Source: a phage. From it: a stretch of DNA of 64,000 nucleotides. The translations under genes and the position numbers were made by a program. The notes under the pieces are model-generated. The model did no database searches. It had not been told where the DNA came from and saw only the letters and a list, made by a program, of their open reading frames with translations. Location of the stretch: sequence record PZ445430.1, one strand, 5' to 3'. Position 1 is the first letter of the stretch. The number at the start of each line of letters is the position of its first letter. Positions 1 through 64,000 of this stretch are shown piece by piece.

Positions 1-482
1 TTCAAGATCTGGACTAAACTCCAGCATATAGCTGATAGCATTTAAATCTTGAAGGTTTATTCCAGTCCTGCCATTTACAATAACAGTAGGGAATTGGTAC
101 ATCATAGCACCAGCATCATCTAGGACACACCAATGCTTGAGCTTATATTTTTCGACGAAACGTAAAACAGAATTACCCCGAGATAAACCACCTCCAGTAA
201 AATCTGTTGTACCAAGGAAACGATCGATCAAACCGAGCCCGGTCATAATCTGAACGTTCTCCATCTCATTTCGTACAGAAAACCATGAAGATACCCCAAC
301 AATCATTATTGGGGATGGCTTAAGAAAGTTCTGAAAAGCCTGGAGTAATGGCTTGTAAACCCAATCACCACCAAAGAATAGCTTCTCACTATCTGGAGCA
401 TGATGGTGAGAGATGCTCGAATTGAGCACCCCATCAATATCCAGGAAAATCACAGGAGTATTACTTATTTCCACCAGTAGCA
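1..482 (-). CDS. HAD-family hydrolase, truncated by window edge
   Basis: Minus-strand ORF from ATG at 482 runs off the window; translation has HAD motif I FLDIDGVLN. Confidence 0.5.
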
Positions 483-646
483 TCCCACGTCCAGACTTTA
501 ACTTCATCAGTAAAAGGAACTGGAACCTTCAATTCACCTTTACCCCACATAACAGATAGGAACAGAGAATAAATGGTAATCATACCGATTAGGTTGACAA
601 ACCATACTAGACCTTTCCAGATACCCTTAAAAATCTTCTTCACCAT
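461..646 (-). CDS. small membrane protein
   Basis: Internal Met of track ORF 461..769; AAGGAGGG RBS upstream; hydrophobic segment. Confidence 0.4.
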   Translation of the reverse strand: MVKKIFKGIWKGLVWFVNLIGMITIYSLFLSVMWGKGELKVPVPFTDEVKVWTWDATGGNK

Positions 647-809
647 ATTCTCCCTCCTTAATAAGGAACTCTTTCCATTCTGCTGTATCCTCATAGATAA
701 CGCAGAAATCATCACTCTTCCATGAGAAGTCATCAGTAGCAAATTCGAAACGGTAGCACCAACTACCATCTGGCCATACTAAAAGATCACACATGCTTTT
801 CTGGGACAT
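627..809 (-). CDS. hypothetical protein
   Basis: Start overlaps upstream stop (coupled); internal Met of track ORF 627..950. Confidence 0.4.
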   Translation of the reverse strand: MSQKSMCDLLVWPDGSWCYRFEFATDDFSWKSDDFCVIYEDTAEWKEFLIKEGEYGEEDF

Positions 810-1638
810 AAATATTTCCCTCCATAAAAGCTTCAACTTGATCAATAAAGTGTTTATTACCAAAAACTTCGGCAGCTCCAGCACGCCATACAGTAACACC
901 ACGTTTCTCATACTCAAGCTGTTCGTCATAACGAACTTGTGGGTTAACAACCATCATCTTAGTTCCACGACATACAGCAGGAAATAATTCCCAGTTGAAG
1001 TTGATAACTTGGTTACTACAACCCACCACAATAACCATGTCATTGCTAGTAAGAGTATCAAACAGGTTGATTTGACCCATGTACCACGGAGCTGTCTCAC
1101 CAAAGAACACCACGTTTGGTTTTACCCATTCGTAATCTTCAGGGGCAATCGCAGTATACCCAACATCTTCGATGATTTGATTGCGACCCTGATGATAGAT
1201 CACCTCTTTCAAGTACCCGTGAGCGTGAATGATTTCATCACGAGGGATACCAGCACGTTCCAGAAGGTCATCAACGTTAGTAGTGAAGTTCTTCACGCTA
1301 CCCGCATCATAACGCTGGAACCATTCTGCAATTCGCAGATGGGCAATGTTAGGCTCAACAGTCTGTAGTTCCTGACGACGCATGTTGTAGAACTCATGAG
1401 TCTTGAGATACAGATCGTTACCATCTTCATCAATGCCAGGGAAACGAGCGCTGAAGTAGTTAGGATCATCTTCACCACAGAAGCGACGGAAGCCAGCTTC
1501 AAAGTTAGGCAAGCTACATACTTCCTCTAGATCGTACTCATCCCACAAAGATTTTCCACTAGCAGTATCAGTACGGAAAGCACGAACACCACTATCTACA
1601 CTCAAACCTGCACCACTAACAACAATTAGTCTACGCAT
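787..1638 (-). CDS. Sir2-family NAD-dependent deacylase-like protein
   Basis: Sirtuin motifs in translation: GAGLSVDSGVRAFR, TTNVDDLLERAG, HAHG. Confidence 0.6.
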   Translation of the reverse strand: MRRLIVVSGAGLSVDSGVRAFRTDTASGKSLWDEYDLEEVCSLPNFEAGFRRFCGEDDPNYFSARFPGIDEDGNDLYLKTHEFYNMRRQELQTVEPNIAHLRIAEWFQRYDAGSVKNFTTNVDDLLERAGIPRDEIIHAHGYLKEVIYHQGRNQIIEDVGYTAIAPEDYEWVKPNVVFFGETAPWYMGQINLFDTLTSNDMVIVVGCSNQVINFNWELFPAVCRGTKMMVVNPQVRYDEQLEYEKRGVTVWRAGAAEVFGNKHFIDQVEAFMEGNIYVPEKHV

Positions 1639-1831
1639 TATACGATTCCTTGCTTGAATCCTTCGATGATATTTTGGAGCAGAATTGCTTCTTCTGGGCG
1701 AACCTTCTCTTGCTTAATAAGCATATCCAAACCAGCAATACAGGTAGCTACTCCAGCATTATACCCAGCATTCCACTGCTCCATAAGCATATTTTCTAAA
1801 TTACTTTTTAGATTCTGATTCAAGAAGTCCA
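1638..1831 (-). CDS. hypothetical protein
   Basis: Internal Met with GGAGG RBS within track ORF 1638..1916. Confidence 0.4.
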
Positions 1832-2004
1832 TAAAGTTTTTCCTCCAATTCCATAATACGATTTTCGTAAGAAGCACGCAGCTTCTCGATGGACAAAGCA
1901 CGAACTGTAACTTCATCTGAATTGATCGCTAGCTGAGCTAGATCTTCTGTTTCCATACGTCCGTTGTAAATTAAGCGATATTTAAGATGTTTTACGTTTT
2001 TCAT
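1801..2004 (-). CDS. hypothetical protein
   Basis: ORF with AAGGAA RBS. Confidence 0.4.
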   Translation of the reverse strand: MKNVKHLKYRLIYNGRMETEDLAQLAINSDEVTVRALSIEKLRASYENRIMELEEKLYGLLESESKK

Positions 2005-2013
2005 TCTTGTTCC

Positions 2014-2295
2014 TTAGTTCTGTACTGTAAATTCATTCTTATCACAGTGAGCATAATAATACCCATACATACGATAAATTTTCACAGCCTTAGTAGACCC
2101 CTTCGATTCTTCATAATCAATCCAGAGCCACTTGTCTTTACCTACATAATGTACCCGAAACTTCTTAACTTTCTTATCATTCCATGTTGCAACAACACGA
2201 CGATAATCAAATCCACCCAACCAATCTAGAGCCTTACGTTCTTCACTAGGCTCTCCAAGATAGGAAACATCTACTTTCGGAAGCAATTCGCTCAT
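2014..2295 (-). CDS. hypothetical protein
   Basis: ORF with GAGGAG RBS. Confidence 0.5.
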   Translation of the reverse strand: MSELLPKVDVSYLGEPSEERKALDWLGGFDYRRVVATWNDKKVKKFRVHYVGKDKWLWIDYEESKGSTKAVKIYRMYGYYYAHCDKNEFTVQN

Positions 2296-2393
2296 AGCTT
2301 TCTCCTCTCAAATTTATAAATCAATTATACATAAGTTTTAGCTCGAAAGCAAATAAAATAAAAGCCAGGTCGACTAGCAACCTGGCTGATTCA

Positions 2394-4268
2394 TTATTTA
2401 GCGCGAATGTCCTGATGTTTCACTCGACCCATAACCTCATGTTGTTTACCTGGGTTAAATGGACGAGCACCTGGATTTCCGAGATATCCACAAACTCGAC
2501 GAGTTACCTCAAGAGTCTCAGGATCATGGTTGCCACAAATTGGGCATTTGAAACCATCCTCAGAAGCTATAGTTTCACCCAAGAACCCACATTCCCCACA
2601 AGAGTCTACTGGAGTATTAATACCAAAGTAATGAACTTTACTTGCGGCATAGTTAATAACCCATTCCAGTGCATCTGGGAATCGTTTCATATCCGGCAAT
2701 TCCACATAGGAAATGCATCCACCAGAAGCAATTGGAGTAAAGTTAGACTCATAATCGAACTTCACGTTTGGAGCAACCTTACGTTCTACATCAAGGTGAT
2801 GGGAATTAGTGTAATATCCTTTAGCCAGAATATCTTCATGCTCTGGAAAATACTCACGGTCTAGGCGACAGAAGCGATCACATAGAGATTCAGATGGTGT
2901 AGCATATAGACTATACCCTAATTGAGTCTCTTCCTTCTTCTGATCAGCACGATCACGCATGTATTGTAGCACACGTTGAACGAACTTGACACAAGACTCA
3001 GACATTGTATCTACATCTTTACCAAACATGAACTGCAACATTTCGTGGCAGCCTATATATCCTAGAGATACAGAAGCACGCTTGTAGAAATGATCAAACA
3101 CATACTCATCTGGCCCCAGACGTAATCCAAAGGCTCCTGACATATAGAGGATGGGCGCAGCTTTAGCTTGGATGTATTTTAAGCGATCAACCCTCCACTC
3201 CAATGCTTTTAACGCGGTATCCACACGCAGCTCAAGTAGATCGAAGAATAGATCAATATTTCCTTCCGCTTCGATAGCGATTCGAGGAAGGTTTACGGAA
3301 ACAACGCCTAAGTTGTTACGACCAGAAGTTTCACCATCTTCCGCAGCAGCCAGGAATGAACGACAGCCCATAGAGACTTTGTAGTCTCCCGTAACTTCTA
3401 CAACCTTATCATAACTGATGTAGTCAGGATACATACGTTCAGCAGTACATTTCATAGCTAACTTCTTGATATCATAGTTAACATCACCAGGTTTCATGTT
3501 TACGCCATCACGCAAAACAAATACCAGTTTAGGGAAGATAGCTGTACGTTTATTGATACCCAAACCATCCATACGCACTTCTAGGATTGCTTTCTGTACA
3601 AGACGTGCTTCCCAAGAAGTTCCTAGACCAAACCCAAAGGTAATAAACGGACTTTGACCATTAGAGTTGAACATCGTATTGATTTCATACTCCAGGCCCT
3701 GACAGGCATCGTAAACTTCTTTCTCAGTCATTTCCGTAGCCATTACAGATGCTTTAGCTTCATCCTTAGTCCAACGCTTTGCAAACGCATGATTCTTATC
3801 ATAAGACTTACGAACATAAGGAGCCAATACTTCATCTAATCGGTCTACAGAAGTACCCCCATATTGATGTGAACTAACCTGAGTGATAATCTGAGCTGTG
3901 ATAGCAGCCGCAGTAGTAATAGAGTTTGGTGTACTGATTTCAGCATTACCAACCTTCATACCATTCTTCAACATATCTTCCAAAGCAACCAGGCAACAGT
4001 TAGTCATACCTAACGCAGCGTAATCAGCATCATGGAAGTGAATATCACCAATCATGTGAGCATTTCGAATCTGGATTGGCATTTCTTCCAGAATCAGATA
4101 TTTACTCAATTCCCCTGCAAGCATATCCCTTTGTGTAGGGAAACGTTCTGAGGGCTTATTGGCATTATTAAACAGCAGCTCTTCATCTGCTGAACCTTCG
4201 ATAATTTCTTTGCAGTTTCGAATCAAGGACTGCATTCCTTTATACTTTAGTTCTTCATTGTGATTCAT
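2394..4268 (-). CDS. nrdD: anaerobic ribonucleoside-triphosphate reductase (class III)
   Basis: 624 aa; C-terminal glycyl-radical motif RVCGYLG and Cys-rich zinc site. Confidence 0.9.
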   Translation of the reverse strand: MNHNEELKYKGMQSLIRNCKEIIEGSADEELLFNNANKPSERFPTQRDMLAGELSKYLILEEMPIQIRNAHMIGDIHFHDADYAALGMTNCCLVALEDMLKNGMKVGNAEISTPNSITTAAAITAQIITQVSSHQYGGTSVDRLDEVLAPYVRKSYDKNHAFAKRWTKDEAKASVMATEMTEKEVYDACQGLEYEINTMFNSNGQSPFITFGFGLGTSWEARLVQKAILEVRMDGLGINKRTAIFPKLVFVLRDGVNMKPGDVNYDIKKLAMKCTAERMYPDYISYDKVVEVTGDYKVSMGCRSFLAAAEDGETSGRNNLGVVSVNLPRIAIEAEGNIDLFFDLLELRVDTALKALEWRVDRLKYIQAKAAPILYMSGAFGLRLGPDEYVFDHFYKRASVSLGYIGCHEMLQFMFGKDVDTMSESCVKFVQRVLQYMRDRADQKKEETQLGYSLYATPSESLCDRFCRLDREYFPEHEDILAKGYYTNSHHLDVERKVAPNVKFDYESNFTPIASGGCISYVELPDMKRFPDALEWVINYAASKVHYFGINTPVDSCGECGFLGETIASEDGFKCPICGNHDPETLEVTRRVCGYLGNPGARPFNPGKQHEVMGRVKHQDIRAK

Positions 4269-4518
4269 TATACCCTCCTTCTCTAACTAAGACTACTATT
4301 ATAACTCATTCGAAGGCGGATGTCAACAATATTTTACTATAAAGTTCTGTAACATGATCTGAGTCAAAAAATTTTATTTGCCAACCTCTACTAAAAATAG
4401 TATAATCACGCACCCGTGCACGCGATATAAAATGATTATCTAGTACCATACATCTCCCAATAAAAGCAAGCAAATTTTTTATTTAAATGCAATATCATAG
4501 GCTTATTTAAAATTGTAG

Positions 4519-4547
4519 TTGCTTTCTCCCGTATATATTGGTATAAT
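4519..4547 (+). promoter_or_regulatory. sigma70-type early promoter (TTGCTT-17-TATAAT)
   Basis: -35 at 4519-4524, -10 at 4542-4547, A-rich upstream. Confidence 0.6.
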
Positions 4548-4620
4548 ATATTTGTAAGTTGATAAACAAGATCTTTTTGTTGATCCTCTGTTAGCGAAGT
4601 ACACTATAGGAGTGTTATTT

Positions 4621-5373
4621 ATGGGAAAAGCACGTCAAAAAAGAGAGAACCGCAATGGTTCAAGAAAGCGTGGCAACAAGTACGAGAGTAACGTAATTCA
4701 AGCAGATTTCTCTGGTGATTACGCCAATCCAGTTGCTAAACCCCTAGTTGGTAAAAACCGTGAGCAAAAATCATATATCAATATGATCAAGAACAACACA
4801 GTGACTGTGGGTATTGGTGAACCAGGTACTGGTAAAACCTTTATTCCATCCGTTCTTGCAGCTCAGGAACTCGTAGACATTCACTCAGATATTGAGCAAG
4901 TGATCCTCGTGCGTCCGAACGAACCTCTAGGTAAATCTCTTGGTATGCTCCCAGGTGATCTGGCAGAAAAGCTAGAGCCTTGGTTGGAACCAATAGCCGA
5001 TGGCATGAAATGGGCAATCGGTGATCACGCCTACAAAGGATATGTCGAACGTCAGAAAATTAAATTCCTGGCTATCGAACATGCCCGTGGCCGAACTTTC
5101 AACAACTCCTATGTAATTGTCGATGAAGCTCAGAATATCTCCGTTGAAGCAATGATCTGTCTCCTGACTCGTGTAGGACAAGATTGTCGTTTAATTATCT
5201 GTGGGGATATAGCGCAGAAAGACATCAAGGGTGATTCAGGTCTAGCACTTCTTATGGAAGTCTATGAGAAGTATGAAAACTCTCCTTTCTCTATGATCGA
5301 ACTGATCGACAACGTTCGCTCACCAGAGTCTAAAGCATTCTACGATATCTTTAAGGATATGGGGAAGGTGTAA
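4621..5373 (+). CDS. phoH: PhoH-like ATPase
   Basis: P-loop GEPGTGKTF; ATG 4621 sits 6 nt after AGGAG. Confidence 0.85.
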   Translation: MGKARQKRENRNGSRKRGNKYESNVIQADFSGDYANPVAKPLVGKNREQKSYINMIKNNTVTVGIGEPGTGKTFIPSVLAAQELVDIHSDIEQVILVRPNEPLGKSLGMLPGDLAEKLEPWLEPIADGMKWAIGDHAYKGYVERQKIKFLAIEHARGRTFNNSYVIVDEAQNISVEAMICLLTRVGQDCRLIICGDIAQKDIKGDSGLALLMEVYEKYENSPFSMIELIDNVRSPESKAFYDIFKDMGKV

Positions 5374-5374
5374 T

Positions 5375-5617
5375 ATGGGAAACGTCGTACATCTGCACCG
5401 CAAAACTAAGATCCACCGTACTTCATTGAGTGCTGCTAATATGATTACACGTAAGGAAGGGGAAGAAAGTCCTAAGACTACCCTAGCGTGGAAAATTGTA
5501 GCCTCTAATCCAAATCGGCCATTCAACTATAATGAACTGAGTACTTCTATAGACATTCTTATGGCTAAGGAAATACGACAGAAACTAACTGATATGACCG
5601 ATAAACTTAAATGGTAA
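5375..5617 (+). CDS. hypothetical protein
   Basis: ORF coupled to phoH stop; AAGGTG RBS. Confidence 0.4.
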   Translation: MGNVVHLHRKTKIHRTSLSAANMITRKEGEESPKTTLAWKIVASNPNRPFNYNELSTSIDILMAKEIRQKLTDMTDKLKW

Positions 5618-5624
5618 GACAGAC

Positions 5625-5660
5625 GAGCCTGGGTATGAAAATATCCGGGCTCTTTTTATC
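5625..5660 (+). terminator. rho-independent terminator
   Basis: Hairpin gagcctgg..ccgggctc followed by TTTTTAT. Confidence 0.6.
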
Positions 5661-5673
5661 TGTAAAATTGTAC

Positions 5674-5702
5674 TTGCAAAATGACCCAAAACAAAGTAGA
5701 AT
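5674..5702 (+). promoter_or_regulatory. sigma70-type promoter (TTGCAA-17-TAGAAT)
   Basis: Upstream of nrdA. Confidence 0.45.
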
Positions 5703-5740
5703 ATCTTCTAAATCCTGATAACTACAAAAAGGAAAGCCAA

Positions 5741-8071
5741 ATGAGCCATCGTATCGAAAAAGTAATTAAACGTGACGGTACTGTTCAGGACTTTGCTCCT
5801 GAAAAACTCAATGATTGGGCTGCATGGGCATGTAAAGATACTGACGTAAGTTGGTCTGCCGTAGTTATGGCTGCCCTGAAAAATCTACCCAAAGGTGTTG
5901 TAGACTCCGATACACTCCAAGATGTGTTAATTAAAGCCGCTGAAGGTCTTATCAAAGACAACCCAGCATATGATACTGTAGCAAAGGAATTACGTCTTGC
6001 GCAGATGCGTAAACGCCTATATGATTCCTTTGAACCTCCTTCTCTGCGTTTCTTCCACGATCATATGGTTCGTATTGGCGCCTGGGAAGACATGAGTGCA
6101 TGGATTAGCGATGATCATTTTGATGCTCTGAATCAAGTTATTGATCATGATCGCGATCGTTTATTCACCAGTGGTGGACTGAAACAGTTCTTCGACAAGT
6201 ATTCCCGTCGTAATATTGCAACTGGTGAAATTTATGAAACCCCGCAGTTTGCCTACATGGGTATGGCAATGGCGATGTTATCTCAACCTAACTGGACAAT
6301 CCTAGATGCAATCGACCTCTACAATGCAATGTCGCTCCACAAAATCAACGTTCCTACGCCGCCACTGGTTGGCCTGCGCTCTAGTGACCGTGGATTTGCT
6401 AGTTGCTGTCTCGTGGATTCCACTGACACGCTGGATTCAATCGACACAGCCGAGCACATCGTCTTCAAAATGGTCGCAGCCAGAGCGGGAATCGGGTATC
6501 ATCTTGAAAGCCGATCAATTGCTGATCCGGTGCGAAATGGGGCATTCCCGCATTCCGGAAAACTGCCATATTATCGACACATTGACCGATCAGTAAAAGC
6601 TAACACTCAGCAAACCCGTGGTGGTTCTGCTACTGTGTCTTACCCATACTTCGATCCTGAAATCATTCAATTGATGCAAGTTAAGCAGCAACGTGCTACA
6701 GACGAGAATAAAATCGATAAGATGGATTACTCTCTGAGCTTTAACAACCTCCTGCTAAAACGTTACCTGAAAAACGAAGATATTACGCTAATGTCCTACT
6801 TCTACGCACCAGAAGTTCATGAAGCGTTTTATGGCGAAGATGAGGCTAAGTTTGAAGAAATCTACGTGGCAGCGGAGAAACGTGTGGCATCTCTTACAAA
6901 GATCGACCACGAAGGAAAAACAATTCCAGCAGCTCCTAGAATCTCTGCAAAAGAAATCCTAGATACTTGGTTACGTATCCGTATGGAAACAGGGCGTATG
7001 TATGCTCATCACATTGGTGAATCTAACCGTCATGGTAACTTCCTTGACCCGATTCGTATGACCAACCTTTGTGTTGAAATTACTCAGCCAACCCGTCCAT
7101 TCCATCACATTACGGAGCTGTATAAGACCCAAGATCAGTTAGACGATATGCGTCCAGAAGATATTGGTGAAGTATCTCTGTGTAACTTAGGTGGTGTTGT
7201 ACTAGGTCGTATGGAATCTCTGGCTGAATGGGAGAAAACTTGCTACATTCTTCTGAAATTCGTTGATACAATCATCGAGATTCAGGATTACCCATTCCCA
7301 ACTATGGAGTACACGGCTAAGAAACGTCGTAACGTTGGTATTGGTCTGATGAACGCAGCAGGTGCAATGGCAGCAGAAGGTTTGGCTTACGAAGGTGTTG
7401 AAGCCCGTAACTGGATTCACCGTGAAGCTGAAAAGCTGTCCTACTTCCTACATAAAGCCTCTGTACGTCTGGCTAAAGAACAAGGTGCATGTGACTGGTT
7501 TAATCGTACTAAACCATCCAAAGGAACTCTGGTAATCGACACGTACAAGAAAACTGTTGATGAACTGGTAACTGTAGGTCTAGAAATGGATTGGGAATCT
7601 CTGCGTGCAGATATTCTGAAATATGGTATGCGCAACTCTGTTCTGACTGCTCAGATGCCGGGTGAAAGTTCCTCTGTACTGCTAGGTGTTACTAACTCTA
7701 TCGAGCCGCCTCGTAAGATTGTATCTATCAAGGGTAGTGCAGTTAATAAAGTAATTGCAATTGCTCCAGGTGCAACCGATTGGGATACATTAATGAGTTA
7801 TAAACTAGCTTATGATGTAGATCGTATCGAGTGGATAAAATGGGTAGCAACCATGCAGAAATTCTTCAGTCAGTCTATCAGTACGAATATGTACTATGAC
7901 TACACCAAGTTTGAGAATGAAATCATTCCTGGTCCAGTAGTAGTTCGTGATTTCATGACTGCTGTTAAGTACGGCTGGAAAACTTGGTACTACGCTAACT
8001 TCAACACTGAAAATGGTGGTGGAGCTGGTGAAGAAGCAGCAGGTTGTGCATCAGGTGGTTGTAACCTGTAA
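5741..8071 (+). CDS. nrdA: ribonucleotide reductase class Ia alpha subunit
   Basis: ATP-cone N-terminus (VIKRDGTVQDF); AAGGAAAG RBS before ATG 5741. Confidence 0.9.
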   Translation: MSHRIEKVIKRDGTVQDFAPEKLNDWAAWACKDTDVSWSAVVMAALKNLPKGVVDSDTLQDVLIKAAEGLIKDNPAYDTVAKELRLAQMRKRLYDSFEPPSLRFFHDHMVRIGAWEDMSAWISDDHFDALNQVIDHDRDRLFTSGGLKQFFDKYSRRNIATGEIYETPQFAYMGMAMAMLSQPNWTILDAIDLYNAMSLHKINVPTPPLVGLRSSDRGFASCCLVDSTDTLDSIDTAEHIVFKMVAARAGIGYHLESRSIADPVRNGAFPHSGKLPYYRHIDRSVKANTQQTRGGSATVSYPYFDPEIIQLMQVKQQRATDENKIDKMDYSLSFNNLLLKRYLKNEDITLMSYFYAPEVHEAFYGEDEAKFEEIYVAAEKRVASLTKIDHEGKTIPAAPRISAKEILDTWLRIRMETGRMYAHHIGESNRHGNFLDPIRMTNLCVEITQPTRPFHHITELYKTQDQLDDMRPEDIGEVSLCNLGGVVLGRMESLAEWEKTCYILLKFVDTIIEIQDYPFPTMEYTAKKRRNVGIGLMNAAGAMAAEGLAYEGVEARNWIHREAEKLSYFLHKASVRLAKEQGACDWFNRTKPSKGTLVIDTYKKTVDELVTVGLEMDWESLRADILKYGMRNSVLTAQMPGESSSVLLGVTNSIEPPRKIVSIKGSAVNKVIAIAPGATDWDTLMSYKLAYDVDRIEWIKWVATMQKFFSQSISTNMYYDYTKFENEIIPGPVVVRDFMTAVKYGWKTWYYANFNTENGGGAGEEAAGCASGGCNL

Positions 8072-8080
8072 TAAAAACAA

Positions 8081-8106
8081 GGAGATCTTCGGGTCTCCTT
8101 TTTCTT
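8081..8106 (+). terminator. rho-independent terminator
   Basis: Hairpin ggagatc-ttcg-ggtctcc plus T-run. Confidence 0.6.
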
Positions 8107-8117
8107 TGAAATTTTAC

Positions 8118-8146
8118 TTGCTAATCGCTACCAGATTTGCTATAAT
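8118..8146 (+). promoter_or_regulatory. early promoter (TTGCTA-17-TATAAT)
   Basis: -35 at 8118-8123, -10 at 8141-8146. Confidence 0.6.
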
Positions 8147-8187
8147 ATTCCTGAAATAGTGAGAAATAGTGAGAAAGAGGAAAATCA

Positions 8188-9333
8188 ATGACTACTTTAC
8201 TAAACCTGAATTGGGATCATACTAACGCTGACCTTTTCCTGGGCGATTCTCTTGGTATCGCAGATTACGTTCGTGTAGCACATCCTGAACTTGAGCGTCT
8301 AGCACTTTTGCAACGTTCTCAATTTTGGACTGAAACTGAAATCAGTCTGGAAGCCGATAAGAAACAATGGCCAAACCTCCCGCGTGATATTCAGGAAATT
8401 ACTCTCCTGAACTTAGCATGGCAGACCCAAACAGATTCTTTCATTAGCCGTGCTCCTGAAGCAGCTATTATGCCGCTTGTAAGCCGTCCTGAATTGGAGG
8501 GTATGCTCAAGCAGTGGAGCTACTTCGAAGATCTGCACAGCCGTGCATATAGTAACATTATTCGTAACGTTCTGACTGATCCAGCAGAATTTATTGATTC
8601 TGTAACTAAAAACCAAGAAGCATTTGCACGTATCGCAGATTCTGTTGAACTGTTTGATGAATTGTATCTGTTAGGCCAGTATTTCCTTGCAGTACGTGAT
8701 CATCGTGGTGATAATACTTATCCAGAAACTGAGTTCCCTGAAGTTAAACGTGAAACTCAGGCTAAACTGTTAGACGCTTACTTTGCAATCTATGGTCTGG
8801 AAGCAATGCAGTTCTACGCATCCTTTGCATGTACCTTTGCTCTAGCAGAGAACGATATTCTGCAAGGTATTGCTAAGAACCTGCAATTAATCGCTAAAGA
8901 TGAAGCTCTACATACTCAAATGTCTAAAGCTATCATCCAGATTATGTTCCAGCAGTTTGATAAAGATCTGGTAGATGAAGCATTAGCTAAAGCACCAGCA
9001 CAACTCCTAAAAACTCTGAAAACTGAGATTGAATGGGGCCACTTTATCTTTAAAGGCCGCAGTCTGATTGGTTTGAACGCAGAATTGCTTGAAGAATACC
9101 TTTACTTTGTAGGACGTAACGCATTTATGCACATTGGTGTAGAATGGCCAAGCCACTTACCTGTAATTACTAAGAACCCTATTCCGTGGATTATGAACTG
9201 GTTGGATACTACATCTTTACAACCTGCTCCACAAGAGATTCAGATTGGTGCAGCGTACCGTGTAGGTCAAGTAACTGAAACCTCTGCTGATACTCTGAAA
9301 GATCTTGGCAACGAATTTGAGGATATGTTCTAA
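8188..9333 (+). CDS. nrdB: ribonucleotide reductase class Ia beta subunit
   Basis: 381 aa directly after nrdA; di-iron/tyrosyl-radical family assigned by size, position and overall resemblance. Confidence 0.85.
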   Translation: MTTLLNLNWDHTNADLFLGDSLGIADYVRVAHPELERLALLQRSQFWTETEISLEADKKQWPNLPRDIQEITLLNLAWQTQTDSFISRAPEAAIMPLVSRPELEGMLKQWSYFEDLHSRAYSNIIRNVLTDPAEFIDSVTKNQEAFARIADSVELFDELYLLGQYFLAVRDHRGDNTYPETEFPEVKRETQAKLLDAYFAIYGLEAMQFYASFACTFALAENDILQGIAKNLQLIAKDEALHTQMSKAIIQIMFQQFDKDLVDEALAKAPAQLLKTLKTEIEWGHFIFKGRSLIGLNAELLEEYLYFVGRNAFMHIGVEWPSHLPVITKNPIPWIMNWLDTTSLQPAPQEIQIGAAYRVGQVTETSADTLKDLGNEFEDMF

Positions 9334-9863
9334 TGATAGCAGCAATCTATGCAACTGGGCCGAATGGGGAGTTCGGCCTCAATGGTAAGCTCCCCTGGGG
9401 TTCTTTCAAAGAAGAACTAGATATCTTCTATGCTACATTGGATTCTCTGGCACCTGACAATATTATTGTAGGAGCAGGAACTTGGTTAGCATTCCCTGAG
9501 ACTCTGCAAAAAAGAATACTAGGAGATTCTGACCTATTTATTTATGCAAATAGACCACTACCGAACTCTATAAGATCAGCTACACGCATAAGCAACATTG
9601 GATACCGTCTGCCTGATTTTCTCAAGGAAGAGGTAACTGTAGTATTAGGGGGAGCAACTCTGCTTCTTGAAATGTATGTCAAAAATCATCTAGATATGGC
9701 GTATATCTCTACTATTACTTCAGCCACACCATTATCTGCTGATGTACATCTGCATCATCATATTACTTTAACTAATTCAATGGCAACTAGAATGGACTAT
9801 GTGGCAGGACAGAATGCAGATAAAACGCTTTCATTCTTACAAGAATTGGTGATATTTAAATGA
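9333..9863 (+). CDS. frd: dihydrofolate reductase-like protein
   Basis: 176 aa; N-terminus [22 protein letters not shown] resembles DHFR; coupled to nrdB and thyA. Confidence 0.6.
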
Positions 9864-10714
9864 AGCAATATATTGAAACTGGAAAACGTATTCTTGAAGA
9901 GGGTGTATGGGTAACGAATCCTAGAACAGGGGTTCGTTGCCTAACCATTATTGATGCAGACTTTACCTTTAACGTAGGAGCAGGAGAACTGCCGCTAGTA
10001 ACTACTCGTAAAGCATTTGCTAAACAAGCAATAATGGAAATGATCGGATATCTCCGTGGGTACGACTCAGCAGCACAATTCCGCGCTATTGGTGTTAATA
10101 CATGGAATGCTAATGCAAATGAAAATATTGCCTGGCTAGGTAATCCATTCCGTAAAGGCGAGGATGATATGGGACGAGTCTATGGTGTTCAAGGACGTCA
10201 TTGGACTAATTCTGATGGTATGGTATTTGATCAGTTAGCCAAAGTCTATCATAATTTGAAAAGAGGGATTGACGATCGTGGAGAAATTTTAACTTTTTGG
10301 AACCCTGGGGAATTTCGTAGAGGATGCCTACGTCCGTGTATGCATACCCATCAATTCTCTATTTTAGGTGATACACTATACCTAAACTCTTTCCAGAGGT
10401 CTAATGATTTCTTGCTGGGCCAAGTATTTAATATGGTGCAATGCTATGCACTTCTAGCTATTATGGCACAGATTACAGGTCTTAAGCCAGGTATTGCTCG
10501 TCAAAAGATTATTAATCTTCATATCTATGAAGATCAGTATAATGTTCTGATGGAGCACAAGCAATTCGATCGTGAACCTTTTGCACCTCCTACTTTAGAA
10601 ATCAATCCAAATATTAGAACTTTGGATGATGTATTAACGTGGGTAAGTAAGGATGATTTTACTGTTCGTGGCTATGAACACCATCCTGCTATTGCATATC
10701 CATTTACGGTGTAA
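9860..10714 (+). CDS. thyA: thymidylate synthase
   Basis: Active-site region [11 protein letters not shown] and overall ThyA-like sequence. Confidence 0.85.
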
Positions 10715-10717
10715 CAT

Positions 10718-11071
10718 ATGTTAATTATACTATTATTTGTCATATTCTTTCTAAAACATTTTATGGCCGATTATACACTCCAAACTCCATATATGCTAAG
10801 AAAGACGAATAAAATAGGGTGGAAACTTCCATTATTAACCCATTCGCTAGTACATGCTGGATTAACATTTGCAATTCTAATCCTATTCACATCACCAGGA
10901 ATGTCTATAGCTTTAGCTATTATGGAATTAATTCTACACTTTATTATAGATTATTGGAAAGCACAACGCTGTAAATACGCTATAAGCGATGCTAAGTTTT
11001 GGATAGCTTTAGGATTTGATCAGTTACTGCATTATCTGACATACGCCCTAATAATCTTGATTATAATCTAA
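10718..11071 (+). CDS. membrane protein
   Basis: ORF with several hydrophobic helices. Confidence 0.45.
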   Translation: MLIILLFVIFFLKHFMADYTLQTPYMLRKTNKIGWKLPLLTHSLVHAGLTFAILILFTSPGMSIALAIMELILHFIIDYWKAQRCKYAISDAKFWIALGFDQLLHYLTYALIILIII

Positions 11072-11076
11072 TTCAA

Positions 11077-11102
11077 ATAGCCCTTCGGGGCTATTATATT
11101 TA
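11077..11102 (+). terminator. rho-independent terminator
   Basis: Hairpin atagccc-ttcg-gggctat followed by T-rich run. Confidence 0.55.
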
Positions 11103-11110
11103 AATTTCAT

Positions 11111-11139
11111 TTGCTTACTGAGTGAAATTCAAATATAAT
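11111..11139 (+). promoter_or_regulatory. early promoter (TTGCTT-17-TATAAT)
   Basis: -35 at 11111-11116, -10 at 11134-11139. Confidence 0.55.
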
Positions 11140-11169
11140 ATACTTCTAGTTTGACAGAAGGATTTAATA

Positions 11170-11748
11170 ATGACAGCCATAGTAGCATTTAAATATAAAG
11201 ATAAAGTATACTTAGCTGGTGATCGTATGGGTTCTAATGGCTATACGAAACTGCTGGTTAAAAATCCGAAAGTATTCAAAATCTCTGATGATTTGTACTT
11301 CGGATACACTAGTTCCTTCTACATGGGACAATTACTAGAGCATAGCTTTACTGTACCACCACGTTTAGCAGATATTTCCGATGATAAATATTTATATACG
11401 GAAATAGTACCTAAATTACGTGATATGTTTAACCAGAAAGATTTTGGCGAAAAGAAAAATGAAAAATATGCTGAACCTAATCTGGGACAATTTATTATGC
11501 TCTACAAAGGAAGAATCTTTATTTTCCAATCTAATGCTTCTATTCTAGAAGTTGAATATGCCGGTGTAGGCTGTGGAGGAGAAGATGTACTTTCCAGTAT
11601 TCGTACAGGTTTAGCTATTGCGGATTGTCGAGCCACAGATTTAGATGTAGATGATATATTTGAAATCATTGATCTGGCTTTTACGCATTGTGCAGATTAT
11701 ATGTGTGGTGTATCTTCTCAACATGATGTATTAGTAATTGGAGAATAA
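11170..11748 (+). CDS. hypothetical protein, possible Ntn-hydrolase (HslV/proteasome-like)
   Basis: N-terminus MTAIVAFKYKDKVYLAGDRMG resembles Thr-nucleophile start of HslV; weak. Confidence 0.35.
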   Translation: MTAIVAFKYKDKVYLAGDRMGSNGYTKLLVKNPKVFKISDDLYFGYTSSFYMGQLLEHSFTVPPRLADISDDKYLYTEIVPKLRDMFNQKDFGEKKNEKYAEPNLGQFIMLYKGRIFIFQSNASILEVEYAGVGCGGEDVLSSIRTGLAIADCRATDLDVDDIFEIIDLAFTHCADYMCGVSSQHDVLVIGE

Positions 11749-11750
11749 AT

Positions 11751-12020
11751 ATGTCTATTCTTTTATCTGCTTTAGAAGCAAAACAAAATACTATTGCTAG
11801 CATTAAAAAGGAAGTAATTGACCTAGAATCACTTATTGCCATAGAGATTGACAAAGCTATCAAAGATAAAGAATTTAACTGTCACATCCAGGGATTAACT
11901 GAATACTCAGAAAACGCTAGAAATAGCGTCATGCAAAAACTTAGCAAACTAGGTTATGTTGTAGAAGCTAAGTATGAACAGCGTGAAGGTTTTTGGCTTG
12001 AAATTGATTGGAGCAAATAA
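11751..12020 (+). CDS. hypothetical protein
   Basis: ORF coupled to upstream gene. Confidence 0.5.
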   Translation: MSILLSALEAKQNTIASIKKEVIDLESLIAIEIDKAIKDKEFNCHIQGLTEYSENARNSVMQKLSKLGYVVEAKYEQREGFWLEIDWSK

Positions 12021-12496
12021 TGTCGGTTTTCCACATATATACAGATGGTGCATGTAAAGGCAATCCTGGTTTAGGTGCGTGGGGATTCGTTGTCTATAAT
12101 GATAATGATGATCGTATTGGCTCTAAATCTGGCTTCAGCCCTAAAACTACTAATAACGAAATGGAACTTACTGCAATTGTAGAAGTTCTTCGTTGGTCTA
12201 CTAAGAAAGATAATCGTCCAGTAATTATCTACACTGATTCTGCTTACTGCAAAAATGGTATGGAAAGCTGGATGTGGTCTTGGCAGAAGAAAGGCTGGAA
12301 GAAGGGAGATGGTGAAACTCCTCTTAATCTAGAACTCTGGCAAGAAGCATTTAAACTAACTCAACAGTATATTAACTTCCATGATACCAATCCAACCTTT
12401 GTTAAGGTTAAAGGTCACTCAGGTATTCGTGGTAATGAAGAAGTTGATGCTCTATGCAATACTGTAATTACTGAGCAAGAACTTGCTGAGATGTAA
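12020..12496 (+). CDS. rnhA: ribonuclease H
   Basis: RNase HI-like motifs (IYTDGACKGNPG, TDSAY, HSGIRGNEEVD); GGAG RBS. Confidence 0.8.
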   Translation: MSVFHIYTDGACKGNPGLGAWGFVVYNDNDDRIGSKSGFSPKTTNNEMELTAIVEVLRWSTKKDNRPVIIYTDSAYCKNGMESWMWSWQKKGWKKGDGETPLNLELWQEAFKLTQQYINFHDTNPTFVKVKGHSGIRGNEEVDALCNTVITEQELAEM

Positions 12497-12516
12497 TAAA
12501 TAATTTAAAAATTCAC

Positions 12517-12545
12517 TTGCTTAAAGCCCTCGAATTTAGTATAAT
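12517..12545 (+). promoter_or_regulatory. early promoter (TTGCTT-17-TATAAT)
   Basis: -35 at 12517-12522, -10 at 12540-12545. Confidence 0.6.
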
Positions 12546-12572
12546 ATTCGTATTGAAAGTGAGGAGGGCTTT

Positions 12573-12851
12573 ATGCGAATTTACAACTCAAATTCATTAG
12601 GATTTAAACCTTTGAGAAAACGCGCACAATCTCCGCGTCAGATCAGAAAGGCAAATATTGGTGAGCCAGAAACTAGGCTTCCACCACCTCCGGAGCAGCG
12701 TCTAGTTTATCTAGATGAAGAATTAGCCGAAAGGGAACGCAAAGCTCAAGAAGAAATTGAGCGTAAGAAACTGTGTACTGCTCCTGCATATAACAAGGGT
12801 GGTTATCAGTACGTTTCCAGTGAGGAACAAGCTAAGATGATCGGCAGATAA
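12573..12851 (+). CDS. hypothetical protein
   Basis: ORF with GAGGAGGG RBS. Confidence 0.5.
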   Translation: MRIYNSNSLGFKPLRKRAQSPRQIRKANIGEPETRLPPPPEQRLVYLDEELAERERKAQEEIERKKLCTAPAYNKGGYQYVSSEEQAKMIGR

Positions 12852-12867
12852 TTTTTAAAAAATTCAT

Positions 12868-12896
12868 TTGCTAAACGCTTCAAAATTTCGTATAAT
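12868..12896 (+). promoter_or_regulatory. early promoter (TTGCTA-17-TATAAT)
   Basis: -35 at 12868-12873, -10 at 12891-12896. Confidence 0.6.
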
Positions 12897-12934
12897 ATAT
12901 CTCATAAATTGATCAACAAAAAGGAAAACAAATA

Positions 12935-13450
12935 ATGGCTAAGCAGAAAAACGCAAAAACTCAGGCAGCTCCGGCAGTTAAAACTTTCGCTCAGACCGAA
13001 GCCAATCGTAAGGCTCGTCTGGAACGTCATCTGCGTAAGCATCCTACTGATGCTCAGGCTCAGACTGCCCTGAAGTCTGCGGCTCCGGTTCGCCAGAAGC
13101 CGAAGGCCAAGAACTCTACTCGCGCAACTGCTAAGCAGGTTGTGTTCATCAAGGGTGAAGGTCATAAGTCTGTACCGGTAACTCTGAGCTTTAACGGCGG
13201 TGCTGAGATGTTCGCCCGCAACGGTATGGCTCTGAAAGACTACGAAAAAGCAGTCAATCAGAAGCGTAAGCCAATGGCTGACGTAATGCGTGAATCCCGT
13301 GGACAGTTTGGCTCCGTTAAACCGAATATTTTCGGTGTAGAGTATAGCCGTGACAACGTTCGCGCTCTGTGCTACGGTATCGGTATTAAGTTTACTGGTG
13401 CTTCTGATCGTAAATCCGCTAAACCTACTCGTAAGCGTAAAGCGAAGTAA
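12935..13450 (+). CDS. basic Ala/Lys-rich protein, possible DNA-binding
   Basis: 171 aa; Lys/Arg/Ala-rich N-terminus; CTG/CGT-rich codon usage unlike neighbours. Confidence 0.55.
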   Translation: MAKQKNAKTQAAPAVKTFAQTEANRKARLERHLRKHPTDAQAQTALKSAAPVRQKPKAKNSTRATAKQVVFIKGEGHKSVPVTLSFNGGAEMFARNGMALKDYEKAVNQKRKPMADVMRESRGQFGSVKPNIFGVEYSRDNVRALCYGIGIKFTGASDRKSAKPTRKRKAK

Positions 13451-13458
13451 TGATTGAT

Positions 13459-13472
13459 GGGGCGAAAGCCCC
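13459..13472 (+). terminator. stable GNRA-type hairpin GGGGCGAAAGCCCC
   Basis: Perfect 5-bp stem; no clear T-run. Confidence 0.35.
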
Positions 13473-13511
13473 ATATACTAACTCTTTCTCTGACTAATTA
13501 AGGATATTTTT

Positions 13512-13727
13512 ATGTTCTCTAAGAAACCACGTTCCGTTACTGAAATCGTTGCTTCCTTTACCACTATTACTGATGAACTTCAAGCTCGTATTGAAGCTGA
13601 CCAGAAAACTGCTGCTGATATTCAGAAACAGCAGGAAGAACTCGCTCTGAAACTGGCTGAAACCAATAAGAGTGAAAAATCTGCTCAAACTATTAAGGAA
13701 AATATCCTTAAACTGCTGGGCAAGTAA
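13512..13727 (+). CDS. hypothetical protein
   Basis: ORF with RBS. Confidence 0.5.
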   Translation: MFSKKPRSVTEIVASFTTITDELQARIEADQKTAADIQKQQEELALKLAETNKSEKSAQTIKENILKLLGK

Positions 13728-13736
13728 TTTAAATCA

Positions 13737-13758
13737 GGGGGCGAAAGCCCCTCTTATT
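13737..13758 (+). terminator. hairpin GGGGCGAAAGCCCC plus T-rich tail
   Basis: Second copy of the same hairpin. Confidence 0.45.
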
Positions 13759-13768
13759 TGGAGAAACT

Positions 13769-13981
13769 ATGCGTAACTTCGTTGCAAAGAATGATTTTAA
13801 CCGTGCTAGCACTCACAAGTCTGCTAGAGACTACACTCGTCTTTCTAAACATGAGCTTCTAGAAGAAATCATGGAAGAAAACTGGGATGTTAGTGAAAAT
13901 GGAACAGACCTGTTTGAAGAAGAGGAAGTTCCTCTGAAAGACCCCAAACAGTGGGAGTCTATTAAAGAGACAGCTCTTTAA
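13769..13981 (+). CDS. hypothetical acidic protein
   Basis: ORF with GGAG RBS. Confidence 0.5.
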   Translation: MRNFVAKNDFNRASTHKSARDYTRLSKHELLEEIMEENWDVSENGTDLFEEEEVPLKDPKQWESIKETAL

Positions 13982-14011
13982 TAGTTTTCTACAACAATAA
14001 AGGACATAATT

Positions 14012-14713
14012 ATGAAATTCAAGCCCTTTGGTATGCTGGACATTGAATCTCTAGGTACTCCAGGAAATTGCGGTACTACTCATATTGCAATGCCTTCTTT
14101 CGCTTTTGTAGCGATGCACGGAATTGATAAAGATCCTGATCTGGTATTCGTTACTCTAGACGTTCAAGATCAGCTTAATGCGGGTGCTAAGGTAACTGCC
14201 TCTACTATTGCATTCTGGATGGATCAAGCTAAAAACAGTCCATCTGCGCTCCATATTATGGAGGCTCTAAATGGTCGTAATCCTAAGCTGATTGCCTTCC
14301 GTGATGGTAAGCATCACTGCACTAATGACGTAGGCTCTAATTATGCTGCCTTCTCTATGGCTCAGAACATTATGGAATTGTCTCTAGGAGATAATGCTCT
14401 GTATTACGGCAATGGCCCAGAGTTTGATATGACAATCTACTCTGCAAATACGTTCCATGCCGGAACCCATGAAGAAATAGTTCCGTGGAAATTCTGGAAC
14501 TTAGGTAACGTTCGATCTTTCCGTAATCAGTGGATGCAAGCTGGTTATAGCTATAAAGATCTAGAAGCCGAAGGTGCTAGCTGGGCAAAAGCTAAAATGG
14601 AAAAGATGGACACCATTCGTTATGGAATCTATCCTGTGAAGCATGATCCAGCATTCGATGCTTTAGTTGAAAGTTATTGTGTAGCCGTCATGATCGAAAA
14701 AATCAAAATTTGA
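14012..14713 (+). CDS. DEDDh-type 3'-5' exonuclease-like protein
   Basis: Candidate Exo motifs MLDIESLGT, GNGPEFD, HDPAFDA. Confidence 0.55.
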   Translation: MKFKPFGMLDIESLGTPGNCGTTHIAMPSFAFVAMHGIDKDPDLVFVTLDVQDQLNAGAKVTASTIAFWMDQAKNSPSALHIMEALNGRNPKLIAFRDGKHHCTNDVGSNYAAFSMAQNIMELSLGDNALYYGNGPEFDMTIYSANTFHAGTHEEIVPWKFWNLGNVRSFRNQWMQAGYSYKDLEAEGASWAKAKMEKMDTIRYGIYPVKHDPAFDALVESYCVAVMIEKIKI

Positions 14714-14714
14714 T

Positions 14715-14743
14715 TTGCTTTCAGCTCCAAAATTCTGTATAAT
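14715..14743 (+). promoter_or_regulatory. early promoter (TTGCTT-17-TATAAT)
   Basis: -35 at 14715-14720, -10 at 14738-14743. Confidence 0.6.
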
Positions 14744-14783
14744 ATATTCATAAATTTGAGAGAACAACAAAAGGAAAATAATT

Positions 14784-14966
14784 ATGCCAGTATCTAAAAA
14801 CGTCCGTAAAAATGGTAAAGTAGCAAAACGTAACCTGGGTCTGCGTCGTATGGCTGAGTGTCAGTCCGGCATCCAGAAAATCTTTAATGTACTGAATCGC
14901 GCCAACCCGAATATTGATAACAGTTCTGATACTGTTCTGCGCACTCTGCTGGCAATCGGTCTGTAA
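14784..14966 (+). CDS. hypothetical basic protein
   Basis: ORF with AAGGAAA RBS. Confidence 0.45.
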   Translation: MPVSKNVRKNGKVAKRNLGLRRMAECQSGIQKIFNVLNRANPNIDNSSDTVLRTLLAIGL

Positions 14967-15020
14967 TAGGCCGTTTTTAAAACAAATTCAAATCTCAAAC
15001 TTCATATAAGGAAGCAAATA

Positions 15021-15659
15021 ATGACTACTCGTATCTCTAAAACTCGTGCTCTGGCAACTATCAAGTCTCTGGAAGCTAAAATCCGTAAAGCTACTGAACA
15101 ACAGCTTTTGATCGCTGTTGGTGAAGGTAAGGACAAGAACCAAGTTGTCGTTGGCGCTGCAATCGAAGTAGATGCTCTGTCTACTCGTATTAAGACTGAT
15201 TTCCAGTCTCTGCTGGATATGATGTCCCAGCGTGATCAGCTGAAAGCTGCGCTGATCAAGAGCAATGCTGAAACTGTTGTAGAGATCGGTTCTCGCTCTA
15301 TGACTGTTGCGGAAGCAATCGAAGCTAAGCGTTCTATGGAACTCAAAGCTCAGTTGCTGGCTAACATGCGTAAGCAGTTCCATGCTGCTACTGTTAAGTT
15401 TAACACTCAGAAGGCTCAGTTTGACGCCAAGTATGAGCGTCTGCAGGATACCATGGCTACCCGCGACAAGAAGACTTCCGAGGATGAAGTTAAGATGCAG
15501 CTTAACCTGCTGGAACTCAAGAACACTCCGTTCCTGATCGATCCGCTGGAGCTAGAAAAGCTGATCAAGCAACACGACGAAGAATACCAGGACTTTGCAA
15601 CTAACGTTGACTTTGTTCTGTCTGAGTCCAACGCCTCTACTTTCATCGAAGTAGAGTAA
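15021..15659 (+). CDS. hypothetical protein
   Basis: 212 aa; AAGGAAG RBS; codon usage like 12935..13450. Confidence 0.55.
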   Translation: MTTRISKTRALATIKSLEAKIRKATEQQLLIAVGEGKDKNQVVVGAAIEVDALSTRIKTDFQSLLDMMSQRDQLKAALIKSNAETVVEIGSRSMTVAEAIEAKRSMELKAQLLANMRKQFHAATVKFNTQKAQFDAKYERLQDTMATRDKKTSEDEVKMQLNLLELKNTPFLIDPLELEKLIKQHDEEYQDFATNVDFVLSESNASTFIEVE

Positions 15660-16039
15660 TAATTTAAAAGACTAGTAAATCGGTAGACGAAAGCCCAAGC
15701 ATCTTACCTCGCAGCAGCGGTTGAAATACGAGGTTAAATAAGACCGCTGACCATACTATAAAGTATAATCTATTGGAGATTATGTTTATTACACCAGCCT
15801 CTTAAGCTGAACTGTAAAAACGGTCGTTGGTAGTACCAACACAACTTCAAAGATCAACGCTCAAGTATGAAAGCTGAAAAGTTAAAAGAACTCAAACTTC
15901 TAACCTTCTAAAGCTAAAAGATGCAAAGTATTCGTTGATGATTCAAACCCTAGATCAAAGGTACATGGCTCATAAGATATGGCCTGTGGCGCCTCTAGGC
16001 TGTTTATCGGTTCACTAGTCTCTCAATTTAAAAATGTAT

Positions 16040-16068
16040 TTGCTAATTAGTTTAGTTTTCTATATAAT
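16040..16068 (+). promoter_or_regulatory. early promoter (TTGCTA-17-TATAAT)
   Basis: -35 at 16040-16045, -10 at 16063-16068. Confidence 0.6.
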
Positions 16069-16098
16069 ATATTTTTAAATTGATGAGACGAGGCTATT

Positions 16099-16416
16099 AT
16101 GATTTTTCATATTCTGATTGATGATGTTCGTGACCTGCATGGGATGGATATTATCATTCGAACCCCCGAAGCCGCTATTGAGTTTCTGAATACAACCGAT
16201 ACCACCGGACATTTCGTTTATATGGATAATGATCTGGCTGTAGATGGTATGGAAGGTTATCAAATTCTTCGTTTACTCCTAGAATTTGGACAGAGACCCA
16301 AGAAAGTGGTACTAGTAACCTCGAACCCTGTAGCTAAGCAGAACATGCGTAATGATTTGCTTGACGAAGGGTATCAAGAAAGCCCTAATCGTATTGAGTA
16401 CGATTGGCCGGAGTAA
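16099..16416 (+). CDS. hypothetical protein
   Basis: ORF with GAGG RBS. Confidence 0.5.
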   Translation: MIFHILIDDVRDLHGMDIIIRTPEAAIEFLNTTDTTGHFVYMDNDLAVDGMEGYQILRLLLEFGQRPKKVVLVTSNPVAKQNMRNDLLDEGYQESPNRIEYDWPE

Positions 16417-16421
16417 ATAAA

Positions 16422-16871
16422 ATGAAGGCAGCTTTGCTTCTAATAGCTGCCCTAACCTATAGCTTCAATAGTCATGCTACCTACGACTCAAAGCAGATTG
16501 ATTGCATTGCAAAAAATATCTACTTCGAAGCACGAGGTGAGGGCACAAAGGGAATGATTGCAGTTGCACAGGTTACTAAAAACCGTGTAAACTCCGGTAA
16601 ATTCCCTGATTCTTACTGTAAAGTAGTATATCAGTCTAACCAATTCAGCTGGACAGCTAAAAAACCTAGGGTTGATAAAACAGATGAGACTTGGCAAGTT
16701 GCTAAGAACTTAGCTAGAGTGATATACTACGTTGATTTACCACAAGATCCAACACAGGGGGCGTTATACTTCCATAGTGGTAAAGATAAACCGTACTGGA
16801 CAAAGAAGTTTAAGAAAACAACGAAGATTCAAGGCCATACGTTCTACAAGCCTGTGGTTAAGAAAACTTAA
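16422..16871 (+). CDS. secreted cell-wall hydrolase (SleB/Hydrolase_2-like)
   Basis: Signal peptide MKAALLLIAALTYSFNSHA; motif NIYFEARGEG..AVAQVTKNR. Confidence 0.55.
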   Translation: MKAALLLIAALTYSFNSHATYDSKQIDCIAKNIYFEARGEGTKGMIAVAQVTKNRVNSGKFPDSYCKVVYQSNQFSWTAKKPRVDKTDETWQVAKNLARVIYYVDLPQDPTQGALYFHSGKDKPYWTKKFKKTTKIQGHTFYKPVVKKT

Positions 16872-16878
16872 AAATTCG

Positions 16879-16907
16879 ATTGCTTAAAGACTTAAATTTC
16901 TGTATAA
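16879..16907 (+). promoter_or_regulatory. early promoter (TTGCTT-17-TATAAT)
   Basis: -35 at 16879-16884, -10 at 16902-16907. Confidence 0.6.
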
Positions 16908-16939
16908 TACTTTCATAAATTAATGAGAGGAAGCGAAAT

Positions 16940-17110
16940 ATGAAATCAGTTGTAATTATTGGTGTTAATACCCGTGGTATCCGTACTACGAAAACAGTTA
17001 AAACTACTAACGTTGCTGAAATTACTACAAACCCTAAGAAGTTTGATTTCGCCAAAGTCTCGGCAGTTATGACAGAACAATCTTTTAACCAAGTACTGGG
17101 AATTAAATAA
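16940..17110 (+). CDS. small hypothetical protein (56 aa)
   Basis: Short ORF with GAGAGGAAG RBS, coupled to next gene. Confidence 0.35.
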   Translation: MKSVVIIGVNTRGIRTTKTVKTTNVAEITTNPKKFDFAKVSAVMTEQSFNQVLGIK

Positions 17111-17553
17111 TGGAAGAAAATATTCTAAATGTTTTGCGTAGGGCTTTGCAGGAATCTAAGATTGATGGCTCTGATAAAGAGGTAGCTAAAAGCTACCAGA
17201 CCATAATCGAAGATCTTCAGCGTGTTGATAAAGACTTCATTACTTCTGAACAGTTTGTGTCTTATCTCAAAGCTCAGCTGAAAAGCATTAATCAGACGAA
17301 AGCTAAACTTCATGGTCAAGACCTTGATAATTATAGCTTGCAGTCTGCTCAGTATGAATATATACTGAACAAATGGCTACAACAGTATCTGCCGCCTCAG
17401 CTTTCTGATTCTGAGATTCGCAAATACTTTGCAGAATTAGTTACGTTGAACCCTGGGATTACGAAGAGTATGCTGATGAAAGCGATTAAGGAAGAATTCC
17501 CTGGTCGTTATGACGGTGGCATCGCTGCTCAGGTTGCTGGCGAATTTAACTAA
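17110..17553 (+). CDS. hypothetical protein
   Basis: ORF. Confidence 0.5.
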   Translation: MEENILNVLRRALQESKIDGSDKEVAKSYQTIIEDLQRVDKDFITSEQFVSYLKAQLKSINQTKAKLHGQDLDNYSLQSAQYEYILNKWLQQYLPPQLSDSEIRKYFAELVTLNPGITKSMLMKAIKEEFPGRYDGGIAAQVAGEFN

Positions 17554-17561
17554 AAATTGAT

Positions 17562-17590
17562 TTGCTAAACGCTTCAAAATTCTGTATAAT
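17562..17590 (+). promoter_or_regulatory. early promoter (TTGCTA-17-TATAAT) reading into an ORF-free region
   Basis: -35 at 17562-17567, -10 at 17585-17590. Confidence 0.6.
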
Positions 17591-17845
17591 AGATTCATAA
17601 ATTAGAGAACAGCGAGCCGATTACGCTGAGTGAGTTTAGTGATTCCTACTAGGATAGCTACTCCACTGAATAGAGTCGGTGAGTTGGAGACTAGTAAGTA
17701 CTCTGAGAGAGGCTACGAGCTAACGCTTATTGCTATTGATAGGGAACTGAAAATCTGCGGAAAACTCGGGAGCTGTCCCGAAATCTCGTAAACTCTTCTC
17801 TAGTTTATGTTAGTGGGGTGTCGAACTGACTTATGTGATAACACT

Positions 17846-17917
17846 GCCGTCCTAGTATAAACGGTAATATCAAACCGTAACTGGTGGAAGATGCAGGTTC
17901 GAATCCTGCGGTCGGAA
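17846..17917 (+). ncRNA. tRNA-like element
   Basis: Canonical T-arm GCAGGTTCGAATCCTGC; acceptor and anticodon stems do not pair; no CCA. Confidence 0.3.
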
Positions 17918-18449
17918 AGAATCAGATAACTCGGGCTTATACCGGATAAGCATTCGCTGCTGTAGTACATACTATGACGGTTCAGGAGGTACGCCTCCTG
18001 ATCAGTATTAGGTTAGAATCGAAACAGCTAAACCACGAGGAAACCTGACGGCCTCAACCAAACTCGGAACTCGGGATCACTGCCTAGTGTGTACCCCGTT
18101 TAACCTGAGACTAGGCATCCAGCTTCGCATCGAAAATCGGAGGTGCGATTCTAACAGACCGCGTGAATATGAGAGTGGGAAACGCTGACATGAGAGATGT
18201 CACTAATGGTGCCCAATAGTACAGGTAATTCGCGATAATTCCTGTTGAGCGGCAGCAGTAGGCTGGGAGTCATGACCTAAGCCTAACCGAGTTCTTCACA
18301 TACGGAGAACATAACCACAAAGTCACCCTGACTTAAACTGGAAGATATTGTCTGACGGAAGGGCTGCAGAGCTTAATCTGAGGGGGCTGACCCTACCTAC
18401 CGTCGGGTATCTTTAAGAGCTTTTATAAGAGTTCTTAAAAATACCTAAA

Positions 18450-18524
18450 CGGGGTGTAGTCTAAGGGATAGGCAGGAGTCTTCTAAATTCCTTTATGCAG
18501 GTTCGAATCCTGTCACCTCGGCCA
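18450..18524 (+). tRNA. tRNA-Arg(TCT)
   Basis: Manual cloverleaf; anticodon loop CTTCTAA; CCA encoded. Confidence 0.7.
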
Positions 18525-18550
18525 ATTTTATTAACTGCTAGGAAAATAAA

Positions 18551-18751
18551 GTGAAAACACGATATATAGTAAAAGTAGTAGGTGAACATTCACAAGTAAA
18601 TACCACCGATGTTACAGCGCTAGCATTTGAAGTAGTCTCCGGTATAGTCATATTTCATAACGGAGATATCAAAGCTCCTGAATTTGCTGTGGATGCTAGC
18701 CTGTTTATTTCTGCAACTAAAGTAACTGTAGTAGCTAACTCTTCTAAATAA
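18551..18751 (+). CDS. hypothetical protein
   Basis: ORF with GTG start after AGGAAA RBS. Confidence 0.4.
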   Translation: MKTRYIVKVVGEHSQVNTTDVTALAFEVVSGIVIFHNGDIKAPEFAVDASLFISATKVTVVANSSK

Positions 18752-18762
18752 TAAGGAAATAT

Positions 18763-19707
18763 ATGTTTACTAAAAACACTAAAGAACTGACTTCCGATCA
18801 AAAAGTAATTCGTACTATTAAACGTTGGGGCGTTGGTGCTGTAGTTGGTCTTGGCGCTCTTATTCTGGCTCTCAATTCCTATACAGTTGTTCAGGACGGT
18901 ACGGTTAAAACTCAGACTTTCCTGGGTAAAGTTAGTCCTAATCCTGTATTGCCGGGGTTCCATATTGTCAACCCATTCGCCTCTTTTGATACTTTTAGTA
19001 CGAAAGATATTTCTATGAAACTGGATAAACTTCAGGTTCCTAGCCAGGATAAGTTTAAGTCCACTGTTGACATTACCGTTATGTTGCAGTTTGATGGTGC
19101 TAAAGCTCCTATGAACCGTGTTAACGCAGGTACTCAGGATCAAGCTCTGAACAAGTACGTTGAAGAGAAGATGCTATCTACTATTCGTGAGTTTGGTAAG
19201 TCTGTACCAAAAGCACAAGATCTGTTCGACGCTAAGATTCAGGCTCAACTGCAAACTGCTATTCAGCAAGAAGTAGAAGAGTACGCGCGTCCTTATGGTT
19301 ACACGGTTAAGCAAGTATTCCTTCAGGATATTACTCTGCCACCTGTAATCATGGAACAGGTACAAAACACAAAAGTTCGTGAAGAACAAGTTAACGCCGC
19401 TAAAGCTGAATTGGCTCGTGTTGAACAAGAAGCACAGCAGAAAGTTAAGCAAGCTGAAGCTGATCGTTCTGCTCGTGAAAACATGGCAGTAGCTAACGAA
19501 CGTGACGCAGATGCTAAACTGTACGCAGCTAAGAAAGAAGCTGAAGCTAACGCCGCGCTGCAACGTACCATTACTCCTGAAATGATTCGTTGGAAGCAGC
19601 TGGAAGTTGAAATGCTTCGTGCTGAAAAATACCAAGGTGGTGTACCGCAGACTATTGTTGGTACTGGCTACGATGGTCAAATGATCATGGATATGCGTAA
19701 CAAGTAA
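18763..19707 (+). CDS. SPFH/band-7 (HflK/C, prohibitin-like) membrane protein
   Basis: N-terminal TM helix, SPFH-like core, long Ala/Glu/Lys coiled coil. Confidence 0.7.
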   Translation: MFTKNTKELTSDQKVIRTIKRWGVGAVVGLGALILALNSYTVVQDGTVKTQTFLGKVSPNPVLPGFHIVNPFASFDTFSTKDISMKLDKLQVPSQDKFKSTVDITVMLQFDGAKAPMNRVNAGTQDQALNKYVEEKMLSTIREFGKSVPKAQDLFDAKIQAQLQTAIQQEVEEYARPYGYTVKQVFLQDITLPPVIMEQVQNTKVREEQVNAAKAELARVEQEAQQKVKQAEADRSARENMAVANERDADAKLYAAKKEAEANAALQRTITPEMIRWKQLEVEMLRAEKYQGGVPQTIVGTGYDGQMIMDMRNK

Positions 19708-19730
19708 TAGTTACACGTAATCTTCGAACC

Positions 19731-19768
19731 AAGCCCGCGTTTCCTCCGAGAGCGCGGGCTTTTCTGTA
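19731..19768 (+). terminator. rho-independent terminator
   Basis: Hairpin aagcccgcg..cgcgggctt plus T-run. Confidence 0.6.
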
Positions 19769-19919
19769 TTTAAGGCAAAAGAAAAGCCCATAAGTTATTC
19801 AACTAAGGTCTTTAGTATTTAATTCTTTAATTCTTTAGAATCATATACTATTATTGTAGCAACAACGTGCTACCACTAAATGCCTTGAGATTTTTCCACT
19901 AAAAAGTTTAAAAATTCGA

Positions 19920-19948
19920 TTGCTTGAACGCTAAATTCTCTGTATAAT
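19920..19948 (+). promoter_or_regulatory. early promoter (TTGCTT-17-TATAAT)
   Basis: -35 at 19920-19925, -10 at 19943-19948. Confidence 0.6.
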
Positions 19949-19978
19949 ATATTTATAAATTTGAGAGAGGAATCAAAT

Positions 19979-21034
19979 ATGATTAAGACTGGTCTAGTAA
20001 TTGGTAAGTTCGCGCCATTAACGCGTGGTCATATTAACCTAATAAACACAGCAGCAACTATGTGTGAACGAGTTATTGTTGTAGTTAGTCATGATAATCG
20101 TTGGCTGGATAAGCAGAACACACGTGATCAGGAAGTATTACAGTTAAAGAATCGACTTCGTTGGTTAGAACAAACTTACGCGGATATTGAGCACATTTCG
20201 GTAGAGTACATTATTGAAGATGATATTCCTGAATATCCGAATGGTTGGCCGGAATATGCTAGAATCCTTAATGAAAATTACGGACATTTGCCTGAGATCA
20301 CCGTTTTCTCTAGCGAACTAGACTATGATGCAGAATATAAGAAATATCTGCCGAAGTTTGGTCATTATATTGTAGATTCTGATCGGACTCGTGTTCCAAT
20401 CTCAGCTACAATGATTCGTAATGATCTTATGAAGTATTGGGAGTTTCTTCCTAGCGTAGTTCGTAAAGATTACGTGCGTAAGGTTGTAATCATTGGGACT
20501 GAAAGCTCGGGAAAGACTACTTTAACAAAATACCTTGCGAAGCTATACAACACTTCGTGGGTAGAAGAATATGGCCGAACGTATTGTGAAGTTGATCTAG
20601 TTGGTAACGAAAATCTACTTACCAGTGAAGATTACAGTAAAATTGCGTTCAGACACAAAGAGCTAGAGTTTGAGGCAGAACGTACTGCAAATAAGATCAT
20701 GTTTGTAGACACAAATGCTTTTATTACTGAGTTCTACCACAGACTTTATGAACATCGTAAGAATCCTGTGGTTACAGCAATTGCAAAAGAAGAACATTAC
20801 GATTTAGTAATTGTTCTAGCGCCTACTGTTAAGTGGGTAGATGATGGTTTACGTATTAACTCCGATCGTTCAATTACTTCTGAACTGTTCGAGCAGATGA
20901 AGAAAGAATTTCCAAATCAGTTCCCTGAAGGGCGTACTGTTTACATCGACTCCCCGGACTACAAAGTTCGTATGGACGAAGCAGTAAACGCAGTAGACTG
21001 GCTGATTCATCACTTTAACGTTGGAGAGTTTTAA
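19979..21034 (+). CDS. nadR: NadR-like bifunctional NMN adenylyltransferase / ribosylnicotinamide kinase
   Basis: Nucleotidyltransferase motif GKFAPLTRGH at N-terminus; P-loop GTESSGKTT in C-terminal half. Confidence 0.7.
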   Translation: MIKTGLVIGKFAPLTRGHINLINTAATMCERVIVVVSHDNRWLDKQNTRDQEVLQLKNRLRWLEQTYADIEHISVEYIIEDDIPEYPNGWPEYARILNENYGHLPEITVFSSELDYDAEYKKYLPKFGHYIVDSDRTRVPISATMIRNDLMKYWEFLPSVVRKDYVRKVVIIGTESSGKTTLTKYLAKLYNTSWVEEYGRTYCEVDLVGNENLLTSEDYSKIAFRHKELEFEAERTANKIMFVDTNAFITEFYHRLYEHRKNPVVTAIAKEEHYDLVIVLAPTVKWVDDGLRINSDRSITSELFEQMKKEFPNQFPEGRTVYIDSPDYKVRMDEAVNAVDWLIHHFNVGEF

Positions 21035-21035
21035 T

Positions 21036-21713
21036 ATGACTAACTATCTTGTAAATGACTTTAAAAACTGGAAACCTTTGGAATATCTGTGGCTGTTTAT
21101 AGCAGTCGCCTTTATTAGTTTAGCAAACTATAATGGTACAGCTCTAGATTGGGCTACTGCAATAACCAATGTGGTTTGTGTTATTCTGGTTGCAAAAGGA
21201 CGTGTTTCCAACTATATTTGGGGCTTAGTGGGTGTTCTTACATATGGTATTACAGCTTTAAACGCAGATCTTTATGGTAACGCTGCACTAAACCTGCTAT
21301 ACTACGTTCCTATGCAGTTTTATGGAATGTACTTATGGCATAAAAATAAGCCAAGTAATCTGCCAGATGTTCCAACTAAGTTTCTGACTAAAGCCCAAGC
21401 TCTGCTGACTCTAGGGATTCTAGCAGTAGCCACGTTAGGGTATGGTAGTTTCTTAGCTACTACAGCTGATCCATTCCCAATGCTCGATGCATTTACTGCG
21501 GTTGGTAGTGTGATCGCTATGTGGCTTATGGTTAAGCAGTATGCCGAGCAGTGGCTGATCTGGATTGCTATTAACATTGGTACTGTGTACATTTGGCTTG
21601 TAACTGCTCAATCTACAGGTGCATCTTATGCAATCCTAGCAATGTGGCTAGTATTCTTAGGTAACTCTATTATGGGAGCCTATAAAGGATACTTTGTACG
21701 CGTTAACAAATAA
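21036..21713 (+). CDS. pnuC: PnuC-like nicotinamide riboside transporter
   Basis: About 226 aa polytopic membrane protein coupled to nadR-like gene. Confidence 0.65.
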   Translation: MTNYLVNDFKNWKPLEYLWLFIAVAFISLANYNGTALDWATAITNVVCVILVAKGRVSNYIWGLVGVLTYGITALNADLYGNAALNLLYYVPMQFYGMYLWHKNKPSNLPDVPTKFLTKAQALLTLGILAVATLGYGSFLATTADPFPMLDAFTAVGSVIAMWLMVKQYAEQWLIWIAINIGTVYIWLVTAQSTGASYAILAMWLVFLGNSIMGAYKGYFVRVNK

Positions 21714-21722
21714 AGTAGTTAT

Positions 21723-21745
21723 AGCCCTCGCTTAGAGGGCTATTA
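21723..21745 (+). terminator. rho-independent terminator
   Basis: Hairpin agccctc-gctta-gagggct then T-rich. Confidence 0.5.
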
Positions 21746-21760
21746 TACAGAAATTTTCAC

Positions 21761-21789
21761 TTGCTTAATATAGAAAATTTCTGTATAAT
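21761..21789 (+). promoter_or_regulatory. early promoter (TTGCTT-17-TATAAT)
   Basis: -35 at 21761-21766, -10 at 21784-21789. Confidence 0.6.
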
Positions 21790-21819
21790 ATATTTATAAA
21801 TTCGAGAGAGGAATCAAAC

Positions 21820-22116
21820 ATGAAACGCATTGTACTTGCATTGACTCTAGTATCTACTTCTGTATTTGCTGCTCCGCAACAGGAACTTTGTCAAGTTCAG
21901 GTTTGTAATAAGCTAGAACGATTTACTCTAAACATTTGGTCCCATATTAAAGATAATATGGGTGAACAGTGTTTTGATATTGTTCTGCCAAAAGAACAGG
22001 CTATTCCTGGTGCTGTTCTTAGCTCAGAATCACGTTGGTGGCAGGGTTCTTCTATCAATCCAACTAAGAAGTCAGTGACACGTATCAAACAAGTATATCA
22101 GTGCAAGGTTCAGTAA
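21820..22116 (+). CDS. secreted protein
   Basis: Signal peptide MKRIVLALTLVSTSVFAAP. Confidence 0.5.
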   Translation: MKRIVLALTLVSTSVFAAPQQELCQVQVCNKLERFTLNIWSHIKDNMGEQCFDIVLPKEQAIPGAVLSSESRWWQGSSINPTKKSVTRIKQVYQCKVQ

Positions 22117-22124
22117 AATTTCAC

Positions 22125-22153
22125 TTGCTTAATGTCGAAATTTTCTGTATAAT
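22125..22153 (+). promoter_or_regulatory. early promoter (TTGCTT-17-TATAAT) ahead of tRNA genes
   Basis: -35 at 22125-22130, -10 at 22148-22153. Confidence 0.6.
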
Positions 22154-22167
22154 ATATTCATAAATTC

Positions 22168-22261
22168 GGAAGATTAACCCTAATGGTAAGGGAGCTGTTT
22201 GCTAAACAGCCAGTAGCTGTGGAGACACGGTGTGCCAGTTCGAATCTGGCATCTTCCTCCA
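22168..22261 (+). tRNA. tRNA-Ser(GCT)
   Basis: Acceptor ggaagat/atcttcc; anticodon arm gctgt-TTGCTAA-acagc; long variable arm; CCA encoded. Confidence 0.75.
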
Positions 22262-22266
22262 GATTT

Positions 22267-22344
22267 GGTTCTCAAGCTCATTTGGTATGAGCCGTCGCCT
22301 CATAAGCGAAAGGTAGGTAGGTTCGAATCCTCCGGGAGCCACCA
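22267..22344 (+). tRNA. tRNA(CAT), Met or Ile-lysidine
   Basis: T-loop TTCGAAT; anticodon loop CTCATAA; CCA encoded. Confidence 0.65.
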
Positions 22345-22361
22345 ATTAATTAGGAGACTAT

Positions 22362-22547
22362 ATGTCACGCTTTCGAGAAATTGCTCAAGAGCTAGAAGAA
22401 TGTATGTGTACTGAATGTTGGGGTTCTGGCACTCAAAATGATGCTGAACCTGGGGACATTTTCTATAACGAATGGGAATGTCCTACCTGTAAAGGTTCTG
22501 GCATTAACCCTAATTATGCAATTTCTTTTGATATTGAGCGAGGCTAA
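22362..22547 (+). CDS. small Cys-rich (zinc-ribbon-like) protein
   Basis: AGGAG RBS; CxxC..CxxC pattern. Confidence 0.5.
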   Translation: MSRFREIAQELEECMCTECWGSGTQNDAEPGDIFYNEWECPTCKGSGINPNYAISFDIERG

Positions 22548-22548
22548 A

Positions 22549-22887
22549 ATGGATATTTTTACAACTCCGGCAGTCAACCTTTTAGGTGTAGGTCTGTTCC
22601 AAGCTACCATCTATCGTATTGATGATACCACAGATGTAGTAACGTTCATTGTACCAGAGTTCTTCCTAGAAAAGTTCTTTGAAGAGTTTGAGCAGTTTCG
22701 TGAAGAACACAATGCTCATTCCGATATGGAAGATCTAGCAGCTATGTTCCCTGCGGTTTACGGCTATATCTTTGAAGGTAATGGCCTAGATCTTAATAAA
22801 TCTGAACTCGTTGAACTTAACTGGGGCATCAATTTTGAAGTTGGCTCTCCATTCCCTCGATATTTCCAGGGTTTAGAGATTCGCTAA
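22549..22887 (+). CDS. hypothetical protein
   Basis: Internal ATG of track ORF 22438..22887 with GAGG RBS. Confidence 0.5.
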   Translation: MDIFTTPAVNLLGVGLFQATIYRIDDTTDVVTFIVPEFFLEKFFEEFEQFREEHNAHSDMEDLAAMFPAVYGYIFEGNGLDLNKSELVELNWGINFEVGSPFPRYFQGLEIR

Positions 22888-22895
22888 GATTACAT

Positions 22896-22972
22896 GGGGG
22901 TGTAATCGAATTGGCATAGGTACTGGACTTAAAATTCAGGTTTTGTGGGTTCGAATCCCACCACCCCTACCA
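22896..22972 (+). tRNA. tRNA-Leu(TAA), short type-I-like
   Basis: Acceptor gggggtg/cacccct; anticodon arm ctgga-CTTAAAA-ttcag; CCA encoded. Confidence 0.55.
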
Positions 22973-22987
22973 AATTAAGGAAATAAA

Positions 22988-23131
22988 ATGAAAGCTATTA
23001 AGAAAGCACTGCGTAAATTTATGTACTGTCGTTTTCATAGCATCAAGGCTTCAACTAATGGTACGACTTACGATCGCTATGATCCTAAGTTTGGCTTACA
23101 CTCTAAACAACTGGAGAAAACAAATGGCTAA
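22988..23131 (+). CDS. small hypothetical protein (47 aa)
   Basis: AAGGAAA RBS. Confidence 0.3.
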   Translation: MKAIKKALRKFMYCRFHSIKASTNGTTYDRYDPKFGLHSKQLEKTNG

Positions 23132-23330
23132 TCCTGAAATTACGGCACAACGCTTTATGCTGAAAGGAATTATTGCTGAAGCAGGCATGACAGAAGAAGT
23201 TGCAGATTTTCAAAAGCAATTCCTCAATATTCTCACTCAAGCCAAAGAGCTAGGAGAGAAAGAACATGGCGCGGCTATTATGGCAATCACATTGGTTGGG
23301 CTTGATCTGGCTGAAGAATCAGGAGTTTAA
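23124..23330 (+). CDS. hypothetical protein
   Basis: Internal ATG of track ORF 23058..23330 with GGAGAAAA RBS. Confidence 0.45.
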   Translation: MANPEITAQRFMLKGIIAEAGMTEEVADFQKQFLNILTQAKELGEKEHGAAIMAITLVGLDLAEESGV

Positions 23331-23360
23331 CTCCTCCAAGCAGAAATTTTAAAAATGTAC

Positions 23361-23390
23361 TTGCTTTTTACTTAAGATTTCTGCTATAAT
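23361..23390 (+). promoter_or_regulatory. early promoter (TTGCTT-18-TATAAT)
   Basis: -35 at 23361-23366, -10 at 23385-23390. Confidence 0.55.
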
Positions 23391-23419
23391 AGTTATATAA
23401 GTTGATGAGAGGAATCAGA

Positions 23420-23692
23420 ATGTTAAAACGTTTTGCAGCAACTGGTATTGAAAGCTCAGTATGTAAATCCTGGGGTGGTTGGGAAGGTGAGATCGAGTGG
23501 CTTTATTTCTACAATGTAGAACTTCTTCCAGAGATCAAAGCTCAATGTATTGAGGCTGGTATGGCTCCTGATGCTACGGCTGATGTTGAAATCAGCATGA
23601 ATAAGCTAGAGGGTCGAGTAGTCACTGTTACTGATGAAGGTGAAGAGGTATTCGAACTTCCATTCACTTTGAAAGTCACTCCTGGCTTCTAG
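23420..23692 (+). CDS. hypothetical protein
   Basis: ORF with GAGAGG RBS. Confidence 0.5.
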   Translation: MLKRFAATGIESSVCKSWGGWEGEIEWLYFYNVELLPEIKAQCIEAGMAPDATADVEISMNKLEGRVVTVTDEGEEVFELPFTLKVTPGF

Positions 23693-23731
23693 TAACTGAT
23701 ACAGCACTGAGCAAGTTCTTTAAAATCTTAC

Positions 23732-23760
23732 TTGCTCAGTCCTTCAAAACTTGATATAAT
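23732..23760 (+). promoter_or_regulatory. early promoter (TTGCTC-17-TATAAT) ahead of tRNA block
   Basis: -35 at 23732-23737, -10 at 23755-23760. Confidence 0.55.
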
Positions 23761-23885
23761 AGTTATCTAATTTGGAAAACATATCTGAATGAGAAGTAAC
23801 TAAGCGAGTTGCTTTTAGGGGTAAAGTCAGGATAGCCTGAAATATTCCACCTTGAGTTTAACCGACTTACTTTTCATTCAAATAT

Positions 23886-23966
23886 GGGGGATTGGCTCAG
23901 TGGCGACGGCGCCTGGCTGTAGACCGGGTATATCACGCGGAGGTTCGAGTCCTCCATCTCCCACCA
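23886..23966 (+). tRNA. tRNA-Tyr(GTA)
   Basis: Acceptor gggggat/atctccc; anticodon arm cctgg-CTGTAGA-ccggg; T-loop TTCGAGT; CCA encoded. Confidence 0.7.
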
Positions 23967-23974
23967 AAATTAAT

Positions 23975-24049
23975 GCACCTATCGTCTAATGGTTAGGACA
24001 TCAGGATTTCAATCTGAGAATCGGAGTTCAATTCTCCGTGGGTGTGCCA
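23975..24049 (+). tRNA. tRNA-Glu(TTC)
   Basis: Anticodon loop ATTTCAA; T-loop TTCAATT; CCA encoded. Confidence 0.65.
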
Positions 24050-24058
24050 ATTAATAAT

Positions 24059-24129
24059 TGGGGTACGCATAGGTTGCTAGTGGGCCTCCAAAACCCATGA
24101 AAAGGTTTCGAATACCTTTACCCCTGCCA
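24059..24129 (+). tRNA. tRNA-Trp(CCA)
   Basis: Anticodon loop CTCCAAA; short with mismatched first acceptor pair; CCA encoded. Confidence 0.5.
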
Positions 24130-24135
24130 ATATTT

Positions 24136-24210
24136 GCACCTTTAGCTGAGATGGATTAGCGCTTGCCTGAAGAGCTTGAGAGGTTCGTTCAATTCGAACA
24201 GGGTGCACCA
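24136..24210 (+). tRNA. tRNA-Phe(GAA)
   Basis: D-stem gctg/tagc; anticodon loop CTGAAGA with two U-U mismatches in stem; CCA encoded. Confidence 0.55.
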
Positions 24211-24227
24211 ATTTGAAGGAGATGCTG

Positions 24228-24500
24228 ATGCATCCTGAAAACTTCTTTATATACTGTACTAGTCTTTTGCTTAAACGCCGGATTAATAAAGTATATCACT
24301 ACAGAGCTAGTCAACAGCCTTATGTTTATGATTCTAGTGGAGATCATATTCCACTTGAGCAACTAGGGACTGATTATATGGTTTTGAAGCACTTTAATGA
24401 GGCGAAGATCTCTAGCGTTCATAACCGACAAAACTCTAAAACGTGGTGGCATAAGAAGCGTAAGAAAGGCATCAAATTTCTTAAAAATGTAGTTGCTTAA
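24228..24500 (+). CDS. hypothetical basic protein
   Basis: ATG 6 nt after AAGGAG; 3' end overlaps -35 of next promoter. Confidence 0.4.
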   Translation: MHPENFFIYCTSLLLKRRINKVYHYRASQQPYVYDSSGDHIPLEQLGTDYMVLKHFNEAKISSVHNRQNSKTWWHKKRKKGIKFLKNVVA

Positions 24501-24521
24501 ATCCTTAAAGTTCTGTATAAT
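24493..24521 (+). promoter_or_regulatory. early promoter (TTGCTT-17-TATAAT)
   Basis: -35 at 24493-24498, -10 at 24516-24521. Confidence 0.55.
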
Positions 24522-24549
24522 TATTACATAAATTGAACTGGAGAACTAG

Positions 24550-24738
24550 ATGAAAGCACCTAAACCGAAATTAGTTAAGTTCGACTGCTGTGATACTGAA
24601 ATCTTATTTACTAAGTTTGGTGAATTTAAGATGTGTGAATGTGGAACATGTGGTTACGATCATGGTGATGGATATTATTGCAGAACCCTAGGGCCTTCTG
24701 AACTAATCCACTTCTCATGGCCGGAAAGTAAAGAATAA
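24550..24738 (+). CDS. small Cys-rich protein
   Basis: GGAG RBS; multiple Cys pairs. Confidence 0.5.
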   Translation: MKAPKPKLVKFDCCDTEILFTKFGEFKMCECGTCGYDHGDGYYCRTLGPSELIHFSWPESKE

Positions 24739-24740
24739 TA

Positions 24741-24816
24741 CGACCGTTGGCTGAATGGCTTAGGCGGAGGCCTGCAAAACCTCCTTATGTGAGTTCGAAT
24801 CTCATGCGGTCGTCCA
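24741..24816 (+). tRNA. tRNA-Cys(GCA)
   Basis: Acceptor cgaccgt/gcggtcg; anticodon loop CTGCAAA; CCA encoded. Confidence 0.65.
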
Positions 24817-24968
24817 ATTTGCTGAAAGAATTGTTAAATCAATTCAGGCACGCGTAGGAACACTGCCTCAGTAATTGAAAGATGAGGCACGGTTTGGAGA
24901 GGTATGCCGCTACACGCTACGGTGCTAACTCCGTCTAGGTGAAAATCCTAGTCAGCAATATAAATTTA

Positions 24969-25054
24969 GGGTCGTTGGCTGAACGGTTTAAGCGCCGGAC
25001 TGTTAATCCGTATCCGCAAGGATAAAGTAGGTTCAACTCCTACACGGCCCGCCA
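24969..25054 (+). tRNA. tRNA-Asn(GTT) candidate with extra 15-nt arm
   Basis: Acceptor gggtcgt/acggccc; anticodon loop CTGTTAA; extra hairpin atcc-gcaa-ggat; CCA encoded. Confidence 0.5.
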
Positions 25055-25081
25055 ATTTCACTAACAACTGAGGAAATAGAT

Positions 25082-25267
25082 ATGACAACTCGTGCAATTG
25101 CTCTACTAGAAGCTGATCGTGATAATCTGATTAATAATATTAAGGTTCGTGGTAATATTATTAAGGCTCTGAAAGCTGAACTTCTTGAAGAACTTCAAGG
25201 TCAAGTAGAGCGTCGTGAAGCTCTAAAAGAGGTTGAGGAAGCTATCGAAAAACTCAAAACTGAGTAA
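25082..25267 (+). CDS. hypothetical coiled-coil protein
   Basis: ORF with GAGGAAA RBS. Confidence 0.5.
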   Translation: MTTRAIALLEADRDNLINNIKVRGNIIKALKAELLEELQGQVERREALKEVEEAIEKLKTE

Positions 25268-25275
25268 ACAAATTA

Positions 25276-25352
25276 TGCGATCGGGGCTGGCTTGGTAATG
25301 GTACTCCCCTGTCACGGGAGAGAATGTGGGTTCGAATCCCATCGGTCGCGCC
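25276..25352 (+). tRNA. tRNA-Asp(GTC)
   Basis: Acceptor gcgatcg/cggtcgc; anticodon arm ctccc-CTGTCAC-gggag; CCA encoded. Confidence 0.75.
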
Positions 25353-25429
25353 AATTTTTGCAGGACGCTGGTATAGATAACCACCGCGTGGGAAGTGTCT
25401 ATATTTAGAGCACTGCAAAACATAATAAT

Positions 25430-25505
25430 ACATCCATAGCTCAATGGTTAGAGCTACCGCCTCTTAAGCGGAGGGTTCTAGGTTCAAGTCCTAGTGGGTG
25501 TACCA
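25430..25505 (+). tRNA. tRNA-Lys(CTT)
   Basis: D-stem gctc/gagc; anticodon loop CTCTTAA; T-loop TTCAAGT; CCA encoded. Confidence 0.6.
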
Positions 25506-25587
25506 AACATCAGAGCAGCGTGATGTACTGCAAAGACCCAAAGTCCGGGGTGGACTTCTTGATTCAAAGGAGCAGGCATTAATTATC

Positions 25588-25709
25588 ATTCTAGCGTGGT
25601 GGAGAGGGGACACCAGCTTGCCGAGGGTAGAAGCTCGTTCGATTCGAGTGAAAGAATGGTTCTCGTAAATCCGCACAAGTGATAGCAGGTTCAAGTCCTG
25701 CCTAGATTG
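25588..25709 (+). ncRNA. degenerate tRNA-like element (about 120 nt)
   Basis: T-arm gcagg-TTCAAGT-cctgc and second T-loop-like ctcg-TTCGATT-cgag; pairable acceptor 122 nt apart; no CCA. Confidence 0.25.
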
Positions 25710-25718
25710 ACTTATTAT

Positions 25719-25792
25719 GCGTTCGTAGTTAAAAGGTATAATTTTTGGTTGCCAACCAGAAGTTGAGGGTTCGATTCCCTCCGACCGCACCA
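25719..25792 (+). tRNA. tRNA-Gly(GCC)
   Basis: Anticodon arm tttgg-TTGCCAA-ccaga; T-loop TTCGATT; CCA encoded. Confidence 0.65.
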
Positions 25793-26040
25793 AATTTAGG
25801 TTTCTGCTTCCTAGAGAACTGACTCCTAGATAAACAAGGCGATGAGTTTCCGGCCGGTTCTAGTCGCTGAAAATCCTCCCGACCAGGTAGGTGTAAGTAA
25901 ACGAAAGTTTACTTATTAAGTAAGTCCGACACATCGGCGGGTGTGTTCTAGTACTTAAAGAAGGTCTCGCAAACTTTCTCGCTAGCATGAGTTCATAGCT
26001 CGGTGACTTACCTAATAAGTAAATTTATTAAAAAATGTAG

Positions 26041-26069
26041 TTGCTATTTAGCTTAATTCTCTGTATAAT
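26041..26069 (+). promoter_or_regulatory. early promoter (TTGCTA-17-TATAAT)
   Basis: -35 at 26041-26046, -10 at 26064-26069. Confidence 0.6.
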
Positions 26070-26101
26070 ATATTTTATAAAGTGAGTTAACAAAGAATAT
26101 T

Positions 26102-26179
26102 CTCCGTGTAGCTCAGTTTGGCCAGAGCGTTTCGTTTGGGGCGATAGGGTCGGGGGTTCAAATCCTCCCACGGAGACCA
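26102..26179 (+). tRNA. tRNA-Pro(TGG)
   Basis: Acceptor ctccgtg/cacggag; anticodon loop TTTGGGG; CCA encoded. Confidence 0.65.
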
Positions 26180-26185
26180 AACAAT

Positions 26186-26263
26186 TGCGGGTTAGATCTC
26201 TGGTAGAGATCGCTAGTCTCATAAGCTAGAAAGAGGTAGGTTCGATTCCTACACCCGCTTCCA
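26186..26263 (+). tRNA. tRNA(CAT), Met or Ile-lysidine
   Basis: D-stem gatc/gatc; anticodon arm ctagt-CTCATAA-gctag; CCA encoded. Confidence 0.65.
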
Positions 26264-26284
26264 ATTTAATAGAAGGATTTCGAA

Positions 26285-26449
26285 ATGAAATTATTTCGTT
26301 TAAAAGTAAGTGATCTACGTTCTAGCAAAGATCGTAAGAAGTATCCACTAGCTCACTATGGTAAAGATGAAAACGAAGTGATGGCGGAATTTGGTATTAA
26401 TCATCCTTACTTGAAAGTCTACTCTATTAAAGAAGTATACATGTATTAA
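26285..26449 (+). CDS. small hypothetical protein (54 aa)
   Basis: AGAAGGA RBS; lies between tRNA genes. Confidence 0.35.
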   Translation: MKLFRLKVSDLRSSKDRKKYPLAHYGKDENEVMAEFGINHPYLKVYSIKEVYMY

Positions 26450-26451
26450 AT

Positions 26452-26529
26452 TGACCGTTAACTCAACTGGATAAGAGTACCGAGCTTTTACCTCGTAGGT
26501 TCTGGGTTCGAATCCCAGACGGTCAACCA
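26452..26529 (+). tRNA. tRNA-Lys(TTT)
   Basis: Acceptor tgaccgt/acggtca; D-stem actc/gagt; anticodon loop CTTTTAC; CCA encoded. Confidence 0.65.
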
Positions 26530-26546
26530 ATTTAAAGGAATTTGTT

Positions 26547-26864
26547 ATGAATATTAACAAAGTTCTAGAAACAATATCAGAAATGTCTGGTAGAGCTGGA
26601 AAACGCTTTACTGAACTATGCATTAAAAATCAAAAAGTACCAGAACATCAATGTCATTATTGTCGAGACTGTGAACAATACCATGAAATGTGTATGGTTG
26701 AAGATTGGGTCTGGGATCAGATAAGAAAAGAGCAACCCAAAGATATTGTTCTATGTTTTACTTGTATGGAACGACGTTTAGGACGTAAAATTACGCTCAA
26801 AGATCTTAAACATGTTCCCTGTAACGCTCCTTACTTCATTGGCTTTAGAATGGAGAGATTTTAA
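26547..26864 (+). CDS. Cys-rich hypothetical protein
   Basis: AAAGGAA RBS; CHYCRDC and CFTC motifs. Confidence 0.5.
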   Translation: MNINKVLETISEMSGRAGKRFTELCIKNQKVPEHQCHYCRDCEQYHEMCMVEDWVWDQIRKEQPKDIVLCFTCMERRLGRKITLKDLKHVPCNAPYFIGFRMERF

Positions 26865-26997
26865 TGACTATCTGGTTTTATTTAATGAAGCAGAAAATAA
26901 GAGATTCCTATGTATTCTCTGCTGACTTTACAATAGGTATGTTTATAGCAGGTTTCTGTGAATTTGTAGTTGAAGCCTACATCATAGGAAGTCTTTT

Positions 26998-27071
26998 GCT
27001 CGGTTAGTTTAATGGGAGAACCCCGTCTTTACACGGCGGTTGCGATAGTTCGATTCTATCACCGAGTACCA
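26998..27071 (+). tRNA. tRNA-Val(TAC)
   Basis: Anticodon arm ccgtc-TTTACAC-ggcgg; T-loop TTCGATT; CCA encoded. Confidence 0.7.
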
Positions 27072-27096
27072 ATTAACTCAAAATAAGGAATTGCAA

Positions 27097-27450
27097 ATGC
27101 AATTATCAAGCAAGGTTCAAGGCTATTTCGGGCATGTAACAATGGAGTTCGCTATCTCTAAAGGTTGGGACTTCGAACAAGATCTAGCTGAATTCTACAA
27201 AGATATTGATCTGAATGTACCGTACATAGGACTCTCTACTGGTCAAGAGATCACAGAAGGCGATGTGTTCAAGGCAAGTCAAGGTGAGGTAACACCTAGT
27301 TTTGCCGAGTTCTGGTTAGGAATTACTCTGAAAGATGATGCACCGGATGGTGGTGTGGTTATGCAGAGTATGCACTCTGGAAGCTCTGATTACCTTTTCG
27401 TTAGTGACGTTAAGGAAATACAAGAAATCTGCAAAAATGTACTTGCTTGA
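27097..27450 (+). CDS. hypothetical protein
   Basis: AAGGAA RBS; 3' end overlaps -35 of next promoter. Confidence 0.5.
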   Translation: MQLSSKVQGYFGHVTMEFAISKGWDFEQDLAEFYKDIDLNVPYIGLSTGQEITEGDVFKASQGEVTPSFAEFWLGITLKDDAPDGGVVMQSMHSGSSDYLFVSDVKEIQEICKNVLA

Positions 27451-27471
27451 TGCTTAATTTCTTGTTATAAT
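27443..27471 (+). promoter_or_regulatory. early promoter (TTGCTT-17-TATAAT)
   Basis: -35 at 27443-27448, -10 at 27466-27471. Confidence 0.55.
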
Positions 27472-27734
27472 ATTTATATAAATCGATGAGGAGAAATCCT
27501 CATCAAAGTTCACTAAGGTATTAGCTCGACCTAGGACTGGCTGCCAACAAGCACAGTTGCAATTAGACCCCTAATGGCGGGGGGATACTTTGCAATAAGT
27601 TCTAGATTAGTCCACTAGATTCAGCGGCAACTGAATAGTGTATCGGGTTTGTGAAGAGCGGTTATCCTCTACTGGCTAATGTCTGAGGGTAATACGCACA
27701 CCGAGCTAATAGCCTTAGTAAACTTAAAGATTTT

Positions 27735-27808
27735 GGGGATATAGTTTAATGGTAGAACATCTGCCTTGCACGCAGAAGACGAGGGTTCAACTCCCTCTTT
27801 CTCCACCA
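27735..27808 (+). tRNA. tRNA-Ala(TGC)
   Basis: Anticodon arm tctgc-CTTGCAC-gcaga; T-loop TTCAACT; CCA encoded. Confidence 0.7.
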
Positions 27809-27813
27809 AATTC

Positions 27814-27889
27814 GGGGTCATAGGTTATTTGGTTAAACTTACTGCCTTGCAAGCAGTGGAACTCAGTTCAATTCTGAGTGACTCCACCA
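27814..27889 (+). tRNA. tRNA-Ala(TGC), second copy
   Basis: Anticodon arm actgc-CTTGCAA-gcagt; T-loop TTCAATT; CCA encoded. Confidence 0.6.
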
Positions 27890-27908
27890 AACAAATTAAG
27901 GAAATAAT

Positions 27909-28127
27909 ATGGTATTCTTAGTAGCCTCTGTAGTTCTTGCAGCTTTAGCACTAGCTATCTATTTTAGAACTGTTAAAGATTTAGCTAAAGAAAAGAAAAC
28001 TTTCTTTACTGATTATTCTTGGGGCGCTCCATATACTGTCCGCTTTATCAGCTTAGAAGCTATGCTGATAATGGTATTCAGTGGCGTAGGTTCCATTGTT
28101 GCGGGATTATTATTTATTTCTAACTAA
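27909..28127 (+). CDS. small membrane protein
   Basis: AAGGAAA RBS; two hydrophobic helices. Confidence 0.5.
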   Translation: MVFLVASVVLAALALAIYFRTVKDLAKEKKTFFTDYSWGAPYTVRFISLEAMLIMVFSGVGSIVAGLLFISN

Positions 28128-28134
28128 ATAAAAT

Positions 28135-28215
28135 GGGGATGTGGCGAAATTGGCAGACGCGCTAGATTTAGGTTCTAGTCTCCGGGTGTGGGTTCGAGTC
28201 CCTCCATCCCTACCA
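28135..28215 (+). tRNA. tRNA-Leu(TAG)
   Basis: Anticodon arm ctaga-TTTAGGT-tctag; 9-nt variable region; CCA encoded. Confidence 0.65.
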
Positions 28216-28389
28216 AACATTGGATTAACTCATGATGAAAACTCCTATAACTGATATCTGGTTAGCTGTTAATACGTTAACTAAAGAGTATGTGTTTATA
28301 GAGTATGGTCAGAGGTATGACCAAAAGATGTATAATCTCATACTTCCAGTATCCGCTAATGAAGTTTATGATTTAATCCTGAGATCTAC

Positions 28390-28482
28390 GGAAGAGCAAA
28401 TCGACTTGGTGACGAAAACCACTTGGAAAGTGGCTGACTTGTGAAAGCAGGCTTGAGAGTTCGAATCTCTCTTCTTCCGCCA
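28390..28482 (+). tRNA. tRNA-Ser(GGA)
   Basis: Acceptor ggaagag/ttcttcc; anticodon loop TTGGAAA; long variable arm; T-loop TTCGAAT; CCA encoded. Confidence 0.55.
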
Positions 28483-28496
28483 AACAAAATTTATAG

Positions 28497-28591
28497 GGTA
28501 GGTCAATCCAACGGCTGGCGCTGGACTCCGACTTGAAATCGGTTGATCGTAGTGATACGGTGTAAGGGTTCGATCCCCTTACCTACCCCCA
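28497..28591 (+). tRNA. tRNA-Ser(TGA)
   Basis: Acceptor ggtaggt/acctacc; anticodon loop CTTGAAA; long variable arm; CCA encoded. Confidence 0.6.
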
Positions 28592-28596
28592 AATCT

Positions 28597-28728
28597 TGAA
28601 GTATGCCGGAATCGGTAGACGGGGCTTCCTAAAGGGCGTAAGAGGAACATCCACTCCTCATAAGATACCCGAAAACGAGGCTGAGATAAATGGTCTATCT
28701 CGTGAAGGTTCAAGTCCTTCTGCTTCTT
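28597..28728 (+). ncRNA. tRNA-like element with Leu-type D-arm (about 130 nt)
   Basis: D-arm ccgg-AATCGGTAGAC-gggg, T-arm gaagg-TTCAAGT-ccttc, pairable acceptor; extra 45 nt internally; no CCA. Confidence 0.25.
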
Positions 28729-28906
28729 GATATTCAATGGCTCAAAGAGTAACGGTGCACCTTTCTAGAGAATTTTCTGGGCGAGAATCCAGAAGTAATC
28801 AACTAGTTGTTAGTGTGATGAGTTTCGGAGAGCCGCCACAATTGAAGTCTTTAGAATGGGTATCGCCCTTTAGCCCCTCCGAAAGGGATAACTAGAGATT
28901 TCAATT

Positions 28907-28983
28907 GTGGCTATATCATAATTGGTTAATGATCCTGATTGTGAATCAGGCCTATGTGGATTCGAATTCCACTAGCCACCCCA
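28907..28983 (+). tRNA. tRNA-His(GTG)
   Basis: Acceptor gtggcta/tagccac; anticodon arm cctga-TTGTGAA-tcagg; CCA encoded. Confidence 0.75.
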
Positions 28984-28989
28984 AATATT

Positions 28990-29064
28990 GCGTCCTTATT
29001 TCAATGGAAAGAATGTAAAGCTACGAACTTTACGATCGGGGTTCGATTCCCTGAGGATGCACCA
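28990..29064 (+). tRNA. tRNA-Arg(ACG)
   Basis: Anticodon arm taaag-CTACGAA-cttta; T-loop TTCGATT; CCA encoded. Confidence 0.75.
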
Positions 29065-29088
29065 ATTAACTTATATAGGAAATAAAAT

Positions 29089-29289
29089 ATGGCTGATTTC
29101 TGCAAAGAATGCTCTATCGATATGTGGGGCAAAGATACTGGTGATCTTTCTGGTCTGATTACAGAAGCCGAAGTTAAAGAAGGCTATGGTGCTGTTGTAA
29201 TCTGTGAAGGTTGTGGTATTATTCGTGTTGATCATAATGGTAAACGTCTAGAAGAACCAGATCCAATTGCCACGGTTCCTGTAGAATAA
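29089..29289 (+). CDS. small Cys-rich protein
   Basis: AGGAAA RBS; CKEC..CEGC. Confidence 0.5.
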   Translation: MADFCKECSIDMWGKDTGDLSGLITEAEVKEGYGAVVICEGCGIIRVDHNGKRLEEPDPIATVPVE

Positions 29290-29296
29290 AAATTAT

Positions 29297-29372
29297 TGGG
29301 ATGTAGATCAATTGGCAGATCGTCGGCCTCTGACTCCGAAGGTTCCACGTTCGATCCGTGGCATCCCAGCCA
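29297..29372 (+). tRNA. tRNA-Gln(CTG)
   Basis: D-stem gatc/gatc; anticodon loop CTCTGAC with C-U mismatch closing the stem; CCA encoded. Confidence 0.65.
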
Positions 29373-29378
29373 AATACT

Positions 29379-29454
29379 TGGAGAGTAGTGTAACGGTTAG
29401 CACAACGGCCTTTGACTCCGTTAATGGTAGGTTCGATTCCTCCTTCTCCAGCCA
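29379..29454 (+). tRNA. tRNA-Gln(TTG)
   Basis: Anticodon loop CTTTGAC with same C-U mismatch; CCA encoded. Confidence 0.65.
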
Positions 29455-29460
29455 ATTTAT

Positions 29461-29535
29461 GCGTGATTAGTTCAGTGGCTAGAATAACTGGCTTCCAACC
29501 AGTAGACACGAGTTCGACTCTCGTATCCCGCACCA
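29461..29535 (+). tRNA. tRNA-Gly(TCC)
   Basis: Anticodon arm actgg-CTTCCAA-ccagt; T-loop TTCGACT; CCA encoded. Confidence 0.7.
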
Positions 29536-29550
29536 ATTTAAGGAAACGTT

Positions 29551-29757
29551 ATGGACGTTTTTGAGTTTCGTAATAAAAACCCTAATAGGCGAGTTTTAAT
29601 TATTGGTGAAACATACCGAGCTTATGAGCAGGAAGACGGTTCGGTTTTATTAAATGATGAAAAGCAAGGCTATAGCTTTCATCCGGAAGAAACATATGAA
29701 GAATTTCGTACTAAGTTTCTTTTACCAGACTGGCTAGCAATAGCTGAGCAAAGATAA
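29551..29757 (+). CDS. hypothetical protein
   Basis: AAGGAAA RBS. Confidence 0.5.
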   Translation: MDVFEFRNKNPNRRVLIIGETYRAYEQEDGSVLLNDEKQGYSFHPEETYEEFRTKFLLPDWLAIAEQR

Positions 29758-29764
29758 CCCGAAG

Positions 29765-29923
29765 ATGGCTGATAATCTAAAGGTAGATAAACGAATGAAG
29801 CACGTTGAGGTTGAGTTGGGTGAAGAACGTTTAAAACTCTCCTTCGAATTCTTACAACAGTTGGCTATGACAGTAATGTCTGATAAGTCTCCTGTATTTG
29901 AAAAAGAAATTCCGTTGAAATAA
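29765..29923 (+). CDS. small hypothetical protein (52 aa)
   Basis: Short ORF, weak RBS. Confidence 0.3.
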   Translation: MADNLKVDKRMKHVEVELGEERLKLSFEFLQQLAMTVMSDKSPVFEKEIPLK

Positions 29924-29933
29924 CGGGTTTATT

Positions 29934-30008
29934 GCTCCTAAAGCATTGCTGGCGATGCAGTTGCCTTGTAAGCATCTGAACCGGGTTCGATTCCTGGTGG
30001 GAGCACCA
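29934..30008 (+). tRNA. tRNA-Thr(TGT)
   Basis: D-stem gcat/atgc; anticodon loop CTTGTAA; T-loop TTCGATT; CCA encoded. Confidence 0.65.
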
Positions 30009-30023
30009 AATTTAAAAATTCAT

Positions 30024-30052
30024 TTGCCTTCTCTCTTATTTCTTGTTATAAT
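30024..30052 (+). promoter_or_regulatory. early promoter (TTGCCT-17-TATAAT)
   Basis: -35 at 30024-30029, -10 at 30047-30052. Confidence 0.55.
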
Positions 30053-30082
30053 ATTTATATAAATTAATGAGAGGGAAACCAA

Positions 30083-30376
30083 ATGAAACGTTATCTTTCT
30101 GTCGTGTTCCAAACGGGTGGTCAACGCTACACTTACGAATTTCCTGAGTCTTGGAAAATAAAAGAAGGTGATCAAGTTGTTGTGCTAACACCTCGTGAAG
30201 GCTTCAAAGTAGTAACGGTTAAACAAGTATTTCCAAAAGATCACGAACCATCTAAGTCTATTCAGTACAAGATGATTCACGGTCTGGTACGAAAAGTACC
30301 TAGAACAGAAGTCGAAGTAGATAAAACTGGTGAAGCTAAATACCAGTATACCTCTTACTTAGACGAGTTGTTATAA
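30083..30376 (+). CDS. hypothetical protein
   Basis: GAGAGGGAAA RBS. Confidence 0.5.
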   Translation: MKRYLSVVFQTGGQRYTYEFPESWKIKEGDQVVVLTPREGFKVVTVKQVFPKDHEPSKSIQYKMIHGLVRKVPRTEVEVDKTGEAKYQYTSYLDELL

Positions 30377-30582
30377 TGAGAATTACTTTCACAGAAAAGA
30401 TTATGGGCAATGGTGTTATGATCATTACCGCATGGGATGGTAATCAGTGGTGTAGTGTTTCAGGTATTAAGCCTGAAGAACAAACACTAGAAAATATCTC
30501 AAAGATTAAGCGAAGAATGGCAGAACGTGCACGACTTCCAGGTGCGCCTAGAAATGGTAAACGTTCTGCAATTAAATGTTAA
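30376..30582 (+). CDS. hypothetical protein
   Basis: Coupled to upstream gene (ATGA overlap). Confidence 0.45.
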   Translation: MRITFTEKIMGNGVMIITAWDGNQWCSVSGIKPEEQTLENISKIKRRMAERARLPGAPRNGKRSAIKC

Positions 30583-30583
30583 T

Positions 30584-30660
30584 GCTTCGGTAGCTTAGCG
30601 ATCTAAAGCACTCGGCTGATAACCGAGAGATCGGGGGTTTAAATCCCTCCCGGAGTACCA
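30584..30660 (+). tRNA. tRNA-Ile(GAT)
   Basis: D-stem gctt/aagc; anticodon arm ctcgg-CTGATAA-ccgag; CCA encoded. Confidence 0.75.
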
Positions 30661-30756
30661 AATTTAGGAAGTAAGACTATGCGTCCAGGAAAGTTTAAAA
30701 AAGCTAATTGGTCTAAAGAGTATAAAGAATACTTACTTAGTCTAGTAAAACATAAT

Positions 30757-30832
30757 AGTTAGTTGGCAGAGAGGTTATGCACCTCCTTCATACGGAGCGA
30801 CTACAGTGGTTCAAATCCACTACTAACTACCA
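30757..30832 (+). tRNA. tRNA(CAT), third copy
   Basis: Acceptor agttagt/actaact; anticodon loop TTCATAC; T-arm agtgg-TTCAAAT-ccact; CCA encoded. Confidence 0.65.
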
Positions 30833-31015
30833 AAGATAAGATCAGGCCTTTGTGCCAGATCTCTGTGTTTATTAAACTGAATGGGACTATCAATCCACAA
30901 GCCGGACTACGAGCGATTATCGGGTATTCACTTAATAAACAGCCTGCCTCCCAGTTTTTATCTTGCTTCTGGGTTAACAAAAAGCTGAGCCAAATTCTAA
31001 CATCATGGAGATCTA

Positions 31016-31384
31016 ATGAAAGCGTACCAAAACCTTAAATCCGGCGTAATTAACCTTGTTCATGACAATCAGATCATTCAATTATACTCTAAAGATGGTG
31101 AACTTAAACAAAAAGTTCTAGTTGAAGATCTAGAAGGTATCACACCTCACTTTGATACTGAAGCCTTTCGCATCGTAGATGTTGAAGTAGTTCCTCAGGT
31201 CGAGGGCGGTCAGCACCTAAATGTCAATGTGTTAAGTCGTGATCAGCTTTTGGATGCACAGAAACATCCTGAAAAATACCCTCAGTTGACCATTCGTGTC
31301 TCTGGCTATGCTGTTCGATTTAATGCACTGACGCGTGAACAACAGAACGACGTTATTAGTCGTACATTTACTCAGGCGATATAA
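31016..31384 (+). CDS. grcA: GrcA-like autonomous glycyl-radical cofactor
   Basis: Translation matches GrcA/PFL C-terminus: [43 protein letters not shown]. Confidence 0.8.
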
Positions 31385-31465
31385 TGGGGTTTGGATACGA
31401 TTTCTCCCAGCTACGCAAGGTAGTCGAGCAAACTCCATTTATCTCCCAAGTTTTAGGAGAAATGT

Positions 31466-31759
31466 GTGGATCGAGCATTAAGACGCCATCACCGGCAACG
31501 TGTGAAAAACAATCGCAAAAAGTATTGGACAGTCTTCCCACATGAAGAAAGTCCTAAGCGGTTAGGCATTATCACTACCACTCCTTGCATCTGTTCTTGT
31601 TGGATGTGTGGGAATCCTCGCAAATACTATAAGAATAGTAAAGCAGGTATGAAAATCTCGGAGATTAAAAAGATGGAATCGACTGAACTGATTATCGGAT
31701 ATGGCGAAGGTATTTCAAATGATGAATTTGATGGCTTCGTAGGTTTCGGTGAAGGTTAA
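31466..31759 (+). CDS. Cys-rich hypothetical protein
   Basis: GTG start 6 nt after AGGAG; CICSCWMC motif. Confidence 0.45.
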   Translation: MDRALRRHHRQRVKNNRKKYWTVFPHEESPKRLGIITTTPCICSCWMCGNPRKYYKNSKAGMKISEIKKMESTELIIGYGEGISNDEFDGFVGFGEG

Positions 31760-31768
31760 TTAATAATA

Positions 31769-31806
31769 AACCCCAGCTATTGAATAAGTAGTCTGGGGTT
31801 TTCTTG
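31769..31806 (+). terminator. rho-independent terminator
   Basis: Hairpin accccag..ctggggt plus TTTTCTT. Confidence 0.6.
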
Positions 31807-31823
31807 TATATAGGATTTTCGAA

Positions 31824-32009
31824 ATGAAAATTTTTAAAGTAAACTATAGCGGCCTGTGGTTAGGTGGTACAGCTATTGTTGTTGCGGAAACTGCGGAAGA
31901 AGCAATCGAACTGGCTAGAAACCATAGAAGTTCTATAGAATTCGAGAATGTGACAGTAGAAGAACTCCCTAGCAGTGGGGTAGTATACAACGACAACGGA
32001 GATTACTGA
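31824..32009 (+). CDS. hypothetical protein
   Basis: ORF, weak RBS. Confidence 0.4.
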   Translation: MKIFKVNYSGLWLGGTAIVVAETAEEAIELARNHRSSIEFENVTVEELPSSGVVYNDNGDY

Positions 32010-32067
32010 TGTTATATTTTGAAGTTCGCCCACATTAAGTTAATTTAAAAGACTTAATGGAGGTAAT

Positions 32068-32463
32068 ATGAGCCGTACATATCGTAAACAATCTGGAAAT
32101 CGTCACTGGCGTGATTCACATCGTTCTACTTATAACTTTCATAGCAATAATATCCGTATTCCGTATATCTACACGGATAGGGATGGTAAACAGTGGAAGT
32201 ATTATCAAGTTCGATCCAATGAAGCATGGGCTAAAACTTGGGATGAAATTGAGAAGGAGATTCAGGAAAATATCATCCGTAACGAGAAGAAAGATGGGCA
32301 CTGGTGGGATTCTGTTAGTAGGAACGTTAAGTGGCATTCTAACAAAATGGTTCGTCAGGGAAACCGTCGTGAACTTCATCATGTGATGAAAGATCCAGAA
32401 AATTACGACTATAATCGCGATCATGATCTGCGTAAGCGTGGATTATGGTGGTGCTACGACTAA
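32068..32463 (+). CDS. hypothetical basic His/Trp-rich protein
   Basis: GGAGG RBS. Confidence 0.5.
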   Translation: MSRTYRKQSGNRHWRDSHRSTYNFHSNNIRIPYIYTDRDGKQWKYYQVRSNEAWAKTWDEIEKEIQENIIRNEKKDGHWWDSVSRNVKWHSNKMVRQGNRRELHHVMKDPENYDYNRDHDLRKRGLWWCYD

Positions 32464-32480
32464 TTTCGTAAATAATTCAT

Positions 32481-32510
32481 TTGCTAAAACCCTCTTTTCT
32501 TGATATAATA
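32481..32510 (+). promoter_or_regulatory. early promoter (TTGCTA-18-TATAAT)
   Basis: -35 at 32481-32486, -10 at 32505-32510. Confidence 0.55.
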
Positions 32511-32539
32511 TTTATATAAATTGATGAGAGGGCTTTGAA

Positions 32540-32821
32540 ATGAAAACTCGCTTAGACTGCGCTGTCCATGTTCTTGAGCATGATGTTGTTGGGACTTGTA
32601 TGTCCTATCATGAAGCAGGCAGAATGATTGTTAAACGTATTGCTGATGTTTGTAGTTTGAAAATCACAGAAGATGAAGCAGACGAACTGCTTGGACAGGC
32701 AATAGAGAAAACAGAAATTTTCTTGTGCGATTCTTGTTCTTGGTGGTGTGAAGCTCACGAACATTCTTTCAATGATTATGATGTATGCCGTGACTGTAAG
32801 GAGGATGATGAAGATGAGTAA
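32540..32821 (+). CDS. Cys-rich acidic protein
   Basis: GAGAGGG RBS. Confidence 0.5.
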   Translation: MKTRLDCAVHVLEHDVVGTCMSYHEAGRMIVKRIADVCSLKITEDEADELLGQAIEKTEIFLCDSCSWWCEAHEHSFNDYDVCRDCKEDDEDE

Positions 32822-33029
32822 TTTCTGTTCTCCTTTCGTTACCTTTAGAACTTCTAATTATAAGGACTGTTCTATAAATATAACTACAGTGGCATTAATA
32901 ATTAGTGAAGGCCCTAATAGGTGTAAAGTGTATGTGACTGGAGACTCTATCGGTGTAACTATAGATACTAGTCGAGAAGGCGTACTACAGGCTATCACGA
33001 ATAAACTAAGAGAGTTGCATTATGCGTAA
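32814..33029 (+). CDS. hypothetical protein
   Basis: ATG overlapping upstream stop; AAGGAGG RBS. Confidence 0.4.
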   Translation: MSNFCSPFVTFRTSNYKDCSINITTVALIISEGPNRCKVYVTGDSIGVTIDTSREGVLQAITNKLRELHYA

Positions 33030-33321
33030 ACTTATTATTGCTCTAGTAATTTCAGCAGTTAGTTTCGGTTCTCTGGCATCCACCAAAGTTTCTATGAAAA
33101 ATGGTAATATTAAAGTTCAGCAGAACGGTATTACCACCGAATATGGTAAAGTGCGTGATATTAAAGAACGTAATGGCAAAGTAGAGATCTATACTAATAA
33201 AAACTTCTCTACTCCGGCTGTTACTGTTAGCAAACGTGGTGAAATCACTACTCAACGTTCTAACAATTCCGATTCGTTTACTTGTCGTTATGATTGCGAC
33301 TTTGAAGGTGAAGATGACTAA
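33022..33321 (+). CDS. secreted protein
   Basis: Signal peptide MRKLIIALVISAVSFGSLAS. Confidence 0.5.
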   Translation: MRKLIIALVISAVSFGSLASTKVSMKNGNIKVQQNGITTEYGKVRDIKERNGKVEIYTNKNFSTPAVTVSKRGEITTQRSNNSDSFTCRYDCDFEGEDD

Positions 33322-33733
33322 TTTAGATCCTAGAATTAAACTTGCGATTGAAGAAATCCAAGATCAAATCGATGAGGACTTCACTGTTTGGTCAAGATTT
33401 GGTAATGGTGAGGGTTGTCAGCTTTATAGTATGAAAATGGGTATCTCGATTGAACTTAGTATCAATCCCGAGGGCAACGTAGAAGCCCAACCCACGTTCA
33501 GTGTTCCAGGTTTCTCTGGATTTGTTATGGGCATGAAATTATGTTTGCCAAACAAACATCTTTACCGTGTTATCTGTCAGCTAGAAACGATTAAACATTT
33601 CTTACCTGAAGGTAACATTAACGATTACTATCATGAGGTTGTAGCAGCCCACATGATGAAGGAACGCAAACGTCGGAGAGAAGAACGTGAAAGAGCTAAA
33701 TCTCAACAGTCTAGTTCAGATTCCAGCAACTGA
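33314..33733 (+). CDS. hypothetical protein
   Basis: ATG overlapping upstream stop; Arg/Glu-rich C-terminus. Confidence 0.5.
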   Translation: MTNLDPRIKLAIEEIQDQIDEDFTVWSRFGNGEGCQLYSMKMGISIELSINPEGNVEAQPTFSVPGFSGFVMGMKLCLPNKHLYRVICQLETIKHFLPEGNINDYYHEVVAAHMMKERKRRREERERAKSQQSSSDSSN

Positions 33734-33980
33734 TGCTGTACTAGAGTATCTTAGAAATGATCACACTAAATTCTGGACTGATTATAGCTACGAGCATAAA
33801 TCAGATTTAGCTACTGATTTTGCAAATAAACGAATAGCTGAGTATACAGATCCTAGAGTTAAGAATGATATGATTACTTTACCACTTTGGGATGTGATGG
33901 AAAAGTTTGGCAAAGACTTATGCACAGGTTGTGTACCATTGTTTGTTACTATTTTAGTTGACGAAAAGGATCTTAAATGA
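33687..33980 (+). CDS. hypothetical protein
   Basis: GTG start; overlaps upstream gene by 47 nt. Confidence 0.4.
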   Translation: MKELNLNSLVQIPATDAVLEYLRNDHTKFWTDYSYEHKSDLATDFANKRIAEYTDPRVKNDMITLPLWDVMEKFGKDLCTGCVPLFVTILVDEKDLK

Positions 33981-34261
33981 TTATCTCTCCATTTGCTTTG
34001 TGGTTTGTTATTGGTGCAGTTGTCGCGATTTACAGTCTGATTGATGATCTGTATATCTCTAAAAATAAAGATGTTATTCTTTATGTTATAAACAAGTATC
34101 GTCCACCAGAATTAGCAGAATTTGACGATGAAAAGATGTTCAAATTCATTATGTCAGGTATGCTTATTATGGACACCTTGTTCGGACCAGTAGCCACTTA
34201 TTTCTTCTTCCGTAAGACTCGTAAGATGAAAAAGTTCCGTGCTGAAATGCAGAACAAGTAA
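33977..34261 (+). CDS. membrane protein
   Basis: Hydrophobic helices; coupled. Confidence 0.5.
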   Translation: MIISPFALWFVIGAVVAIYSLIDDLYISKNKDVILYVINKYRPPELAEFDDEKMFKFIMSGMLIMDTLFGPVATYFFFRKTRKMKKFRAEMQNK

Positions 34262-34377
34262 AGAACTAGCGTAGGACCGAGTTGCGTCACCTGCAACTGT
34301 TACGGATAAGGGAGTCGTGCCCCTTAGTGCGGTAAGTGGTGAGTTGGTCGCTGACCTCAACTTTAACTGGAGATATC

Positions 34378-34719
34378 ATGAGCTTTATTTTATTCATTGT
34401 AGCAGCATGGTTTATTATTGGTTTAGGCTATGCTATTGCAGTTATTCGTCATCTGGATGAATATTCTGCTGAATGGTTTATTAAGTACCTACGTTTAGAC
34501 GATCAAGAATACGAGTTCGACAGTGCTGAGGAAAGACAGGCTGTCCAGTCAATGACCCCCAGAGAATGCTTGCTTTACATGCGTGTAATTGGTTTCTTTG
34601 GACTGTTGGTAGCAGGACCGCTAGGTCTTACTATTGCGCCCTATAAAGAAGTTATTGACGACATTAAACTATGGAGAACCGCTGGATCGCTACGTCGTGC
34701 TAGAGAATTAAGTAAATAA
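34378..34719 (+). CDS. membrane protein
   Basis: Internal ATG of track ORF 34336..34719 with GGAG RBS. Confidence 0.5.
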   Translation: MSFILFIVAAWFIIGLGYAIAVIRHLDEYSAEWFIKYLRLDDQEYEFDSAEERQAVQSMTPRECLLYMRVIGFFGLLVAGPLGLTIAPYKEVIDDIKLWRTAGSLRRARELSK

Positions 34720-34760
34720 GAGTGATGATAATCACCTCCTAGCAAGAATAATAATGACAA

Positions 34761-34796
34761 AGCCCAGCCTGCAATTTTGCGACTGGGCTATTTTTG
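34761..34796 (+). terminator. rho-independent terminator
   Basis: Hairpin agcccag..ctgggct plus TATTTTTG. Confidence 0.6.
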
Positions 34797-34810
34797 TAAT
34801 AAAATTTCAG

Positions 34811-34839
34811 TTGCTCAGATGCCACAAGTATTGTATAAT
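34811..34839 (+). promoter_or_regulatory. early promoter (TTGCTC-17-TATAAT)
   Basis: -35 at 34811-34816, -10 at 34834-34839. Confidence 0.55.
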
Positions 34840-34870
34840 ATGTTTATAGATTGAGGCAAAAGGATAATTT

Positions 34871-35569
34871 ATGAGAATCATTTCAAAGTTCAATGATGTA
34901 TACGATTTGCAGAATAGTTTATTTGATCCAGATCGTGTCTGGGAGCGTAAAACTGAAGAGCTGCTGGTAAAAGTAACTGACGATGTAGAAAAGAATATCG
35001 TTCATAATCGTCAAGTGTTTCGTGAAGGTTCCTTATCCTTCCGTGGTGACTTCGAATACTCAGTAAATCCACTGTTTATTGCAGGTGAAGTTTATTGGTT
35101 ACATGAGCTGTCCTGCTGGCATCCAGCATTCAGTTTCAAAACGTTCAATATCGATGCTGTGTTCGATAAAATGGAAGAAATGGGATTACATGCCCGTTCT
35201 TATTTACTAGACAAGAATCGTGGTGATGTTCGTGAAACTATGCGAGATATGTTGGTTGAAGCAAAACCTAAAGCAGAACGTATCTTATCTGAACTGCGTG
35301 TACCAATTGCGTATGTGAAAGGTATTAAGAAGAACGATAACGATGATGTTCGTAACTTCGTAATTCAGACCAACATTCGTTTCCACCAGTCGGGTATTCC
35401 GTGGCAGGAAATTGAAAGTAACTTATACCGTTTACACCAAGTTCTCGAACAGTATATTTTCGGTGTACTAGGAACTGGTGAGCCTGATATGATTACCGTA
35501 TCAGATAAAGACAGGTTAGCAGCACATGGATTTGATACAAAAACTTCTTTCAGGAATATGGCAAGGTAA
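34871..35569 (+). CDS. hypothetical protein
   Basis: 232 aa; AAAGGA RBS. Confidence 0.55.
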   Translation: MRIISKFNDVYDLQNSLFDPDRVWERKTEELLVKVTDDVEKNIVHNRQVFREGSLSFRGDFEYSVNPLFIAGEVYWLHELSCWHPAFSFKTFNIDAVFDKMEEMGLHARSYLLDKNRGDVRETMRDMLVEAKPKAERILSELRVPIAYVKGIKKNDNDDVRNFVIQTNIRFHQSGIPWQEIESNLYRLHQVLEQYIFGVLGTGEPDMITVSDKDRLAAHGFDTKTSFRNMAR

Positions 35570-35975
35570 GTGGTATATACTGGGAGCTGGTCTTGCGATA
35601 GGTATCGGATTCGGTGCTTATCACTTAGTAAATAAGGTTGAAACTCTAGCTGGGGATCTTGCAGTTGCGACTAAAAAGATATCCACTCTAGAGACTTCCC
35701 TTAATAAGGTGAAAACTGAAAGTGAACTTCGGGAGACTCGAATGAATCAGTATTTCACAATGAATAATATTTCGCAAGCAGATCTAGACAAAAAGATTAA
35801 GCAGTTAGATAAAGCTCTTAGTCGTCAAGATGTTATCGCTGCAAAGCCTGGATTGGTAACATTAATTGCTAAAAAGCAGAATAAAGAGTTCGAGGAAAGA
35901 TTAGCGTGTTTAACTGGAAACTTGGAGTACTGCTCGCAGCCGCAATCACAATCACAGGCTGTGCAGAAGAAATAA
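35526..35975 (+). CDS. i-spanin-like protein (N-terminal TM helix plus coiled coil)
   Basis: TM segment WYILGAGLAIGIGFGAY then charged coiled-coil region. Confidence 0.4.
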   Translation: MDLIQKLLSGIWQGKWYILGAGLAIGIGFGAYHLVNKVETLAGDLAVATKKISTLETSLNKVKTESELRETRMNQYFTMNNISQADLDKKIKQLDKALSRQDVIAAKPGLVTLIAKKQNKEFEERLACLTGNLEYCSQPQSQSQAVQKK

Positions 35976-36259
35976 AACCAGAGCCATCCCATGAGTTAAA
36001 GCAAGCTCATGTCGATTGGCCTAAAGGACTTCAGCCTTGTAGTTTTGATTTCAAATTCGAAAAGAAATTAGCTACAAATGGTGAAGATGGCGTAGTAGTT
36101 GTTGTACCTTACAAAGATTGGAATGCAAAAGCAAAATGCGAGGAAGCAGTTTACTCTTACATTTCACGACTGACCGGTATGGTTTGCTTCTATCGTCAGG
36201 ATTTACAAGAAAAACGTTGCTTAGTTTATTATCCACCCATTACAAATAGGAAAGATTAA
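35906..36259 (+). CDS. lipoprotein, o-spanin-like
   Basis: GTG start after GAGGAAAG RBS; lipobox LLAAAITITGC; starts inside 3' end of preceding gene. Confidence 0.4.
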   Translation: MFNWKLGVLLAAAITITGCAEEIKPEPSHELKQAHVDWPKGLQPCSFDFKFEKKLATNGEDGVVVVVPYKDWNAKAKCEEAVYSYISRLTGMVCFYRQDLQEKRCLVYYPPITNRKD

Positions 36260-37011
36260 TGTCAGTATTAGTCGGTTTACATGGTGAGGCTGGTGCGGGA
36301 AAAGATACTGTTGCAAAATTAATGATTGACTGGTGTAACGACACGTTCCCAACGTGTTTATCCCGTCGGTACAGTTTTGCTAAACCCGTTTACGAACTTG
36401 CATCCGTAATCCTCGGGGTAACTCCAGAGTTTCTGGGAGAGCGCAGGGGAAAAGAGATTGACCAATGGTTTACGGTCACACAATCTCAATTGGAGCGAGC
36501 TAGAGACGTATGGTTTAAGTATGGTATCGATAAGTTTGAGGACTTCTCGTACGTTTGGCCGATTTTTGAAGGAAAATACCTTGATCCTCAGCAATTGATT
36601 GGGCAAGCTGATGATGCGCTATATAGCGTGTTTATCTCCCCAAGAAAAATGCTTCAGCTTGTAGGTACTGAGTTAGGAAGGCAGCTGGTGCATGAACGCA
36701 TTTGGCTCATAATTCTGGAGCAATCCATCGATAAAGACGATCCAGACGTCGCAATCGTTACCGATGTGCGTTTCCCCAATGAGGGAGAGCTAATCATGGA
36801 AACCAATACTCTAGATATGGATTCCATGCTTATTAAGGTTGAATCTGGTATTACTAATAAGTATCGCATCGAGACAGATCACCCGTCTGAAAGCGGTATT
36901 CCTGAAAAATACATTTCTCATAAATTTGAGAATACCTTCAACGGACTTGATGCACTTCGTACCGATGTGTACCACTTCTGTGACTTAGAGCTAGAACCAC
37001 TAGTTGGATAA
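36259..37011 (+). CDS. dnk: deoxynucleoside monophosphate kinase
   Basis: P-loop LHGEAGAGKDT similar to T4 gp1-type dNMP kinase. Confidence 0.7.
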   Translation: MSVLVGLHGEAGAGKDTVAKLMIDWCNDTFPTCLSRRYSFAKPVYELASVILGVTPEFLGERRGKEIDQWFTVTQSQLERARDVWFKYGIDKFEDFSYVWPIFEGKYLDPQQLIGQADDALYSVFISPRKMLQLVGTELGRQLVHERIWLIILEQSIDKDDPDVAIVTDVRFPNEGELIMETNTLDMDSMLIKVESGITNKYRIETDHPSESGIPEKYISHKFENTFNGLDALRTDVYHFCDLELEPLVG

Positions 37012-37023
37012 TTAAGGATCACT

Positions 37024-37623
37024 ATGACTAATAAGAAAGAAGAAAAGACTAACCTGTTTCACACTGTTCACCAATCTAACGAATATACCTTTTTCTTTGA
37101 TGAAGAATTAGGTTCACCAGATGAGTATCGTGACCTATCTATGATACTGATGCAGGCTGGTGAAGAAGATGAAATTAATCTGATGATTAATGGGCCAGGT
37201 GGTTACGTTGATACTGCTGCCCAGCTATCTAACTTAATCGCTAACTGTCGTGGAACGGTTATTGGACACCTGCTCGGTCCTAGTGCTTCTGCTTATTGCA
37301 CAATCTTCCTGTCTTGCCACGGTTGGGTTGTACATCCACATGCTACGCTTATGGGACATACGTTCTCTGGCGGATTCTGTGAGAAAGGTCAAGAAATCAA
37401 GAAAGCCTATGAATCCTACAACCAGTTTGTAGAAGATATGATGCTAGATATTTACTTTCCGTTCTTCTCTGTCGACGAAATCGAGGACATGGTAAAAGAG
37501 AATAAGAATATCTATCTTAACAGCAAAGAAATCAATAAGCGTATTAAAATTTTGGCGAATTATCGCAAAGAGCAATATAGTAAAGCTCAAGCCCCACATC
37601 CAGAAGAACATGGAGAAGTGTAA
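37024..37623 (+). CDS. ClpP-like (S14) serine peptidase
   Basis: INGPGGYVDTAAQ resembles ClpP INSPGG; candidate Ser (GPSASAY) and His (HPH). Confidence 0.45.
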   Translation: MTNKKEEKTNLFHTVHQSNEYTFFFDEELGSPDEYRDLSMILMQAGEEDEINLMINGPGGYVDTAAQLSNLIANCRGTVIGHLLGPSASAYCTIFLSCHGWVVHPHATLMGHTFSGGFCEKGQEIKKAYESYNQFVEDMMLDIYFPFFSVDEIEDMVKENKNIYLNSKEINKRIKILANYRKEQYSKAQAPHPEEHGEV

Positions 37624-37632
37624 GTAGTTTTA

Positions 37633-37664
37633 AGCCAGAGTTTAACGACTCTGGCTTTTCTTTT
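37633..37664 (+). terminator. rho-independent terminator
   Basis: Hairpin gccagagt..actctggc plus TTTTCTTTT. Confidence 0.6.
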
Positions 37665-37779
37665 GCCTAAAATTCTTCTTGACAACGACAAAAAATTGTG
37701 CTCCAGAAGTGATCTTAAAAAACACATTGTAATTTTACTCTAGAATTAGTATAATGGTAGTGGTTAGAGGAGGTTACAA

Positions 37780-38436
37780 GTGGAAAAGTTTATACAACTA
37801 TTAACGATACTGCTACAAGAAGCGAAAGATCCAGCTTCACTACTAAAACGTCTGCTAACTATCTTAGTTGCTGTCATTATTTTCTTGTTTGTAAGTAACA
37901 CTAGCGAGGTGATGTCATTTTTAAAGACTTTCTCCACGTCTTCGGTTTTACAGGATGTTCAAACCCAAAGGATAGATAACTTTCCTAATGTAGCACGAGA
38001 AAAAAGTATGGTTCTTTTCTCCCAGACTGGTGCGGATGCCGTTTTTGTAGTAAAGTATAAACCAGATGCTATAAATGATTATTCAAACATTATTGCATGG
38101 GAAAGCAATGCGCAATTGGATAGGGCTGACTTGGCCGATAAAGCAGTAAATAAGACGTCTGAACTTTATAGACGTCACCTGGAAGGCTTTAACTACGCTG
38201 CGGATTTAAGTGTAAAAGTAAATAAATATACAGGGTCAAATATACCAGCATTTAAGAACATTACTTTTAATTACGTCTACACTTGTCCATATTTCAACCT
38301 AAATAATATCTATGCTGGATACATAGGTATTGCATGGAAGGATAAACCCGTAGATACAGCTGATTCGGAACAATTTAATGAGTACTTAGCAAAGCTCTGT
38401 TCCCCACAACGGAGATCATTAGGTAGATCTATATGA
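37780..38436 (+). CDS. holin-like membrane protein
   Basis: GTG start after GGAGG RBS; N-terminal TM helix; coupled to endolysin. Confidence 0.5.
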   Translation: MEKFIQLLTILLQEAKDPASLLKRLLTILVAVIIFLFVSNTSEVMSFLKTFSTSSVLQDVQTQRIDNFPNVAREKSMVLFSQTGADAVFVVKYKPDAINDYSNIIAWESNAQLDRADLADKAVNKTSELYRRHLEGFNYAADLSVKVNKYTGSNIPAFKNITFNYVYTCPYFNLNNIYAGYIGIAWKDKPVDTADSEQFNEYLAKLCSPQRRSLGRSI

Positions 38437-38846
38437 GTTTTAAATTTGGTAAAAATAGCGAAAAACAATTAGCAACTGTTAAGCCCGAGCTACAAAAGGT
38501 AGCTCGTAGGGCTTTAGAACTATCCCCATACGATTTCACAATCGTACAAGGTATTCGTACAGTAGCACAAAGTGCCCAAAATATTGCTAATGGTACTTCA
38601 TTCTTGAAAGACCCTAGCAAAAGTAAGCATGTAACTGGAGACGCTATAGATTTTGCACCATATATTAATGGTAAGATTGACTGGAAAGATCTGGAAGCAT
38701 TTTGGGCTGTTAAGAAGGCTTTTGAACAAGCCGGTAAGGAACTTGGTATCAAACTTCGTTTTGGTGCCGACTGGAATAGTTCTGGTGATTATCATGATGA
38801 GATCGATCGTGGTACTTACGACGGTGGTCACGTAGAATTAGTCTGA
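38433..38846 (+). CDS. lys: endolysin, L-alanoyl-D-glutamate peptidase (M15)
   Basis: 137 aa; zinc-site motifs HVTGDAIDF and DxxH (DYHDEIDRGTYDGGHVE). Confidence 0.8.
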   Translation: MSFKFGKNSEKQLATVKPELQKVARRALELSPYDFTIVQGIRTVAQSAQNIANGTSFLKDPSKSKHVTGDAIDFAPYINGKIDWKDLEAFWAVKKAFEQAGKELGIKLRFGADWNSSGDYHDEIDRGTYDGGHVELV

Positions 38847-38856
38847 TAATAAATCA

Positions 38857-38881
38857 AGGCGGGGTAACTCCCGCCTTTTAA
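38857..38881 (+). terminator. rho-independent terminator
   Basis: Hairpin ggcgggg-taac-tcccgcc plus TTTTA. Confidence 0.6.
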
Positions 38882-38921
38882 AGCAAAGGGGGCTTTAAAA
38901 ACTTAATGATAGGAGAAAGCC

Positions 38922-39338
38922 ATGTTTGCAGAACTATTCACCATGATGTTACTAGGAATATGGAAGATAAGCCTAGTAGTTTTCATTTTAATGATAATTC
39001 TTACGGTTGTCGCACTAGTTACACAAAATGACACATTAAAGAAAGTCGTTCATGGGCTAGAGTATATAATTATGGGCACATTCGGCGTTTGCAAATGCAA
39101 CTGCCAGAGAAATACGAAATATTGTTGGCTTTGGATGGAGTTAGAAAACTGCATAACAGTAGCCCTAGCTGTCTCATTCGGTATGATTCTTATGGCCCTT
39201 ACTCTAGCATTGATACCACTGATGTTAGCTGGGGGAGTCACGGCTTATTTCACCCTTTTCTCCCCTATACTTATGTATTCAATATATCCAATAACAATGT
39301 ACCTAGTTAGGAAGAGATTCCCACATCAAGCACATTAA
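38922..39338 (+). CDS. membrane protein
   Basis: AGGAGAAAG RBS; multiple TM helices. Confidence 0.5.
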   Translation: MFAELFTMMLLGIWKISLVVFILMIILTVVALVTQNDTLKKVVHGLEYIIMGTFGVCKCNCQRNTKYCWLWMELENCITVALAVSFGMILMALTLALIPLMLAGGVTAYFTLFSPILMYSIYPITMYLVRKRFPHQAH

Positions 39339-39351
39339 TATAAAAAAGTAG

Positions 39352-39380
39352 TTGACTTTCCGCTGAAATTTTTATATAAT
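39352..39380 (+). promoter_or_regulatory. early promoter (TTGACT-17-TATAAT)
   Basis: -35 at 39352-39357, -10 at 39375-39380. Confidence 0.55.
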
Positions 39381-39413
39381 ATTTGTATAAATTGAATCAG
39401 AGGAGTTTCACAA

Positions 39414-39824
39414 ATGTCAGATCGTTACTACACTCAGATGGCTAACCATTACAATATGGCTCCGTATGAATTGAACATCGCATTACGTGACCTCGATTCA
39501 CCAGAGCGTGCAAAACTTGAGAAAAAGGCGGGAATTCGTATGTCTAGCAAGGGCAAGAAACTTACTCGTATTGACTTAAATACCATGCTAATGGAAGAGC
39601 TTGGCGTGAATATTGAAGGTCAGAAGTTGCCTCTCAATGTTCTTGAAACGATGCTGGATAAAGTCAAAAAGAAAACCTATAAGAAAGTACAAGTACCGGA
39701 AGGCAGGCTAAAAGCCCCTTATCAGGCTGCTGTATCTGAGTGCTTAGGTGCTACCTTAGATCTTAGCACTGCAACTGTTAAAGTTATGAAGGCATTTTTG
39801 GAGGCCATTAATAAACATGAGTAA
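39414..39824 (+). CDS. hypothetical protein
   Basis: GAGGAG RBS. Confidence 0.5.
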   Translation: MSDRYYTQMANHYNMAPYELNIALRDLDSPERAKLEKKAGIRMSSKGKKLTRIDLNTMLMEELGVNIEGQKLPLNVLETMLDKVKKKTYKKVQVPEGRLKAPYQAAVSECLGATLDLSTATVKVMKAFLEAINKHE

Positions 39825-40107
39825 ATTAGTATATCTGTTAAAGGGATCTACCTGCAATCCGTGCAAAATGTTCGAGCCTGTATTTGATAAAGTAGTACAG
39901 GACTACAGTCTAGAAGTTCATAAAGAGACTGATAACACAGAACTTATGCAGAAATTTGGCGTTCGTCAGGTTCCTGTAGTAGTTCTAGCAGATCGTCTCC
40001 CAAATGGTCGTGTGGAAGCCAACCACATTCTGATTGGTCGTCAGCTTCGTAAAGAAACTATGCACGATGCAATCAAAAACTTCCTGGAAGATAACCCAGA
40101 AGATTAA
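39817..40107 (+). CDS. thioredoxin/glutaredoxin-like protein
   Basis: CxxC motif STCNPCKMF near N-terminus; RQVPVVVL. Confidence 0.5.
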   Translation: MSKLVYLLKGSTCNPCKMFEPVFDKVVQDYSLEVHKETDNTELMQKFGVRQVPVVVLADRLPNGRVEANHILIGRQLRKETMHDAIKNFLEDNPED

Positions 40108-40116
40108 TAAATCCAA

Positions 40117-40147
40117 CCCAGATCTTAGCTGATCTGGGTTTTTTATT
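40117..40147 (+). terminator. rho-independent terminator
   Basis: Hairpin cccagatc-ttagct-gatctggg plus TTTTTTAT. Confidence 0.65.
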
Positions 40148-40149
40148 AC

Positions 40150-40178
40150 TTGCTTTCTGCTAAAAATTTTGATATAAT
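40150..40178 (+). promoter_or_regulatory. early promoter (TTGCTT-17-TATAAT)
   Basis: -35 at 40150-40155, -10 at 40173-40178. Confidence 0.55.
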
Positions 40179-40208
40179 ATTTATATAAATTTGAGAGAGG
40201 AATAACAA

Positions 40209-41069
40209 ATGGCTAAATTTAACCTGCACGAAATGTTAGTAGTACCAGACGATGTTAACCTGTTCTTCGTAGGAGATATTCACGGCTGTAATGATATGCT
40301 GGAAGATGCTCTTAAACTAGCAGGATATAAAGAAAAGCGGGATTATGTTGTCTGTGTTGGCGACCTAATTGACCGTGGCCCGCAGAACCTACAGGTTCTA
40401 GCTAAGTTCCTGTATAATCCACGCTACCGTAGCGTTCGTGGCAACCACGACCAATTTATGATTGGTGGTGATTACGCCAACTGGATGTACAACGGTGGCA
40501 TGTGGGCTATGAATGAGCTAGATACTGATACCATTAAGGCTATTGGTGCAGATATGGCTAAAAAGATGCCAGTATTTATGACTGTCCTGCATCGTGGTAA
40601 GAAATATGGTGTTGTTCATGGCGGAGTACCATTCCAGTATAAAGAAAATGGTAATGAAGTAAAAACACCAAACTGGGATGATATTATTGATCGCATCGCT
40701 GCTAGCGAAAATGATCCTCATGATCATCCAGCTTACTATATCGAGCCATATCTATGGGATCGTGATGTAATCCAGGAAATTAGTTTCCACTTGTCTAAGC
40801 AAGGTGCTGAGCATCCATATTTCCAGCGTTATGCAGGGTTTAAGGATGAATTAGTTGTAGAAGTGCCGCCAGTTGGGAGTGTGGATTTCGTATTCCACGG
40901 TCATACTGGTGTTCCTTACCCAATTCTATATAAGAACCGTGTTTATCTTGATACTGGCGGTGTTTTCAACGGGCAGTTGACGGTTGCGCAAGTTAATGAT
41001 GAAGCTGGTAAAATCATGACATTTACCACAGATAAAAATGATAGCTGTGGTGTACAGAGGATTCTATAA
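40209..41069 (+). CDS. Ser/Thr protein phosphatase (calcineurin-like metallophosphoesterase)
   Basis: Motifs GDIHGC, GDLIDRGP, GNHD. Confidence 0.75.
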   Translation: MAKFNLHEMLVVPDDVNLFFVGDIHGCNDMLEDALKLAGYKEKRDYVVCVGDLIDRGPQNLQVLAKFLYNPRYRSVRGNHDQFMIGGDYANWMYNGGMWAMNELDTDTIKAIGADMAKKMPVFMTVLHRGKKYGVVHGGVPFQYKENGNEVKTPNWDDIIDRIAASENDPHDHPAYYIEPYLWDRDVIQEISFHLSKQGAEHPYFQRYAGFKDELVVEVPPVGSVDFVFHGHTGVPYPILYKNRVYLDTGGVFNGQLTVAQVNDEAGKIMTFTTDKNDSCGVQRIL

Positions 41070-41437
41070 TGGAACGTGAAGAACGCTATGTTGTAATTAA
41101 GCTGAGCGACATTGAAGAAGGTTTAAAACTAGGGCATATCAGCCCTAGTACTGTTACCGCATTAGAGCATATCGTAACTACAGTATGGTTTAGTCGAGCA
41201 CAACGTGGTAAAGAAGATCTCAAAACTGTCGTGGTAGAACAAGATTGGCCGGAATACGAAGAAGTCTGGCGAATGATAGAGAATCGTGTAGCCTTTGAAC
41301 AGGCTCGTCAGGAGCAATTAGATAAAGGCTACGCCGATGCAAAGGAACATCATGAAATTCATGACGAGATATTCAAACTTCGTGGTATTAGTAGTTACTG
41401 TCAAGGCTGGAATAAATATGCGGAGGAAGTTCTGTAA
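41069..41437 (+). CDS. hypothetical protein
   Basis: Coupled ORF. Confidence 0.5.
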   Translation: MEREERYVVIKLSDIEEGLKLGHISPSTVTALEHIVTTVWFSRAQRGKEDLKTVVVEQDWPEYEEVWRMIENRVAFEQARQEQLDKGYADAKEHHEIHDEIFKLRGISSYCQGWNKYAEEVL

Positions 41438-41643
41438 TGAAGAGATTACTTCTATTATCAGTGCTAATACTAGCTGGATGTGATTCCTATGAGAATAATA
41501 TGAGATTTACTGCAGAAGATACAAAACACTTATGTGATGTAGCGGGAGGTGAGCTAGATTATTCCAGCATTCAAATTGGACTCACAAAAGGTATATTCTA
41601 CGATAGCTATACTATTACCTCTACTTGTGTAAGGAATAAATAA
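41437..41643 (+). CDS. small lipoprotein
   Basis: Lipobox LLSVLILAGC. Confidence 0.5.
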   Translation: MKRLLLLSVLILAGCDSYENNMRFTAEDTKHLCDVAGGELDYSSIQIGLTKGIFYDSYTITSTCVRNK

Positions 41644-41750
41644 TGAAAAAGACACGCCAAGAAATTGATGCCGAAGTTCTTTTTGGCATTGCAGTTTGTG
41701 TGGAGCTAGCTTTACTGCTAGCCTTACCATTTATTCTATAAGGATTAAAC

Positions 41751-42341
41751 ATGAAAGTTAAATTCTGGTCGGAGTTGCACTTAGACCACCCCGGAATTCT
41801 TCGCTTCCGTCCGTGGTTTAAGAATATGAAAGAGCATGACGAATATATTCTGGATACTTTGTCCAAGCACATTGGCAAGCGTACTAAGCTTGTCCTGCTA
41901 GGAGATACTGCTGTTGGCCGAGAGGGTCTGGCAAAATTAAAATCGGTTATCCATAATGTGCCTAACCAGTTAATCATGGGCAACCACGATGCTGAACGTC
42001 AGGGTATTCGCATTCGTGATCTAGTAGACGTTTATGATGATATTCAGGCTCTAGGTAAGCAAACAGGTGGTGGCAAGAAGTTCTGGCTGTCCCACTGTCC
42101 TTTACACCCAGAGGAACTTCGTGGTAAACTGAACATCCACGGACATGTGCACACCAATTCGGTGCGTGACCCACGTTATATCAACGTCTCTTTTGAGATG
42201 AGCAAGGCTCCTATTCCTCTAGAGGATATTGTGTCTGGCAAGTTCACAAGCTACGATAAAGTAGTTAACTGCACTACAGGTGAAGTACTCCAAATTGGTG
42301 AAGATGTGGCAGCAGTATTAAGGGGAGATATCAATGTTTGA
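41751..42341 (+). CDS. metallophosphoesterase
   Basis: Motifs LLGDTAVG, MGNHD, GHVH. Confidence 0.65.
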   Translation: MKVKFWSELHLDHPGILRFRPWFKNMKEHDEYILDTLSKHIGKRTKLVLLGDTAVGREGLAKLKSVIHNVPNQLIMGNHDAERQGIRIRDLVDVYDDIQALGKQTGGGKKFWLSHCPLHPEELRGKLNIHGHVHTNSVRDPRYINVSFEMSKAPIPLEDIVSGKFTSYDKVVNCTTGEVLQIGEDVAAVLRGDINV

Positions 42342-42443
42342 TTTTGATGGAATGACTCGTGATATAATTGTAGCAGCAGCAATAATTATCACTATTTCTT
42401 TCCTACTTGGCGTAGGAGTAGGTATTTTATTATAAAAATTCAG

Positions 42444-42472
42444 TTGCTAAAATGCTTAGTTTTCTGTATAAT
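42444..42472 (+). promoter_or_regulatory. early promoter (TTGCTA-17-TATAAT)
   Basis: -35 at 42444-42449, -10 at 42467-42472. Confidence 0.55.
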
Positions 42473-42502
42473 TACTTTATAAATTGATGAGAAGGAATCA
42501 AA

Positions 42503-42934
42503 ATGCAAAAGATTGATAAAGCACTTTTAATCGCAACAGCAGATAAGTTTGAGCAAGTTAAAGCTACTTTTAAGGCAGTCTTTCAGTCTTATGTTCAAGA
42601 CAAATCGAACCCGATTTCTGAGCGTTTGATGATGTGGGAATGTTTTGCTTGCAATGCTCTGCTAATTTCCGATTATAAAGGAGAAGTATCTGAGGAATTG
42701 CATGAGATCTTTATTAATGAGGATACTCCACGCTATCAGTTAGTGAACTTCCAAGATCTAGCTGAGCAAGTTATTCCTGATGATCTTTGGGACAAGTATT
42801 ACGGCGATCCTGAAGAAGATGGTATGGAACCTGAGAAGTGCATCGAACTGATCTGTAAAGATCACCCTGAAATTGCTGAGAAATTTGAGCTAGTATTTGC
42901 TTCTGAGTTCTCAGGTTTCGTTAACGATTGGTAA
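42503..42934 (+). CDS. hypothetical acidic protein
   Basis: GAAGGAA RBS. Confidence 0.5.
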   Translation: MQKIDKALLIATADKFEQVKATFKAVFQSYVQDKSNPISERLMMWECFACNALLISDYKGEVSEELHEIFINEDTPRYQLVNFQDLAEQVIPDDLWDKYYGDPEEDGMEPEKCIELICKDHPEIAEKFELVFASEFSGFVNDW

Positions 42935-42951
42935 GTAATTAAAAAATTCAG

Positions 42952-42980
42952 TTGCTTTTAGCTTTAAAATTCTGTATAAT
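42952..42980 (+). promoter_or_regulatory. early promoter (TTGCTT-17-TATAAT)
   Basis: -35 at 42952-42957, -10 at 42975-42980. Confidence 0.55.
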
Positions 42981-43012
42981 AAGTTCATAAATTAATGAGA
43001 GAGGAAATTCTA

Positions 43013-43264
43013 ATGGAAAACATGACTAAAACTGAAATGGCTAACGTTCTGGCAATTCTCCTCGATATGCAGGGTTTTGAAGGTCAGCTCATGAAGATGT
43101 CTATTCCGGCAATGAAAAAGATGTATGATTCTCTGAACAAAAATGCTATGGCATTCAACCTCGCTAAACAGGAAGCACGTTTTGCGAAAGAGCATCAGGC
43201 AACTGCGGAACGTCGTGCAGCATCTTTTGAGCGTGAAGTTAAGCAACTGAAAGGTAAGAAATAA
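43013..43264 (+). CDS. hypothetical protein
   Basis: Internal ATG of track ORF 42995..43264 after GAGAGAGG RBS. Confidence 0.45.
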   Translation: MENMTKTEMANVLAILLDMQGFEGQLMKMSIPAMKKMYDSLNKNAMAFNLAKQEARFAKEHQATAERRAASFEREVKQLKGKK

Positions 43265-43671
43265 TGACTAATGGAAAATTCTTACTTGTACTATGGCTGA
43301 ATGCCCTAGTCTCTCTAGCTATCACACTCGGTGTTACCGATTTCATGCTTAACCAGCGTGATAAAGTAGAAGTTAAGGAAGCCCCAACCCCGCATAAGGA
43401 TAAATGGGAAGAGGCAAAGAAAGCAGCCATGGAAATGGAGCAGAGACACCGTCAACAAGGTGAATATGCTGATGAACAATTCTCCAGATTTACAGGGGTT
43501 ACAGTAATAGATGTTTTAAGATCTGGTGACACAAATCAAGCAAAAATTATGGTAGAAGAAGGGAAGATTTTTTGCCAAAATAAAGGTAGTGTCTTATTTA
43601 AGATCAAATTTTATGGAAATGTAGAAGAAGTACCGCCATCCATGTGGTGTGCTAATGGAGTATTTAAATGA
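43264..43671 (+). CDS. membrane-anchored protein
   Basis: N-terminal TM helix; coupled. Confidence 0.5.
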   Translation: MTNGKFLLVLWLNALVSLAITLGVTDFMLNQRDKVEVKEAPTPHKDKWEEAKKAAMEMEQRHRQQGEYADEQFSRFTGVTVIDVLRSGDTNQAKIMVEEGKIFCQNKGSVLFKIKFYGNVEEVPPSMWCANGVFK

Positions 43672-43949
43672 TTACAGAAATTTTAATTGGATTGCTGGTT
43701 CTCACGACTTTGGCAGCAATTGGCGGAATCATTGGCATTCTTAATGCTAATAAAAATATGGAAGCAATGAAGGCCACCAACAATGCACTATGGGAAAAGT
43801 ATATAGCTGCTGAGAAAGATATTGAGGACACGCAAAGACGTTCAGATCTTCTTAAAGAAAAGCTAAAGAATGTTGAAGCTCTTGTTGGTAACACTAAACT
43901 TCCTATCAAAGTCCTGCGCGCTCAGGTAATCACGGAGATTAAGAAATGA
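43668..43949 (+). CDS. membrane-anchored coiled-coil protein
   Basis: N-terminal TM helix; coupled. Confidence 0.5.
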   Translation: MITEILIGLLVLTTLAAIGGIIGILNANKNMEAMKATNNALWEKYIAAEKDIEDTQRRSDLLKEKLKNVEALVGNTKLPIKVLRAQVITEIKK

Positions 43950-44191
43950 TGTTAATTATCTTAGCTTTTTATTTGGTTATTGTTGGTGTTTTGGTTACTA
44001 AGTATCATACCTGGACTCCGAAGAACGTTGGTAAAGTAGCACTATTTGTTCTGCCAGTTCCTGTTATCATCGTTGCTATGTTGTTCACAATGTTGGCTGG
44101 TAAAGTGACAAAAACTGACGTTAAACGCATTGTAGACGAACTACAACAATCTTCTGACATGATCGAGGATATCCTGAAAGATGAAGCTTAA
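43946..44191 (+). CDS. small membrane protein
   Basis: Two hydrophobic helices; coupled. Confidence 0.5.
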   Translation: MMLIILAFYLVIVGVLVTKYHTWTPKNVGKVALFVLPVPVIIVAMLFTMLAGKVTKTDVKRIVDELQQSSDMIEDILKDEA

Positions 44192-44513
44192 TTTTAGTGA
44201 ATTAACCCTGCTAGATGAGTTTCTAGGTTTTGTTACTGAGCGTGGGTTTATTAACGTAGATCCTCAGACACTAGAAGTCCTGCGATCTATCCAGAATAAA
44301 ACTAAAACAGATCTGGAAGACTTATGGCGACCGCTTTCTGAGCTAACTCCTCTTAACATGAAAGTGATTGTTAAAAATATTGAAACTGGTGAAGAACGTG
44401 AAATGGTTCGTAAAGAACTGGCTAATAGTTATTCTCCAGAGTCCTTAGTGATGCATCATGACGATGAACCAGAAACACTTTGGACAGCCCATTACGTTTG
44501 GCGTCTACCTTGA
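44181..44513 (+). CDS. hypothetical protein
   Basis: Coupled ORF. Confidence 0.5.
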   Translation: MKLNFSELTLLDEFLGFVTERGFINVDPQTLEVLRSIQNKTKTDLEDLWRPLSELTPLNMKVIVKNIETGEEREMVRKELANSYSPESLVMHHDDEPETLWTAHYVWRLP

Positions 44514-44613
44514 TTGATTTAACAACTGTTACGGCAATCCTAATCTTCGGTTTAGTGGTTGCCGTTTTCATAATCGTTGAGCAGGCCAAAGTAATACGGA
44601 GACTTAAAAATAG

Positions 44614-44814
44614 ATGATTAATTTTTATAACCCTAATTTGCAGAAAGCAACGTGGGATTACTTTATAATTCTACCCGCTTTTATGTTAAGTTGTGCAATC
44701 ATTAACATTATGTATCAAGAAGCGGGCTGGACAGTTCAAGATTTCCACGTTTCACAAGTTCTTCCTTTCATGTATGAAGGCGTTATCGCAGCAATAAATG
44801 GAGTTCGTAAATGA
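44614..44814 (+). CDS. hypothetical protein
   Basis: ORF. Confidence 0.45.
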   Translation: MINFYNPNLQKATWDYFIILPAFMLSCAIINIMYQEAGWTVQDFHVSQVLPFMYEGVIAAINGVRK

Positions 44815-45278
44815 CAGCACTGCAAAGATTACAGAATTACTGGTTTGATGGCCAATTTAATGATTTATTCATCCAGTTGTTTGTCGAAACGAACGGACGC
44901 TTTAACTACCGCTTCTTTAATACTTTCCATGAGACGAAGTTCTCACATACAGAAATTAATGCAGCTATCCAAGATCTCACCGGTTCTAAGGTAATTCCTT
45001 ATCGTGATGTAGATTTTGCACCTGACTGTTTTGGTTTTGAATTGTTTAAGAAAGCGTATAAATTCGGTAAGTTCGAAGATGCACGACATTGGGTTCACGA
45101 CTTCTGGTATAACACCGATATCGTTCCTAGCCGTGTACTGATCCTCAACTGGATTGCAAAACAACATCCACCTAAAGCACAATCCTCCTTCTTACCAACA
45201 GATACAGGAAACCTTTATTATGACATCAAAGAAAAATCCAGTACTCGAACAGATGAAGCTGTTGGAGAAGCAGATTGA
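44811..45278 (+). CDS. hypothetical protein
   Basis: Coupled ORF. Confidence 0.5.
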   Translation: MTALQRLQNYWFDGQFNDLFIQLFVETNGRFNYRFFNTFHETKFSHTEINAAIQDLTGSKVIPYRDVDFAPDCFGFELFKKAYKFGKFEDARHWVHDFWYNTDIVPSRVLILNWIAKQHPPKAQSSFLPTDTGNLYYDIKEKSSTRTDEAVGEAD

Positions 45279-45603
45279 GAAAGGAGAGGTGGACAGTCAA
45301 GATATCGTCCAACACGTCTTTGATACTACAGTGGAATGCGCTAATCCGCTGGTGGCAGGAGAAACCTCCGATATACTAGGGCTGTTAATGGCTGTTGGTC
45401 AGCTAATTGAGATTACCCAAGAAGAGCTGGATAATGATGAAGAAGTAACTGTTCATGATGTTCTCGGTGCTCTAGATCTGATTGTTAATGCTTATGCTTT
45501 TAAACGTCGCCACTCAATTGATGAATATCTAGTTTCTCGTGAGATTACTGAATCTCTTCTAGAAACCGCTGATATGGCCTTAAACGGCAAGAAACTTCAC
45601 TAA
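45220..45603 (+). CDS. hypothetical acidic protein
   Basis: Internal ATG of track ORF 45154..45603; overlaps upstream gene 3' end. Confidence 0.45.
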   Translation: MTSKKNPVLEQMKLLEKQIEKGEVDSQDIVQHVFDTTVECANPLVAGETSDILGLLMAVGQLIEITQEELDNDEEVTVHDVLGALDLIVNAYAFKRRHSIDEYLVSREITESLLETADMALNGKKLH

Positions 45604-45613
45604 GGAAATAATT

Positions 45614-46036
45614 ATGCAATTTAACGTTATATCTGCTTTTCCAGGGTGTGGTAAGACTTACTTTACTAAGTGTTTTCCACGTGTACTAGACTCAGATTCT
45701 TCTAAGTTCCCGAAGGATAACTTTCCAGCGAACTATATTGAGCACATTTCACAAGCTATAGAAGAAGGTAAACTGATCTTAGTTTCTAGCCATAAAGAAG
45801 TACGGGATGCCCTTCATGCTGCTGGAATAGATTTTATTCTGCTTTATCCAGAACGAGAGCTAAAAGAAGAATATTTAGCTAGGTATAAAGAAAGAGGAAG
45901 TCCTGATAGCTTTATCTCTTTACTTGATAGTAAATGGGATGAATGGATAACCTCCTGTGAATGTGACCCTGCGATCTCTATTCCTATGGAATCAGGTGAA
46001 TTTATAACGGATTTAGTGAGCATTGATGCTACCTAA
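45614..46036 (+). CDS. P-loop NTPase/kinase-like protein
   Basis: Walker A AFPGCGKTY at N-terminus. Confidence 0.5.
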   Translation: MQFNVISAFPGCGKTYFTKCFPRVLDSDSSKFPKDNFPANYIEHISQAIEEGKLILVSSHKEVRDALHAAGIDFILLYPERELKEEYLARYKERGSPDSFISLLDSKWDEWITSCECDPAISIPMESGEFITDLVSIDAT

Positions 46037-46044
46037 TTTCTAGA

Positions 46045-46074
46045 GGCCAGGACTTAATTGTTCTGGCCTTTCGT
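46045..46074 (+). terminator. rho-independent terminator
   Basis: Hairpin ggccag..ctggcc plus TTTCGTG. Confidence 0.5.
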
Positions 46075-46091
46075 GTATCAAGGAAATTCAA

Positions 46092-46295
46092 ATGCAAGTA
46101 TATGTTCTTACTAGAGATATAAATGAGTACAATCAAGAGGGAATGTACTTCGTAAAGGTATTCGCTGAAAAGCCTAATAAACAACAATTATTAGCTGCTG
46201 GAGTACCAGAAGATCAGGCTAACTATCTATTACAAGATAAAGAATATACGGAGTATGCTTACGAATGCTTCTATCTTAACTGTGAGACTATTTAG
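46092..46295 (+). CDS. hypothetical protein
   Basis: AAGGAAA RBS. Confidence 0.45.
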   Translation: MQVYVLTRDINEYNQEGMYFVKVFAEKPNKQQLLAAGVPEDQANYLLQDKEYTEYAYECFYLNCETI

Positions 46296-46296
46296 C

Positions 46297-46815
46297 ATGA
46301 GAGATAAAATAAACGAATTACTCTATGAGGAAGCACTACAATTCCCTATAAATAGATTCACTAAATCAGATGGATCTATTAATAGAACTAAACTCAAACA
46401 ACTTCATCCAGACTTCCAGCAAGATGCACTTAATCTAATCTTTATTAGAAGAGCTGTTGAAGCACATGGTAAGTTCTTTGGGTATGAAAGAGTTAAGTAT
46501 AGAACGATGCAACAGCAAGTTGAGATCTATTGTCCAGATCATGATGGTTACTTCTTGCAAACTGCACGCTCTCACTTAGAAGGTCATGGTTGCCGACTAT
46601 GTGCTCATAAAGTTGTGACACGCTTAACAGACTATGGAGTGTACACCGTACCGGCACCTTTCCACAAATTTGTAGTTGACGGCGAGCACATAATTTGGTA
46701 TAATAAAGATCAAAAGTTAAAACAGGAGTTAAAGAAAGATGGAGTACGTAGTCTGGTCAAACCCATTAGCTCTACTCTCCCACAAACTGTTCAAGACGAC
46801 GTGGGGGAGACATGA
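46297..46815 (+). CDS. Cys/His-rich protein, possibly nuclease-like
   Basis: Internal ATG of track ORF 46255..46815; CPDHDG..H..GHGCRLCAH cluster. Confidence 0.45.
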   Translation: MRDKINELLYEEALQFPINRFTKSDGSINRTKLKQLHPDFQQDALNLIFIRRAVEAHGKFFGYERVKYRTMQQQVEIYCPDHDGYFLQTARSHLEGHGCRLCAHKVVTRLTDYGVYTVPAPFHKFVVDGEHIIWYNKDQKLKQELKKDGVRSLVKPISSTLPQTVQDDVGET

Positions 46816-47026
46816 GATAACTGTTAATGAGAGTCCACTTAATCATCAACATCCTTTAGTCCCGACTCTCTACAAGATTATTATAAATGATACAGAATAT
46901 TTACTAGATGATTTTGGTAAAGAGTTTGTACAAAAAGCCATAGACAACAATAACATTTCTATGGGCGAATTAATTAATAGAGCATCTAACTTTGATAAGA
47001 GTTGGATGTTAATTTGGAGTAACTAA
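46739..47026 (+). CDS. hypothetical protein
   Basis: Overlaps upstream gene by 77 nt; start uncertain. Confidence 0.35.
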   Translation: MEYVVWSNPLALLSHKLFKTTWGRHEITVNESPLNHQHPLVPTLYKIIINDTEYLLDDFGKEFVQKAIDNNNISMGELINRASNFDKSWMLIWSN

Positions 47027-47259
47027 TGGAATATGTATTAATTATCTTAGCAATTGCATTAGTATTTGCTATTAACACTGCTGTGCATAAGACTCGTGAA
47101 GCCAATCAGGTTATTGACGATAACGTGAAGTTGCGTAGCAAAGTTACTAATCTCAAACAACAGCGTGAAGCTCTGAAGTTATTCGTGGCTCAAGGTAGCC
47201 TAGAGCATGCACCGGAAGACTTCATTGTTTATCTTAAACGTTACATGGGAATCAAATAA
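47026..47259 (+). CDS. membrane-anchored coiled-coil protein
   Basis: Coupled ORF. Confidence 0.45.
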   Translation: MEYVLIILAIALVFAINTAVHKTREANQVIDDNVKLRSKVTNLKQQREALKLFVAQGSLEHAPEDFIVYLKRYMGIK

Positions 47260-47444
47260 TGGAAACATTACTTCTTATATTACTGGGCGGTTCACTCTTA
47301 ACTATTCTAGGCTTGATACTGATTTGCAGTCGTCTTAATACTAAGAATCTAGAGTTAAACTGTGAGAACGAGATTCTTAACAGAGAAATTAAACAACACA
47401 ATATCGCAGCTCGTAAGCTGTTAGATAAACTGGAGAATAAATAA
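47259..47444 (+). CDS. small membrane protein
   Basis: Coupled ORF. Confidence 0.45.
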   Translation: METLLLILLGGSLLTILGLILICSRLNTKNLELNCENEILNREIKQHNIAARKLLDKLENK

Positions 47445-48055
47445 TGTTTACACAACAAACCATTAAAGTAGTAGCAGATCATGAACTCGACACATGGGAT
47501 TACAGCTTTAAAGATCTGACTGCTACAGTACAGTTTAAATCTATGCAACTGTCGTTTTTGCACACTGATCTTCAAGGTTGCAAGGAATTTCAGGCTAAGC
47601 TTATGAATGCTCGTGCTATCTTTGGCACGGCTCGTATCCCGGCTGATAATCTGATTAATGCACTAATCGATGCTGGATACAAACTCGTGAAGACTGAGGT
47701 GAATCGCCCTAGTACTCCAGTGACTATTCGGGATCCGTGGCAGTCGGGGCCAATCGCAATGCTGAATAATTCTGATAAAAGATTAATGTCGGATATGCAC
47801 AATGTTCCTTGTGGTGGCGTGGTAAGCAATACGCAAGCATATAAGTTTGGGGAAGCATCTAGCGTAGACGAGTGGAATAAAGCTGGCGTTGCAATGATGG
47901 GCTTTGCAAAAGATCGCGGAGCACAAGAAGACTCCGGAGTTTCTAGGAACTCATATACTATTCGTTTGAGCAATCCTAGCAAAGAAGGTGAGCTTGAAGA
48001 AATGTTAACGAAAGTATTCGAAGCTATTGATGCAGATAAGGCTAGAGGTCGTTAA
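47444..48055 (+). CDS. hypothetical protein
   Basis: Coupled ORF. Confidence 0.5.
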   Translation: MFTQQTIKVVADHELDTWDYSFKDLTATVQFKSMQLSFLHTDLQGCKEFQAKLMNARAIFGTARIPADNLINALIDAGYKLVKTEVNRPSTPVTIRDPWQSGPIAMLNNSDKRLMSDMHNVPCGGVVSNTQAYKFGEASSVDEWNKAGVAMMGFAKDRGAQEDSGVSRNSYTIRLSNPSKEGELEEMLTKVFEAIDADKARGR

Positions 48056-48363
48056 TGGATATAATTACTCAGTTTACTGTAGGCCGCTGTAAGGTGGCCA
48101 CACTCAATAAACATACAGTCGGAGTTAGTACATTATCTGAAAACGAATATGAACAAAAAGAAGATATGCAGTATATTCTCTTCATTGGTTCAGATGATAT
48201 GAAGTTACTTAAAGACCTAGTATTTAAGTTACCTCCAAATATAAAAATAACACCTAGAAATATATCTCACTTATCTGAGCAGCTAGGGTTTACGTGGATT
48301 AAGTTAGATCCTTCAGTGAAATCAGTAACAAAAACTAAACCAAAACCGGATGATTATATATGA
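48055..48363 (+). CDS. hypothetical protein
   Basis: Coupled ORF. Confidence 0.5.
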   Translation: MDIITQFTVGRCKVATLNKHTVGVSTLSENEYEQKEDMQYILFIGSDDMKLLKDLVFKLPPNIKITPRNISHLSEQLGFTWIKLDPSVKSVTKTKPKPDDYI

Positions 48364-49085
48364 GTATAAAAAAGAATTTAGCAGAGATTATTAAGTTAGC
48401 TAGAGCTTGTAATGGAAAGAATGTTTCCGAACTTAATGAGTTAGAAGCTCATGCAGTAGCATTTTGTGCAGAGTTTTATCCAGCATATATTAATGCTAGT
48501 GGGCAACCTAAATATAATAAAGATGCAGAAGAAGTTACTCTAGCACCTTCTTATATTAGTTTACGTCGTCTGATTCAAACTGTTGATCCTACTATTAAAG
48601 GATTTTCAGCAGATTCATTCCACGTCTTTGCAGATAAAGAACTCCCGCATTTTAAAGAAGGAAATGCAAAGTCATGTTTAGAATGTTATCCTAATATTCT
48701 GATGATTCCTCAAAAGCAATGTAAATACGATCATCTCCCTAGACTTACAAAGAAAGTAGAACCACCATATTCTTCTCTATCTGAATTAAAGCTAGGAATC
48801 GTATCTACACTTGCGCAGGTTCATCTAAGTATAGTTGACGAATCAACATCATCTAACCATATTCTAGATGCTGCTCACTTTGAAATCTTACGTGATCCTG
48901 AACAAGCTAGAAAAGTTGCAAGATCTGTTAAGTTTGATATCGAAACAATTCTTGACACTAAACAAGAAACTAGATCTAGGGGAAGTGTAGATTATTCTGC
49001 GCTAAATTCCGAGTCATCTTACCTAGCAACATTCCTTTTCATGGCATCGAAGGGAGTCATACTCAAAGTCAATCACGATCTATAA
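48360..49085 (+). CDS. hypothetical protein
   Basis: Last gene of the plus-strand early block. Confidence 0.5.
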   Translation: MSIKKNLAEIIKLARACNGKNVSELNELEAHAVAFCAEFYPAYINASGQPKYNKDAEEVTLAPSYISLRRLIQTVDPTIKGFSADSFHVFADKELPHFKEGNAKSCLECYPNILMIPQKQCKYDHLPRLTKKVEPPYSSLSELKLGIVSTLAQVHLSIVDESTSSNHILDAAHFEILRDPEQARKVARSVKFDIETILDTKQETRSRGSVDYSALNSESSYLATFLFMASKGVILKVNHDL

Positions 49086-49574
49086 ACGTTAGCAAAATCT
49101 TCTTGACATTATTTGAGCTGCATGTTATAATAATCTCATAGATTAAAAACATCAACTTGTTTTTACCTCTAGGCCGTAGATTTACATCATTCCTCGTAGG
49201 AAAACACTTGATGACGGTTCTGCTTGCAGGTTCTCGTCAATTGTTCTTCCTCCCCGAGACTCAGGAGGATGTATCAAATCGCACGCGCCTAGAGGGGCTA
49301 ACTCTCATGAAATGGGGGTATATTAACTTTTATTTACCTTATAATATTTAAAGGCAATATTTGTGTTCAAGATGATACACCGGTTGCCGCTCATCTGCTA
49401 GGACGGCACAACACTTTCTAGTAGACTCCTAAGTTTCTAGGAAAACTCACGCATTCTAGGGCAGTTTCTCTCCAACGTCACATATCCTAGGCCGGTTTTC
49501 CTATACAGGGCGGTTATAGGGAGGGCGGTTATTTCTAGACAACATTTTTCCAAAACACATTTCTGGATTTTACT

Positions 49575-50176
49575 GTCGGATTTGCACACTATGTTTCTAG
49601 AAATTTATGGTCGGATTTGCACATTGATAGGAGTCTCCAAAGTTTTTAGGAACACTGAAAATAGCAGCATTATTTCGGGCCGAAGGCCCATATTTGCCTG
49701 CGTTTTTAGAGCCACAGGAATTTTCACTTGTCAAGCGATTTTGCCCCATTTTGCTAATAAAATTTCGCTTTATCTCCACTAATCTCAATTCTAGCCAAAA
49801 CACCCCACATTATCCCCAAAAACGCAGCAAACCGGTGCTGAAGCACCACTACAGCTGCATCCTCCATAGTTCCTCCCAAAAACCTCGTCGGATTCGCACT
49901 TCTCCCCAAACCCACACAATCACACACCCTCTCATCGAAGTCACAAAAATATTCCTGAAACCATAAATCTGTCTCCTAGCAAACTCATGTCGTATTTGCA
50001 CATATACGGCTGGATTTGTGCGCAGCACGAGTCTGCCCGAGTTTTTAGGAAAATTCATTGTCGGATTCGCACACTATAAAAATATTTGCCATCGGATTTG
50101 CACACTACCAAAAATTGTCGGATTCGCACATATACGCTGGCACGTAATCCGTGGGGGCAAATGTCGGATTTGCACA
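49575..50176. repeat. iteron-like array, about 9 copies of GTCGGATT(T/C)GCACA
   Basis: Copies near 49575, 49610, 49887, 49989, 50060, 50092, 50117, 50163 plus a variant at 50010. Confidence 0.75.
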
Positions 50177-50228
50177 AAAGCGCAGGGCAAATAGAAAATG
50201 CCCTGCCTGCCGAAATGCAACTGATAAT

Positions 50229-50400
50229 GAGATTGATTCGCATTTGAGAAGTGGAATGCGAATGAGAATAGTTATCATTTGACTACCTGAATACGAATGA
50301 GAATGATTTGCATTTAGGAAGGGAAACGCGAATGATAATGAGAATGATTCGCATTTAGGAAGGGAAACGCGAATGATAATGAGAATGATTCGCATTTAGA
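50229..50400. repeat. tandem direct repeats, about 3.5 copies of a 41-bp unit
   Basis: Unit gagaatgattcgcatttaggaagggaaacgcgaatgataat; two perfect copies at 50299-50380. Confidence 0.8.
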
Positions 50401-50429
50401 AAGCGAAGTGAGAAACACTGTTATTTAAG

Positions 50430-50438
50430 TTATCCACA
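50430..50438 (+). promoter_or_regulatory. DnaA box TTATCCACA
   Basis: Exact 9-mer consensus; TTATCAACA-like variants at 50491-50513. Confidence 0.55.
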
Positions 50439-50521
50439 GGTTTATTAACAGCACGATTTGACTTGACAAAATCCTAGCGATTTTGAGGCGTTTTCAACAG
50501 ACTTATCAACAGGTTATTCTA

Positions 50522-50537
50522 CTGTATATTTATACAG
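50522..50537. promoter_or_regulatory. LexA (SOS) box CTGTATATTTATACAG
   Basis: Palindromic CTGT-N8-ACAG; extended TACTGTATATTTATACAGTA is one substitution from the E. coli consensus. Confidence 0.6.
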
Positions 50538-50570
50538 TATTTCTGTGTAGTGAATAACTCTAATATAGCT

Positions 50571-50603
50571 CTAAAACGCTCTGTAACGCATTCTAACGCG
50601 TTT
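50571..50603 (+). repeat. direct repeat copy 1 (ctaaaacgctctgtaacgc..gcgttt)
   Basis: Near-identical to 54700-54731; both preceded by ttatcaacagg. Confidence 0.7.
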
Positions 50604-50686
50604 ATTTTTGGAGGAGGTATTTTAATAAGGGGAAATTTGTTTGCAGGCAGAAAAGGCGGGGCGCAACTATCTGGCCCCCGTTATTA

Positions 50687-50881
50687 TTAGTCTGGTAGTC
50701 GATGTGTGATCTTTTCGCTTTCGCCGTAGGAGTCTACCAAATGTTGATAGTAACCATCGTTATCATAAATCACTTTATCATAATCGCCACGCTCCACCGC
50801 TTGCCGATTTTCCCGCGTATCAGGCACAAAGAAAGTATCAACGGTAACAGTAGTTTTAGTTACAACAATTTTATCACTCAT
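50687..50881 (-). CDS. hypothetical protein
   Basis: Last gene of minus-strand operon. Confidence 0.45.
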   Translation of the reverse strand: MSDKIVVTKTTVTVDTFFVPDTRENRQAVERGDYDKVIYDNDGYYQHLVDSYGESEKITHRLPD

Positions 50882-51011
50882 AACGCCATCGCTCCTAGAA
50901 TGAGAATGATTATCAATATCATTGTAAAGCCATTACCAAATCGTAAACGCTGGGAATGTTTCCCAGCGGTATTATTAGATTTATGGCTTTGTGTTTTTCG
51001 CCACCAGCTAT

Positions 51012-51224
51012 TCACGGTTTTAAATTCTCTATAGTTAATTTTGCGCGGATAGTAATTCCGTATAATTCGCCTCCCTTGTTTCTTACATCAGGTAGCCAGT
51101 CCCACAATTCAGGGTATCCGCTTAAAATTCCTAGCGATGCAAGATTAGCAATAAAACCGGCTATAGTAACCGCTTCCAGTGAAATAGTTACACGATTATT
51201 AATAACTAAAGTAAACTTTTTCAT
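51012..51224 (-). CDS. hypothetical protein
   Basis: Minus-strand operon member; coupled. Confidence 0.45.
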   Translation of the reverse strand: MKKFTLVINNRVTISLEAVTIAGFIANLASLGILSGYPELWDWLPDVRNKGGELYGITIRAKLTIENLKP

Positions 51225-51565
51225 TGCGCCACCTTTCGAAACGCTGTTTCGATACTTTCAGCGGTTGATTGAATATACGCGCCTTTCATAATCAGGCGCT
51301 CCGTACATACTTTGCGGAAAATGTCAATAAATTCATTTTCATTTTCCGCTATTAACGCTTCCCCCATAACCTGAATATCGCATGAGTTAAAAGTAAGAAA
51401 CTGAAAGGCAAGCTCGCGAGCGACAACGGCAGAAATTTTATAATGTGCTTTGCCTTCATAGATATTAACCACGCCTTTATAAACTGGTGAAAGCTGATTT
51501 AAATAGTTTGCTAATAATGCCGAACGGCAATTAGCAACAAAACGATTGCCCTCGTAAATAACCAT
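51221..51565 (-). CDS. hypothetical protein
   Basis: Minus-strand operon member. Confidence 0.5.
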   Translation of the reverse strand: MVIYEGNRFVANCRSALLANYLNQLSPVYKGVVNIYEGKAHYKISAVVARELAFQFLTFNSCDIQVMGEALIAENENEFIDIFRKVCTERLIMKGAYIQSTAESIETAFRKVAQ

Positions 51566-51674
51566 TTGTCAAGCTCCTAAAGCTGGGAAAATATCATGTA
51601 CATTTTTAAAACAAATGCGGCGACGGAACATACAACGCCAACGGTAGCAAACGCTAGAGCAATATATAAGGATC

Positions 51675-51887
51675 TCATAATACCCCACGAAACGCAGCGT
51701 AAAAAGTAGCAAAGTGTTTAACCGTTTCGGCTATCAAATTGCCACGCTTGTCAAATTTCTTTTCTGTAACACGGAAAGCGTTTTTGTTGCGTGCTACATA
51801 TTCGATTTTACAATCTGGACGCTCGAACGTGTTAACATCCACCAGCTTAAAACCTTTGGAACGGGCAAGGGAAACATTCTTTAACAT
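51675..51887 (-). CDS. hypothetical basic protein
   Basis: AGGGG RBS. Confidence 0.45.
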   Translation of the reverse strand: MLKNVSLARSKGFKLVDVNTFERPDCKIEYVARNKNAFRVTEKKFDKRGNLIAETVKHFATFYAAFRGVL

Positions 51888-51889
51888 TT

Positions 51890-52039
51890 TTATTCCCCTT
51901 TACCAGTCATACAGCCTAACAAGTAAGAAAACCCCGCGATACCTGCTCCAATAATAACCACGTTAACGCCGAAAGCTATTACAAACAGTGATAAAATAGC
52001 GCCCAAGATACTAGCTAGAATAGATCGAAAAATAACCAT
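51890..52039 (-). CDS. small membrane protein (49 aa)
   Basis: AGGAG RBS; two hydrophobic helices; below track size cutoff. Confidence 0.35.
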   Translation of the reverse strand: MVIFRSILASILGAILSLFVIAFGVNVVIIGAGIAGFSYLLGCMTGKGE

Positions 52040-52085
52040 TTTATTAGCTCCTAGAAATTAGGGGATAATATACCCCCTTTATTAA

Positions 52086-52313
52086 TTACATTAAAACAAT
52101 TTTTGCCGCTTGCTTTTTAGTGCAATGGTTAGCTTTCAATTCATCCAGCAAAAATCCGGCGGTTTGCTGGTCAATCTTGTCATTGTCGTAAAGCCCCTGA
52201 ATGGTAACATAAGTTTTACCTATGCCGAACTCAGAAACCATAACGCTGACAATAGCGGGAACGGATACCCATTCCATACCGTTAAAAATTGCAGAAGATG
52301 ATGAATGTACCAT
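52086..52313 (-). CDS. hypothetical protein
   Basis: Minus-strand operon member. Confidence 0.45.
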   Translation of the reverse strand: MVHSSSSAIFNGMEWVSVPAIVSVMVSEFGIGKTYVTIQGLYDNDKIDQQTAGFLLDELKANHCTKKQAAKIVLM

Positions 52314-52420
52314 TTTAACGCCTCCTAGAAATCAGGGAAAATTTTCAATCCACCGTTTCGGTGTAAAGGCATTATAACAAAAAAGGTCGCCATAATAGGC
52401 GACCTTTACAAAACTTTACA

Positions 52421-52915
52421 TTAGACTATTTCTAATGCTTCAACATTAAAACAGCGTTTTAGTTCTTTCTGTAAAACGGCATATTCATCCCAACGGGAAT
52501 TATCAGGAATATAAACAAGCTGTTTTAATCGGTTTGCGTATAATAACGCCTTGTTACCAATTATTTCCGCGCCACCGTGTTTAATAATTAGTTTCATAAC
52601 GGTATTAATAGGATCGCCGCCATTTACATAAGTACCGGACTTACTCAATTGATAATGATAAAGACTCGCATATACATTATCATTTTCAATCCATTCCCCT
52701 GTTTCTTCATCTTCTTCCCCATCGCTACCGAAACGAGAAGCATTATCATATGCGTGTTCGTTTGCGAAAGCATCCAGATCACAGCCAGCGGGAACAAAAT
52801 GTTCCTCCGTCCAGCCCTCCCCGCAATAGCCAGTATGACAATCAACTAAAACGATCATATCGTGTTTAGCTTCACTCACACTTTCTAGCGAAAAGCCATA
52901 TTTTTCTTCTGACAT
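52421..52915 (-). CDS. acidic hypothetical protein
   Basis: 164 aa with Asp/Glu-rich stretch (SDGEEDEETGEWIEND). Confidence 0.5.
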   Translation of the reverse strand: MSEEKYGFSLESVSEAKHDMIVLVDCHTGYCGEGWTEEHFVPAGCDLDAFANEHAYDNASRFGSDGEEDEETGEWIENDNVYASLYHYQLSKSGTYVNGGDPINTVMKLIIKHGGAEIIGNKALLYANRLKQLVYIPDNSRWDEYAVLQKELKRCFNVEALEIV

Positions 52916-52979
52916 AACTAGACTCCTAACAATTAACAGGGAAATAGTAAAGCGGGGAAATAATCCCCGCTAGTAATTA

Positions 52980-53981
52980 TTATTCGCTTTCGGTGTTAGT
53001 GGCAAAGGTAGAAATATCGATACCTTTTACCATTTCGTCGATCATTTCAGCAATATTGAAACTCTGTACCATTTCCAACATTGCCGCTTCCATTGCCGCG
53101 CCTGCTACCGCTTTAGCTTTTGCGTTAGTCGGGGCGTACTGGTCAACCGCTACGCTTAACAGGTTAGCGATCACTACGCGACCAATCGGAGTATCAATAT
53201 AACCTTTAATCATAAACGGCGCTTTTTTAGCCGCTACTTTTGTGATTTGAGTCAATGCAATTTTACCCGCTTCCAGTTTAGCAGCGTTTACAACGGCAGA
53301 TTTGTTAGCAGCAACGATAGAAGATACTTTAGACATAATATTTCCTTTATTTTCAGTAGTTTGCGCATTTGCGCTTGAAGTTTGAGAGTTTACAGCCTGT
53401 TTTGCTACGTTGTCAACTGGTTTTAGTGTAAATCCAGCATTTGCAATGTTTGATTCATTCCCATACTCTAAATAATCGTTAGGGATCAACATGTTACCGC
53501 TAGCGCGTTCAAAACACAATACGCCAGTTGTTTCGATTGCGTCACTATCAGCACCTTTATAACTGGATGATAATTCACGCCAGATACTATTTAATAACGA
53601 TCCGACACTATCCAATCTGATATTATTTACTTTTGTTGCTGTTACCTGCTCTTTTTCTTGCACGTTATATAATCGCGCAATGTAACCACTATGGGACTCA
53701 CTATAACCAACAATGATAAAATCAATATCAGTTCCCCGACTATTACGGAAAATGTGATAATCACGGTTGAAAATTACTAGCGCCCTTGTCTGGTCTAGTA
53801 ATAGCGTGAAATCATCGACTGAATAATGAGTATCATTATTGTCTAAAATTTCATCGTGAATCTTTTCAACCATTGCCGCCTTATGTTGTAGGCTTGCTGG
53901 ACTTGATCCGTCTAGCAGGTTGCGCAAACTACCCTTAATAATAGTGGCGTTTGCTGGTACTGCAATTCTTACAGTAGACAT
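52980..53981 (-). CDS. hypothetical protein (333 aa), first gene of minus-strand operon
   Basis: Long ORF with Ala/Lys-rich C-terminal half; no recognisable motif. Confidence 0.55.
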   Translation of the reverse strand: MSTVRIAVPANATIIKGSLRNLLDGSSPASLQHKAAMVEKIHDEILDNNDTHYSVDDFTLLLDQTRALVIFNRDYHIFRNSRGTDIDFIIVGYSESHSGYIARLYNVQEKEQVTATKVNNIRLDSVGSLLNSIWRELSSSYKGADSDAIETTGVLCFERASGNMLIPNDYLEYGNESNIANAGFTLKPVDNVAKQAVNSQTSSANAQTTENKGNIMSKVSSIVAANKSAVVNAAKLEAGKIALTQITKVAAKKAPFMIKGYIDTPIGRVVIANLLSVAVDQYAPTNAKAKAVAGAAMEAAMLEMVQSFNIAEMIDEMVKGIDISTFATNTESE

Positions 53982-54230
53982 TTCTTTGTCTCCATCGTTA
54001 ATCGGTGAGTGAATGATATAGATATTTGTTTGTTAGGGGCAAGAAAAAAGAAAAGGTTTTTTATTCCTTGCCTAACGCTTGTTTTTATGCTAATCGCGCG
54101 TTTTCTATTTCTAGCTATCTGTAAGCGTACACAAGGCTTTATTATAATAAGGGTAGCAGTGAGAAAACGCCGTGTAGCGTGTTCTAGGCCGCTTAAATTT
54201 GATTGCGGTTGTTACTGCTACCATTCTACC

Positions 54231-54246
54231 CTGTATATTTATACAG
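54231..54246. promoter_or_regulatory. LexA (SOS) box CTGTATATTTATACAG
   Basis: Identical 16-mer to 50522-50537; about 250 bp upstream of operon start; half-site CTGTATATA at 54255. Confidence 0.6.
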
Positions 54247-54266
54247 TAGGATAACCTGTATATAAG

Positions 54267-54324
54267 TCTGTGGATAAGTCGCCAAATCGTCGCCTATTGC
54301 GTCAAGTTATTTTGTGCTGTGGAT
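54267..54324. promoter_or_regulatory. two DnaA boxes (TGTGGATAA) in reverse orientation
   Basis: Exact boxes at 54267-54275 and 54316-54324. Confidence 0.55.
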
Positions 54325-54339
54325 AACTTTGTGAATAAC

Positions 54340-54440
54340 CTAAATGATAGTGGTTCTCACTTAGCTGATAGTTTCTTATAGTTATTATTTCTCTTTAATT
54401 TATATGTATATTATATAATATGAAATAGTTAGTTGGCTAA
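54340..54440. other. AT-rich tract, possible DNA-unwinding element
   Basis: About 85 percent A+T next to DnaA boxes. Confidence 0.35.
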
Positions 54441-54699
54441 TAGGTTTTTAGATTATTAATAGTCTGCTAACTGTTTCGGCTGCTACAATCCACCAGCGTG
54501 ACTATCCTTCTAGTGATTGTTAGTCTGCTACTATTTTCTAGCGTTACCAATTCTTAAATGATAATCATTTGCATTGTAGGAAACTTACGAAAACAGTAAG
54601 AAAATAACATGTCAATAGCTAACGCTGCAATGCACAAAAATAAATTTTGTCAATACCCGAAAGTTATTAAATGTGATGCGGATAAGTTATCAACAGGGT

Positions 54700-54731
54700 C
54701 TAAAACGCTCTGTAACGCTCTCTAAGCGTTT
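54700..54731 (+). repeat. direct repeat copy 2
   Basis: Matches 50571-50603; preceded by ttatcaacagg at 54687-54697. Confidence 0.7.
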
Positions 54732-55116
54732 TTAGTCAAAAGCTAGGCAAGTGCATTGCCACTATGCCGATCTCCTCACCACGAGGATTTTAGATTTTGT
54801 CAAGTACCCTAGAGCAGATATAAATGAAAAAATTACTTGCTAAAATGGTTGTTTTGGTGTTATTCGCACGCCTGTTTCATTAAATTTAGTGCGCCGCTTG
54901 CCGTGGTGCGGGTAGTGGTTTTCTTTACGTTTCTTTACAAAAATAAGGTTGCGCCATTTTCGGGAATCCCCTATTATTTATCTCGTAGGACGGCAAGACG
55001 GAAACGAAAGGCCAGAATACAACGGCGGGGAAGTTTACCGCCACGCTCTTTAAAAATTAGGGAACATCTTAAAGCCTATCGGCGGTAAACTTATACATTA
55101 TAAGGAACTGACGATA

Positions 55117-55335
55117 ATGATCAAATCAAAAAACGCTTTAGTGATTAGTGCAAAACCTGCTAGCGCATTAGATAGCAGAACAAAAAATTTGTTGACAGTA
55201 GCGCAACGATCTGTAAAATACAGATTCAAGCAATACAAGAAAGGTAAGCAGCAAGGTCTGGAAATGGTGTGGCGTAATATAATGATTGATTTATATAACT
55301 CACATCAAATCGAAAAAAGTTTAAAAAACGCTTGA
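55117..55335 (+). CDS. hypothetical basic protein
   Basis: AAGGAA RBS. Confidence 0.4.
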   Translation: MIKSKNALVISAKPASALDSRTKNLLTVAQRSVKYRFKQYKKGKQQGLEMVWRNIMIDLYNSHQIEKSLKNA

Positions 55336-55501
55336 CACGCTAGCCGATAGGTTTTAAGATGTTCCCCGTAGTAACTGCTCTTTAACAATTTGGAAAAACG
55401 GTAATGTTTAGGCTAACTCCTAGCGGATTATAATCTAATAGCGTTTCAAAGTATCGAGGCGCTATTGTGGAATAATCCCCCAATAAACCGGAGTATTAAA
55501 A

Positions 55502-55753
55502 ATGCAAAACGTTATTACCGCGCCGAAAGTAGGTCAATCTGTATTTATTCCTTTCGTTACTAAAACGGATGAATTAACTGGAAAAGCCGAACGTATTAAA
55601 GGTGCGGCGCTTGATCCTTTCGATAAAATTGAAGCGGTCTATGCGGAAACGGAACGCAGTAACCACGGCAAGCCAATTTATAATGTTCGCGTTAAATCCG
55701 GCGACGTTGTAAAGGTCATTCAGAAAGATGATAAATGGCAAGCTATCGCCTAG
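55502..55753 (+). CDS. hypothetical protein
   Basis: GGAG RBS. Confidence 0.45.
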   Translation: MQNVITAPKVGQSVFIPFVTKTDELTGKAERIKGAALDPFDKIEAVYAETERSNHGKPIYNVRVKSGDVVKVIQKDDKWQAIA

Positions 55754-55977
55754 TAGCTTATTACTAACCCGCGCCTTTAATCGGCGTAAATAAATAAGGC
55801 TAGCGCCTCATGTTAGATTTTCGATATATTAACCATGTAGTGTGAACAATGTTATGGCACACAATTTAAACTTATATGATTAGTGTTACTTTTATATTGC
55901 CCTGAAATATGGGCAATATAACGATTAACATTAGTTAATCATAATCCCTTAATTAATAATTGAATGGAGTATTTATT

Positions 55978-56394
55978 ATGTCTAACGTTAAAACCGAAAA
56001 AACCGCAAAATTCTCTTGGAACGAAGAAAACACCGAAAAAGCTGTTTCTATGTATTCTGAAATGGTCGCTAAAAGCGGAATTGAATTTGCTAACACTGAC
56101 GGCTTAAAAGAAATTGCCGCCGCCGTTGGCGCCGCTAGTCCGGTGTCTGTACGTTCTAAACTGACAAGCGCGAAAGCGTACCAGAAAAGCGATAAACCGC
56201 GTAAAGTTGGCGGCGGGTCTAGTGTCCGTAAAGCTCACTATGTGCGCGTTATGGCTAAACATGCCATTGATGCTGGCGTTATCAAAGACGCTGACGATCT
56301 GGCAAGTCTGGAAAGTGCAAAACTGGAAACGCTGGAAGCCGTAGCGCAATTGTTAGGCGTAGCGGAGGAAGTAAAACAGGCCGCAGGTGAATAA
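55978..56394 (+). CDS. hypothetical protein
   Basis: Internal ATG of track ORF 55960..56394 after TGGAG RBS. Confidence 0.5.
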   Translation: MSNVKTEKTAKFSWNEENTEKAVSMYSEMVAKSGIEFANTDGLKEIAAAVGAASPVSVRSKLTSAKAYQKSDKPRKVGGGSSVRKAHYVRVMAKHAIDAGVIKDADDLASLESAKLETLEAVAQLLGVAEEVKQAAGE

Positions 56395-56443
56395 ATTTTA
56401 ATCAGCGGGGAATATTCCCCGCTATCCCTTAAAGGAGAATAAA

Positions 56444-56668
56444 GTGATTTTCTACCCTAGCGAAGCGTTTATTTTAGGTTTATTTATTATTGCCGCCGCT
56501 TTTATTCTGAATTATACGCGGTCAATTCTGGCAATAATCGGAATTAATAACGTTTACGCCGCAAATAATTTCCGCAAAAACGCGAACATTCAAAAATATA
56601 TGTCAATTATATTTCTTACAGTTGGCATTGTATTTGGCTTTTGTTCTAGTTTAATGCCGATTAATTAA
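56444..56668 (+). CDS. small membrane protein
   Basis: GTG start after AAAGGAG; two TM helices. Confidence 0.4.
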   Translation: MIFYPSEAFILGLFIIAAAFILNYTRSILAIIGINNVYAANNFRKNANIQKYMSIIFLTVGIVFGFCSSLMPIN

Positions 56669-56777
56669 ATGTTGCAAATTATAACGCCTTTTAAATTGTC
56701 CTCACTTCAGGCAAGGCGTTATATTTGGCAATATTGCCAGTATTAATATTTATCCCTTTATAGGAGTTGATTTAGTT

Positions 56778-58445
56778 ATGAATATTTCCGCAGAAAAACA
56801 AGCCCAGATCGTTAAACTTGCCGCTGATTTCAATTTCTACGGTAAGCGTTTACGCGCTACTAAACTGGAAGTTTGTGACGATATTTCAAAAGCTGTTTAC
56901 GATACAACGAAACATTCAACCGCAATTTGTGACTGGCTGGAAGCAAATAAGCCAGCTAAACCGAAAGCGGCAAAAGCTGAAAAGGCGATTAAAAATGATG
57001 ATCGCCCCGAAGCGGCGGGAATTGTTTCTAGTACCGTGGAACAATGGGAAGTTAAATCCGGTCGCCGTTTTATTCTAACGTCGATTCAAAATAATACTTT
57101 CCCGCATAAAAACTTTTTAGCAAGTCTGGAAAAATTCGCTGAATATATCGGCGCTGAATTGCTCGTTTCTAAATTCATTTACAATAAAAATGGATTCCAG
57201 AACGGCGACGGCAGCAAAGAAAAAATTAAATACGATCCCGCATTTGATAAATATATCTGTGATAAAAATGTTTTCTTGAATAATCGCCGCTTTGCTTTCA
57301 TGTCTGAAATTAACGTATTACCAACGGCAGATTATCCGCTTACAGGATTTGCAGAAACCGCCACGGCTTTAAATATTGACGGGCTGGCAATTGGTGCGGC
57401 AAAAATTACCGCTGAAAGTGTACCAGCGTTAAAAGGTGAAGTAGTGCGCCGTATGTATTCAACCGGAACGGCTACGCTTAAAAACTACATTCAGCAGAAA
57501 GCAGGTCAAAAAGCTGAGGCTCTGCATAATTTCGGCGCTTTGCTGGTGGAGTTCGACGACGATGGCGAATTTTTTGTGCGCCAGCTTGAAACAATGGACG
57601 AAAGCGGAATGTTCTATGATTTGAATATTTGCGCTATGCCTACCGGATGTTTTGAAACGTCCGATCATGTTTTAGGCTTGCAGTATGGCGATATTCACGC
57701 CGAAAAATTAGATGATGAATGCGCCGTTGCGTCATGGGCTAGTGAAAACAGCTTGCTTGATATTCTCAAGCCTAAATATCAGTTTATTCATGATGTGCAT
57801 GATTTTACATCGCGCAATCATCATAACCGCGCAAGTGGTGTATTCCTTGCTAAACAGTACGCCGCCGGACGTGACAAAGTTATTGACGATCTCATTGATA
57901 CCGGTCGCGTGTTGGAGTCAATGGAGCGTGATTTCTCTCAAACAATCATTGTTGAGTCTAACCATGATTTGGCGCTTTCCCGCTGGCTGGATGATCGTAA
58001 CGCAAACATTAAGGACGATCCCGCAAACGCCGAACTATATCACCGTTTAAACGCTGCAATTTACGCCGCAATCGGTGAACGTGACGAAACGTTTAACGTT
58101 CTAGATTACGCCTTGCGTAGTGTCGCAGGTTGTGAATTTAACGCTATTTTCCTGACGACAGACCAATCATTTAAAATCGCTGGCATTGAGTGCGGCGTAC
58201 ATGGTCACAATGGCATTAACGGCAGTCGGGGCAATCCTAAGCAGTTTAAAAAGTTGGGACGCCTTAACACTGGTCATACTCATACGGCTAGCATTTATGG
58301 CGGTGTTTATACCGCTGGCGTTGCTGGTAGTCTCGATATGGGTTACAACGTGGGCGCGTCAAGCTGGACGCAAACGCATTTAATTACCTATGCAAACGGT
58401 CAAAGAACATTGATCGACTTTAAGAATGGTAAATTCTTTGCATAA
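56778..58445 (+). CDS. A1: A1-like pre-early protein with metallophosphatase-type domain
   Basis: 555 aa; motifs GDIHAE, ESNHD, GHNG, GHTHT; size and position fit T5 A1 from memory. Confidence 0.55.
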   Translation: MNISAEKQAQIVKLAADFNFYGKRLRATKLEVCDDISKAVYDTTKHSTAICDWLEANKPAKPKAAKAEKAIKNDDRPEAAGIVSSTVEQWEVKSGRRFILTSIQNNTFPHKNFLASLEKFAEYIGAELLVSKFIYNKNGFQNGDGSKEKIKYDPAFDKYICDKNVFLNNRRFAFMSEINVLPTADYPLTGFAETATALNIDGLAIGAAKITAESVPALKGEVVRRMYSTGTATLKNYIQQKAGQKAEALHNFGALLVEFDDDGEFFVRQLETMDESGMFYDLNICAMPTGCFETSDHVLGLQYGDIHAEKLDDECAVASWASENSLLDILKPKYQFIHDVHDFTSRNHHNRASGVFLAKQYAAGRDKVIDDLIDTGRVLESMERDFSQTIIVESNHDLALSRWLDDRNANIKDDPANAELYHRLNAAIYAAIGERDETFNVLDYALRSVAGCEFNAIFLTTDQSFKIAGIECGVHGHNGINGSRGNPKQFKKLGRLNTGHTHTASIYGGVYTAGVAGSLDMGYNVGASSWTQTHLITYANGQRTLIDFKNGKFFA

Positions 58446-58497
58446 TTAAATTTAATCGGCGGTTGAAATATACCGCCATTAATAAAAGGTTTATTAA

Positions 58498-58755
58498 ATG
58501 AATATTGTATTACCTAAAACACTGGATAAAAAGCAGTATATAACGCCGGATGATATGGAATACGGCAAGGTATACCAATTCGATTATATGTTGGCTAGTC
58601 CGACGAATACAGGTTGTATTATTGCAGTTGATACCCGCGATAATGACGTGTTAACGTTTAATGATTATTCTGACTTTATGGAATGGTTAGATGATCAAAG
58701 TATCACTAATAATGGCGAATTAACGCCCTATCAATTAACGCTCACAATTAAATAA
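58498..58755 (+). CDS. hypothetical protein
   Basis: ORF, weak RBS. Confidence 0.45.
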   Translation: MNIVLPKTLDKKQYITPDDMEYGKVYQFDYMLASPTNTGCIIAVDTRDNDVLTFNDYSDFMEWLDDQSITNNGELTPYQLTLTIK

Positions 58756-58793
58756 TTTAATCCCGTAAATATAAATAATCTGGAGTTATAAAC

Positions 58794-59186
58794 ATGAAAC
58801 AACAAAATATTCCTTTCGACGCTGCAAAATCTTCCATCGTTCTAGTTTATTCTAATGGCGAGCGTTATCACGTCGAAGCGGGGCAAGTTAATTTTGATTT
58901 GCTGAATTATAACGACGCTTTGCAGGTTACTACCTTTGCTTATGATACCGGCAAAGTGGCAAGCCATACGAAAGCAAAAGGCGTTTACGCTGATACTTTG
59001 ACAGTGCAAACAATTATTATTGATGCGCTTAAATCCGGTCTAGCGTTTGCAGTTGTTAAGCCATGTCCGGTCTGCAATCCCGAAGCTAGCGCGATGGTTT
59101 ACACTTGCGTGGGGATTCGTTCTAGCGTACATGGTGAAGATCTTAGCTTTATTGGTGACGCGCTAGCGTATGGCCTCACTAATTAA
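58794..59186 (+). CDS. hypothetical protein, possible A2-like
   Basis: 130 aa downstream of A1-like gene; GGAG RBS; assignment by position only. Confidence 0.4.
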   Translation: MKQQNIPFDAAKSSIVLVYSNGERYHVEAGQVNFDLLNYNDALQVTTFAYDTGKVASHTKAKGVYADTLTVQTIIIDALKSGLAFAVVKPCPVCNPEASAMVYTCVGIRSSVHGEDLSFIGDALAYGLTN

Positions 59187-59273
59187 TAGTTAATTGAACA
59201 TTGCCAGCTAATCTAATATAATTAGCTGGCAAGATTGAATTAACCTAAATCCCTTAAATGGAGAATGTAACAA

Positions 59274-60008
59274 ATGAATCAAGTTAAAATGAATATTACC
59301 CGCACTTTCCCGCATATTTCCCGCGTTATGATTTGGGATTTAGACGGGACAATCATTAATTCATTCCATCGTGTAGCGCCTTGCTTTGATGATAACGGGA
59401 ATTTAAATTTAGTTAAGTATTCCCGCGAAGCCTGCAAACACGATTTAATTATGCAGGATTCTTTATTGCCATTGGTTGAATATATGCGCCAATGTATGAA
59501 TGATGCAAATACATTAAATATTATTTGTACCGCGCGCCTAATGTCTAAAAGCGATTATTTTTATTTGCGCAAACAAGGCTTGCGAGGGCGCGGAAATAGT
59601 AATATTCGCGTATTTTCCCGCGATACATTACATAAATACTTTGATGCAAATAAGGTTAGCGAAATATATCACAGCAAAGACGCAGTATATAAAAGCTATT
59701 ACTTTGAACTGTTTAAACAGCTATATCCAAACGCTGATTTTACAATGATTGATGATCATAAAGGTGTATTATCAGCGGCGGCAAGTGCTGGATTTAAAAC
59801 GCTGGATGCTCAAGCCGTTAACGATATCCTATCAATCGGCGTAACATTGATCGGTGAAACCTTTATTGATGAATCGCTTGATGATGATAACGATTATCAA
59901 TTCCTAGCCGATAGATTAAAAATGTGTTGGGAAGGTATGACCGAGGAAGAACGCGCAGAATATAGTTGCAGCCCGCAACAATTCATTGATAAATTAAAAG
60001 TCGCCTAA
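59274..60008 (+). CDS. dmp: HAD-family 5'-deoxyribonucleotidase-like protein
   Basis: 244 aa; HAD motif I MIWDLDGTII. Confidence 0.6.
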   Translation: MNQVKMNITRTFPHISRVMIWDLDGTIINSFHRVAPCFDDNGNLNLVKYSREACKHDLIMQDSLLPLVEYMRQCMNDANTLNIICTARLMSKSDYFYLRKQGLRGRGNSNIRVFSRDTLHKYFDANKVSEIYHSKDAVYKSYYFELFKQLYPNADFTMIDDHKGVLSAAASAGFKTLDAQAVNDILSIGVTLIGETFIDESLDDDNDYQFLADRLKMCWEGMTEEERAEYSCSPQQFIDKLKVA

Positions 60009-60024
60009 CAATTAAAAATAAAAT

Positions 60025-60057
60025 AGTCACACTGTGTAATGATAACATGGTGTGACT
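60025..60057. terminator. hairpin between convergent genes
   Basis: Stem agtcacac..gtgtgact with 17-nt loop. Confidence 0.4.
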
Positions 60058-60166
60058 ATTAGCTTGCTAATTACCGGGGCGGTAATGAGACTCATTCTCA
60101 TCTAGGGAACCTCTGGGCACACCTTCATGTGTAATCTTATGAGATTTGGCAAAAGTCAAATTAGCG

Positions 60167-60382
60167 CTATTTACGGACTGACTGCTTGAGAATGGACTGC
60201 CATAGAAGGTCAGTCTTAACAAGATTATTGATGTACTCAATAGCTTCATCAAATCTCATAAATCCTTCTGGAATTTCTGAAGACTTAGGAAAAACTTGTA
60301 GCATTTCCTGGGTGATGCCCATCTTTTCGAGTTCTTCTTGGGTTATCTCAAACTCCCCGAAAAACTTCCCGAATTCTTTCAT
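60167..60382 (-). CDS. hypothetical protein
   Basis: AGGAGAAG RBS. Confidence 0.45.
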   Translation of the reverse strand: MKEFGKFFGEFEITQEELEKMGITQEMLQVFPKSSEIPEGFMRFDEAIEYINNLVKTDLLWQSILKQSVRK

Positions 60383-60624
60383 GAGCTTCTCCTATCTACA
60401 GGCTTGTCTCCCGATTCTGACATACGAAATCTCCTCCGCGACGCCCGAGATCCATCCGACCACTCCCGCTCAAACTCCGCACGTTTCTCCGCAAACCTCC
60501 GCTCCCTTTCCGAAAGCTCCCGCGATATTCCCGCAACGTATTCACGATGCTTGTTAATCGCCCCGAGTGTTCCGAAGATCCCCGCAAGCACTCCGATAAT
60601 GAAGATAGCTACAAAGCTAAACAT
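60379..60624 (-). CDS. small membrane protein
   Basis: GAGAGGG RBS; N-terminal TM helix; Arg-rich tail. Confidence 0.45.
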   Translation of the reverse strand: MFSFVAIFIIGVLAGIFGTLGAINKHREYVAGISRELSERERRFAEKRAEFEREWSDGSRASRRRFRMSESGDKPVDRRSS

Positions 60625-60811
60625 CTAATTCCCTCTCAAGTTGGTGAATACGTGCCCGGTCATTACGTTGGGAGTCCAGTAACTTATCCATATTAATGTT
60701 TAGTTGGGTGACTTTATCCTCTAGCTTCTGTATACGATTACGATGTGACGTCATGTATCCAACAATCCAGACAATCCATACTACAAGTGTAATAAGTCCT
60801 AACCAATCCAT
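60617..60811 (-). CDS. small membrane protein with coiled coil
   Basis: GGGGAGA RBS; TM helix LITLVVWIVWIVGY. Confidence 0.45.
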   Translation of the reverse strand: MDWLGLITLVVWIVWIVGYMTSHRNRIQKLEDKVTQLNINMDKLLDSQRNDRARIHQLERELDV

Positions 60812-60915
60812 TATTTATCTCCCCGCAGCTTACGTTCAATACGAGCTAAGTGGTTATCTAGAATGCACTGTCCGATAATTACCACAACTAGTAAAGCAAT
60901 AATCACTACTTCCAT
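60811..60915 (-). CDS. small membrane peptide (34 aa)
   Basis: Short hydrophobic ORF coupled on both sides. Confidence 0.3.
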   Translation of the reverse strand: MEVVIIALLVVVIIGQCILDNHLARIERKLRGDK

Positions 60916-60987
60916 TATAACCACCCCGCCATAGCTGCTAACCAAAAGAGTACAAAGATAAAGAATAACACAGTCCCGAATCCGAAA

Positions 60988-61302
60988 CTATTTATCCAAC
61001 TTTCGTACACTTCCCCGCGTCTGTTCTTTCCTCTGTTGTCGTCTGACATCTCTTTGCTTCTCCTGTAGTCCTGGTATTTGGAATATCCTAGCAATTGCAC
61101 GAACCATTATGACCGTCCCGATAAGATCCATTACTTCATCGAAGCCGGATTCTTCTAGTAAGAAGGATGTTCCCATCACGTCTTCCATTGTATCTTCTAT
61201 GACGTCTTGAATGATTTCGTTAATCGCATCATGTATTGCTTTAGTCCTGAGATCTATTTCAAAGTTAACAGGTTCCTGAAAGGACTTTTCTTCATCTTGC
61301 AT
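60988..61302 (-). CDS. acidic hypothetical protein
   Basis: 104 aa ORF. Confidence 0.4.
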   Translation of the reverse strand: MQDEEKSFQEPVNFEIDLRTKAIHDAINEIIQDVIEDTMEDVMGTSFLLEESGFDEVMDLIGTVIMVRAIARIFQIPGLQEKQRDVRRQQRKEQTRGSVRKLDK

Positions 61303-61376
61303 TGTGTTTGCTACCTGTACCTCATCCCAGAAATAAAAATTTTTGTTTACTTCGAGATCTTTTTACTTTATACTAA

Positions 61377-61643
61377 TTACAAGTGACCAGATTGTTCTAG
61401 TTTAAATTTGCAATCGCCATATTTGAGATCAAACTGTGACAAATCCCACCACCCAAACTTAGTGCGTAACTGAGTTTTAGGGAATCGGTAGCCCACAGTA
61501 CGTGCTTCTCGAATATCTAAAGCATAGTGTTCTTCACCAACATGACCATAAGACTTCACGTATGCCTTACAGAATGGCTCGGGAGCCGGTACACAACCTG
61601 TCAACACTACTGCTGCAACTACGATGGCTAATAACTTTTTCAT
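61377..61643 (-). CDS. llp: lipoprotein, Llp-like receptor-blocking candidate
   Basis: Signal peptide with lipobox AAVVLTGC; divergent from adjacent tail-protein gene. Confidence 0.55.
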   Translation of the reverse strand: MKKLLAIVVAAVVLTGCVPAPEPFCKAYVKSYGHVGEEHYALDIREARTVGYRFPKTQLRTKFGWWDLSQFDLKYGDCKFKLEQSGHL

Positions 61644-61726
61644 AATCGTTCCTCTGTTTAATTTATAAATATATTATAGCAAAATAGAGGGATCTAAGCA
61701 AATACATTTTTAAAGAAGGAGATTGT

Positions 61727-63508
61727 ATGAGTTTTTTCGCAGGAAAATTTAGTGATGGTAAAACTGTATTATCTCTAAACGCTGCTAATGGTGGTGATAT
61801 AAATCAGCACTACTCTCCAAATACTAATAGTATCTTCCACTCAGATATGCCCTTCGTCCTAGTTGATGGGACTTATGAGGCTGCCCTAGGTGATGCAGGC
61901 AATGGGTATTTTGTTACTCAGATGCCTTGGGATATTATAAACATTAAATCCAATGATCCTGGTAGAGTTATACTAACTGCTATTGAGATAAACGGTACTC
62001 ATCGTGGCTTTCTGAATGGTACACAATCTCAGGTTGGCCAATTCTTAACATTCTTCGAAGATCAACCACGTGCTGGTGCTGAACTGGCTATAACATCTGC
62101 TTTTGCAATCGGTGATAGTTTAGCTCACGGTACTTATATATATAATGGTGGTCTTGGTCATGAGGAATCTATTGCTAGGCAAGGAACTGGTGGTACTTTA
62201 CTACAATCTTCCGGTTTCCAGATCTTTAGACCTGGTGGTGTTTCCGCAGGTGAAGCTATTTCCAGAGCCTGGGGATTAATGGGCTTTCCAACGGGTGTAT
62301 CTACAGTTCCTATAGAGGGTGGTAATGCAGACTATTGGGAGCCTAACTGGCAAGCGCCTATCGGGTCTGCTGGTAGAGGTCATGATTGGTTTTACGTTTG
62401 TAGTTCCAATATTCGTGGCTTTGCCGGTAAAAAAGGTGTACTACCAGATAACGTAAACGTTCTTTACCAATCTCCTGCATATCCAGAAAAAATATATGTT
62501 TGTAGAGGTTCTACTTCTAATATGGCTGCTCAGTCAGCTAGAAAGGTATATGTGCAAGACTGGTATAATGTTACACCTACTAAAGTTATTTGGTACGTGT
62601 TAAATCTACGTTATTCTAACGGTAGTATGGGGATCTCTGGTAACCCATTTACTGGTTCAGATATCTTGATATCTCCCTCTAACTTTACTATTAAAGGTGT
62701 TAGCTTACCAAATACAGGCTATAAATTTATTAACCAGAATGCTTTCGGAAACTTAGGCTATCGCCCTGATATGGAGTATGTTGGTAATAACGCTGCGTAT
62801 ACCGGAGTTTTTGGTGATAATACTGCACGATGTGAATTTATCGGCTCTAGTAATGGCGGGTTGTGGTCTCCTGTTAACTATGGAGGTGCTGCTTCTCAAA
62901 TTAGCCTTTATAAATTTGGGGTGGGTAAACAATGGTACGTAGATACTAATACCAATTCAATTGGTAATGAACATGGCCCTGTGTGGAGTCCTAGTACTGT
63001 ACCTCTCAGGCTATTCCCAGGCAACGTTGCAAGTACTTACGTAGGGGACGATATAACTCCATCCTACCCTGGTGCTGGTGACTTCTACACACCTTTGGCT
63101 ACAGTTTGGTTGGGATTACCAAATGCTCACTCTACTGTTATATTAACCACTGAAGTTATTATGGGTAACCTTAATACTGCTGGTATGCCTGTACGTACTT
63201 ATGGGGGTAGTGCTTGGCAGGTACAAGGTAGACGTCAACAAAGTTATACAGCTGGTGATGGTGTATTTCATCAGATTCTTACTCTGCCACCTGGCTATCT
63301 AGTACCATATCACAGTACAACTTCATATAGCTATACCCAAACGTGGGCTAGTAGACCTGATGAGATGGCTTTTCGTAGAAATGGGTATATTTATACAGTA
63401 AAAAACCTTGGTAATGGTAACGTTGAGTTAGGCGTTATTATCCATGCTGCCGAAGCAGCTGCTATCTTCTTACCAAGACTACGTGTAACAGTTCAACGCC
63501 TAACCTAA
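61727..63508 (+). CDS. receptor-binding tail protein candidate
   Basis: 593 aa, Gly/Asn/Ser/Thr/Tyr-rich; AAGGAG RBS; divergent from lipoprotein gene. Confidence 0.5.
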
Positions 63509-63518
63509 AGGAGGATAT

Positions 63519-64000
63519 ATGGCAAATGATGTATTAGTTCCTGATCTCATGTCTCCCGAAGGCATGGATGTTATTGAAGCCTATTTACAGTGTGGTAGTG
63601 ATGTTCCTGCCGCTGCTCGTAGTCTTGGGATGTCCGAGATTGCATTCCGTGATATAATGAATCGTGGGGAAGTTAAAAACTATCTTAACGATATCTTTAT
63701 GGAAAGCGGCTTCCGTAATCGCGACCGTTTGTTTGGGGTTCTTGATGAAGTTATCAAGCGCAAGTTGGAAGAACTCGAAGAAACTGGCATGGGTTCTGAC
63801 CAGGATATCATGGATATTCTCTGGAAGGCGCACAAGATGAAGATGGAAGAAATGAAAATGATGGTAGAACTGGAGAAAGTGAAGGCAGCAGCCCGTACTC
63901 CAGCTAATCAGACTAACATTCAGAATAATATTATTGCTGGAAGTGGTGACGAAAACTATATGAATCTTATTACCGCTCTAGCAGGAGGAGGTAAGAGATA
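63519..64000 (+). CDS. partial CDS, terminase small subunit-like (HTH plus coiled coil)
   Basis: AAGGAGG RBS; ORF open to window end; HTH-like [16 protein letters not shown]; assignment tentative. Confidence 0.35.

What the first reader, a model, noticed from the sequence alone, without database searches (positions are those of the whole stretch)
24817..24968. Recurring ORF-free segments between tRNA genes as small-RNA candidates
Segments of 80-400 nt without ORFs sit between tRNAs or behind early promoters: 15660-16039, 23761-23885, 24817-24968, 25353-25429, 25800-26030, 27480-27734, 28729-28906, 30833-31015. Several contain long-range inverted repeats, for example ttttgcag/ctgcaaaa at 25355/25414 and ccacaattgaa/ttcaattgtgg at 28822/28895, and 27480-27500 has a hairpin right after a promoter -10.
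Basis: seen in the sequence. Interest (0 to 1): 0.45.

Follow-up and report, generated by a model that had tools for sequence, protein, structure and literature searches.

The report
Unannotated tRNA-shaped RNA gene in phage
The 152-base gap between two tRNA genes of this T5-like phage holds a conserved gene for a roughly 140-nt RNA folded like a tRNA, with a three-way junction in place of the anticodon loop; it joins the long-known T5 "stable RNAs" whose function is still unknown.

Summary
The window is Escherichia phage SuperGirl (Bas29, a T5-like Epseptimavirus). The focal gap, 24817-24968, has no credible ORF and no Rfam match. Its core, 24819-24958, folds into a cloverleaf. This has a 7-bp acceptor-like stem, a D-like hairpin, a 5-bp T-like arm next to the 3' strand, and a 10-bp central arm carrying a three-way junction. 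Homologues occur in about 220 phage records, in T5-like phages and in the unrelated Mydovirus group. They always sit inside tRNA arrays, but with different neighbouring tRNAs. In 13 distinct sequences, 99.3% of cells pair and 16 of 42 pairs carry compensatory changes; slid controls give 0-2. G-U pairs place the RNA on the + strand, the strand of the tRNAs. No GenBank record I inspected annotates it.

Five other listed segments overlap homologues of RNAs that the phage 5 and BF23 tRNA-region records annotate as "stable" or "tRNA-like" RNAs of unknown function (RNA IV, 2H, I, III, the end of RNA1). Two further homologues (RNA2, RNAX) lie outside the listed segments.

The small-RNA reading is therefore supported. 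The phenomenon is known; the focal RNA is a new member. Processing by tRNA enzymes and any decoy or scaffold function are inferred, not shown.

The parts
24819..24958 (+). Core of the tRNA-shaped RNA gene (P1 5' strand to P1 3' strand, 140 nt). The discrete cassette is bounded by CCAAtt[TGCTGA...TCAGCAATATAAA]TTTAGGG.
   Evidence: MFE fold; RNAalifold consensus; covariation counts; indel boundary against phages S126 and SPC35, which lack it.
24819..24825 (+). P1 5' strand (UUGCUGA). It pairs with 24952-24958 to form a 7-bp acceptor-like stem.
   Evidence: 7 pairs, 4 with changes on both sides, 100% paired in 13 distinct sequences.
24952..24958 (+). P1 3' strand (UCAGCAA), followed by U-A-U-A. 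No CCA is encoded.
24828..24845 (+). P2, a D-arm-like hairpin (GAAUUG-UUAAAU-CAAUUC).
   Evidence: 6 pairs, 5 with compensatory changes.
24847..24857 (+). P3 5' strand (GGCAC-G-CGUAG). It pairs with 24917-24926 and occupies the anticodon-stem position.
   Evidence: 10 pairs, 2 compensatory and 8 invariant.
24917..24926 (+). P3 3' strand (CUACG-GUGCU), preceded by the invariant junction CUACACG (24910-24916).
24864..24889 (+). P4 hairpin on the three-way junction (UGCCUCA-12 nt loop-UGAGGCA). The loop keeps UGARAG across clades.
   Evidence: 3 of 5 counted pairs are compensatory, including U-G to U-A within Epseptimavirus.
24890..24909 (+). P5 hairpin (CGGU-UUGGAGAGGUAU-GCCG), the second arm of the three-way junction.
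   Evidence: 4 invariant pairs, which are therefore uninformative. It appears independently in the single-sequence fold of the Mydovirus copy.
24929..24933 (+). Candidate pseudoknot partner (CUCCG in the 8-nt variable-loop position) of the P5 loop at 24895-24899 (UGGAG).
   Evidence: One compensatory pair (A-U to G-C), one one-sided change, and one pair broken in Mydovirus. Support is weak.
24935..24951 (+). P6, a T-arm-like hairpin (CUAGG-UGAAAAU-CCUAG) abutting the P1 3' strand.
   Evidence: 5 pairs, 1 compensatory; the loop is invariant. The model aligns P1 and P6 to genuine tRNAs.
24493..24521 (+). Likely early promoter of the transcription unit (TTGCTT, 17 nt, TATAAT). It is in the position of promoter P14b of phage 5 and BF23.
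   Evidence: Sequence and positional correspondence with annotated P14b. The consensus scan did not flag it, because the -35 element matches only 3 of 6.
24741..24816 (+). Upstream tRNA-Cys. Its encoded CCA is followed by AUU and then P1.
24969..25054 (+). Downstream tRNA-Asn.
25587..25711 (+). Homologue of RNA2 ('tRNA-like RNA with unknown functions'), 92% identical to phage 5.
25912..26024 (+). Homologue of RNA IV ('stable RNA with unknown functions').
   Evidence: The consensus structure has 8 compensatory pairs.
27507..27727 (+). Homologue of RNA 2H, closed by a duplex of about 22 bp.
28595..28739 (+). Homologue of RNA1 ('tRNA-like RNA with unknown functions').
28738..28906 (+). Homologues of RNA I (ends GAGCCGCCA at 28838) and RNA III (28839-28906, closed by CAAUUGAA.../...UUCAAUUG).
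   Evidence: Position and conserved ends; folds.
17603..18449 (+). Homologue of RNAX, upstream of tRNA-Arg.

Best explanation
24819-24958 is a gene for a stable non-coding RNA of about 140 nt built on a tRNA frame.

Shown. It is a conserved, discrete cassette found only inside phage tRNA arrays. It folds on the tRNA strand into a cloverleaf. The outer shell is a 7-bp acceptor-like stem, a D-like hairpin, and a 5-bp T-like arm stacked next to the 3' strand, with an 8-nt variable-loop position. In place of the anticodon stem-loop there is a 10-bp stem topped by a three-way junction (P4, P5) with invariant junction nucleotides, possibly locked by a pseudoknot.

Inferred.
(i) It is transcribed from the early promoter at 24493-24521 as part of the polycistronic ORF-tRNA-Cys-element-tRNA-Asn precursor.
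(ii) The host tRNA-maturation enzymes excise it. RNase E would cut in the AU-rich spacers after CCA and after P1. RNase P would cut at the 5' end of the 7+5-bp acceptor/T minihelix. Exonucleases would trim the 3' end, and CCA might be added.
(iii) The tRNA shell acts as a natural 'tRNA scaffold' that gives correct processing and nuclease resistance. The conserved three-way-junction domain is the working part. It most likely binds a protein that recognises tRNA-like RNA, for example as a decoy or inhibitor.

The function is unknown, as it is for the other T5-group stable RNAs.
For: - Fold: z = -3.79.
- The same architecture comes from RNAalifold on 6 sequences, with 15 of 39 pairs compensatory, and from the Mydovirus copy folded alone.
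- On 13 distinct sequences: 99.3% of cells paired, 16 of 42 pairs changed on both sides against 6.1 +/- 1.8 in shuffles (0 of 500 reach it), and 0-2 in structures slid by +/-1-3 columns.
- G-U pairs (34-113 and 80-93 in all sequences; 53-74 in 6) would be A-C mismatches on the other strand.
- Present in about 220 phage records, at 97-100% identity within Epseptimavirus/Tequintavirus relatives, about 88% in Sugarlandvirus and 71-80% in Mydovirus. The neighbours differ: Cys-X-Asn, Asn-X-Cys, Ser-X-Ser.
- SuperGirl against phage 5: the element is 97.4% identical, while the flanking tRNA-Cys is about 89% and tRNA-Asn lower still.
- Clean presence/absence cassette.
- tRNA-likeness: with filters off, the model's next-best hits are true tRNAs aligned through P1, P2 and P6. 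ARAGORN in intron mode at a relaxed threshold draws a cloverleaf with a 63-nt insert.
- Precedents: curated records annotate several 'tRNA-like' and 'stable' RNAs in the same gene cluster, and T4 has rnaC/rnaD in its tRNA cluster.
- Established knowledge: RNase E then RNase P maturation of polycistronic tRNA precursors (PMC2190699, abstract). A 7-bp acceptor stem is a major RNase P determinant, and the tRNA fold protects against nucleases (PMC4201824). RNAs grafted onto a tRNA anticodon stem are processed and stabilised in E. coli (PMC3401473).
Against: - I had no transcript, processing or phenotype data.
- Effective diversity is only about four lineages, and 23 of 42 pairs never vary, so P5, P3b and most of P6 rest on thermodynamics.
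- Many T5-like phages, including T5 and BF23, do without the element, so it is dispensable.
- No CCA is encoded, although every tRNA in the cluster encodes one.
- The T-like loop (UGAAAAU) and the D-like loop lack the canonical T-psi-C and GG residues, so recognition by tRNA enzymes is not guaranteed.
- The Pushchino annotators, who marked eight other RNAs in phage 5, did not mark this one.
Confidence: 0.7

Rival explanations
1. A cis-acting structured spacer. The fold exists only to help processing or folding of the neighbouring tRNAs, or to act as a nuclease entry or insulation site, and the excised piece is discarded.
For: It lies between two tRNAs with the same AU-rich junctions as other spacers. 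No function in trans is known. The tRNA-like shell would attract RNase P and RNase E (inference).
Against: Many relatives have tRNA-Cys and tRNA-Asn only 10-12 nt apart without it. The cassette works next to different tRNAs in different phages. Invariant loops and junctions (CGCGUAGG, CUACACG, UGAAAAU) go beyond what a spacer needs.
Confidence: 0.12
2. A decaying tRNA pseudogene that acquired an insertion. It is neutral, and looks conserved only because it spread recently by recombination.
For: The cloverleaf periphery. Identity is very high (97-100%) within the main clade. T5-like tRNA arrays are mosaic and contain pseudo-tRNAs.
Against: Sixteen pairs keep pairing through double changes across lineages down to about 71% identity. 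Changes concentrate in stems and are compensated, and 99.3% of cells are paired. The element is retained in two unrelated phage groups. The insert itself is the most conserved part.
Confidence: 0.08
3. A 12-codon mini-ORF (AUG at 24904 to UGA at 24940-24942, preceded by GGAGAGG) is the functional unit, for example as a leader or micro-peptide.
For: The ORF, with its AUG and UGA positions, is kept in both clades: MPLHATVLTPSR and MPLHATGLTLSW (read).
Against: Three of the four codons that differ between clades are non-synonymous. Every one of those nucleotide changes lies in a predicted pair, and all but one (the pseudoknot pair 83-119, broken in Mydovirus) are matched by a change in the partner. 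The first six codons, AUGCCGCUACACGCUACG, are invariant at every third position, the opposite of coding drift. SD-to-AUG spacing is 1-4 nt. The putative SD and start codon lie inside P5 and the pseudoknot.
Confidence: 0.03
4. A DNA-level element such as a miniature inverted-repeat mobile element, a homing-endonuclease target or a recombination module, with no RNA role.
For: Terminal inverted repeat TTGCTGA/TCAGCAA. Presence/absence polymorphism. Homing endonuclease genes are frequent in these arrays.
Against: G-U pairs make the structure strand-specific. Five internal helices covary, which a DNA element does not require. There are no target-site duplications beyond the generic AT-rich spacer. 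No copies exist elsewhere in the genome or in 185,579 bacterial and archaeal genomes.
Confidence: 0.03

Closest known systems
RNA1, RNA2 and RNA3, the 'tRNA-like RNAs with unknown functions' of the T5-group tRNA gene region (GenBank AJ604531 phage 5; NC_042564 BF23)
   Same: Same gene cluster, same strand and the same kind of placement between tRNA genes. They are 73-145 nt, closed by an acceptor-like stem with a T-arm before the 3' strand, and have extra domains inside. Function is unknown.
   Different: No detectable sequence or model similarity: the covariance model finds no paralogue in the window or in the phage 5, BF23 or T5 regions. RNA1 and RNA2 keep a canonical GGUUCRAnUCC T-loop, whereas this one has GGUGAAAAUCC. 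It is absent from T5 and BF23, and unannotated in phage 5 although present there.
Phage T4 species 1 RNA (rnaC, 139 nt) and species 2 RNA (rnaD), small stable RNAs in the T4 tRNA cluster
   Same: A stable RNA of about 140 nt encoded next to tRNAs. rnaC has a T-arm immediately before a 3' strand that can pair with the 5' end, and long internal arms. Function is unknown. That rnaC is matured by tRNA-processing enzymes is from my own memory and was not checked here.
   Different: No homology: the model gives no hit on the T4 region and BLAST finds none. The internal architecture differs.
YrlA-type bacterial Y RNAs (tRNA mimics bound by Rsr/Ro60)
   Same: A non-coding RNA containing a tRNA-like module (D-, T- and acceptor-like stems). 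[quoted passage not shown] The tRNA fold is proposed to protect against nucleases (PMC4201824).
   Different: The topology is permuted. In YrlA the 5' and 3' ends form the Ro-binding helix, and the acceptor-like stem is a closed hairpin. There is no rsr gene nearby here, no Rfam hit to any family, and no GNCGAAN0-1G motif (not searched formally).
Engineered 'tRNA scaffold' chimeras (Ponchon and Dardel)
   Same: [quoted passage not shown] The chimera is processed by the cellular tRNA machinery and protected from nucleases in E. coli (PMC3401473). This is the same design as P1/P2/P6 plus the P3-P5 insert.
   Different: This is an artificial construct, so the comparison is an analogy of mechanism and not a family. 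Processing of the phage RNA has not been tested.
Canonical tRNA (Rfam RF00005)
   Same: 7-bp acceptor stem, 2-nt connector, D-like arm, 1-nt connector, central stem, 8-nt variable region and 5-bp T-like stem with a 7-nt loop. The genomic context and flanks match those of the neighbouring tRNAs.
   Different: No anticodon loop, no encoded CCA, and non-canonical T and D loops. It is not detected by RF00005 even at E = 10 on the isolated segment, or by ARAGORN at default settings.

Membership tests
tRNA (RF00005) | Scores at or above the family gathering threshold (29 bits) or is called by ARAGORN | tested here: not met
   No RF00005 hit on 24810-24975 even at E up to 10. ARAGORN default finds nothing. 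It appears only with intron mode at an 80% threshold, as a 'tRNA-Pyl(cta)' with a 63-nt insert.
tRNA (RF00005) | 7-nt anticodon loop on a 5-bp stem | tested here: not met
   The central stem continues into a three-way junction (P4, P5) supported by covariation.
tRNA (RF00005) | Acceptor stem of 7 bp coaxial with a 5-bp T stem and a 7-nt T loop | tested here: met
   P1 is 7 bp and P6 is 5 bp with a 7-nt loop, and they are contiguous. The loop sequence UGAAAAU is non-canonical.
tRNA (RF00005) | 3' CCA, which is encoded in all tRNAs of this phage | tested here: not met
   P1 is followed by UAUA, UACU, UACA or UAAU. Post-transcriptional CCA addition cannot be tested here.
T5-group stable or tRNA-like RNAs (RNAX, I, III, IV, 2H; RNA1-3) | Encoded in the early tRNA gene region, on the tRNA strand, between tRNA genes or ORFs, in a T5-like phage | tested here: met
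T5-group stable or tRNA-like RNAs (RNAX, I, III, IV, 2H; RNA1-3) | Sequence homology to one of the eight annotated RNAs | tested here: not met
   BLAST mapping of all eight onto the window places none at 24817-24968. The model finds no related copy in the phage 5, BF23 or T5 regions other than the Cys-Asn spacer of phage 5 itself.
T5-group stable or tRNA-like RNAs (RNAX, I, III, IV, 2H; RNA1-3) | Accumulates as a discrete stable RNA in infected cells | not testable with these tools
   No expression data available. The original papers are not in the searchable library.
T4 species 1 RNA (rnaC) | Sequence or structure homology to rnaC | tested here: not met
   No model hit on T4 68000-74000. BLAST of both clade variants finds no T4-like phage apart from one probably chimeric record.
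YrlA / bacterial Y RNA | Match to an Rfam Y-RNA family, and linkage to an rsr (Ro60) gene | tested here: not met
   No Rfam match of any kind. The neighbours are tRNAs and small ORFs.

The most novel reading that the evidence does not exclude
The RNA is a natural 'tRNA-scaffolded' effector. The tRNA shell hijacks host tRNA maturation to produce a stable RNA. The invariant, pseudoknotted three-way junction then binds and neutralises a host factor that recognises tRNAs, for example a tRNA-cleaving defence nuclease, or sequesters a tRNA-processing or tRNA-modifying enzyme. On this reading it is an RNA-based anti-defence cassette traded between unrelated phage families (Demerecviridae and Mydovirus) through their tRNA arrays.
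Probability: 0.15. Interest if true: 0.75.

Novelty: new member of a known kind. Interest (0 to 1): 0.42.

Why it matters
Phage tRNA arrays are now seen as counter-defence loci. The BF23 paper reports that T5 tRNA-Tyr rescues the toxicity of retron Eco7 (Ec78), and a 2024 Nature paper listed is titled [quoted passage not shown]. The non-tRNA RNAs embedded in these arrays have nevertheless been left as "unknown function" for decades and are missing from Rfam and from most genome annotations.

This element is an unusually clean test case. It is short, strongly structured and a discrete cassette. Natural phages with and without it exist, and it occurs in a BASEL-collection phage that grows on E. 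coli K-12. Defining it also corrects annotation, since some CDS calls in SuperGirl sit on RNA genes, and it would seed a new RNA family model.

Tried and rejected
- Rfam 15 at gathering thresholds on the whole window, at E up to 5 on 15000-31500 and at E up to 10 on the isolated segment. Only tRNAs and noise came back.
- Covariance model R1 searched for paralogues in the window, with filters on and off, and for distant homologues in the tRNA arrays of T5, BF23, T4, phAPEC8, Providencia PSTCR6 and Serratia CBH8. None were found.
- Pattern scans of IMG/VR, JGI metagenomes and 185,579 GTDB genomes. Only the same T5-like and Mydovirus lineages appeared. The three genome hits to the 19-mer were chance matches, with no model hit and no tRNAs nearby.
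- A second BLAST from the Mydovirus copy added only one record, a probably chimeric assembly carrying a Sugarlandvirus-type array.
- Hammerhead-like CUGA at the 5' end: rejected, because it is not conserved in Mydovirus.
- Intron-containing tRNA: rejected. There is no anticodon loop, the insert is too small for a group I intron, and the insert is the most conserved part.
- Mini-ORF: rejected, for the reasons given under rivals.
- Terminator or attenuator: no U-tract and no terminator call on the + strand.
- Literature searches for T5 stable RNAs, T4 species 1 RNA and tRNA-like RNAs in Demerecviridae found no description of this element.
- Segment 25354-25429 could not be tested by covariation. 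It is in 30 records, all at least 97% identical.

Full report
**Identity of the window.** Bases 23600-26200 are 100% identical to Escherichia phage SuperGirl (MZ501105, BASEL phage Bas29; Demerecviridae, Epseptimavirus). Window coordinate equals record coordinate minus 47303. The region 17800-30900 is the early tRNA gene region typical of T5-like phages. ARAGORN and Rfam find 27-28 tRNAs, all on the + strand, interspersed with small ORFs and early promoters.

**The observation.** The focal segment 24817-24968 fills the gap between tRNA-Cys (24741-24816) and tRNA-Asn (24969-25054).
- Only mechanical ORFs that begin inside the flanking tRNAs touch its ends, and GenBank annotates nothing there.
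- It folds far better than dinucleotide shuffles: -46.7 kcal/mol, z = -3.79, 0 of 200 as good.
- Several other listed segments also fold better than shuffles, but 30833-31015 does not.
- The quoted inverted repeats exist, but two coordinates are off: ccacaattgaa is at 28836 and ttcaattgtgg at 28900.
- The segment 28729-28906 is not ORF-free. It carries the annotated 52-aa CDS bas29_0121, which has no ORF counterpart in phage 5 or T5.

**Anatomy of the focal element.** The MFE fold, the RNAalifold consensus of six diverse homologues and the single-sequence fold of the most distant homologue all give the same structure.
- P1: 7 bp, 24819-24825 with 24952-24958.
- A 2-nt connector.
- P2 hairpin: 6 bp, 24828-24845.
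- A 1-nt connector.
- P3: 5+5 bp with one bulge, 24847-24857 with 24917-24926.
- P3 carries a three-way junction with hairpins P4 (24864-24889) and P5 (24890-24909) and an invariant 7-nt junction, CUACACG.
- An 8-nt single-stranded stretch.
- P6: 5 bp with a 7-nt loop, 24935-24951, directly abutting the P1 3' strand.

This is the tRNA cloverleaf with the anticodon loop replaced by a domain of about 60 nt. Three results back that description. With filters off, the covariance model built from the family picks the phage's genuine tRNAs (His, Lys, Ile, Thr, Pro) as its next-best hits, aligning them through P1, P2, P6 and the flanks. ARAGORN in intron mode at a relaxed threshold draws a cloverleaf with a 63-nt insert. 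The flanks (CCA-AUU before, AU-rich after) match those of the neighbouring tRNAs.

It is not a tRNA. There is no anticodon loop and no encoded CCA, although every tRNA here encodes one. The loops are non-canonical (T-like UGAAAAU; D-like UUAAAU without GG). There is no RF00005 hit even at E = 10.

**Comparative evidence.** BLAST finds the element in about 220 phage records.
- Epseptimavirus and some Tequintavirus relatives, including phage 5: 97-100% identical.
- Enterobacter phage KKP_3711: 90%.
- Yersinia phiR2-01 and Klebsiella Sugarlandvirus: 86-88%.
- Klebsiella Mydovirus (Vequintavirinae, 137-147 kb myoviruses): 71-80%.

It is always inside a tRNA array, but the neighbours differ: Cys-X-Asn in SuperGirl, Asn-X-Cys in Spivey, Ser-X-Ser in Mydovirus. 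Many T5-like phages lack it. S126 and SPC35 have tRNA-Cys and tRNA-Asn 10-12 nt apart. The alignment shows a clean cassette boundary, independent of which tRNA-Cys and tRNA-Asn alleles flank it. T5 and BF23 carry an ORF there instead. No copy was found in 185,579 bacterial and archaeal genomes. Metagenome and IMG/VR scans returned only the same lineages.

**Covariation.** On the model-based alignment of 14 copies (13 distinct), the proposed structure has 99.3% of cells paired. Sixteen of 42 pairs change on both sides, against 6.1 +/- 1.8 in column shuffles (0 of 500 as high). Structures slid by 1-3 columns give 0-2 such pairs and 27-45% pairing. P1 (4 of 7), P2 (5 of 6), P4 (3 of 5), P3a (2 of 5) and P6 (1 of 5) carry compensatory changes. 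P5 and P3b never vary. A pseudoknot between the P5 loop (UGGAG) and the variable-loop position (CUCCG) has one compensatory pair, one one-sided change and one broken pair, so it remains tentative.

Invariant G-U pairs would be A-C on the opposite strand, so the functional strand is that of the tRNAs.

Two limits apply. There are only about four independent lineages, and the alignment was fitted to the model. However, the MAFFT alignment A1, made before any structure was imposed, already shows the same compensations.

**The wider finding.** Two curated GenBank records of T5-group tRNA regions annotate eight non-tRNA RNAs. The records are AJ604531 (phage 5) and NC_042564 (BF23).
- Marked 'stable RNA with unknown functions': RNAX, RNA I, RNA III, RNA IV and RNA 2H.
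- Marked 'tRNA-like RNA with unknown functions': RNA1, RNA2 and RNA3.

Mapping them onto the window gives:

| Annotated RNA | Window coordinates |
|---|---|
| RNAX | about 17603-18449 |
| RNA2 | 25587-25711 |
| RNA IV | about 25912-26024 |
| RNA 2H | about 27507-27727 |
| RNA1 | 28595-28739 |
| RNA I | about 28738-28838 (ends GAGCCGCCA) |
| RNA III | 28839-28906 |

The RNA IV homologue has its own covariation, 8 compensatory pairs. SuperGirl's RNA 2H, RNA I and RNA III copies keep conserved ends around replaced internal hairpins.

The rest of the list is weaker. 25354-25429 is a tRNA-sized hairpin closed by 8 bp, but it occurs in only 30 near-identical records, so no comparative test is possible. 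23761-23885 is a strongly folded leader upstream of tRNA-Tyr, 96% conserved in T5. 15660-16039 is mainly an intergenic region ending in a promoter, with one piece shared with Mydovirus. 30833-31015 shows no signal. The focal spacer is present in phage 5 (97.4% identical) but was not annotated there.

**Mechanism.** Shown: this is a selected RNA structure with a tRNA-like outer shell, encoded as an autonomous cassette inside tRNA operons. Everything else is inferred.
- Transcription would start at the early promoter at 24493-24521, which is in the position of annotated P14b, giving one precursor with tRNA-Cys and tRNA-Asn.
- RNase E would cut in the AU-rich spacers and RNase P at the 5' end of the 7+5-bp minihelix. 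This follows the standard E. coli pathway (PMC2190699) and the role of a 7-bp acceptor stem in RNase P recognition (PMC4201824).
- The tRNA frame would give stability. The engineered tRNA-scaffold method shows that RNAs grafted in place of the anticodon stem-loop are processed and protected in E. coli (PMC3401473).
- The invariant three-way junction would be the functional module.

What that module binds is unknown. A protein that recognises tRNA-like RNA is my best guess. An anti-defence decoy role is attractive because T5-like tRNAs are reported to counter tRNA-targeting defences, but it has no direct support.

**Rivals.**
- A purely cis-acting spacer is unlikely. Relatives dispense with the element, and it functions beside different tRNAs.
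- A decaying pseudogene is contradicted by the compensatory pattern and by the insert being the best-conserved part.
- A conserved 12-codon ORF exists (24904-24942). Its inter-clade changes are mostly non-synonymous, and all lie in predicted RNA pairs, all but one with a matching change in the partner. Its first six codons are invariant at every third position.
- A DNA-level mobile element does not explain strand-specific G-U pairs or five covarying internal helices.

**Comparison with known systems.**
- It works like the T5-group tRNA-like RNAs and like T4 species 1 RNA (rnaC), a 139-nt stable RNA with a T-arm in the T4 tRNA cluster. It shares no detectable homology with any of them.
- YrlA Y RNAs are also tRNA mimics, but they have a permuted topology and are linked to rsr.
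- It fails the defining tests for a tRNA.

I therefore class it as a new member of a known kind: phage tRNA-cluster stable, tRNA-like RNAs of unknown function. It is absent from Rfam 15 and unannotated in every record I inspected.

**Verdict.** The small-RNA interpretation is supported. The general phenomenon is old. The focal RNA is a well-supported new family candidate of moderate interest.

Noticed in passing
window 24060-24131: A tRNA-Trp(CCA)-like gene (GGGGUA...UACCCCU-G-CCA, anticodon loop CUCCAAA, weak D arm) fills the Glu-Phe gap. BF23's curated record annotates a tRNA-Trp at this position (a Trp gene also occupies the slot in phage 5), but ARAGORN, Rfam and the SuperGirl annotation all miss it.
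   Followed up: partly
window 28390-28482 and 28497-28591: Two tRNA-Ser genes are annotated in SuperGirl and marked 'pseudo' in T5 AY587007. ARAGORN does not call them, and they reach only sub-threshold tRNA-Sec scores (26.5 and 38.3 bits against a gathering score of 47).
   Followed up: no
window 28737-28895 (CDS bas29_0121) and 25498-25668 (CDS bas29_0105): These annotated 'hypothetical protein' CDSs sit on the RNA I/RNA III homologues and on the tRNA-Lys 3' end plus RNA2. The homologous RNA I/III region of phage 5 and T5 has no ORF of 25 aa or more, so at least bas29_0121 is probably a spurious call.
   Followed up: partly
window 15894-16010; L020 5554-5666: A non-coding stretch about 73% identical between T5-like phages and Mydovirus BIS47. 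In BIS47 it lies directly upstream of tRNA-Thr. One visible compensatory change is CCTAG...CTAGG to CCTGG...CCAGG. This may be a second RNA module shared by the two phage groups.
   Followed up: partly
window 27507-27528 with 27706-27727: The RNA 2H homologue is closed by a near-perfect duplex of about 22 bp, the kind of helix RNase III cuts. Its internal hairpins are replaced relative to T5 and phage 5, while the core is conserved.
   Followed up: no
window 17846-17917: A borderline tRNA hit (29.3 bits) lies inside the RNAX-homologous region. T5 annotates a pseudo-tRNA in a comparable position upstream of tRNA-Arg (correspondence not checked). An annotated minus-strand CDS (bas29_0080) overlaps it.
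   Followed up: no
window 23781-23885: The leader between an early promoter and tRNA-Tyr is closed by a stem of about 14 bp (CUGAAUGAGAAGUAA.../...UUACUUUUCAUUCA), z = -4.7, and is 96% conserved in T5. It is not annotated as an RNA in BF23 or phage 5.
   Followed up: partly
window 24969-25054: SuperGirl's tRNA-Asn is 86 nt with a long variable arm, which is unusual for tRNA-Asn. Alleles in relatives are 78-83 nt.
   Followed up: no
L028 (PP355768.1); records OR848495, OR847827 and MG065642: A 261-kb 'Straboviridae' Klebsiella phage record carries a Sugarlandvirus-type tRNA array, so it is probably a chimeric assembly. Records named as Listeria and Campylobacter phages contain T5-like Salmonella-phage sequence and are probably mislabelled or contaminated.
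   Followed up: no

What the first reader, a model, noticed from the sequence alone, without database searches (positions are those of the whole stretch)
25588..25709. Degenerate tRNA-like elements without CCA inside the tRNA cluster
Three loci (17846-17917, 25588-25709, 28597-28728) have canonical T-arms and pairable acceptor ends but lack CCA and are too long or mispaired for a normal tRNA. The third has a Leu-type D-arm AATCGGTAGAC and about 45 extra internal nt. Candidates are pseudo-tRNAs, insertion-bearing tRNAs, or small stable RNAs derived from tRNAs.
Basis: seen in the sequence. Interest (0 to 1): 0.5.

Follow-up and report, generated by a model that had tools for sequence, protein, structure and literature searches.

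The report
Phage tRNA-shaped RNA with folded insert
The locus is the phage T5 "RNA2" gene: a full tRNA cloverleaf whose anticodon loop is replaced by a conserved, folded 55-base insert, so it cannot decode; its existence was already annotated but its function is unknown.

Summary
The window is Escherichia phage SuperGirl, a T5-like phage. All three loci have good T-arms and pairable ends but no encoded CCA, whereas all 29 genuine tRNAs of the cluster encode CCA.

Locus 25588-25709 is the ortholog of "RNA2", which the T5 and BF23 GenBank records call a tRNA-like stable RNA of unknown function. It is not degenerate. Alignment of 22 homologs shows a complete cloverleaf frame. 92.5% of pair cells are standard pairs, against 64% after shuffling, and 24 of 27 pairs show compensatory change.

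The 7-nt anticodon loop is replaced by a conserved 55-nt insert. The insert holds a second T-arm and a long-range Watson-Crick pair that covaries through all four pair types. No reading frame is conserved, so the annotated ORF over it is probably spurious.

The family is absent from Rfam. It also occurs in T4-like Acinetobacter phages, a Paraglaciecola phage and two uncultured contigs. There the acceptor stem can be missing, but the insert is kept.

My best reading is a tRNA-scaffolded, non-decoding structured RNA that presents the insert to a trans-acting partner. A decoy for a tRNA-binding factor is the leading guess and is untested. Locus 28597-28728 is T5 RNA1 and has the same design.

The parts
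25588..25709 (+). Whole RNA2-family gene (122 nt). It lies between tRNA-Lys(CUU) at 25430-25505 and tRNA-Gly(GCC) at 25719-25792, on the same strand as the tRNA cluster.
   Evidence: 91% identical over 125 nt to BF23 rna2. The T5 and BF23 records annotate it as a tRNA-like (stable) RNA with unknown functions. Covariance model R1 scores it 130.4 bits, E 2.7e-31.
25588..25594 (+). Acceptor stem 5' strand, ATTCTAG. It pairs with 25702-25708 (CTAGATT), with a U.U mismatch at pair 2:71 in this phage.
   Evidence: The stem covaries: TCTAG/CTAGA, GGGTACT/GGTATCC, GACTTTG/CAAAGTC, ACTGACC/GGTCAGT, AGACAAT/ATTGTCT. All 7 pairs show changes on both sides.
25597..25615 (+). D-arm: TGGTG - GAGAGGGGA - CACCA.
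   Evidence: All 5 pairs show compensatory change, e.g. TGGTG/CACCA, TGCCG/CGGCA, AGCTC/GAGCT, TGACT/AGTCA.
25616..25620 (+). Anticodon-stem 5' strand, GCTTG. It pairs with 25676-25680 (CAAGT).
   Evidence: 99% of cells are paired and all 5 pairs show compensatory change. Variants seen: GCCTC/GAGGT, CCCAT/ATGGG, CGCTG/CAGTG, CCCTA/TAGGG, CTCCG/CGGAG, GCTGT/GCAGT.
25621..25675 (+). Conserved 55-nt insert that takes the place of the 7-nt anticodon loop: CCGAGGGTAGAA + inner T-arm + GAAAGAA + TGGTT-CTCGTAA-ATCCG + CA.
   Evidence: It is the most conserved block across T5-like, Acinetobacter T4-like, Paraglaciecola and uncultured phages. Ordinary tRNAs align to the model with exactly this block deleted.
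25633..25649 (+). Inner (second) T-arm: GCTCG - TTCGATT - CGAGT.
   Evidence: 97% of cells are paired and 4 of 5 pairs show compensatory change. Variants: CTCG/CGAG, CTGG/CCAG, TTGG/CCAA, ATGG/CCAT, TACGG/CCGTA.
25630..25631 (+). G25630 and A25631 of the insert's 5' segment. They form a long-range pairing with C25664 and T25663 in the loop C-N-CGUAA.
   Evidence: The pair A25631-T25663 covaries: A-U 13, U-A 3, C-G 3, G-C 1, and one row that is ambiguous in alignment. The adjacent G-C pair is invariant in 21 of 21 distinct rows.
25657..25673 (+). Possible short hairpin TGGTT-CTCGTAA-ATCCG. In this phage its loop looks like a tRNA-Thr(CGU) anticodon loop.
   Evidence: RNAalifold predicts only UGG/CCG. 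There is no compensatory support, and position 4 is U.U in 17 of 20 sequences. Loop position 33 is A, C or G in other phages and pairs with the insert's 5' segment, so this is not a decoding loop.
25685..25701 (+). Outer (canonical-position) T-arm: GCAGG - TTCAAGT - CCTGC.
   Evidence: 99% of cells are paired and 3 of 5 pairs show compensatory change.
28597..28728 (+). It is a type-II (Leu-like) tRNA frame whose anticodon loop is replaced by an insert of about 48 nt. That insert contains the hairpin GAGGA-ACATCCAC-TCCTC (28642-28659).
   Evidence: 83% identical to BF23 rna1. Across 6 homologs there are compensatory changes in the acceptor, anticodon stem, inner hairpin and variable arm.
17846..17917 (+). 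It has a 6-nt loop (GUAACU) on a 3-4 bp stem in place of an anticodon arm.
   Evidence: Rfam tRNA score 29.3 bits against a threshold of 29. It maps within BF23 RNAX. Compensatory changes are seen in the acceptor (T5 against BF23) and in the short hairpin (Klebsiella phage). Other records call it tRNA-OTHER, tRNA-Ser or tRNA-Sec.

Best explanation
**What it is.** 25588-25709 is the SuperGirl ortholog of phage T5 RNA2, a non-decoding RNA built on a tRNA scaffold.

**Shown here.**
- It has a complete cloverleaf frame: acceptor, D-arm, anticodon stem, 4-nt variable loop and T-arm.
- The anticodon loop is replaced by a conserved 55-nt insert.
- The insert contains a second T-arm and a covarying long-range base pair, so it folds into a defined compact domain.

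**Inferred.**
- It is co-transcribed with the neighbouring tRNAs.
- The frame makes it a substrate for tRNA processing: RNase P at the 5' end, trimming at the 3' end, and possibly CCA addition. The frame also makes it stable.
- The insert is the working part and is presented to a trans-acting partner.

**Why I infer a partner that reads tRNA shape.** The T4-like Acinetobacter phages keep the elbow, the anticodon stem and the insert, but not the acceptor stem. The partner therefore most likely reads tRNA shape around the elbow and anticodon arm.

**Most likely mechanism (my guess).** RNA2 acts as a decoy or inhibitor for a tRNA-binding host factor, such as a tRNA-targeting defence nuclease or an anticodon-loop enzyme. 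This fits its position inside a phage region known to counter tRNA-cleaving immunity.

**Confidence by step.**
- Identity and architecture: about 0.9.
- A functional structured RNA rather than a relic: about 0.85.
- Decoy mechanism: about 0.25.
For: **Identity.**
- The window is 100% identical to phage SuperGirl.
- The locus is 91% identical to BF23 rna2 over 125 nt.
- T5 and BF23 annotate RNA2 as a tRNA-like stable RNA.
- 425 phage records hold a homolog.

**Structure.**
- On 22 homologs, 92.5% of pair cells are standard pairs, against 63.7% after shuffling (0 of 500 shuffles reach it) and 34-43% when partners are slid.
- 24 of 27 pairs show compensatory change.
- RNAalifold independently recovers the same five helices.
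- Genuine tRNAs match the family model end to end with only the insert deleted.

**The insert is a folded domain.** The inner T stem covaries. The long-range pair shows all four Watson-Crick types.

**Selection acts on the insert.** It is conserved in Acinetobacter phages 133, Acj9, ZZ1 and AB1I1M-1, in Paraglaciecola GD virus 1, in an IMG/VR contig and in a metagenome contig, while the frame sequences differ completely.

**It does not decode.** Loop position 33 is paired and variable, position 2 after the anticodon stem is always C, and no CCA is encoded although all 29 real tRNAs encode it.

**It does not code for protein.** No reading frame is open across homologs.

**Context.** The T5 tRNA-rich region is dispensable in the laboratory but protects against PARIS and retrons that cleave tRNAs (PMC11464382, PMC12409363, PMC11555353).

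**A second RNA of the same design.** RNA1 at 28597-28728 is built the same way.
Against: - No expression or end-mapping data were seen for SuperGirl. 'Stable RNA' rests on the T5/BF23 GenBank notes, and I could not find the underlying paper in the library.
- Single-sequence folding does not favour the comparative fold. The minimum-energy structure is -32 to -35 kcal/mol and the comparative fold is -21 to -25. The z-score against shuffles is only -0.34.
- SuperGirl's own acceptor stem has a U.U mismatch.
- T5 mutants lacking the region are viable. In the published screens, evasion of PARIS and retrons mapped to tRNA-Lys, tRNA-Thr, tRNA-Asn, tRNA-Tyr and ORF75, not to RNA2 (PMC11464382, PMC12409363, PMC11555353).
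- No partner, target or ligand is identified. The decoy step is an analogy.
Confidence: 0.6

Rival explanations
1. It is a decaying pseudo-tRNA. A former tRNA gene acquired an insertion and now drifts without function.
For: No CCA is encoded. ARAGORN and Rfam reject it. The acceptor stem has a mismatch in SuperGirl. The region is dispensable in the laboratory (PMC11464382).
Against: Compensatory changes occur in 24 of 27 pairs. The insert is more conserved than the frame, and it is shared by phage families whose frame sequences are unrelated. A tertiary pair covaries through four pair types. Homologs are found in 425 records.
Confidence: 0.04
2. It is an intron-containing tRNA. The 55-nt insert is spliced out to yield a functional tRNA.
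For: The insert sits exactly in the anticodon loop, where bacterial group I and archaeal tRNA introns sit. The rest is a good cloverleaf. Pantoea phage AAS21 encodes CCA after its copy.
Against: - 55 nt is far below group I size, and Rfam finds no intron or ribozyme match.
- ARAGORN with introns allowed makes no call.
- The residues flanking the insert give no U33 or purine-37 loop, and position 2 is always C.
- The implied anticodons differ between homologs.
- The Acinetobacter copies lack an acceptor stem, so they could not be charged.
- The insert is the conserved part, which is the opposite of what is seen for introns.
Confidence: 0.04
3. It is purely a cis-acting processing mark. The tRNA-like shape recruits RNase P or RNase E to cut the polycistronic transcript, as in tRNA punctuation, and the released RNA has no function of its own.
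For: It lies in a dense array of tRNAs and small ORFs on one strand. The frame has the acceptor-plus-T-stem stack that RNase P needs. The Acinetobacter copies are delimited by neighbouring tRNAs.
Against: A processing mark needs only the acceptor and T minihelix. Yet the acceptor is the part that is lost in Acinetobacter phages, while the insert, with its own T-arm and tertiary pair, is kept almost invariant. The copy in L034 has no ARAGORN-detectable tRNA gene in the 10.3 kb fetched around it.
Confidence: 0.12
4. It is a base-pairing regulatory small RNA. Single-stranded conserved stretches such as GAAAGAAUGGUU or GUAAAUCCGCA pair with a host or phage RNA, and the tRNA frame only stabilises it.
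For: About 25 nt of near-invariant sequence is not involved in covarying helices. RNA1 and RNA2 share AUCC(G/A)C in a loop-like context.
Against: No target was identified. Blastn of RNA2 (both strands, word 11, E<=1e-3) found no match in 5,426 complete E. coli genomes, but that search cannot detect 10-14-nt seed pairing. Conservation across Enterobacteria, Acinetobacter and Paraglaciecola would need an equally conserved target.
Confidence: 0.12
5. It is the protein-coding gene annotated in the SuperGirl record: bas29_0105, 25498-25668, 56 aa, GTG start.
For: The ORF exists and is annotated. Other records also place hypothetical ORFs over their copies.
Against: The ORF starts inside tRNA-Lys. 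A 1-nt indel in the D-loop shifts the frame in BF23, GSW6 and others, and every frame has stops in some homolog. The substitution pattern is that of paired RNA. T5 and BF23 annotate RNA here, not a CDS.
Confidence: 0.02

Closest known systems
Phage T5 / BF23 'RNA2' (misc_RNA rna2; AY543070 32959-33083; AJ604530 5701-5825)
   Same: It is the same gene: 91% identity over 125 nt, the same strand, and the same position directly upstream of tRNA-Gly(GCC). Those records describe it as a tRNA-like stable RNA with unknown functions.
   Different: Nothing essential differs. SuperGirl has a U.U mismatch at acceptor pair 2:71 and one extra D-loop base. The GenBank notes give no structure, no function and no relatives outside T5-like phages.
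   Same: The design is the same: a tRNA frame, no CCA, and the anticodon loop replaced by a conserved structured insert of about 48 nt, with covarying stems.
   Different: The frame is different (type II, Leu-like, with a long variable arm) and the insert is unrelated. Family model R1 hits RNA1 only at its T-arm, at 9.6 bits. RNA1 was found only in T5-like phages.
Phage T4 small stable RNAs: species 1 (rnaC, 139 nt) and species 2 (rnaD, 119 nt)
   Same: They are small stable RNAs of unknown function encoded inside a phage tRNA cluster. rnaC ends in a T-arm (CCGGG-TTCGAAT-CCCGG) and has tRNA-like ends.
   Different: There is no sequence or model similarity; model R1 gives no hit at E<=1e-7. The T4-like Acinetobacter phages carry the RNA2-type insert instead.
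tmRNA (SsrA)
   Same: A tRNA-like acceptor and T-arm domain with a large non-tRNA module in place of the anticodon arm, processed by tRNA enzymes (established knowledge).
   Different: RNA2 keeps a real D stem and anticodon stem. It has no tag reading frame or resume codon, it is about one third of the size, and ARAGORN finds no tmRNA. G3.U70 is not conserved: it is present in Kamaji but absent in Slocum and T5.
Bacterial Y RNA-like YrlA
   Same: A non-coding RNA that mimics the tRNA elbow, with a T-arm and D-arm (established knowledge).
   Different: The topology is reversed. In YrlA the terminal stem is the Ro-binding helix and the acceptor-like stem is capped. No Rfam family overlaps the locus at E<=10.
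Engineered 'tRNA scaffold' for expressing recombinant RNAs (Ponchon and Dardel 2007; from my own knowledge)
   Same: The architecture is identical: a foreign structured RNA is grafted onto the anticodon stem of a tRNA so that it is processed and protected like a tRNA.
   Different: That scaffold is man-made. RNA2 and RNA1 would be natural counterparts, but whether the frame serves this purpose here is inferred.

Membership tests
T5/BF23 RNA2 family | Sequence homology to the annotated rna2 over its full length | tested here: met
   91.3% identity over BF23 rna2 positions 1-125, mapping to window 25587-25712. The T5 and BF23 copies score 132-135 bits on model R1, and the window copy scores 130.
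T5/BF23 RNA2 family | Position in the tRNA cluster, directly upstream of tRNA-Gly(GCC) on the tRNA strand | tested here: met
   The window order is tRNA-Asp, tRNA-Lys(CUU), RNA2, tRNA-Gly(GCC). The BF23 order is tRNA-Asp, ORF, RNA2, tRNA-Gly(GGC codon).
T5/BF23 RNA2 family | Accumulates as a stable small RNA in infected cells | not testable with these tools
   Only the GenBank note 'stable RNA' is available. No RNA data were accessible.
Canonical tRNA (Rfam RF00005) | Cloverleaf with acceptor, D, anticodon and T stems | tested here: met
   All four stems are present and covary. Real tRNAs align to the family model end to end.
Canonical tRNA (Rfam RF00005) | 7-nt anticodon loop with U33 and purine 37; score above the Rfam or ARAGORN thresholds | tested here: not met
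   The loop is replaced by 55 nt. There is no RF00005 hit even at E<=10, and no ARAGORN call with or without introns.
Canonical tRNA (Rfam RF00005) | 3' CCA, which every tRNA of this phage encodes | tested here: not met
   GAC follows the acceptor stem. 27 of 27 tRNAs, plus the 2 tRNA-Ser genes, have CCA. Post-transcriptional CCA addition cannot be tested here.
Group I intron-containing tRNA | An intron of at least about 200 nt with a group I core in the anticodon loop | tested here: not met
   The insert is 55 nt, and Rfam gives no intron or ribozyme match.
tmRNA | tRNA-like domain plus tag-peptide reading frame and pseudoknots | tested here: not met
   ARAGORN finds no tmRNA. The only weak Rfam permuted-tmRNA hit lies elsewhere, at 27751-27947. 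No frame is conserved.
YrlA / Y RNA | Ro-binding terminal helix with a tRNA-like module; Rfam model match | tested here: not met
   No Rfam family overlaps 25588-25709 at E<=10. The terminal helix is an acceptor-type stem that abuts a T-arm.
Protein-coding gene (bas29_0105) | Reading frame conserved among homologs | tested here: not met
   Frameshifts and stops occur in every frame across 20 homologs.

The most novel reading that the evidence does not exclude
RNA2, and by analogy RNA1, would be a natural 'tRNA-scaffolded' anti-defence RNA. Its folded insert sits where the anticodon loop should be. This would turn a tRNA shape into an uncleavable decoy or inhibitor for a tRNA-targeting immune nuclease or another anticodon-arm-binding host factor. 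The module has been exchanged between T5-like and T4-like phages. This would add RNA decoys to the known strategy in which phage tRNAs replace cleaved host tRNAs.

Weak hints only:
- The RNA lies in the T5 tRNA-rich region, which counters PARIS and retron tRNases.
- The parts kept in all lineages are the D-loop/elbow and the anticodon stem, the same parts that the AlphaFold 3 model of AriB contacts (PMC12409363).
- The authors of that paper raise the possibility that overexpressed viral tRNAs inhibit AriB by competition.
Probability: 0.2. Interest if true: 0.85.

Novelty: new member of a known kind. Interest (0 to 1): 0.5.

Why it matters
Phage tRNA clusters are now understood as counter-measures to bacterial immunity that cleaves tRNAs. 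The small tRNA-like RNAs lying between those tRNAs have been carried in the T5 annotation as 'unknown function' since the AY543070/AJ604530 records, and modern annotation ignores them or mis-calls them as ORFs, tRNA-OTHER, tRNA-Sec or tRNA-Leu.

This work shows that RNA2 is a strongly constrained, covariation-supported structured RNA with a defined architecture. It is absent from Rfam. Its core is shared by unrelated phage families infecting Escherichia, Salmonella, Serratia, Pantoea, Pectobacterium, Acinetobacter and Paraglaciecola.

That turns an old curiosity into a testable object:
- a 122-nt RNA in a BASEL-collection phage (locus tags bas29_*; taken to be Bas29);
- a specific base pair to mutate and restore;
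- a clear knock-out and complementation design against panels of defence systems.

It also gives a model that can be used to correct annotation in hundreds of genomes.

Tried and rejected
1. **Single-sequence folding.** The minimum-energy fold gets the acceptor and outer T-arm but misfolds the middle, and the z-score is only -0.34. It is uninformative on its own.
2. **Rfam at E<=10.** Nothing overlaps the locus.
3. **A 14-base pattern scan of genome contigs and viral contigs.** It was far too unspecific. Only L034 was a real new member. I reused 100 of the chance loci as a negative control.
4. **A 20-base pattern in metagenomes.** One new member, L251.
5. **My early idea that the 5' strand ATTCT pairs with AGAAT after the inner T-arm, giving two fused tRNA remnants.** Rejected: in Kamaji, L034, L251 and AAS21 the 5' strand covaries with the 3' terminal strand instead.
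6. **An early register for pairing CGAGGG with TTCTCG inside the insert.** Not consistent across homologs. It is replaced by the 2-bp long-range contact G25630-C25664 / A25631-T25663.
7. **A 5-bp hairpin TGGTT/ATCCG.** Not supported by covariation.
8. **Short ORF ATG-GTT-CTC-GTA-AAT-CCG-CAC-AAG-TGA inside the insert.** Not conserved.
9. **Similarity of CGTAAA..CGCAC to the 16S rRNA region around position 570.** This rests on the 16S sequence as I recall it and was not tested. The CGCAC part is not conserved in Acinetobacter phages, so I judge it to be chance.
10. **Neighbouring ORFs in L034 and L251.** By inspection of the ORF lists (no homology search), no recurring protein partner stood out.
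11. **Homology to T4 rnaC/rnaD.** None.
12. **E. coli chromosomes, prophages and plasmids.** No homolog in 5,426 genomes.
13. **Literature searches for a description of T5 RNA1/RNA2.** Nothing in the held library beyond the defence papers cited.
Full report
**Origin and context.** The 5-kb stretch I compared (window 24500-29500) is 100% identical to Escherichia phage SuperGirl (MZ501105; Demerecviridae, Epseptimavirus; locus tags bas29_*). Window coordinates equal record coordinates minus 47303. Positions 17.8-30.8 kb hold the T5-type tRNA cluster, all on the + strand. ARAGORN finds 27 tRNAs and Rfam finds 28. The finding lies between tRNA-Lys(CUU) at 25430-25505 and tRNA-Gly(GCC) at 25719-25792. 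The SuperGirl record places a 56-aa GTG-start ORF (25498-25668) over it.

**Checking the observation.** The description is accurate.
- All three loci have textbook T-arms and pairable termini.
- None is followed by CCA, whereas all 27 solid Rfam tRNAs and both tRNA-Ser genes end in encoded CCA.
- ARAGORN makes no call at 25588-25709, with or without introns allowed. No Rfam family overlaps it even at E<=10.
- Locus 17846-17917 is a 72-nt element that only just reaches the Rfam tRNA threshold, at 29.3 bits against 29.

**What the loci are called elsewhere.** BLAST against phage records shows that the homologous 125 nt is annotated in T5 (AY543070 32959-33083) and BF23 (AJ604530 5701-5825) as misc_RNA 'rna2 / RNA2, tRNA-like (stable) RNA with unknown functions'. 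BF23 rna2 maps to window 25587-25712 at 91% identity. The third locus is 'RNA1'. The first lies inside the roughly 0.8-kb 'RNAX'. So the objects were noticed by the T5 annotators, but with no structure or function attached. Most modern records leave them unannotated, or call them hypothetical ORFs, tRNA-OTHER, tRNA-Ser, tRNA-Sec or tRNA-Leu.

**Architecture of RNA2.** Homologs exist in 425 phage records. Unexpectedly, they also occur outside the T5-like phages:
- T4-like Acinetobacter phages 133, Acj9, ZZ1, AB1I1M-1 and AB2I2;
- Paraglaciecola Antarctic GD virus 1;
- a 164-kb IMG/VR contig (L034) and a metagenome contig (L251);
- more distant Demerecviridae infecting Pectobacterium, Serratia and Pantoea.

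Comparing about 20 distinct sequences gives one consistent fold. The elements in window coordinates are:

| Element | Coordinates | Sequence |
|---|---|---|
| Acceptor stem | 25588-25594 / 25702-25708 | ATTCTAG / CTAGATT |
| D-arm | 25597-25615 | TGGTG-GAGAGGGGA-CACCA |
| Anticodon stem (5 bp) | 25616-25620 / 25676-25680 | GCTTG / CAAGT |
| Variable loop | 25681-25684 | GATA |
| T-arm | 25685-25701 | GCAGG-TTCAAGT-CCTGC |
| Discriminator | 25709 | G |

Where a tRNA has its 7-nt anticodon loop, RNA2 has 55 nt (25621-25675). This insert consists of CCGAGGGTAGAA, a second T-arm GCTCG-TTCGATT-CGAGT (25633-25649), GAAAGAA, then TGGTT-CTCGTAA-ATCCG, then CA.

**Formal tests of the fold.**
- A covariance model built from the alignment (R1) scores the window copy 130 bits (E 3e-31). 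The other 40 family members scanned score 74-136 bits.
- Ordinary tRNAs of the cluster match the same model end to end at 16-27 bits with precisely the insert deleted. This shows that the frame is a true cloverleaf.
- In 0.93 Mb of unrelated viral DNA the only hit was 30.5 bits and 74 nt long, spanning the whole model as the cluster's ordinary tRNAs do.
- On the 22-sequence alignment, 92.5% of pair cells are standard pairs. The shuffled value is 63.7% (0 of 500 shuffles reach the observed value), and the slid-partner values are 34-43%. 24 of 27 pairs carry compensatory changes.
- Per stem, the paired fractions are 99% for the anticodon stem, 97% for the inner T stem and 99% for the outer T stem.
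- This alignment was fitted to the model, which favours the structure. However, my hand alignment gives the same counts, and RNAalifold recovers the same five helices on its own.

**The insert is a folded domain, not a loop.** A scan of all column pairs found that A25631, the 11th base of the insert, covaries with T25663, the variable N of the loop C-N-CGUAA. The counts are A-U 13, U-A 3, C-G 3 and G-C 1, plus one row that is ambiguous in alignment. The adjacent G25630-C25664 pair is invariant. Close relatives differ here: AB1I1M-1 has U-A and AB2I2 has C-G. So several independent double changes are needed to explain the pattern.

This has a consequence for the loop CUCGUAA. In SuperGirl it looks like a tRNA-Thr(CGU) anticodon loop. 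In fact its 'position 33' is a paired, freely varying base, so it is not a decoding loop. A 5-bp stem under that loop is not supported: there is U.U at one position in 17 of 20 sequences. Only UGG/CCG is predicted, and it never varies. The invariant GG at 25626-25627 is well placed to dock on the inner T-loop, as G18-G19 do in tRNA. That contact is inference only.

**What is conserved, and where.** In the Acinetobacter phages there is no convincing acceptor stem, and the D stem is weak. Only 4-6 nt separate the element from the flanking tRNAs. Yet the anticodon stem, the insert, the GG-containing D-loop and the outer T-arm are all kept. In T5-like phages and the uncultured contigs the whole frame is kept, but its sequence is free to change by compensation. 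Pantoea phage AAS21 is the only copy with an encoded CCA. Selection therefore acts on the insert plus the elbow and anticodon stem. The acceptor end looks like a processing and stability device.

**Rivals.**
- *Protein-coding.* No frame is open across homologs, and a 1-nt D-loop indel shifts the annotated frame.
- *Pseudo-tRNA.* Contradicted by the covariation and by conservation across phage families.
- *Intron-bearing tRNA.* The insert is too short for a group I intron and has no ribozyme match. The flanking residues never give a U33/purine-37 loop. The insert is the conserved part. Some copies cannot have an acceptor end.
- *tmRNA or YrlA.* No model match, different topology, no tag frame.
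- *T4 species 1 and 2 RNAs.* These are the classical analogue, being stable RNAs in a phage tRNA cluster with a T-arm in rnaC, but they are not homologous.
- *Host origin.* There is no copy in 5,426 complete E. coli genomes.

**How it most likely works.** Shown: a tRNA-framed RNA with a conserved, folded module in place of the anticodon loop.

Inferred:
- It is transcribed with the tRNAs. BF23 and T5 annotate promoters upstream of this run of genes on the same strand.
- It is released by RNase P and 3' trimming and stabilised by its tRNA shape. This is the same logic as the engineered 'tRNA scaffold' used to express recombinant RNAs (my own knowledge).
- The module then acts in trans.

The T5 tRNA-rich region is lost spontaneously without loss of viability. 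The T5Mos deletion 30661-38625 removes RNA2. The region matters on hosts carrying the tRNA-cleaving systems PARIS and retron Eco7 (retron Eco2 is also affected, but its effector's target is not stated in the sections read), and in those tests the active determinants were tRNA-Lys, tRNA-Thr, tRNA-Asn, tRNA-Tyr and ORF75 (PMC11464382, PMC12409363, PMC11555353). So RNA2 sits in an anti-defence island but has no assigned role.

My preferred mechanism is a decoy or inhibitor for a factor that reads the tRNA elbow and anticodon arm. Its probability is only about 0.25, because it rests on context and analogy. A cis-only processing role and a base-pairing sRNA role remain open.

**The other two loci.** RNA1 (28597-28728) follows the same design on a different frame:
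- a Leu-type D-arm and a long variable arm (28683-28701);
- an anticodon stem GCTTC/GAGGC (28624-28628 / 28677-28681) enclosing an insert of about 48 nt;
- within that insert, a covarying hairpin with the conserved loop ACAUCC(A/G)C.

Six homologs show compensatory changes in four stems. The 'intron' call is an artefact, since the implied anticodon differs between orthologs: aaa here and taa in JLBYU40.

Locus 17846-17917 is a conserved tRNA-like element inside RNAX. It has a 6-nt loop on a short stem. T5 and BF23 show a compensatory change in its acceptor stem, while SuperGirl's copy has two mismatches there.

**Verdict.** The locus is a new member (ortholog) of a known but uncharacterised kind, the T5 tRNA-like stable RNAs. 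The points I did not find in the T5/BF23 records or in the held literature are:
- the precise architecture;
- the covarying tertiary pair;
- the absence from Rfam;
- the spread of the insert into T4-like and other phages;
- the likely mis-annotation of ORFs over it.

Function remains unknown. Interest is moderate.

Noticed in passing
window 24059-24129: A tRNA-Trp(CCA) gene, 95.8% identical to the annotated BF23 tRNA-Trp. It is missed by ARAGORN, by Rfam and by the SuperGirl GenBank annotation. It has an unusual T-arm (AAGGT-TTCGAAT-ACCTT) and ends in CCA.
   Followed up: partly
window 28390-28482 and 28497-28591: tRNA-Ser(GGA) and tRNA-Ser(UGA) are annotated in the record. ARAGORN's default run misses them, and in Rfam they reach only sub-threshold tRNA-Sec scores of 26.5 and 38.3 bits.
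   Followed up: partly
window 25498-25668; also L009 1487-1717, L254 401-478, L255 316-483, L257 342-521: Hypothetical-protein ORFs are annotated over RNA2 homologs in several phage records. The SuperGirl ORF starts inside tRNA-Lys and its frame is not conserved. They are likely mis-annotations.
   Followed up: yes
window 17604-18449: This region is homologous to T5/BF23 'RNAX', a stable RNA of about 0.72-0.78 kb with unknown function that ends at tRNA-Arg(UCU). SuperGirl annotates two small ORFs here (17630-17791 on +, 17800-17970 on -), the latter overlapping the tRNA-like element.
   Followed up: partly
window 25793-26101 and 27519-27651: These stretches show partial homology to the BF23/T5 stable RNAs 'RNAIV' (25925-25976, 81%) and 'RNA 2H' (27519-27554 and 27599-27651, 97-100%). 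Both are unannotated in SuperGirl. BF23 RNAI, RNAIII and RNA3 gave no BLAST hit.
   Followed up: no
all tRNA 3' ends, window 18450-30832: Every genuine tRNA of the cluster ends in encoded CCA followed by A and then mostly A or T (CCAAWW). This suggests a shared 3' processing context.
   Followed up: no
window 25669-25675 and 28648-28655: The RNA2 and RNA1 inserts are otherwise unrelated, but both display AUCC(G/A)C in a loop-like context. It could be a shared recognition element or chance.
   Followed up: no
L011 308-426 versus L257 368-485: The Serratia phage Kamaji copy has G1-C72, G2-C71, G3.U70 and A73, which resembles the alanine identity set. Its close relative Slocum has G3-C70. So this is probably chance rather than a charging signal.
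   Followed up: partly
L252 about 370-400 and L256 about 370-395: In Acinetobacter phages AB1I1M-1 and AB2I2 a GC-rich hairpin followed by a T run (GGCATCTTTGGATGCCGTTT) lies directly upstream of the RNA2-like element. It may be a terminator or a processing site.
   Followed up: no

What the first reader, a model, noticed from the sequence alone, without database searches (positions are those of the whole stretch)
31016..31384. Stand-alone GrcA-like glycyl-radical protein beside a class III reductase lacking a visible activase
The 122-aa product matches the GrcA/pyruvate-formate-lyase C-terminal glycyl-radical domain almost motif for motif. The window also encodes nrdD (2394-4268) with its own glycyl-radical motif, but I found no radical-SAM activase (CxxxCxxC) gene. 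The phage may use host activases and supply a spare radical domain to repair host PFL or its own NrdD.
Basis: partly seen in the sequence, partly recalled or inferred. Interest (0 to 1): 0.6.

Follow-up and report, generated by a model that had tools for sequence, protein, structure and literature searches.

The report
Phage copy of GrcA spare-part protein
This T5-like coliphage carries a small, well-conserved copy of the bacterial "spare part" protein GrcA/YfiD that can replace the oxygen-broken end of the host's pyruvate formate-lyase; the same gene is already annotated in T5 and was shown to work biochemically for phage T4, so the finding is real but ordinary.

Summary
Window 31016-31384 (+) encodes a 122-aa protein whose last 61 residues are 77-80% identical to the C-terminus of E. 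coli PflB and to GrcA/YfiD, including the RVSGYAV glycyl-radical loop (Gly97). The window is Escherichia phage SuperGirl (Bas29, a T5-like Epseptimavirus). nrdD is present at 2394-4268 (-), and no radical-SAM activase is detectable in the window or in the complete 110.8-kb genome.

None of this is new. The gene is T5.056 in phage T5. It occurs in about 440 T5-like records and, more distantly, in over 1,100 other phage records, many already labelled "autonomous glycyl radical cofactor". Its T4 homologue Y06I (vs.6) was shown in 2001 to be activated by host PFL-activase and to restore O2-cleaved PFL. That many phages carry nrdD with nrdAB but no nrdG was reported in 2013, in a survey that covered T5, EPS7 and SPC35.

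The gene is functional: 31 of 31 copies are intact and dN/dS is 0.07. It is also an old resident of the phage. Repair of the phage's own NrdD is not supported. Two local candidates for a hidden activase were tested and rejected. Best reading: a host-PflA-dependent spare part for host PflB. Interest is low.

The parts
31016..31384 (+). grcA-like CDS (122 aa plus stop). It is bas29_0135 of phage SuperGirl and the orthologue of T5.056.
   Evidence: ORF list and sequence. Pfam, NCBIfam and PDB matches. 100% identical to MZ501105.1 78319-78687. T5 orthologue.
31007..31010 (+). Shine-Dalgarno GGAG, 5 nt upstream of the ATG.
   Evidence: Read from the sequence. The GGAGATCTAATG context is conserved in T5 and the other T5-like loci examined, although the upstream spacer varies from 13 to 403 nt.
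31016..31195 (+). N-terminal half (residues 1-60). The sequence has diverged from YfiD and Y06I but is under purifying selection. It is predicted as a five-strand beta sheet.
   Evidence: dN/dS 0.109. No stand-alone BLASTP similarity to the T4 or E. coli N-terminal halves. phrog_1209 matches the full length 1-122. AlphaFold2 pLDDT is 80-90 with strands E2-6, 12-16, 19-26, 29-36 and 51-54. A bacterial GrcA control gives the same picture.
31196..31381 (+). Glycyl-radical domain (residues 61-122), equivalent to PflB 698-759 and YfiD 61-127.
   Evidence: 77% identical to PflB, 80% to E. coli GrcA and 79% to T4 Y06I over 61 residues. 35 invariant columns across 37 diverse family members. Foldseek match to 6owr, E 3.3e-5, TM 0.76 on the target. 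dN/dS 0.019.
31304..31306 (+). Codon GGC for Gly97, the predicted radical-bearing glycine in RVSGYAV (equivalent to PflB Gly734).
   Evidence: Position computed. The column is invariant in alignments A3 and A4.
2394..4268 (-). nrdD, the class III ribonucleotide reductase catalytic subunit (624 aa). It lacks the ATP-cone and has its own RRVCGYLG glycyl-radical motif and C-terminal Cys4 zinc-ribbon motif. No cognate nrdG is present.
   Evidence: Pfam NRDD E 1.9e-172 and Gly_radical E 8.3e-23. 52% identical to E. coli NrdD residues 86-705, with a near-identical Gly loop. No NrdG homologue in the genome.
30757..30832 (+). tRNA-Met(CAT), the last gene of the tRNA cluster, immediately upstream. In T5 the grcA orthologue starts 13 nt after this tRNA, in the same annotated transcription unit.
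   Evidence: ARAGORN. Rfam tRNA 49.6 bits. T5 annotation with promoter P11 and a terminator after T5.055. Alignment A5.
31384..31545 (+). 53-aa ORF (bas29_0136) whose ATG overlaps the grcA stop codon (TAATG). Function unknown. Context only.
   Evidence: phrog_31464 E 1.2e-32. The ORF is present at 53-57 aa in 28 of 28 T5-like loci.
31466..31759 (+). 97-aa Cys-rich ORF (CICSCWMCGNPRK). It holds the only CxxxCxxC motif in a plausible coding ORF of this genome. It is not a radical-SAM enzyme. Context only.
   Evidence: No Pfam hit at E<=1. phrog_4499 E 3.1e-37, unknown function. Conserved in 25 of 28 loci. The position corresponds to the 103-aa T5.055.

Best explanation
[quoted passage not shown] Shown here: it is an intact, strongly conserved 122-aa protein. 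Its C-terminal 61 residues are a near copy of the PflB C-terminus, which carries the Gly734 radical loop. The phage has no activase of its own. Inferred from the characterised homologues: when host pyruvate formate-lyase (PflB) is hit by oxygen, its backbone is cut at the radical glycine. The phage protein docks onto the truncated enzyme in place of the lost C-terminal piece. Gly97 is then converted to a radical by the host's radical-SAM activase PflA, and PFL activity (pyruvate + CoA -> acetyl-CoA + formate) returns. Further inference from general knowledge of T5 biology: T5-type phages destroy host DNA early, through the A1-dependent pre-early functions encoded in this same window. The infected cell therefore cannot re-synthesise PflB or its own GrcA. 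A phage-encoded spare part keeps fermentative acetyl-CoA and ATP supply running during infection at low or fluctuating oxygen. The unrelated nrdD gene serves anaerobic dNTP synthesis and must be activated by pre-existing host NrdG. The two genes share a dependence on host activases and an anaerobic or microaerobic lifestyle, not a mechanism.
For: Identity: Pfam Gly_radical E 4.3e-18; NCBIfam GrcA E 2e-34; PDB YfiD E 1.9e-29 and PflB E 1.4e-26. The last 61 residues are 80%, 79% and 77% identical to E. coli GrcA, T4 Y06I and PflB. [13 protein letters not shown] and most of the helix are invariant in 37 diverse family members. The predicted C-terminal fold matches the YfiD NMR structure. Function retained: 31 of 31 T5-like copies are intact, with dN/dS 0.069 overall, 0.019 in the C-terminal half and 0.109 in the N-terminal half. 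The Shine-Dalgarno sequence is conserved. Precedent: Y06I of T4 and YfiD are activated by PFL-AE and restore O2-cleaved PFL (Wagner 2001, as cited in PMC8683613; PMC13450708). Full-length relatedness to the T4 protein: 51% identity over 1-122, and phrog_1209 covers residues 1-122. Host dependence: no NrdG or PflA homologue in the whole genome, while the host K-12 has pflA, pflB, grcA, nrdG and nrdD. Specificity for PFL rather than NrdD: no similarity to the phage NrdD. Ecology: the phage carries both aerobic (nrdAB) and anaerobic (nrdD) reductases. The A1 and A2 genes are annotated in the record.
Against: No experiment exists for any T5-like copy. The literature found says only YfiD and Y06I have been validated. 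The protein scores below NCBIfam's GrcA equivalog cut-off (118.6 against 170 bits), although validated Y06I also fails it (153.3). The N-terminal 50-60 residues, which in YfiD help bind cleaved PFL and aid radical installation (PMC8683613), show no stand-alone sequence similarity to YfiD or Y06I. Docking could therefore differ. Activation of the phage NrdD by host NrdG is pure inference; I found no literature on cross-activation.
Confidence: 0.8

Rival explanations
1. Same protein family, but a broader or different client. The phage protein donates its radical domain to intact but unactivated PflB, or to the paralogous 2-ketobutyrate formate-lyase TdcE. It would then boost formate-lyase flux rather than specifically repair oxygen-cleaved PflB.
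For: [quoted passage not shown] Several phage records label the gene '2-ketobutyrate formate-lyase'. The Gly-radical half is about equally distant from PflB (77%) and GrcA (80%).
Against: TdcE was not compared here. The database labels are automatic name transfers, not evidence. The only biochemistry on a phage homologue (Y06I) used oxygen-fragmented PFL.
Confidence: 0.1
2. A decoy or regulator. The phage protein competes for host PflA or for the PflB docking site in order to modulate or shut down host fermentative metabolism, or to soak up radical-generating capacity, rather than to restore it.
For: The N-terminal half has diverged from YfiD and Y06I yet is under selection, which leaves room for a changed interaction. 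The phage relies wholly on host activases.
Against: The radical glycine and the entire surrounding loop and helix are invariant, with the strongest constraint of the whole protein (dN/dS 0.019). That is the pattern expected for a catalytically used radical domain, not a decoy. The homologue Y06I restores activity.
Confidence: 0.05
3. A spare part for the phage's own class III reductase NrdD after oxygen cleavage.
For: Both proteins are glycyl-radical proteins encoded by the same phage. The JBC 2021 authors speculate that spare parts might exist for other glycyl-radical enzymes.
Against: There is no detectable similarity between the protein and the phage NrdD (BLASTP, no hit at E<=10). The NrdD radical loop is RRVCGYLG, preceded by a Cys4 zinc-ribbon motif, unlike [14 protein letters not shown]. 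The protein is 77% identical to PflB over the exchanged segment. It would also have to be activated by NrdG, whose substrate loop differs. The genes are 27 kb apart on opposite strands.
Confidence: 0.03
4. A non-functional fragment of host pflB or grcA, picked up by chance and decaying.
For: It is a partial copy of a large host enzyme, and T4's copy shows signs of very recent exchange with host grcA.
Against: 31 of 31 copies are intact at exactly 122 aa, with dN/dS 0.069 at dS 0.39. GC content is 0.404 against 0.399 for the phage, and third codon positions are only about 42% identical to host genes. The ribosome-binding site is conserved. The gene is present across T5-like, T4-like and jumbo phages.
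Confidence: 0.01

Closest known systems
Y06I (gene vs.6) of bacteriophage T4, an autonomous glycyl-radical cofactor
   Same: A stand-alone phage protein of about 120 aa, 51% identical over the full length. Both begin MKAYQ, share an identical radical loop, fall in the same PHROG (phrog_1209 covers the full length), and have their stop codon overlapping the start of a small downstream ORF. Y06I was shown to be activated by E. coli PFL-activase and to reconstitute O2-fragmented PFL (Wagner 2001).
   Different: The 3' 183 nt of T4's gene are 98% identical to E. coli grcA in DNA, a recent exchange. The SuperGirl/T5 gene is long diverged (70% DNA identity, third positions about 42%). The N-terminal halves share no stand-alone similarity. 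T4 also encodes its own nrdG, whereas the T5-like phage does not. The downstream small ORFs are unrelated.
GrcA/YfiD of Escherichia coli (TIGR04365, IPR011140; PDB 6owr)
   Same: Same size class and the same two-part layout. The C-terminal 61 residues are 80% identical. The fold matches. The predicted N-terminal beta-sheet architecture is the same as in a near-identical bacterial GrcA control.
   Different: The profile matches only residues 54-121, and the score (118.6 bits) is below the equivalog cut-off of 170. N-terminal similarity is limited to a 10-residue stretch. The gene is phage-encoded and sits after a tRNA cluster, not under host stress regulation.
C-terminal glycyl-radical domain of pyruvate formate-lyase PflB (residues 698-759; PDB 1h16)
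   Same: 77% identical over 61 residues, including the Gly734 loop RVSGYAV.
   Different: It lacks the 10-stranded barrel and the catalytic Cys418/Cys419. It cannot be a formate acetyltransferase by itself, so labels such as 'pyruvate formate-lyase' or 'putative formate acetyltransferase' in phage records are misnomers.
nrdD-only phages reported by Dwivedi et al. 2013 (PMC3653736), including the T5/EPS7/SPC35 nrdD cluster
   Same: The layout is the same: nrdD, then phoH, then nrdA and nrdB. nrdG is absent from SuperGirl.
   Different: None found. This window is a further example of the same arrangement.

Membership tests
[quoted passage not shown] | A small stand-alone protein (about 120-130 aa) that contains only the C-terminal glycyl-radical domain of a PFL-type enzyme. 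| tested here: met
   122 aa. Pfam PF01228 covers residues 62-103 and matches only the last part of the model (positions 65-106). No other domain was found.
[quoted passage not shown] | A radical glycine in the PFL-type loop RVSGYAV, with flanking residues conserved. | tested here: met
   Gly97 in [14 protein letters not shown]. These columns are invariant or nearly so in alignments A3 and A4.
[quoted passage not shown] | The C-terminal ~60 residues closely match the PflB segment lost or replaced after O2 cleavage (PflB 693-759) and adopt its fold. | tested here: met
   77% identity to PflB over 61 residues. phmmer aligns residues 61-121 to PflB 698-758. Foldseek match to YfiD 6owr, E 3.3e-5, TM 0.76 on the target.
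[quoted passage not shown] | A score above the curated NCBIfam equivalog cut-off (TIGR04365, 170 bits). | tested here: not met
   118.6 bits. Calibration: biochemically validated T4 Y06I also fails at 153.3 bits, while E. coli GrcA scores 234. The cut-off therefore excludes phage N-termini rather than a different function.
[quoted passage not shown] | An N-terminal ~60-residue region related to that of YfiD, which is implicated in binding cleaved PFL. | tested here: inconclusive
   No stand-alone BLASTP similarity to the T4 or E. coli N-terminal halves. Against that, the multiple alignment shows a shared layout, phrog_1209 covers the full length, and AlphaFold2 predicts the same five-strand beta sheet for the phage protein and for a bacterial GrcA.
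[quoted passage not shown] | Glycyl-radical installation by PFL-activating enzyme (PflA), and restoration of activity to O2-cleaved PFL. | not testable with these tools
   This needs anaerobic biochemistry and EPR. It has been shown only for YfiD and T4 Y06I.
Complete class III ribonucleotide reductase system (NrdD + NrdG) | A catalytic subunit NrdD with a glycyl-radical motif and a C-terminal Cys4 zinc-ribbon motif. | tested here: met
   Pfam NRDD E 1.9e-172. The C-terminus reads ...CGECGF...CPICGNHD...TRRVCGYLG.
Complete class III ribonucleotide reductase system (NrdD + NrdG) | A cognate radical-SAM activase NrdG encoded by the same genome. | tested here: not met
   tblastn with E. coli NrdG against the whole 110,821-bp genome gives a best E of 0.11. 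None is annotated. The ORF downstream of nrdD is not an NrdG remnant (hhalign probability 0.55%).
Radical-SAM glycyl-radical activase (PflA/NrdG type), considered for the 97-aa ORF at 31466-31759 | A CxxxCxxC cluster motif near the N-terminus of a radical-SAM core (NrdG 154 aa, PflA 246 aa) that matches the family profiles. | tested here: not met
   The motif is present (CICSCWMC), but it lies at residue 41 of a 97-aa protein. There is no Pfam hit at E<=1. It belongs to phrog_4499, of unknown function. tblastn with PflA or NrdG gives nothing significant there.

The most novel reading that the evidence does not exclude
The T5-like GrcA may have a changed partner specificity. Its N-terminal half is under purifying selection, yet it is unrecognisable by sequence against the two validated spare parts. 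That half might direct the protein to a different client or state, such as TdcE or intact inactive PflB, or tune its activation by PflA. Separately, the phage carries two glycyl-radical proteins and no activase. Host pflA and nrdG would then be conditional host-dependency factors for T5-like phages under anoxia, which is directly testable with Keio mutants and the BASEL phage Bas29.
Probability: 0.12. Interest if true: 0.35.

Novelty: already known. Interest (0 to 1): 0.12.

Why it matters
It matters modestly. Virulent enterobacterial phages of several lineages (T5-like, T4-like and jumbo phages) keep a spare part for a host fermentative enzyme. That is a clear example of an auxiliary metabolic gene tuned to gut-like oxygen fluctuations. 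The T5-like version has never been tested biochemically. Many public records mislabel it 'pyruvate formate-lyase', 'formate acetyltransferase' or even 'ribonucleotide reductase subunit', so a corrected annotation is the practical outcome. The complete absence of activases makes a simple prediction: anaerobic growth of these phages should depend on host nrdG, and recovery after an oxygen pulse should depend on host pflA. No new kind of system is involved.

Tried and rejected
(1) A decayed nrdG downstream of nrdD. The best, non-significant tblastn hits of E. coli NrdG (E 0.11) and one of PflA fell in the 93-aa ORF at 2014-2295 (-). Pairwise alignments showed a GKDxWxW match to NrdG. However, that motif is not conserved in the ORF's own family. 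All homologues are short, T5-like-only proteins with no Pfam domain. Pfam finds nothing at E<=1, and hhalign against an NrdG alignment gives a probability of 0.55%. Rejected.

(2) The Cys-rich 97-aa ORF right after grcA as a hidden activase. It is too short, has no Pfam match and belongs to a PHROG of unknown function. Rejected.

(3) Conserved synteny between T4 vs.5/vs.7 and the SuperGirl downstream ORFs. No similarity was found.

(4) Vibrio and Aeromonas phages of 115-130 kb that carry nrdG (VnaP, PhAER-4) were examined to learn whether the T5 lineage lost nrdG. Their records carry no taxonomy, so the question stayed open.

(5) A folded, phage-specific N-terminal domain. AlphaFold2 predicts a confident beta sheet, but the bacterial GrcA control gives the same result. 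It is a family-wide prediction, not a novelty. It has no match among solved structures. The afdb50 library was unavailable, and the BFVD search returned only other phage GrcA-like proteins.

(6) The ~170-nt insert between tRNA-Met and grcA matches no Rfam family. Promoter-like hits there are not above chance.

(7) Literature searches for the T5-like protein, or for cross-activation of a phage NrdD by host NrdG, found nothing specific.

Full report
**What is there**

The window is Escherichia phage SuperGirl (Bas29, MZ501105.1; Demerecviridae, Markadamsvirinae, Epseptimavirus). It corresponds to record positions 47304-110821, followed by a wrap to positions 1-482.

The ORF named in the finding exists exactly as stated: 31016-31384 on the + strand, ATG start, 122 aa. 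A GGAG ribosome-binding site lies 5 nt upstream of the ATG. The record calls the gene bas29_0135, 'putative formate acetyltransferase'.

**Identity of the product**

- Pfam places residues 62-103 in the Gly_radical family (E 4.3e-18).
- NCBIfam's best model is the autonomous glycyl-radical cofactor GrcA (TIGR04365, E 2e-34).
- Among solved structures, the best matches are E. coli YfiD/GrcA (6owr, E 1.9e-29) and pyruvate formate-lyase (E 1.4e-26), with residues 61-121 aligning to PflB 698-758.
- Over the last 61 residues the protein is 80% identical to E. coli GrcA, 79% to T4 Y06I and 77% to PflB.
- The radical glycine is Gly97, in [14 protein letters not shown]. This stretch is invariant or nearly so across 37 diverse phage and bacterial family members.
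- An AlphaFold2 model (mean pLDDT 78) reproduces the YfiD C-terminal fold (Foldseek against 6owr: E 3.3e-5, TM 0.76 on the target).

**Is it a working gene?**

Thirty further T5-like loci from IMG/VR, including T5 itself, all carry an intact 122-aa ORF. Across the 29 distinct nucleotide sequences, dS is 0.39 and dN/dS is 0.069. The Gly-radical half has dN/dS 0.019 and the N-terminal half 0.109.

The Shine-Dalgarno context GGAGATCTAATG is conserved, although the spacer to the upstream tRNA-Met varies from 13 to 403 nt.

The gene's GC content (0.404) equals the phage's (0.399). Third codon positions are only about 42% identical to host grcA or pflB. It is therefore an old, maintained phage gene and not a recent scrap of host DNA.

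**The activase question**

nrdD is present at 2394-4268 on the minus strand (Pfam NRDD E 1.9e-172). It is 52% identical to E. coli NrdD residues 86-705, so it lacks the ATP-cone. Its Cys4 zinc-ribbon motif and radical loop are nearly identical to the host's: TRRVCGYLGNPGARPFNPGKQ against TRRVCGYLGSPDARPFNAGKQ.

A six-frame scan found only one CxxxCxxC motif in a plausible coding ORF of at least 60 codons in the whole genome. It lies in a 97-aa ORF at 31466-31759.

tblastn with E. coli NrdG and PflA against the complete 110.8-kb genome gave best E-values of 0.11 and 1.5. No activase is annotated among the record's 209 features.

Two local candidates for a hidden activase were tested and rejected.

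- **The 93-aa ORF just downstream of nrdD.** It drew the best weak NrdG hit. The matching motif is not conserved in its own family, its homologues are all short and confined to T5-like phages, and hhalign against NrdG gives a probability of 0.55%.
- **The Cys-rich 97-aa ORF.** It has no Pfam match at E<=1 and belongs to a PHROG of unknown function.

The K-12 host has pflA, pflB, grcA, nrdG and nrdD.

**How it most likely works**

The characterised relatives set the mechanism. YfiD of E. coli and Y06I of T4 are 'spare part' proteins. After oxygen cleaves PFL at its radical glycine, they bind the truncated enzyme, receive a glycyl radical from the PFL-activating enzyme, and restore activity (Wagner et al. 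2001, as summarised in PMC8683613; PMC13450708).

YfiD residues 61-127 have the fold of PFL 693-759. Residues 1-60 are disordered in solution but help bind cleaved PFL.

The SuperGirl protein keeps the whole exchanged segment under very strong constraint. It is 51% identical to Y06I over its full length and shares Y06I's MKAYQ start. It belongs to one full-length PHROG, phrog_1209. I infer the same mechanism, with host PflA as the activase and host PflB as the client.

A further inference from general T5 biology explains why a virulent phage would carry this gene. T5-type phages destroy host DNA early, using A1-dependent functions that are annotated in this window. The host therefore cannot replace damaged PflB or make its own GrcA. 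The presence of both aerobic nrdAB and anaerobic nrdD fits a life at fluctuating oxygen.

**The NrdD-repair alternative**

This is not supported.

- The protein has no detectable similarity to the phage NrdD.
- The NrdD radical loop and zinc-ribbon motif are of a different type.
- The two genes are 27 kb apart on opposite strands.

What they share is dependence on host radical-SAM activases. Activation of the phage NrdD by host NrdG is plausible given the near-identical loop, but it is untested. I found no literature on it.

**Differences from the validated family members**

The protein scores 118.6 bits against the NCBIfam GrcA equivalog model, below the cut-off of 170. Validated Y06I also fails at 153.3 bits, while E. 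coli GrcA scores 234. The cut-off therefore reflects divergent phage N-termini.

Taken alone, the N-terminal 60 residues have no significant BLASTP similarity to those of Y06I or YfiD.

AlphaFold2 predicts this half as a confident five-strand beta sheet (pLDDT 80-90), with low confidence only for residues 62-72, the strand that inserts into PFL. A control prediction for a bacterial GrcA whose C-terminal 61 residues are identical to YfiD's gave the same picture. This is a family-wide prediction, not a phage novelty. It is at odds with the NMR-observed disorder and may represent a bound state.

**Novelty**

None of substance.

- T5 carries the gene as T5.056, annotated by its InterPro glycyl-radical domain.
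- tblastn finds the protein in 1,584 phage records. About 440 are T5-like at 80% identity or more; the rest are mainly T4-like (gene vs.6) and jumbo phages. Many are already labelled 'autonomous glycyl radical cofactor GrcA'.
- Dwivedi et al. 2013 reported that many phages have nrdD with nrdAB but no nrdG. They describe the nrdD-phoH-nrdAB layout of T5, EPS7 and SPC35.

What remains undone is any experiment on a T5-like copy.

**Verdict**

The finding is already known, and its interest is low.

Noticed in passing
L006:4178-4360 (T4 vs.6, 3' half) compared with L010:1567-1950(-) (E. coli K-12 grcA): The last 183 nt of T4 vs.6 (Y06I) are 98% identical in DNA to E. coli grcA, and 97% identical at third codon positions. 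Its 5' half is phage-like, with an MKAYQ start as in the T5-like gene. This looks like a very recent recombination between phage and host genes. The SuperGirl copy shows no such signal (70% DNA identity, third positions about 42%).
   Followed up: partly
window 31466-31759 (+): This is a GTG-start 97-aa Cys-rich ORF (RRHHRQRVKNNRKKY...CICSCWMCGNPRK). Its protein sequence is conserved in 25 of 28 T5-like loci, well upstream of the Met at 31604 where the SuperGirl record starts bas29_0137. T5 annotates a 103-aa T5.055 at the corresponding position, and phrog_4499 matches residues 1-89. The SuperGirl start is probably annotated too far downstream. The long ORF overlaps the 53-aa ORF at 31384-31545 in another frame.
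   Followed up: partly
window 30833-31015: The spacer between tRNA-Met and the grcA start is 183 nt here, 13 nt in T5, and 13-403 nt among other T5-like loci. It is a hypervariable intergenic spot. The SuperGirl insert matches no Rfam family.
   Followed up: partly
window 2394-4268 (-): The phage NrdD aligns to E. coli NrdD from residue 86 onward, so it lacks the N-terminal ATP-cone. Allosteric dATP/ATP activity control is therefore presumably absent.
   Followed up: no
window 31016-31195 (+) and protein P0111: AlphaFold2 predicts a confident (pLDDT 80-90) five-strand beta sheet for the N-terminal half of both the phage protein and a bacterial GrcA. NMR of E. coli YfiD found residues 1-60 disordered (PMC8683613). 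This may be a conditionally folded, partner-bound state. No solved structure resembles it.
   Followed up: partly
window 28390-28482 and 28497-28591 (+): The public record annotates two tRNA-Ser genes here (record 75693-75785 and 75800-75894) that ARAGORN did not report among its 27 tRNAs for the window.
   Followed up: no
window 787-1638 (-) and 19979-21713 (+): A Sir2-family protein (Pfam SIR2, E 8.4e-22) lies near nrdD. The record also annotates a nicotinamide-nucleotide adenylyltransferase and an NMN transporter. Together they look like an NAD-metabolism gene set in the same early region.
   Followed up: no
window 63519-64000: The last 482 bases of the window are identical to the first 482 bases of the public record (the start of the terminase small subunit gene). 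The window therefore runs across the record's end-to-start junction.
   Followed up: yes
phage records listed: The same 122-aa protein carries inconsistent labels across GenBank phage records: 'pyruvate formate-lyase', '2-ketobutyrate formate-lyase', 'putative formate acetyltransferase', 'putative acetyltransferase-related protein', 'ribonucleotide reductase subunit' and 'hypothetical protein'. PHROGs lists its family (phrog_1209) as unknown function.
   Followed up: yes
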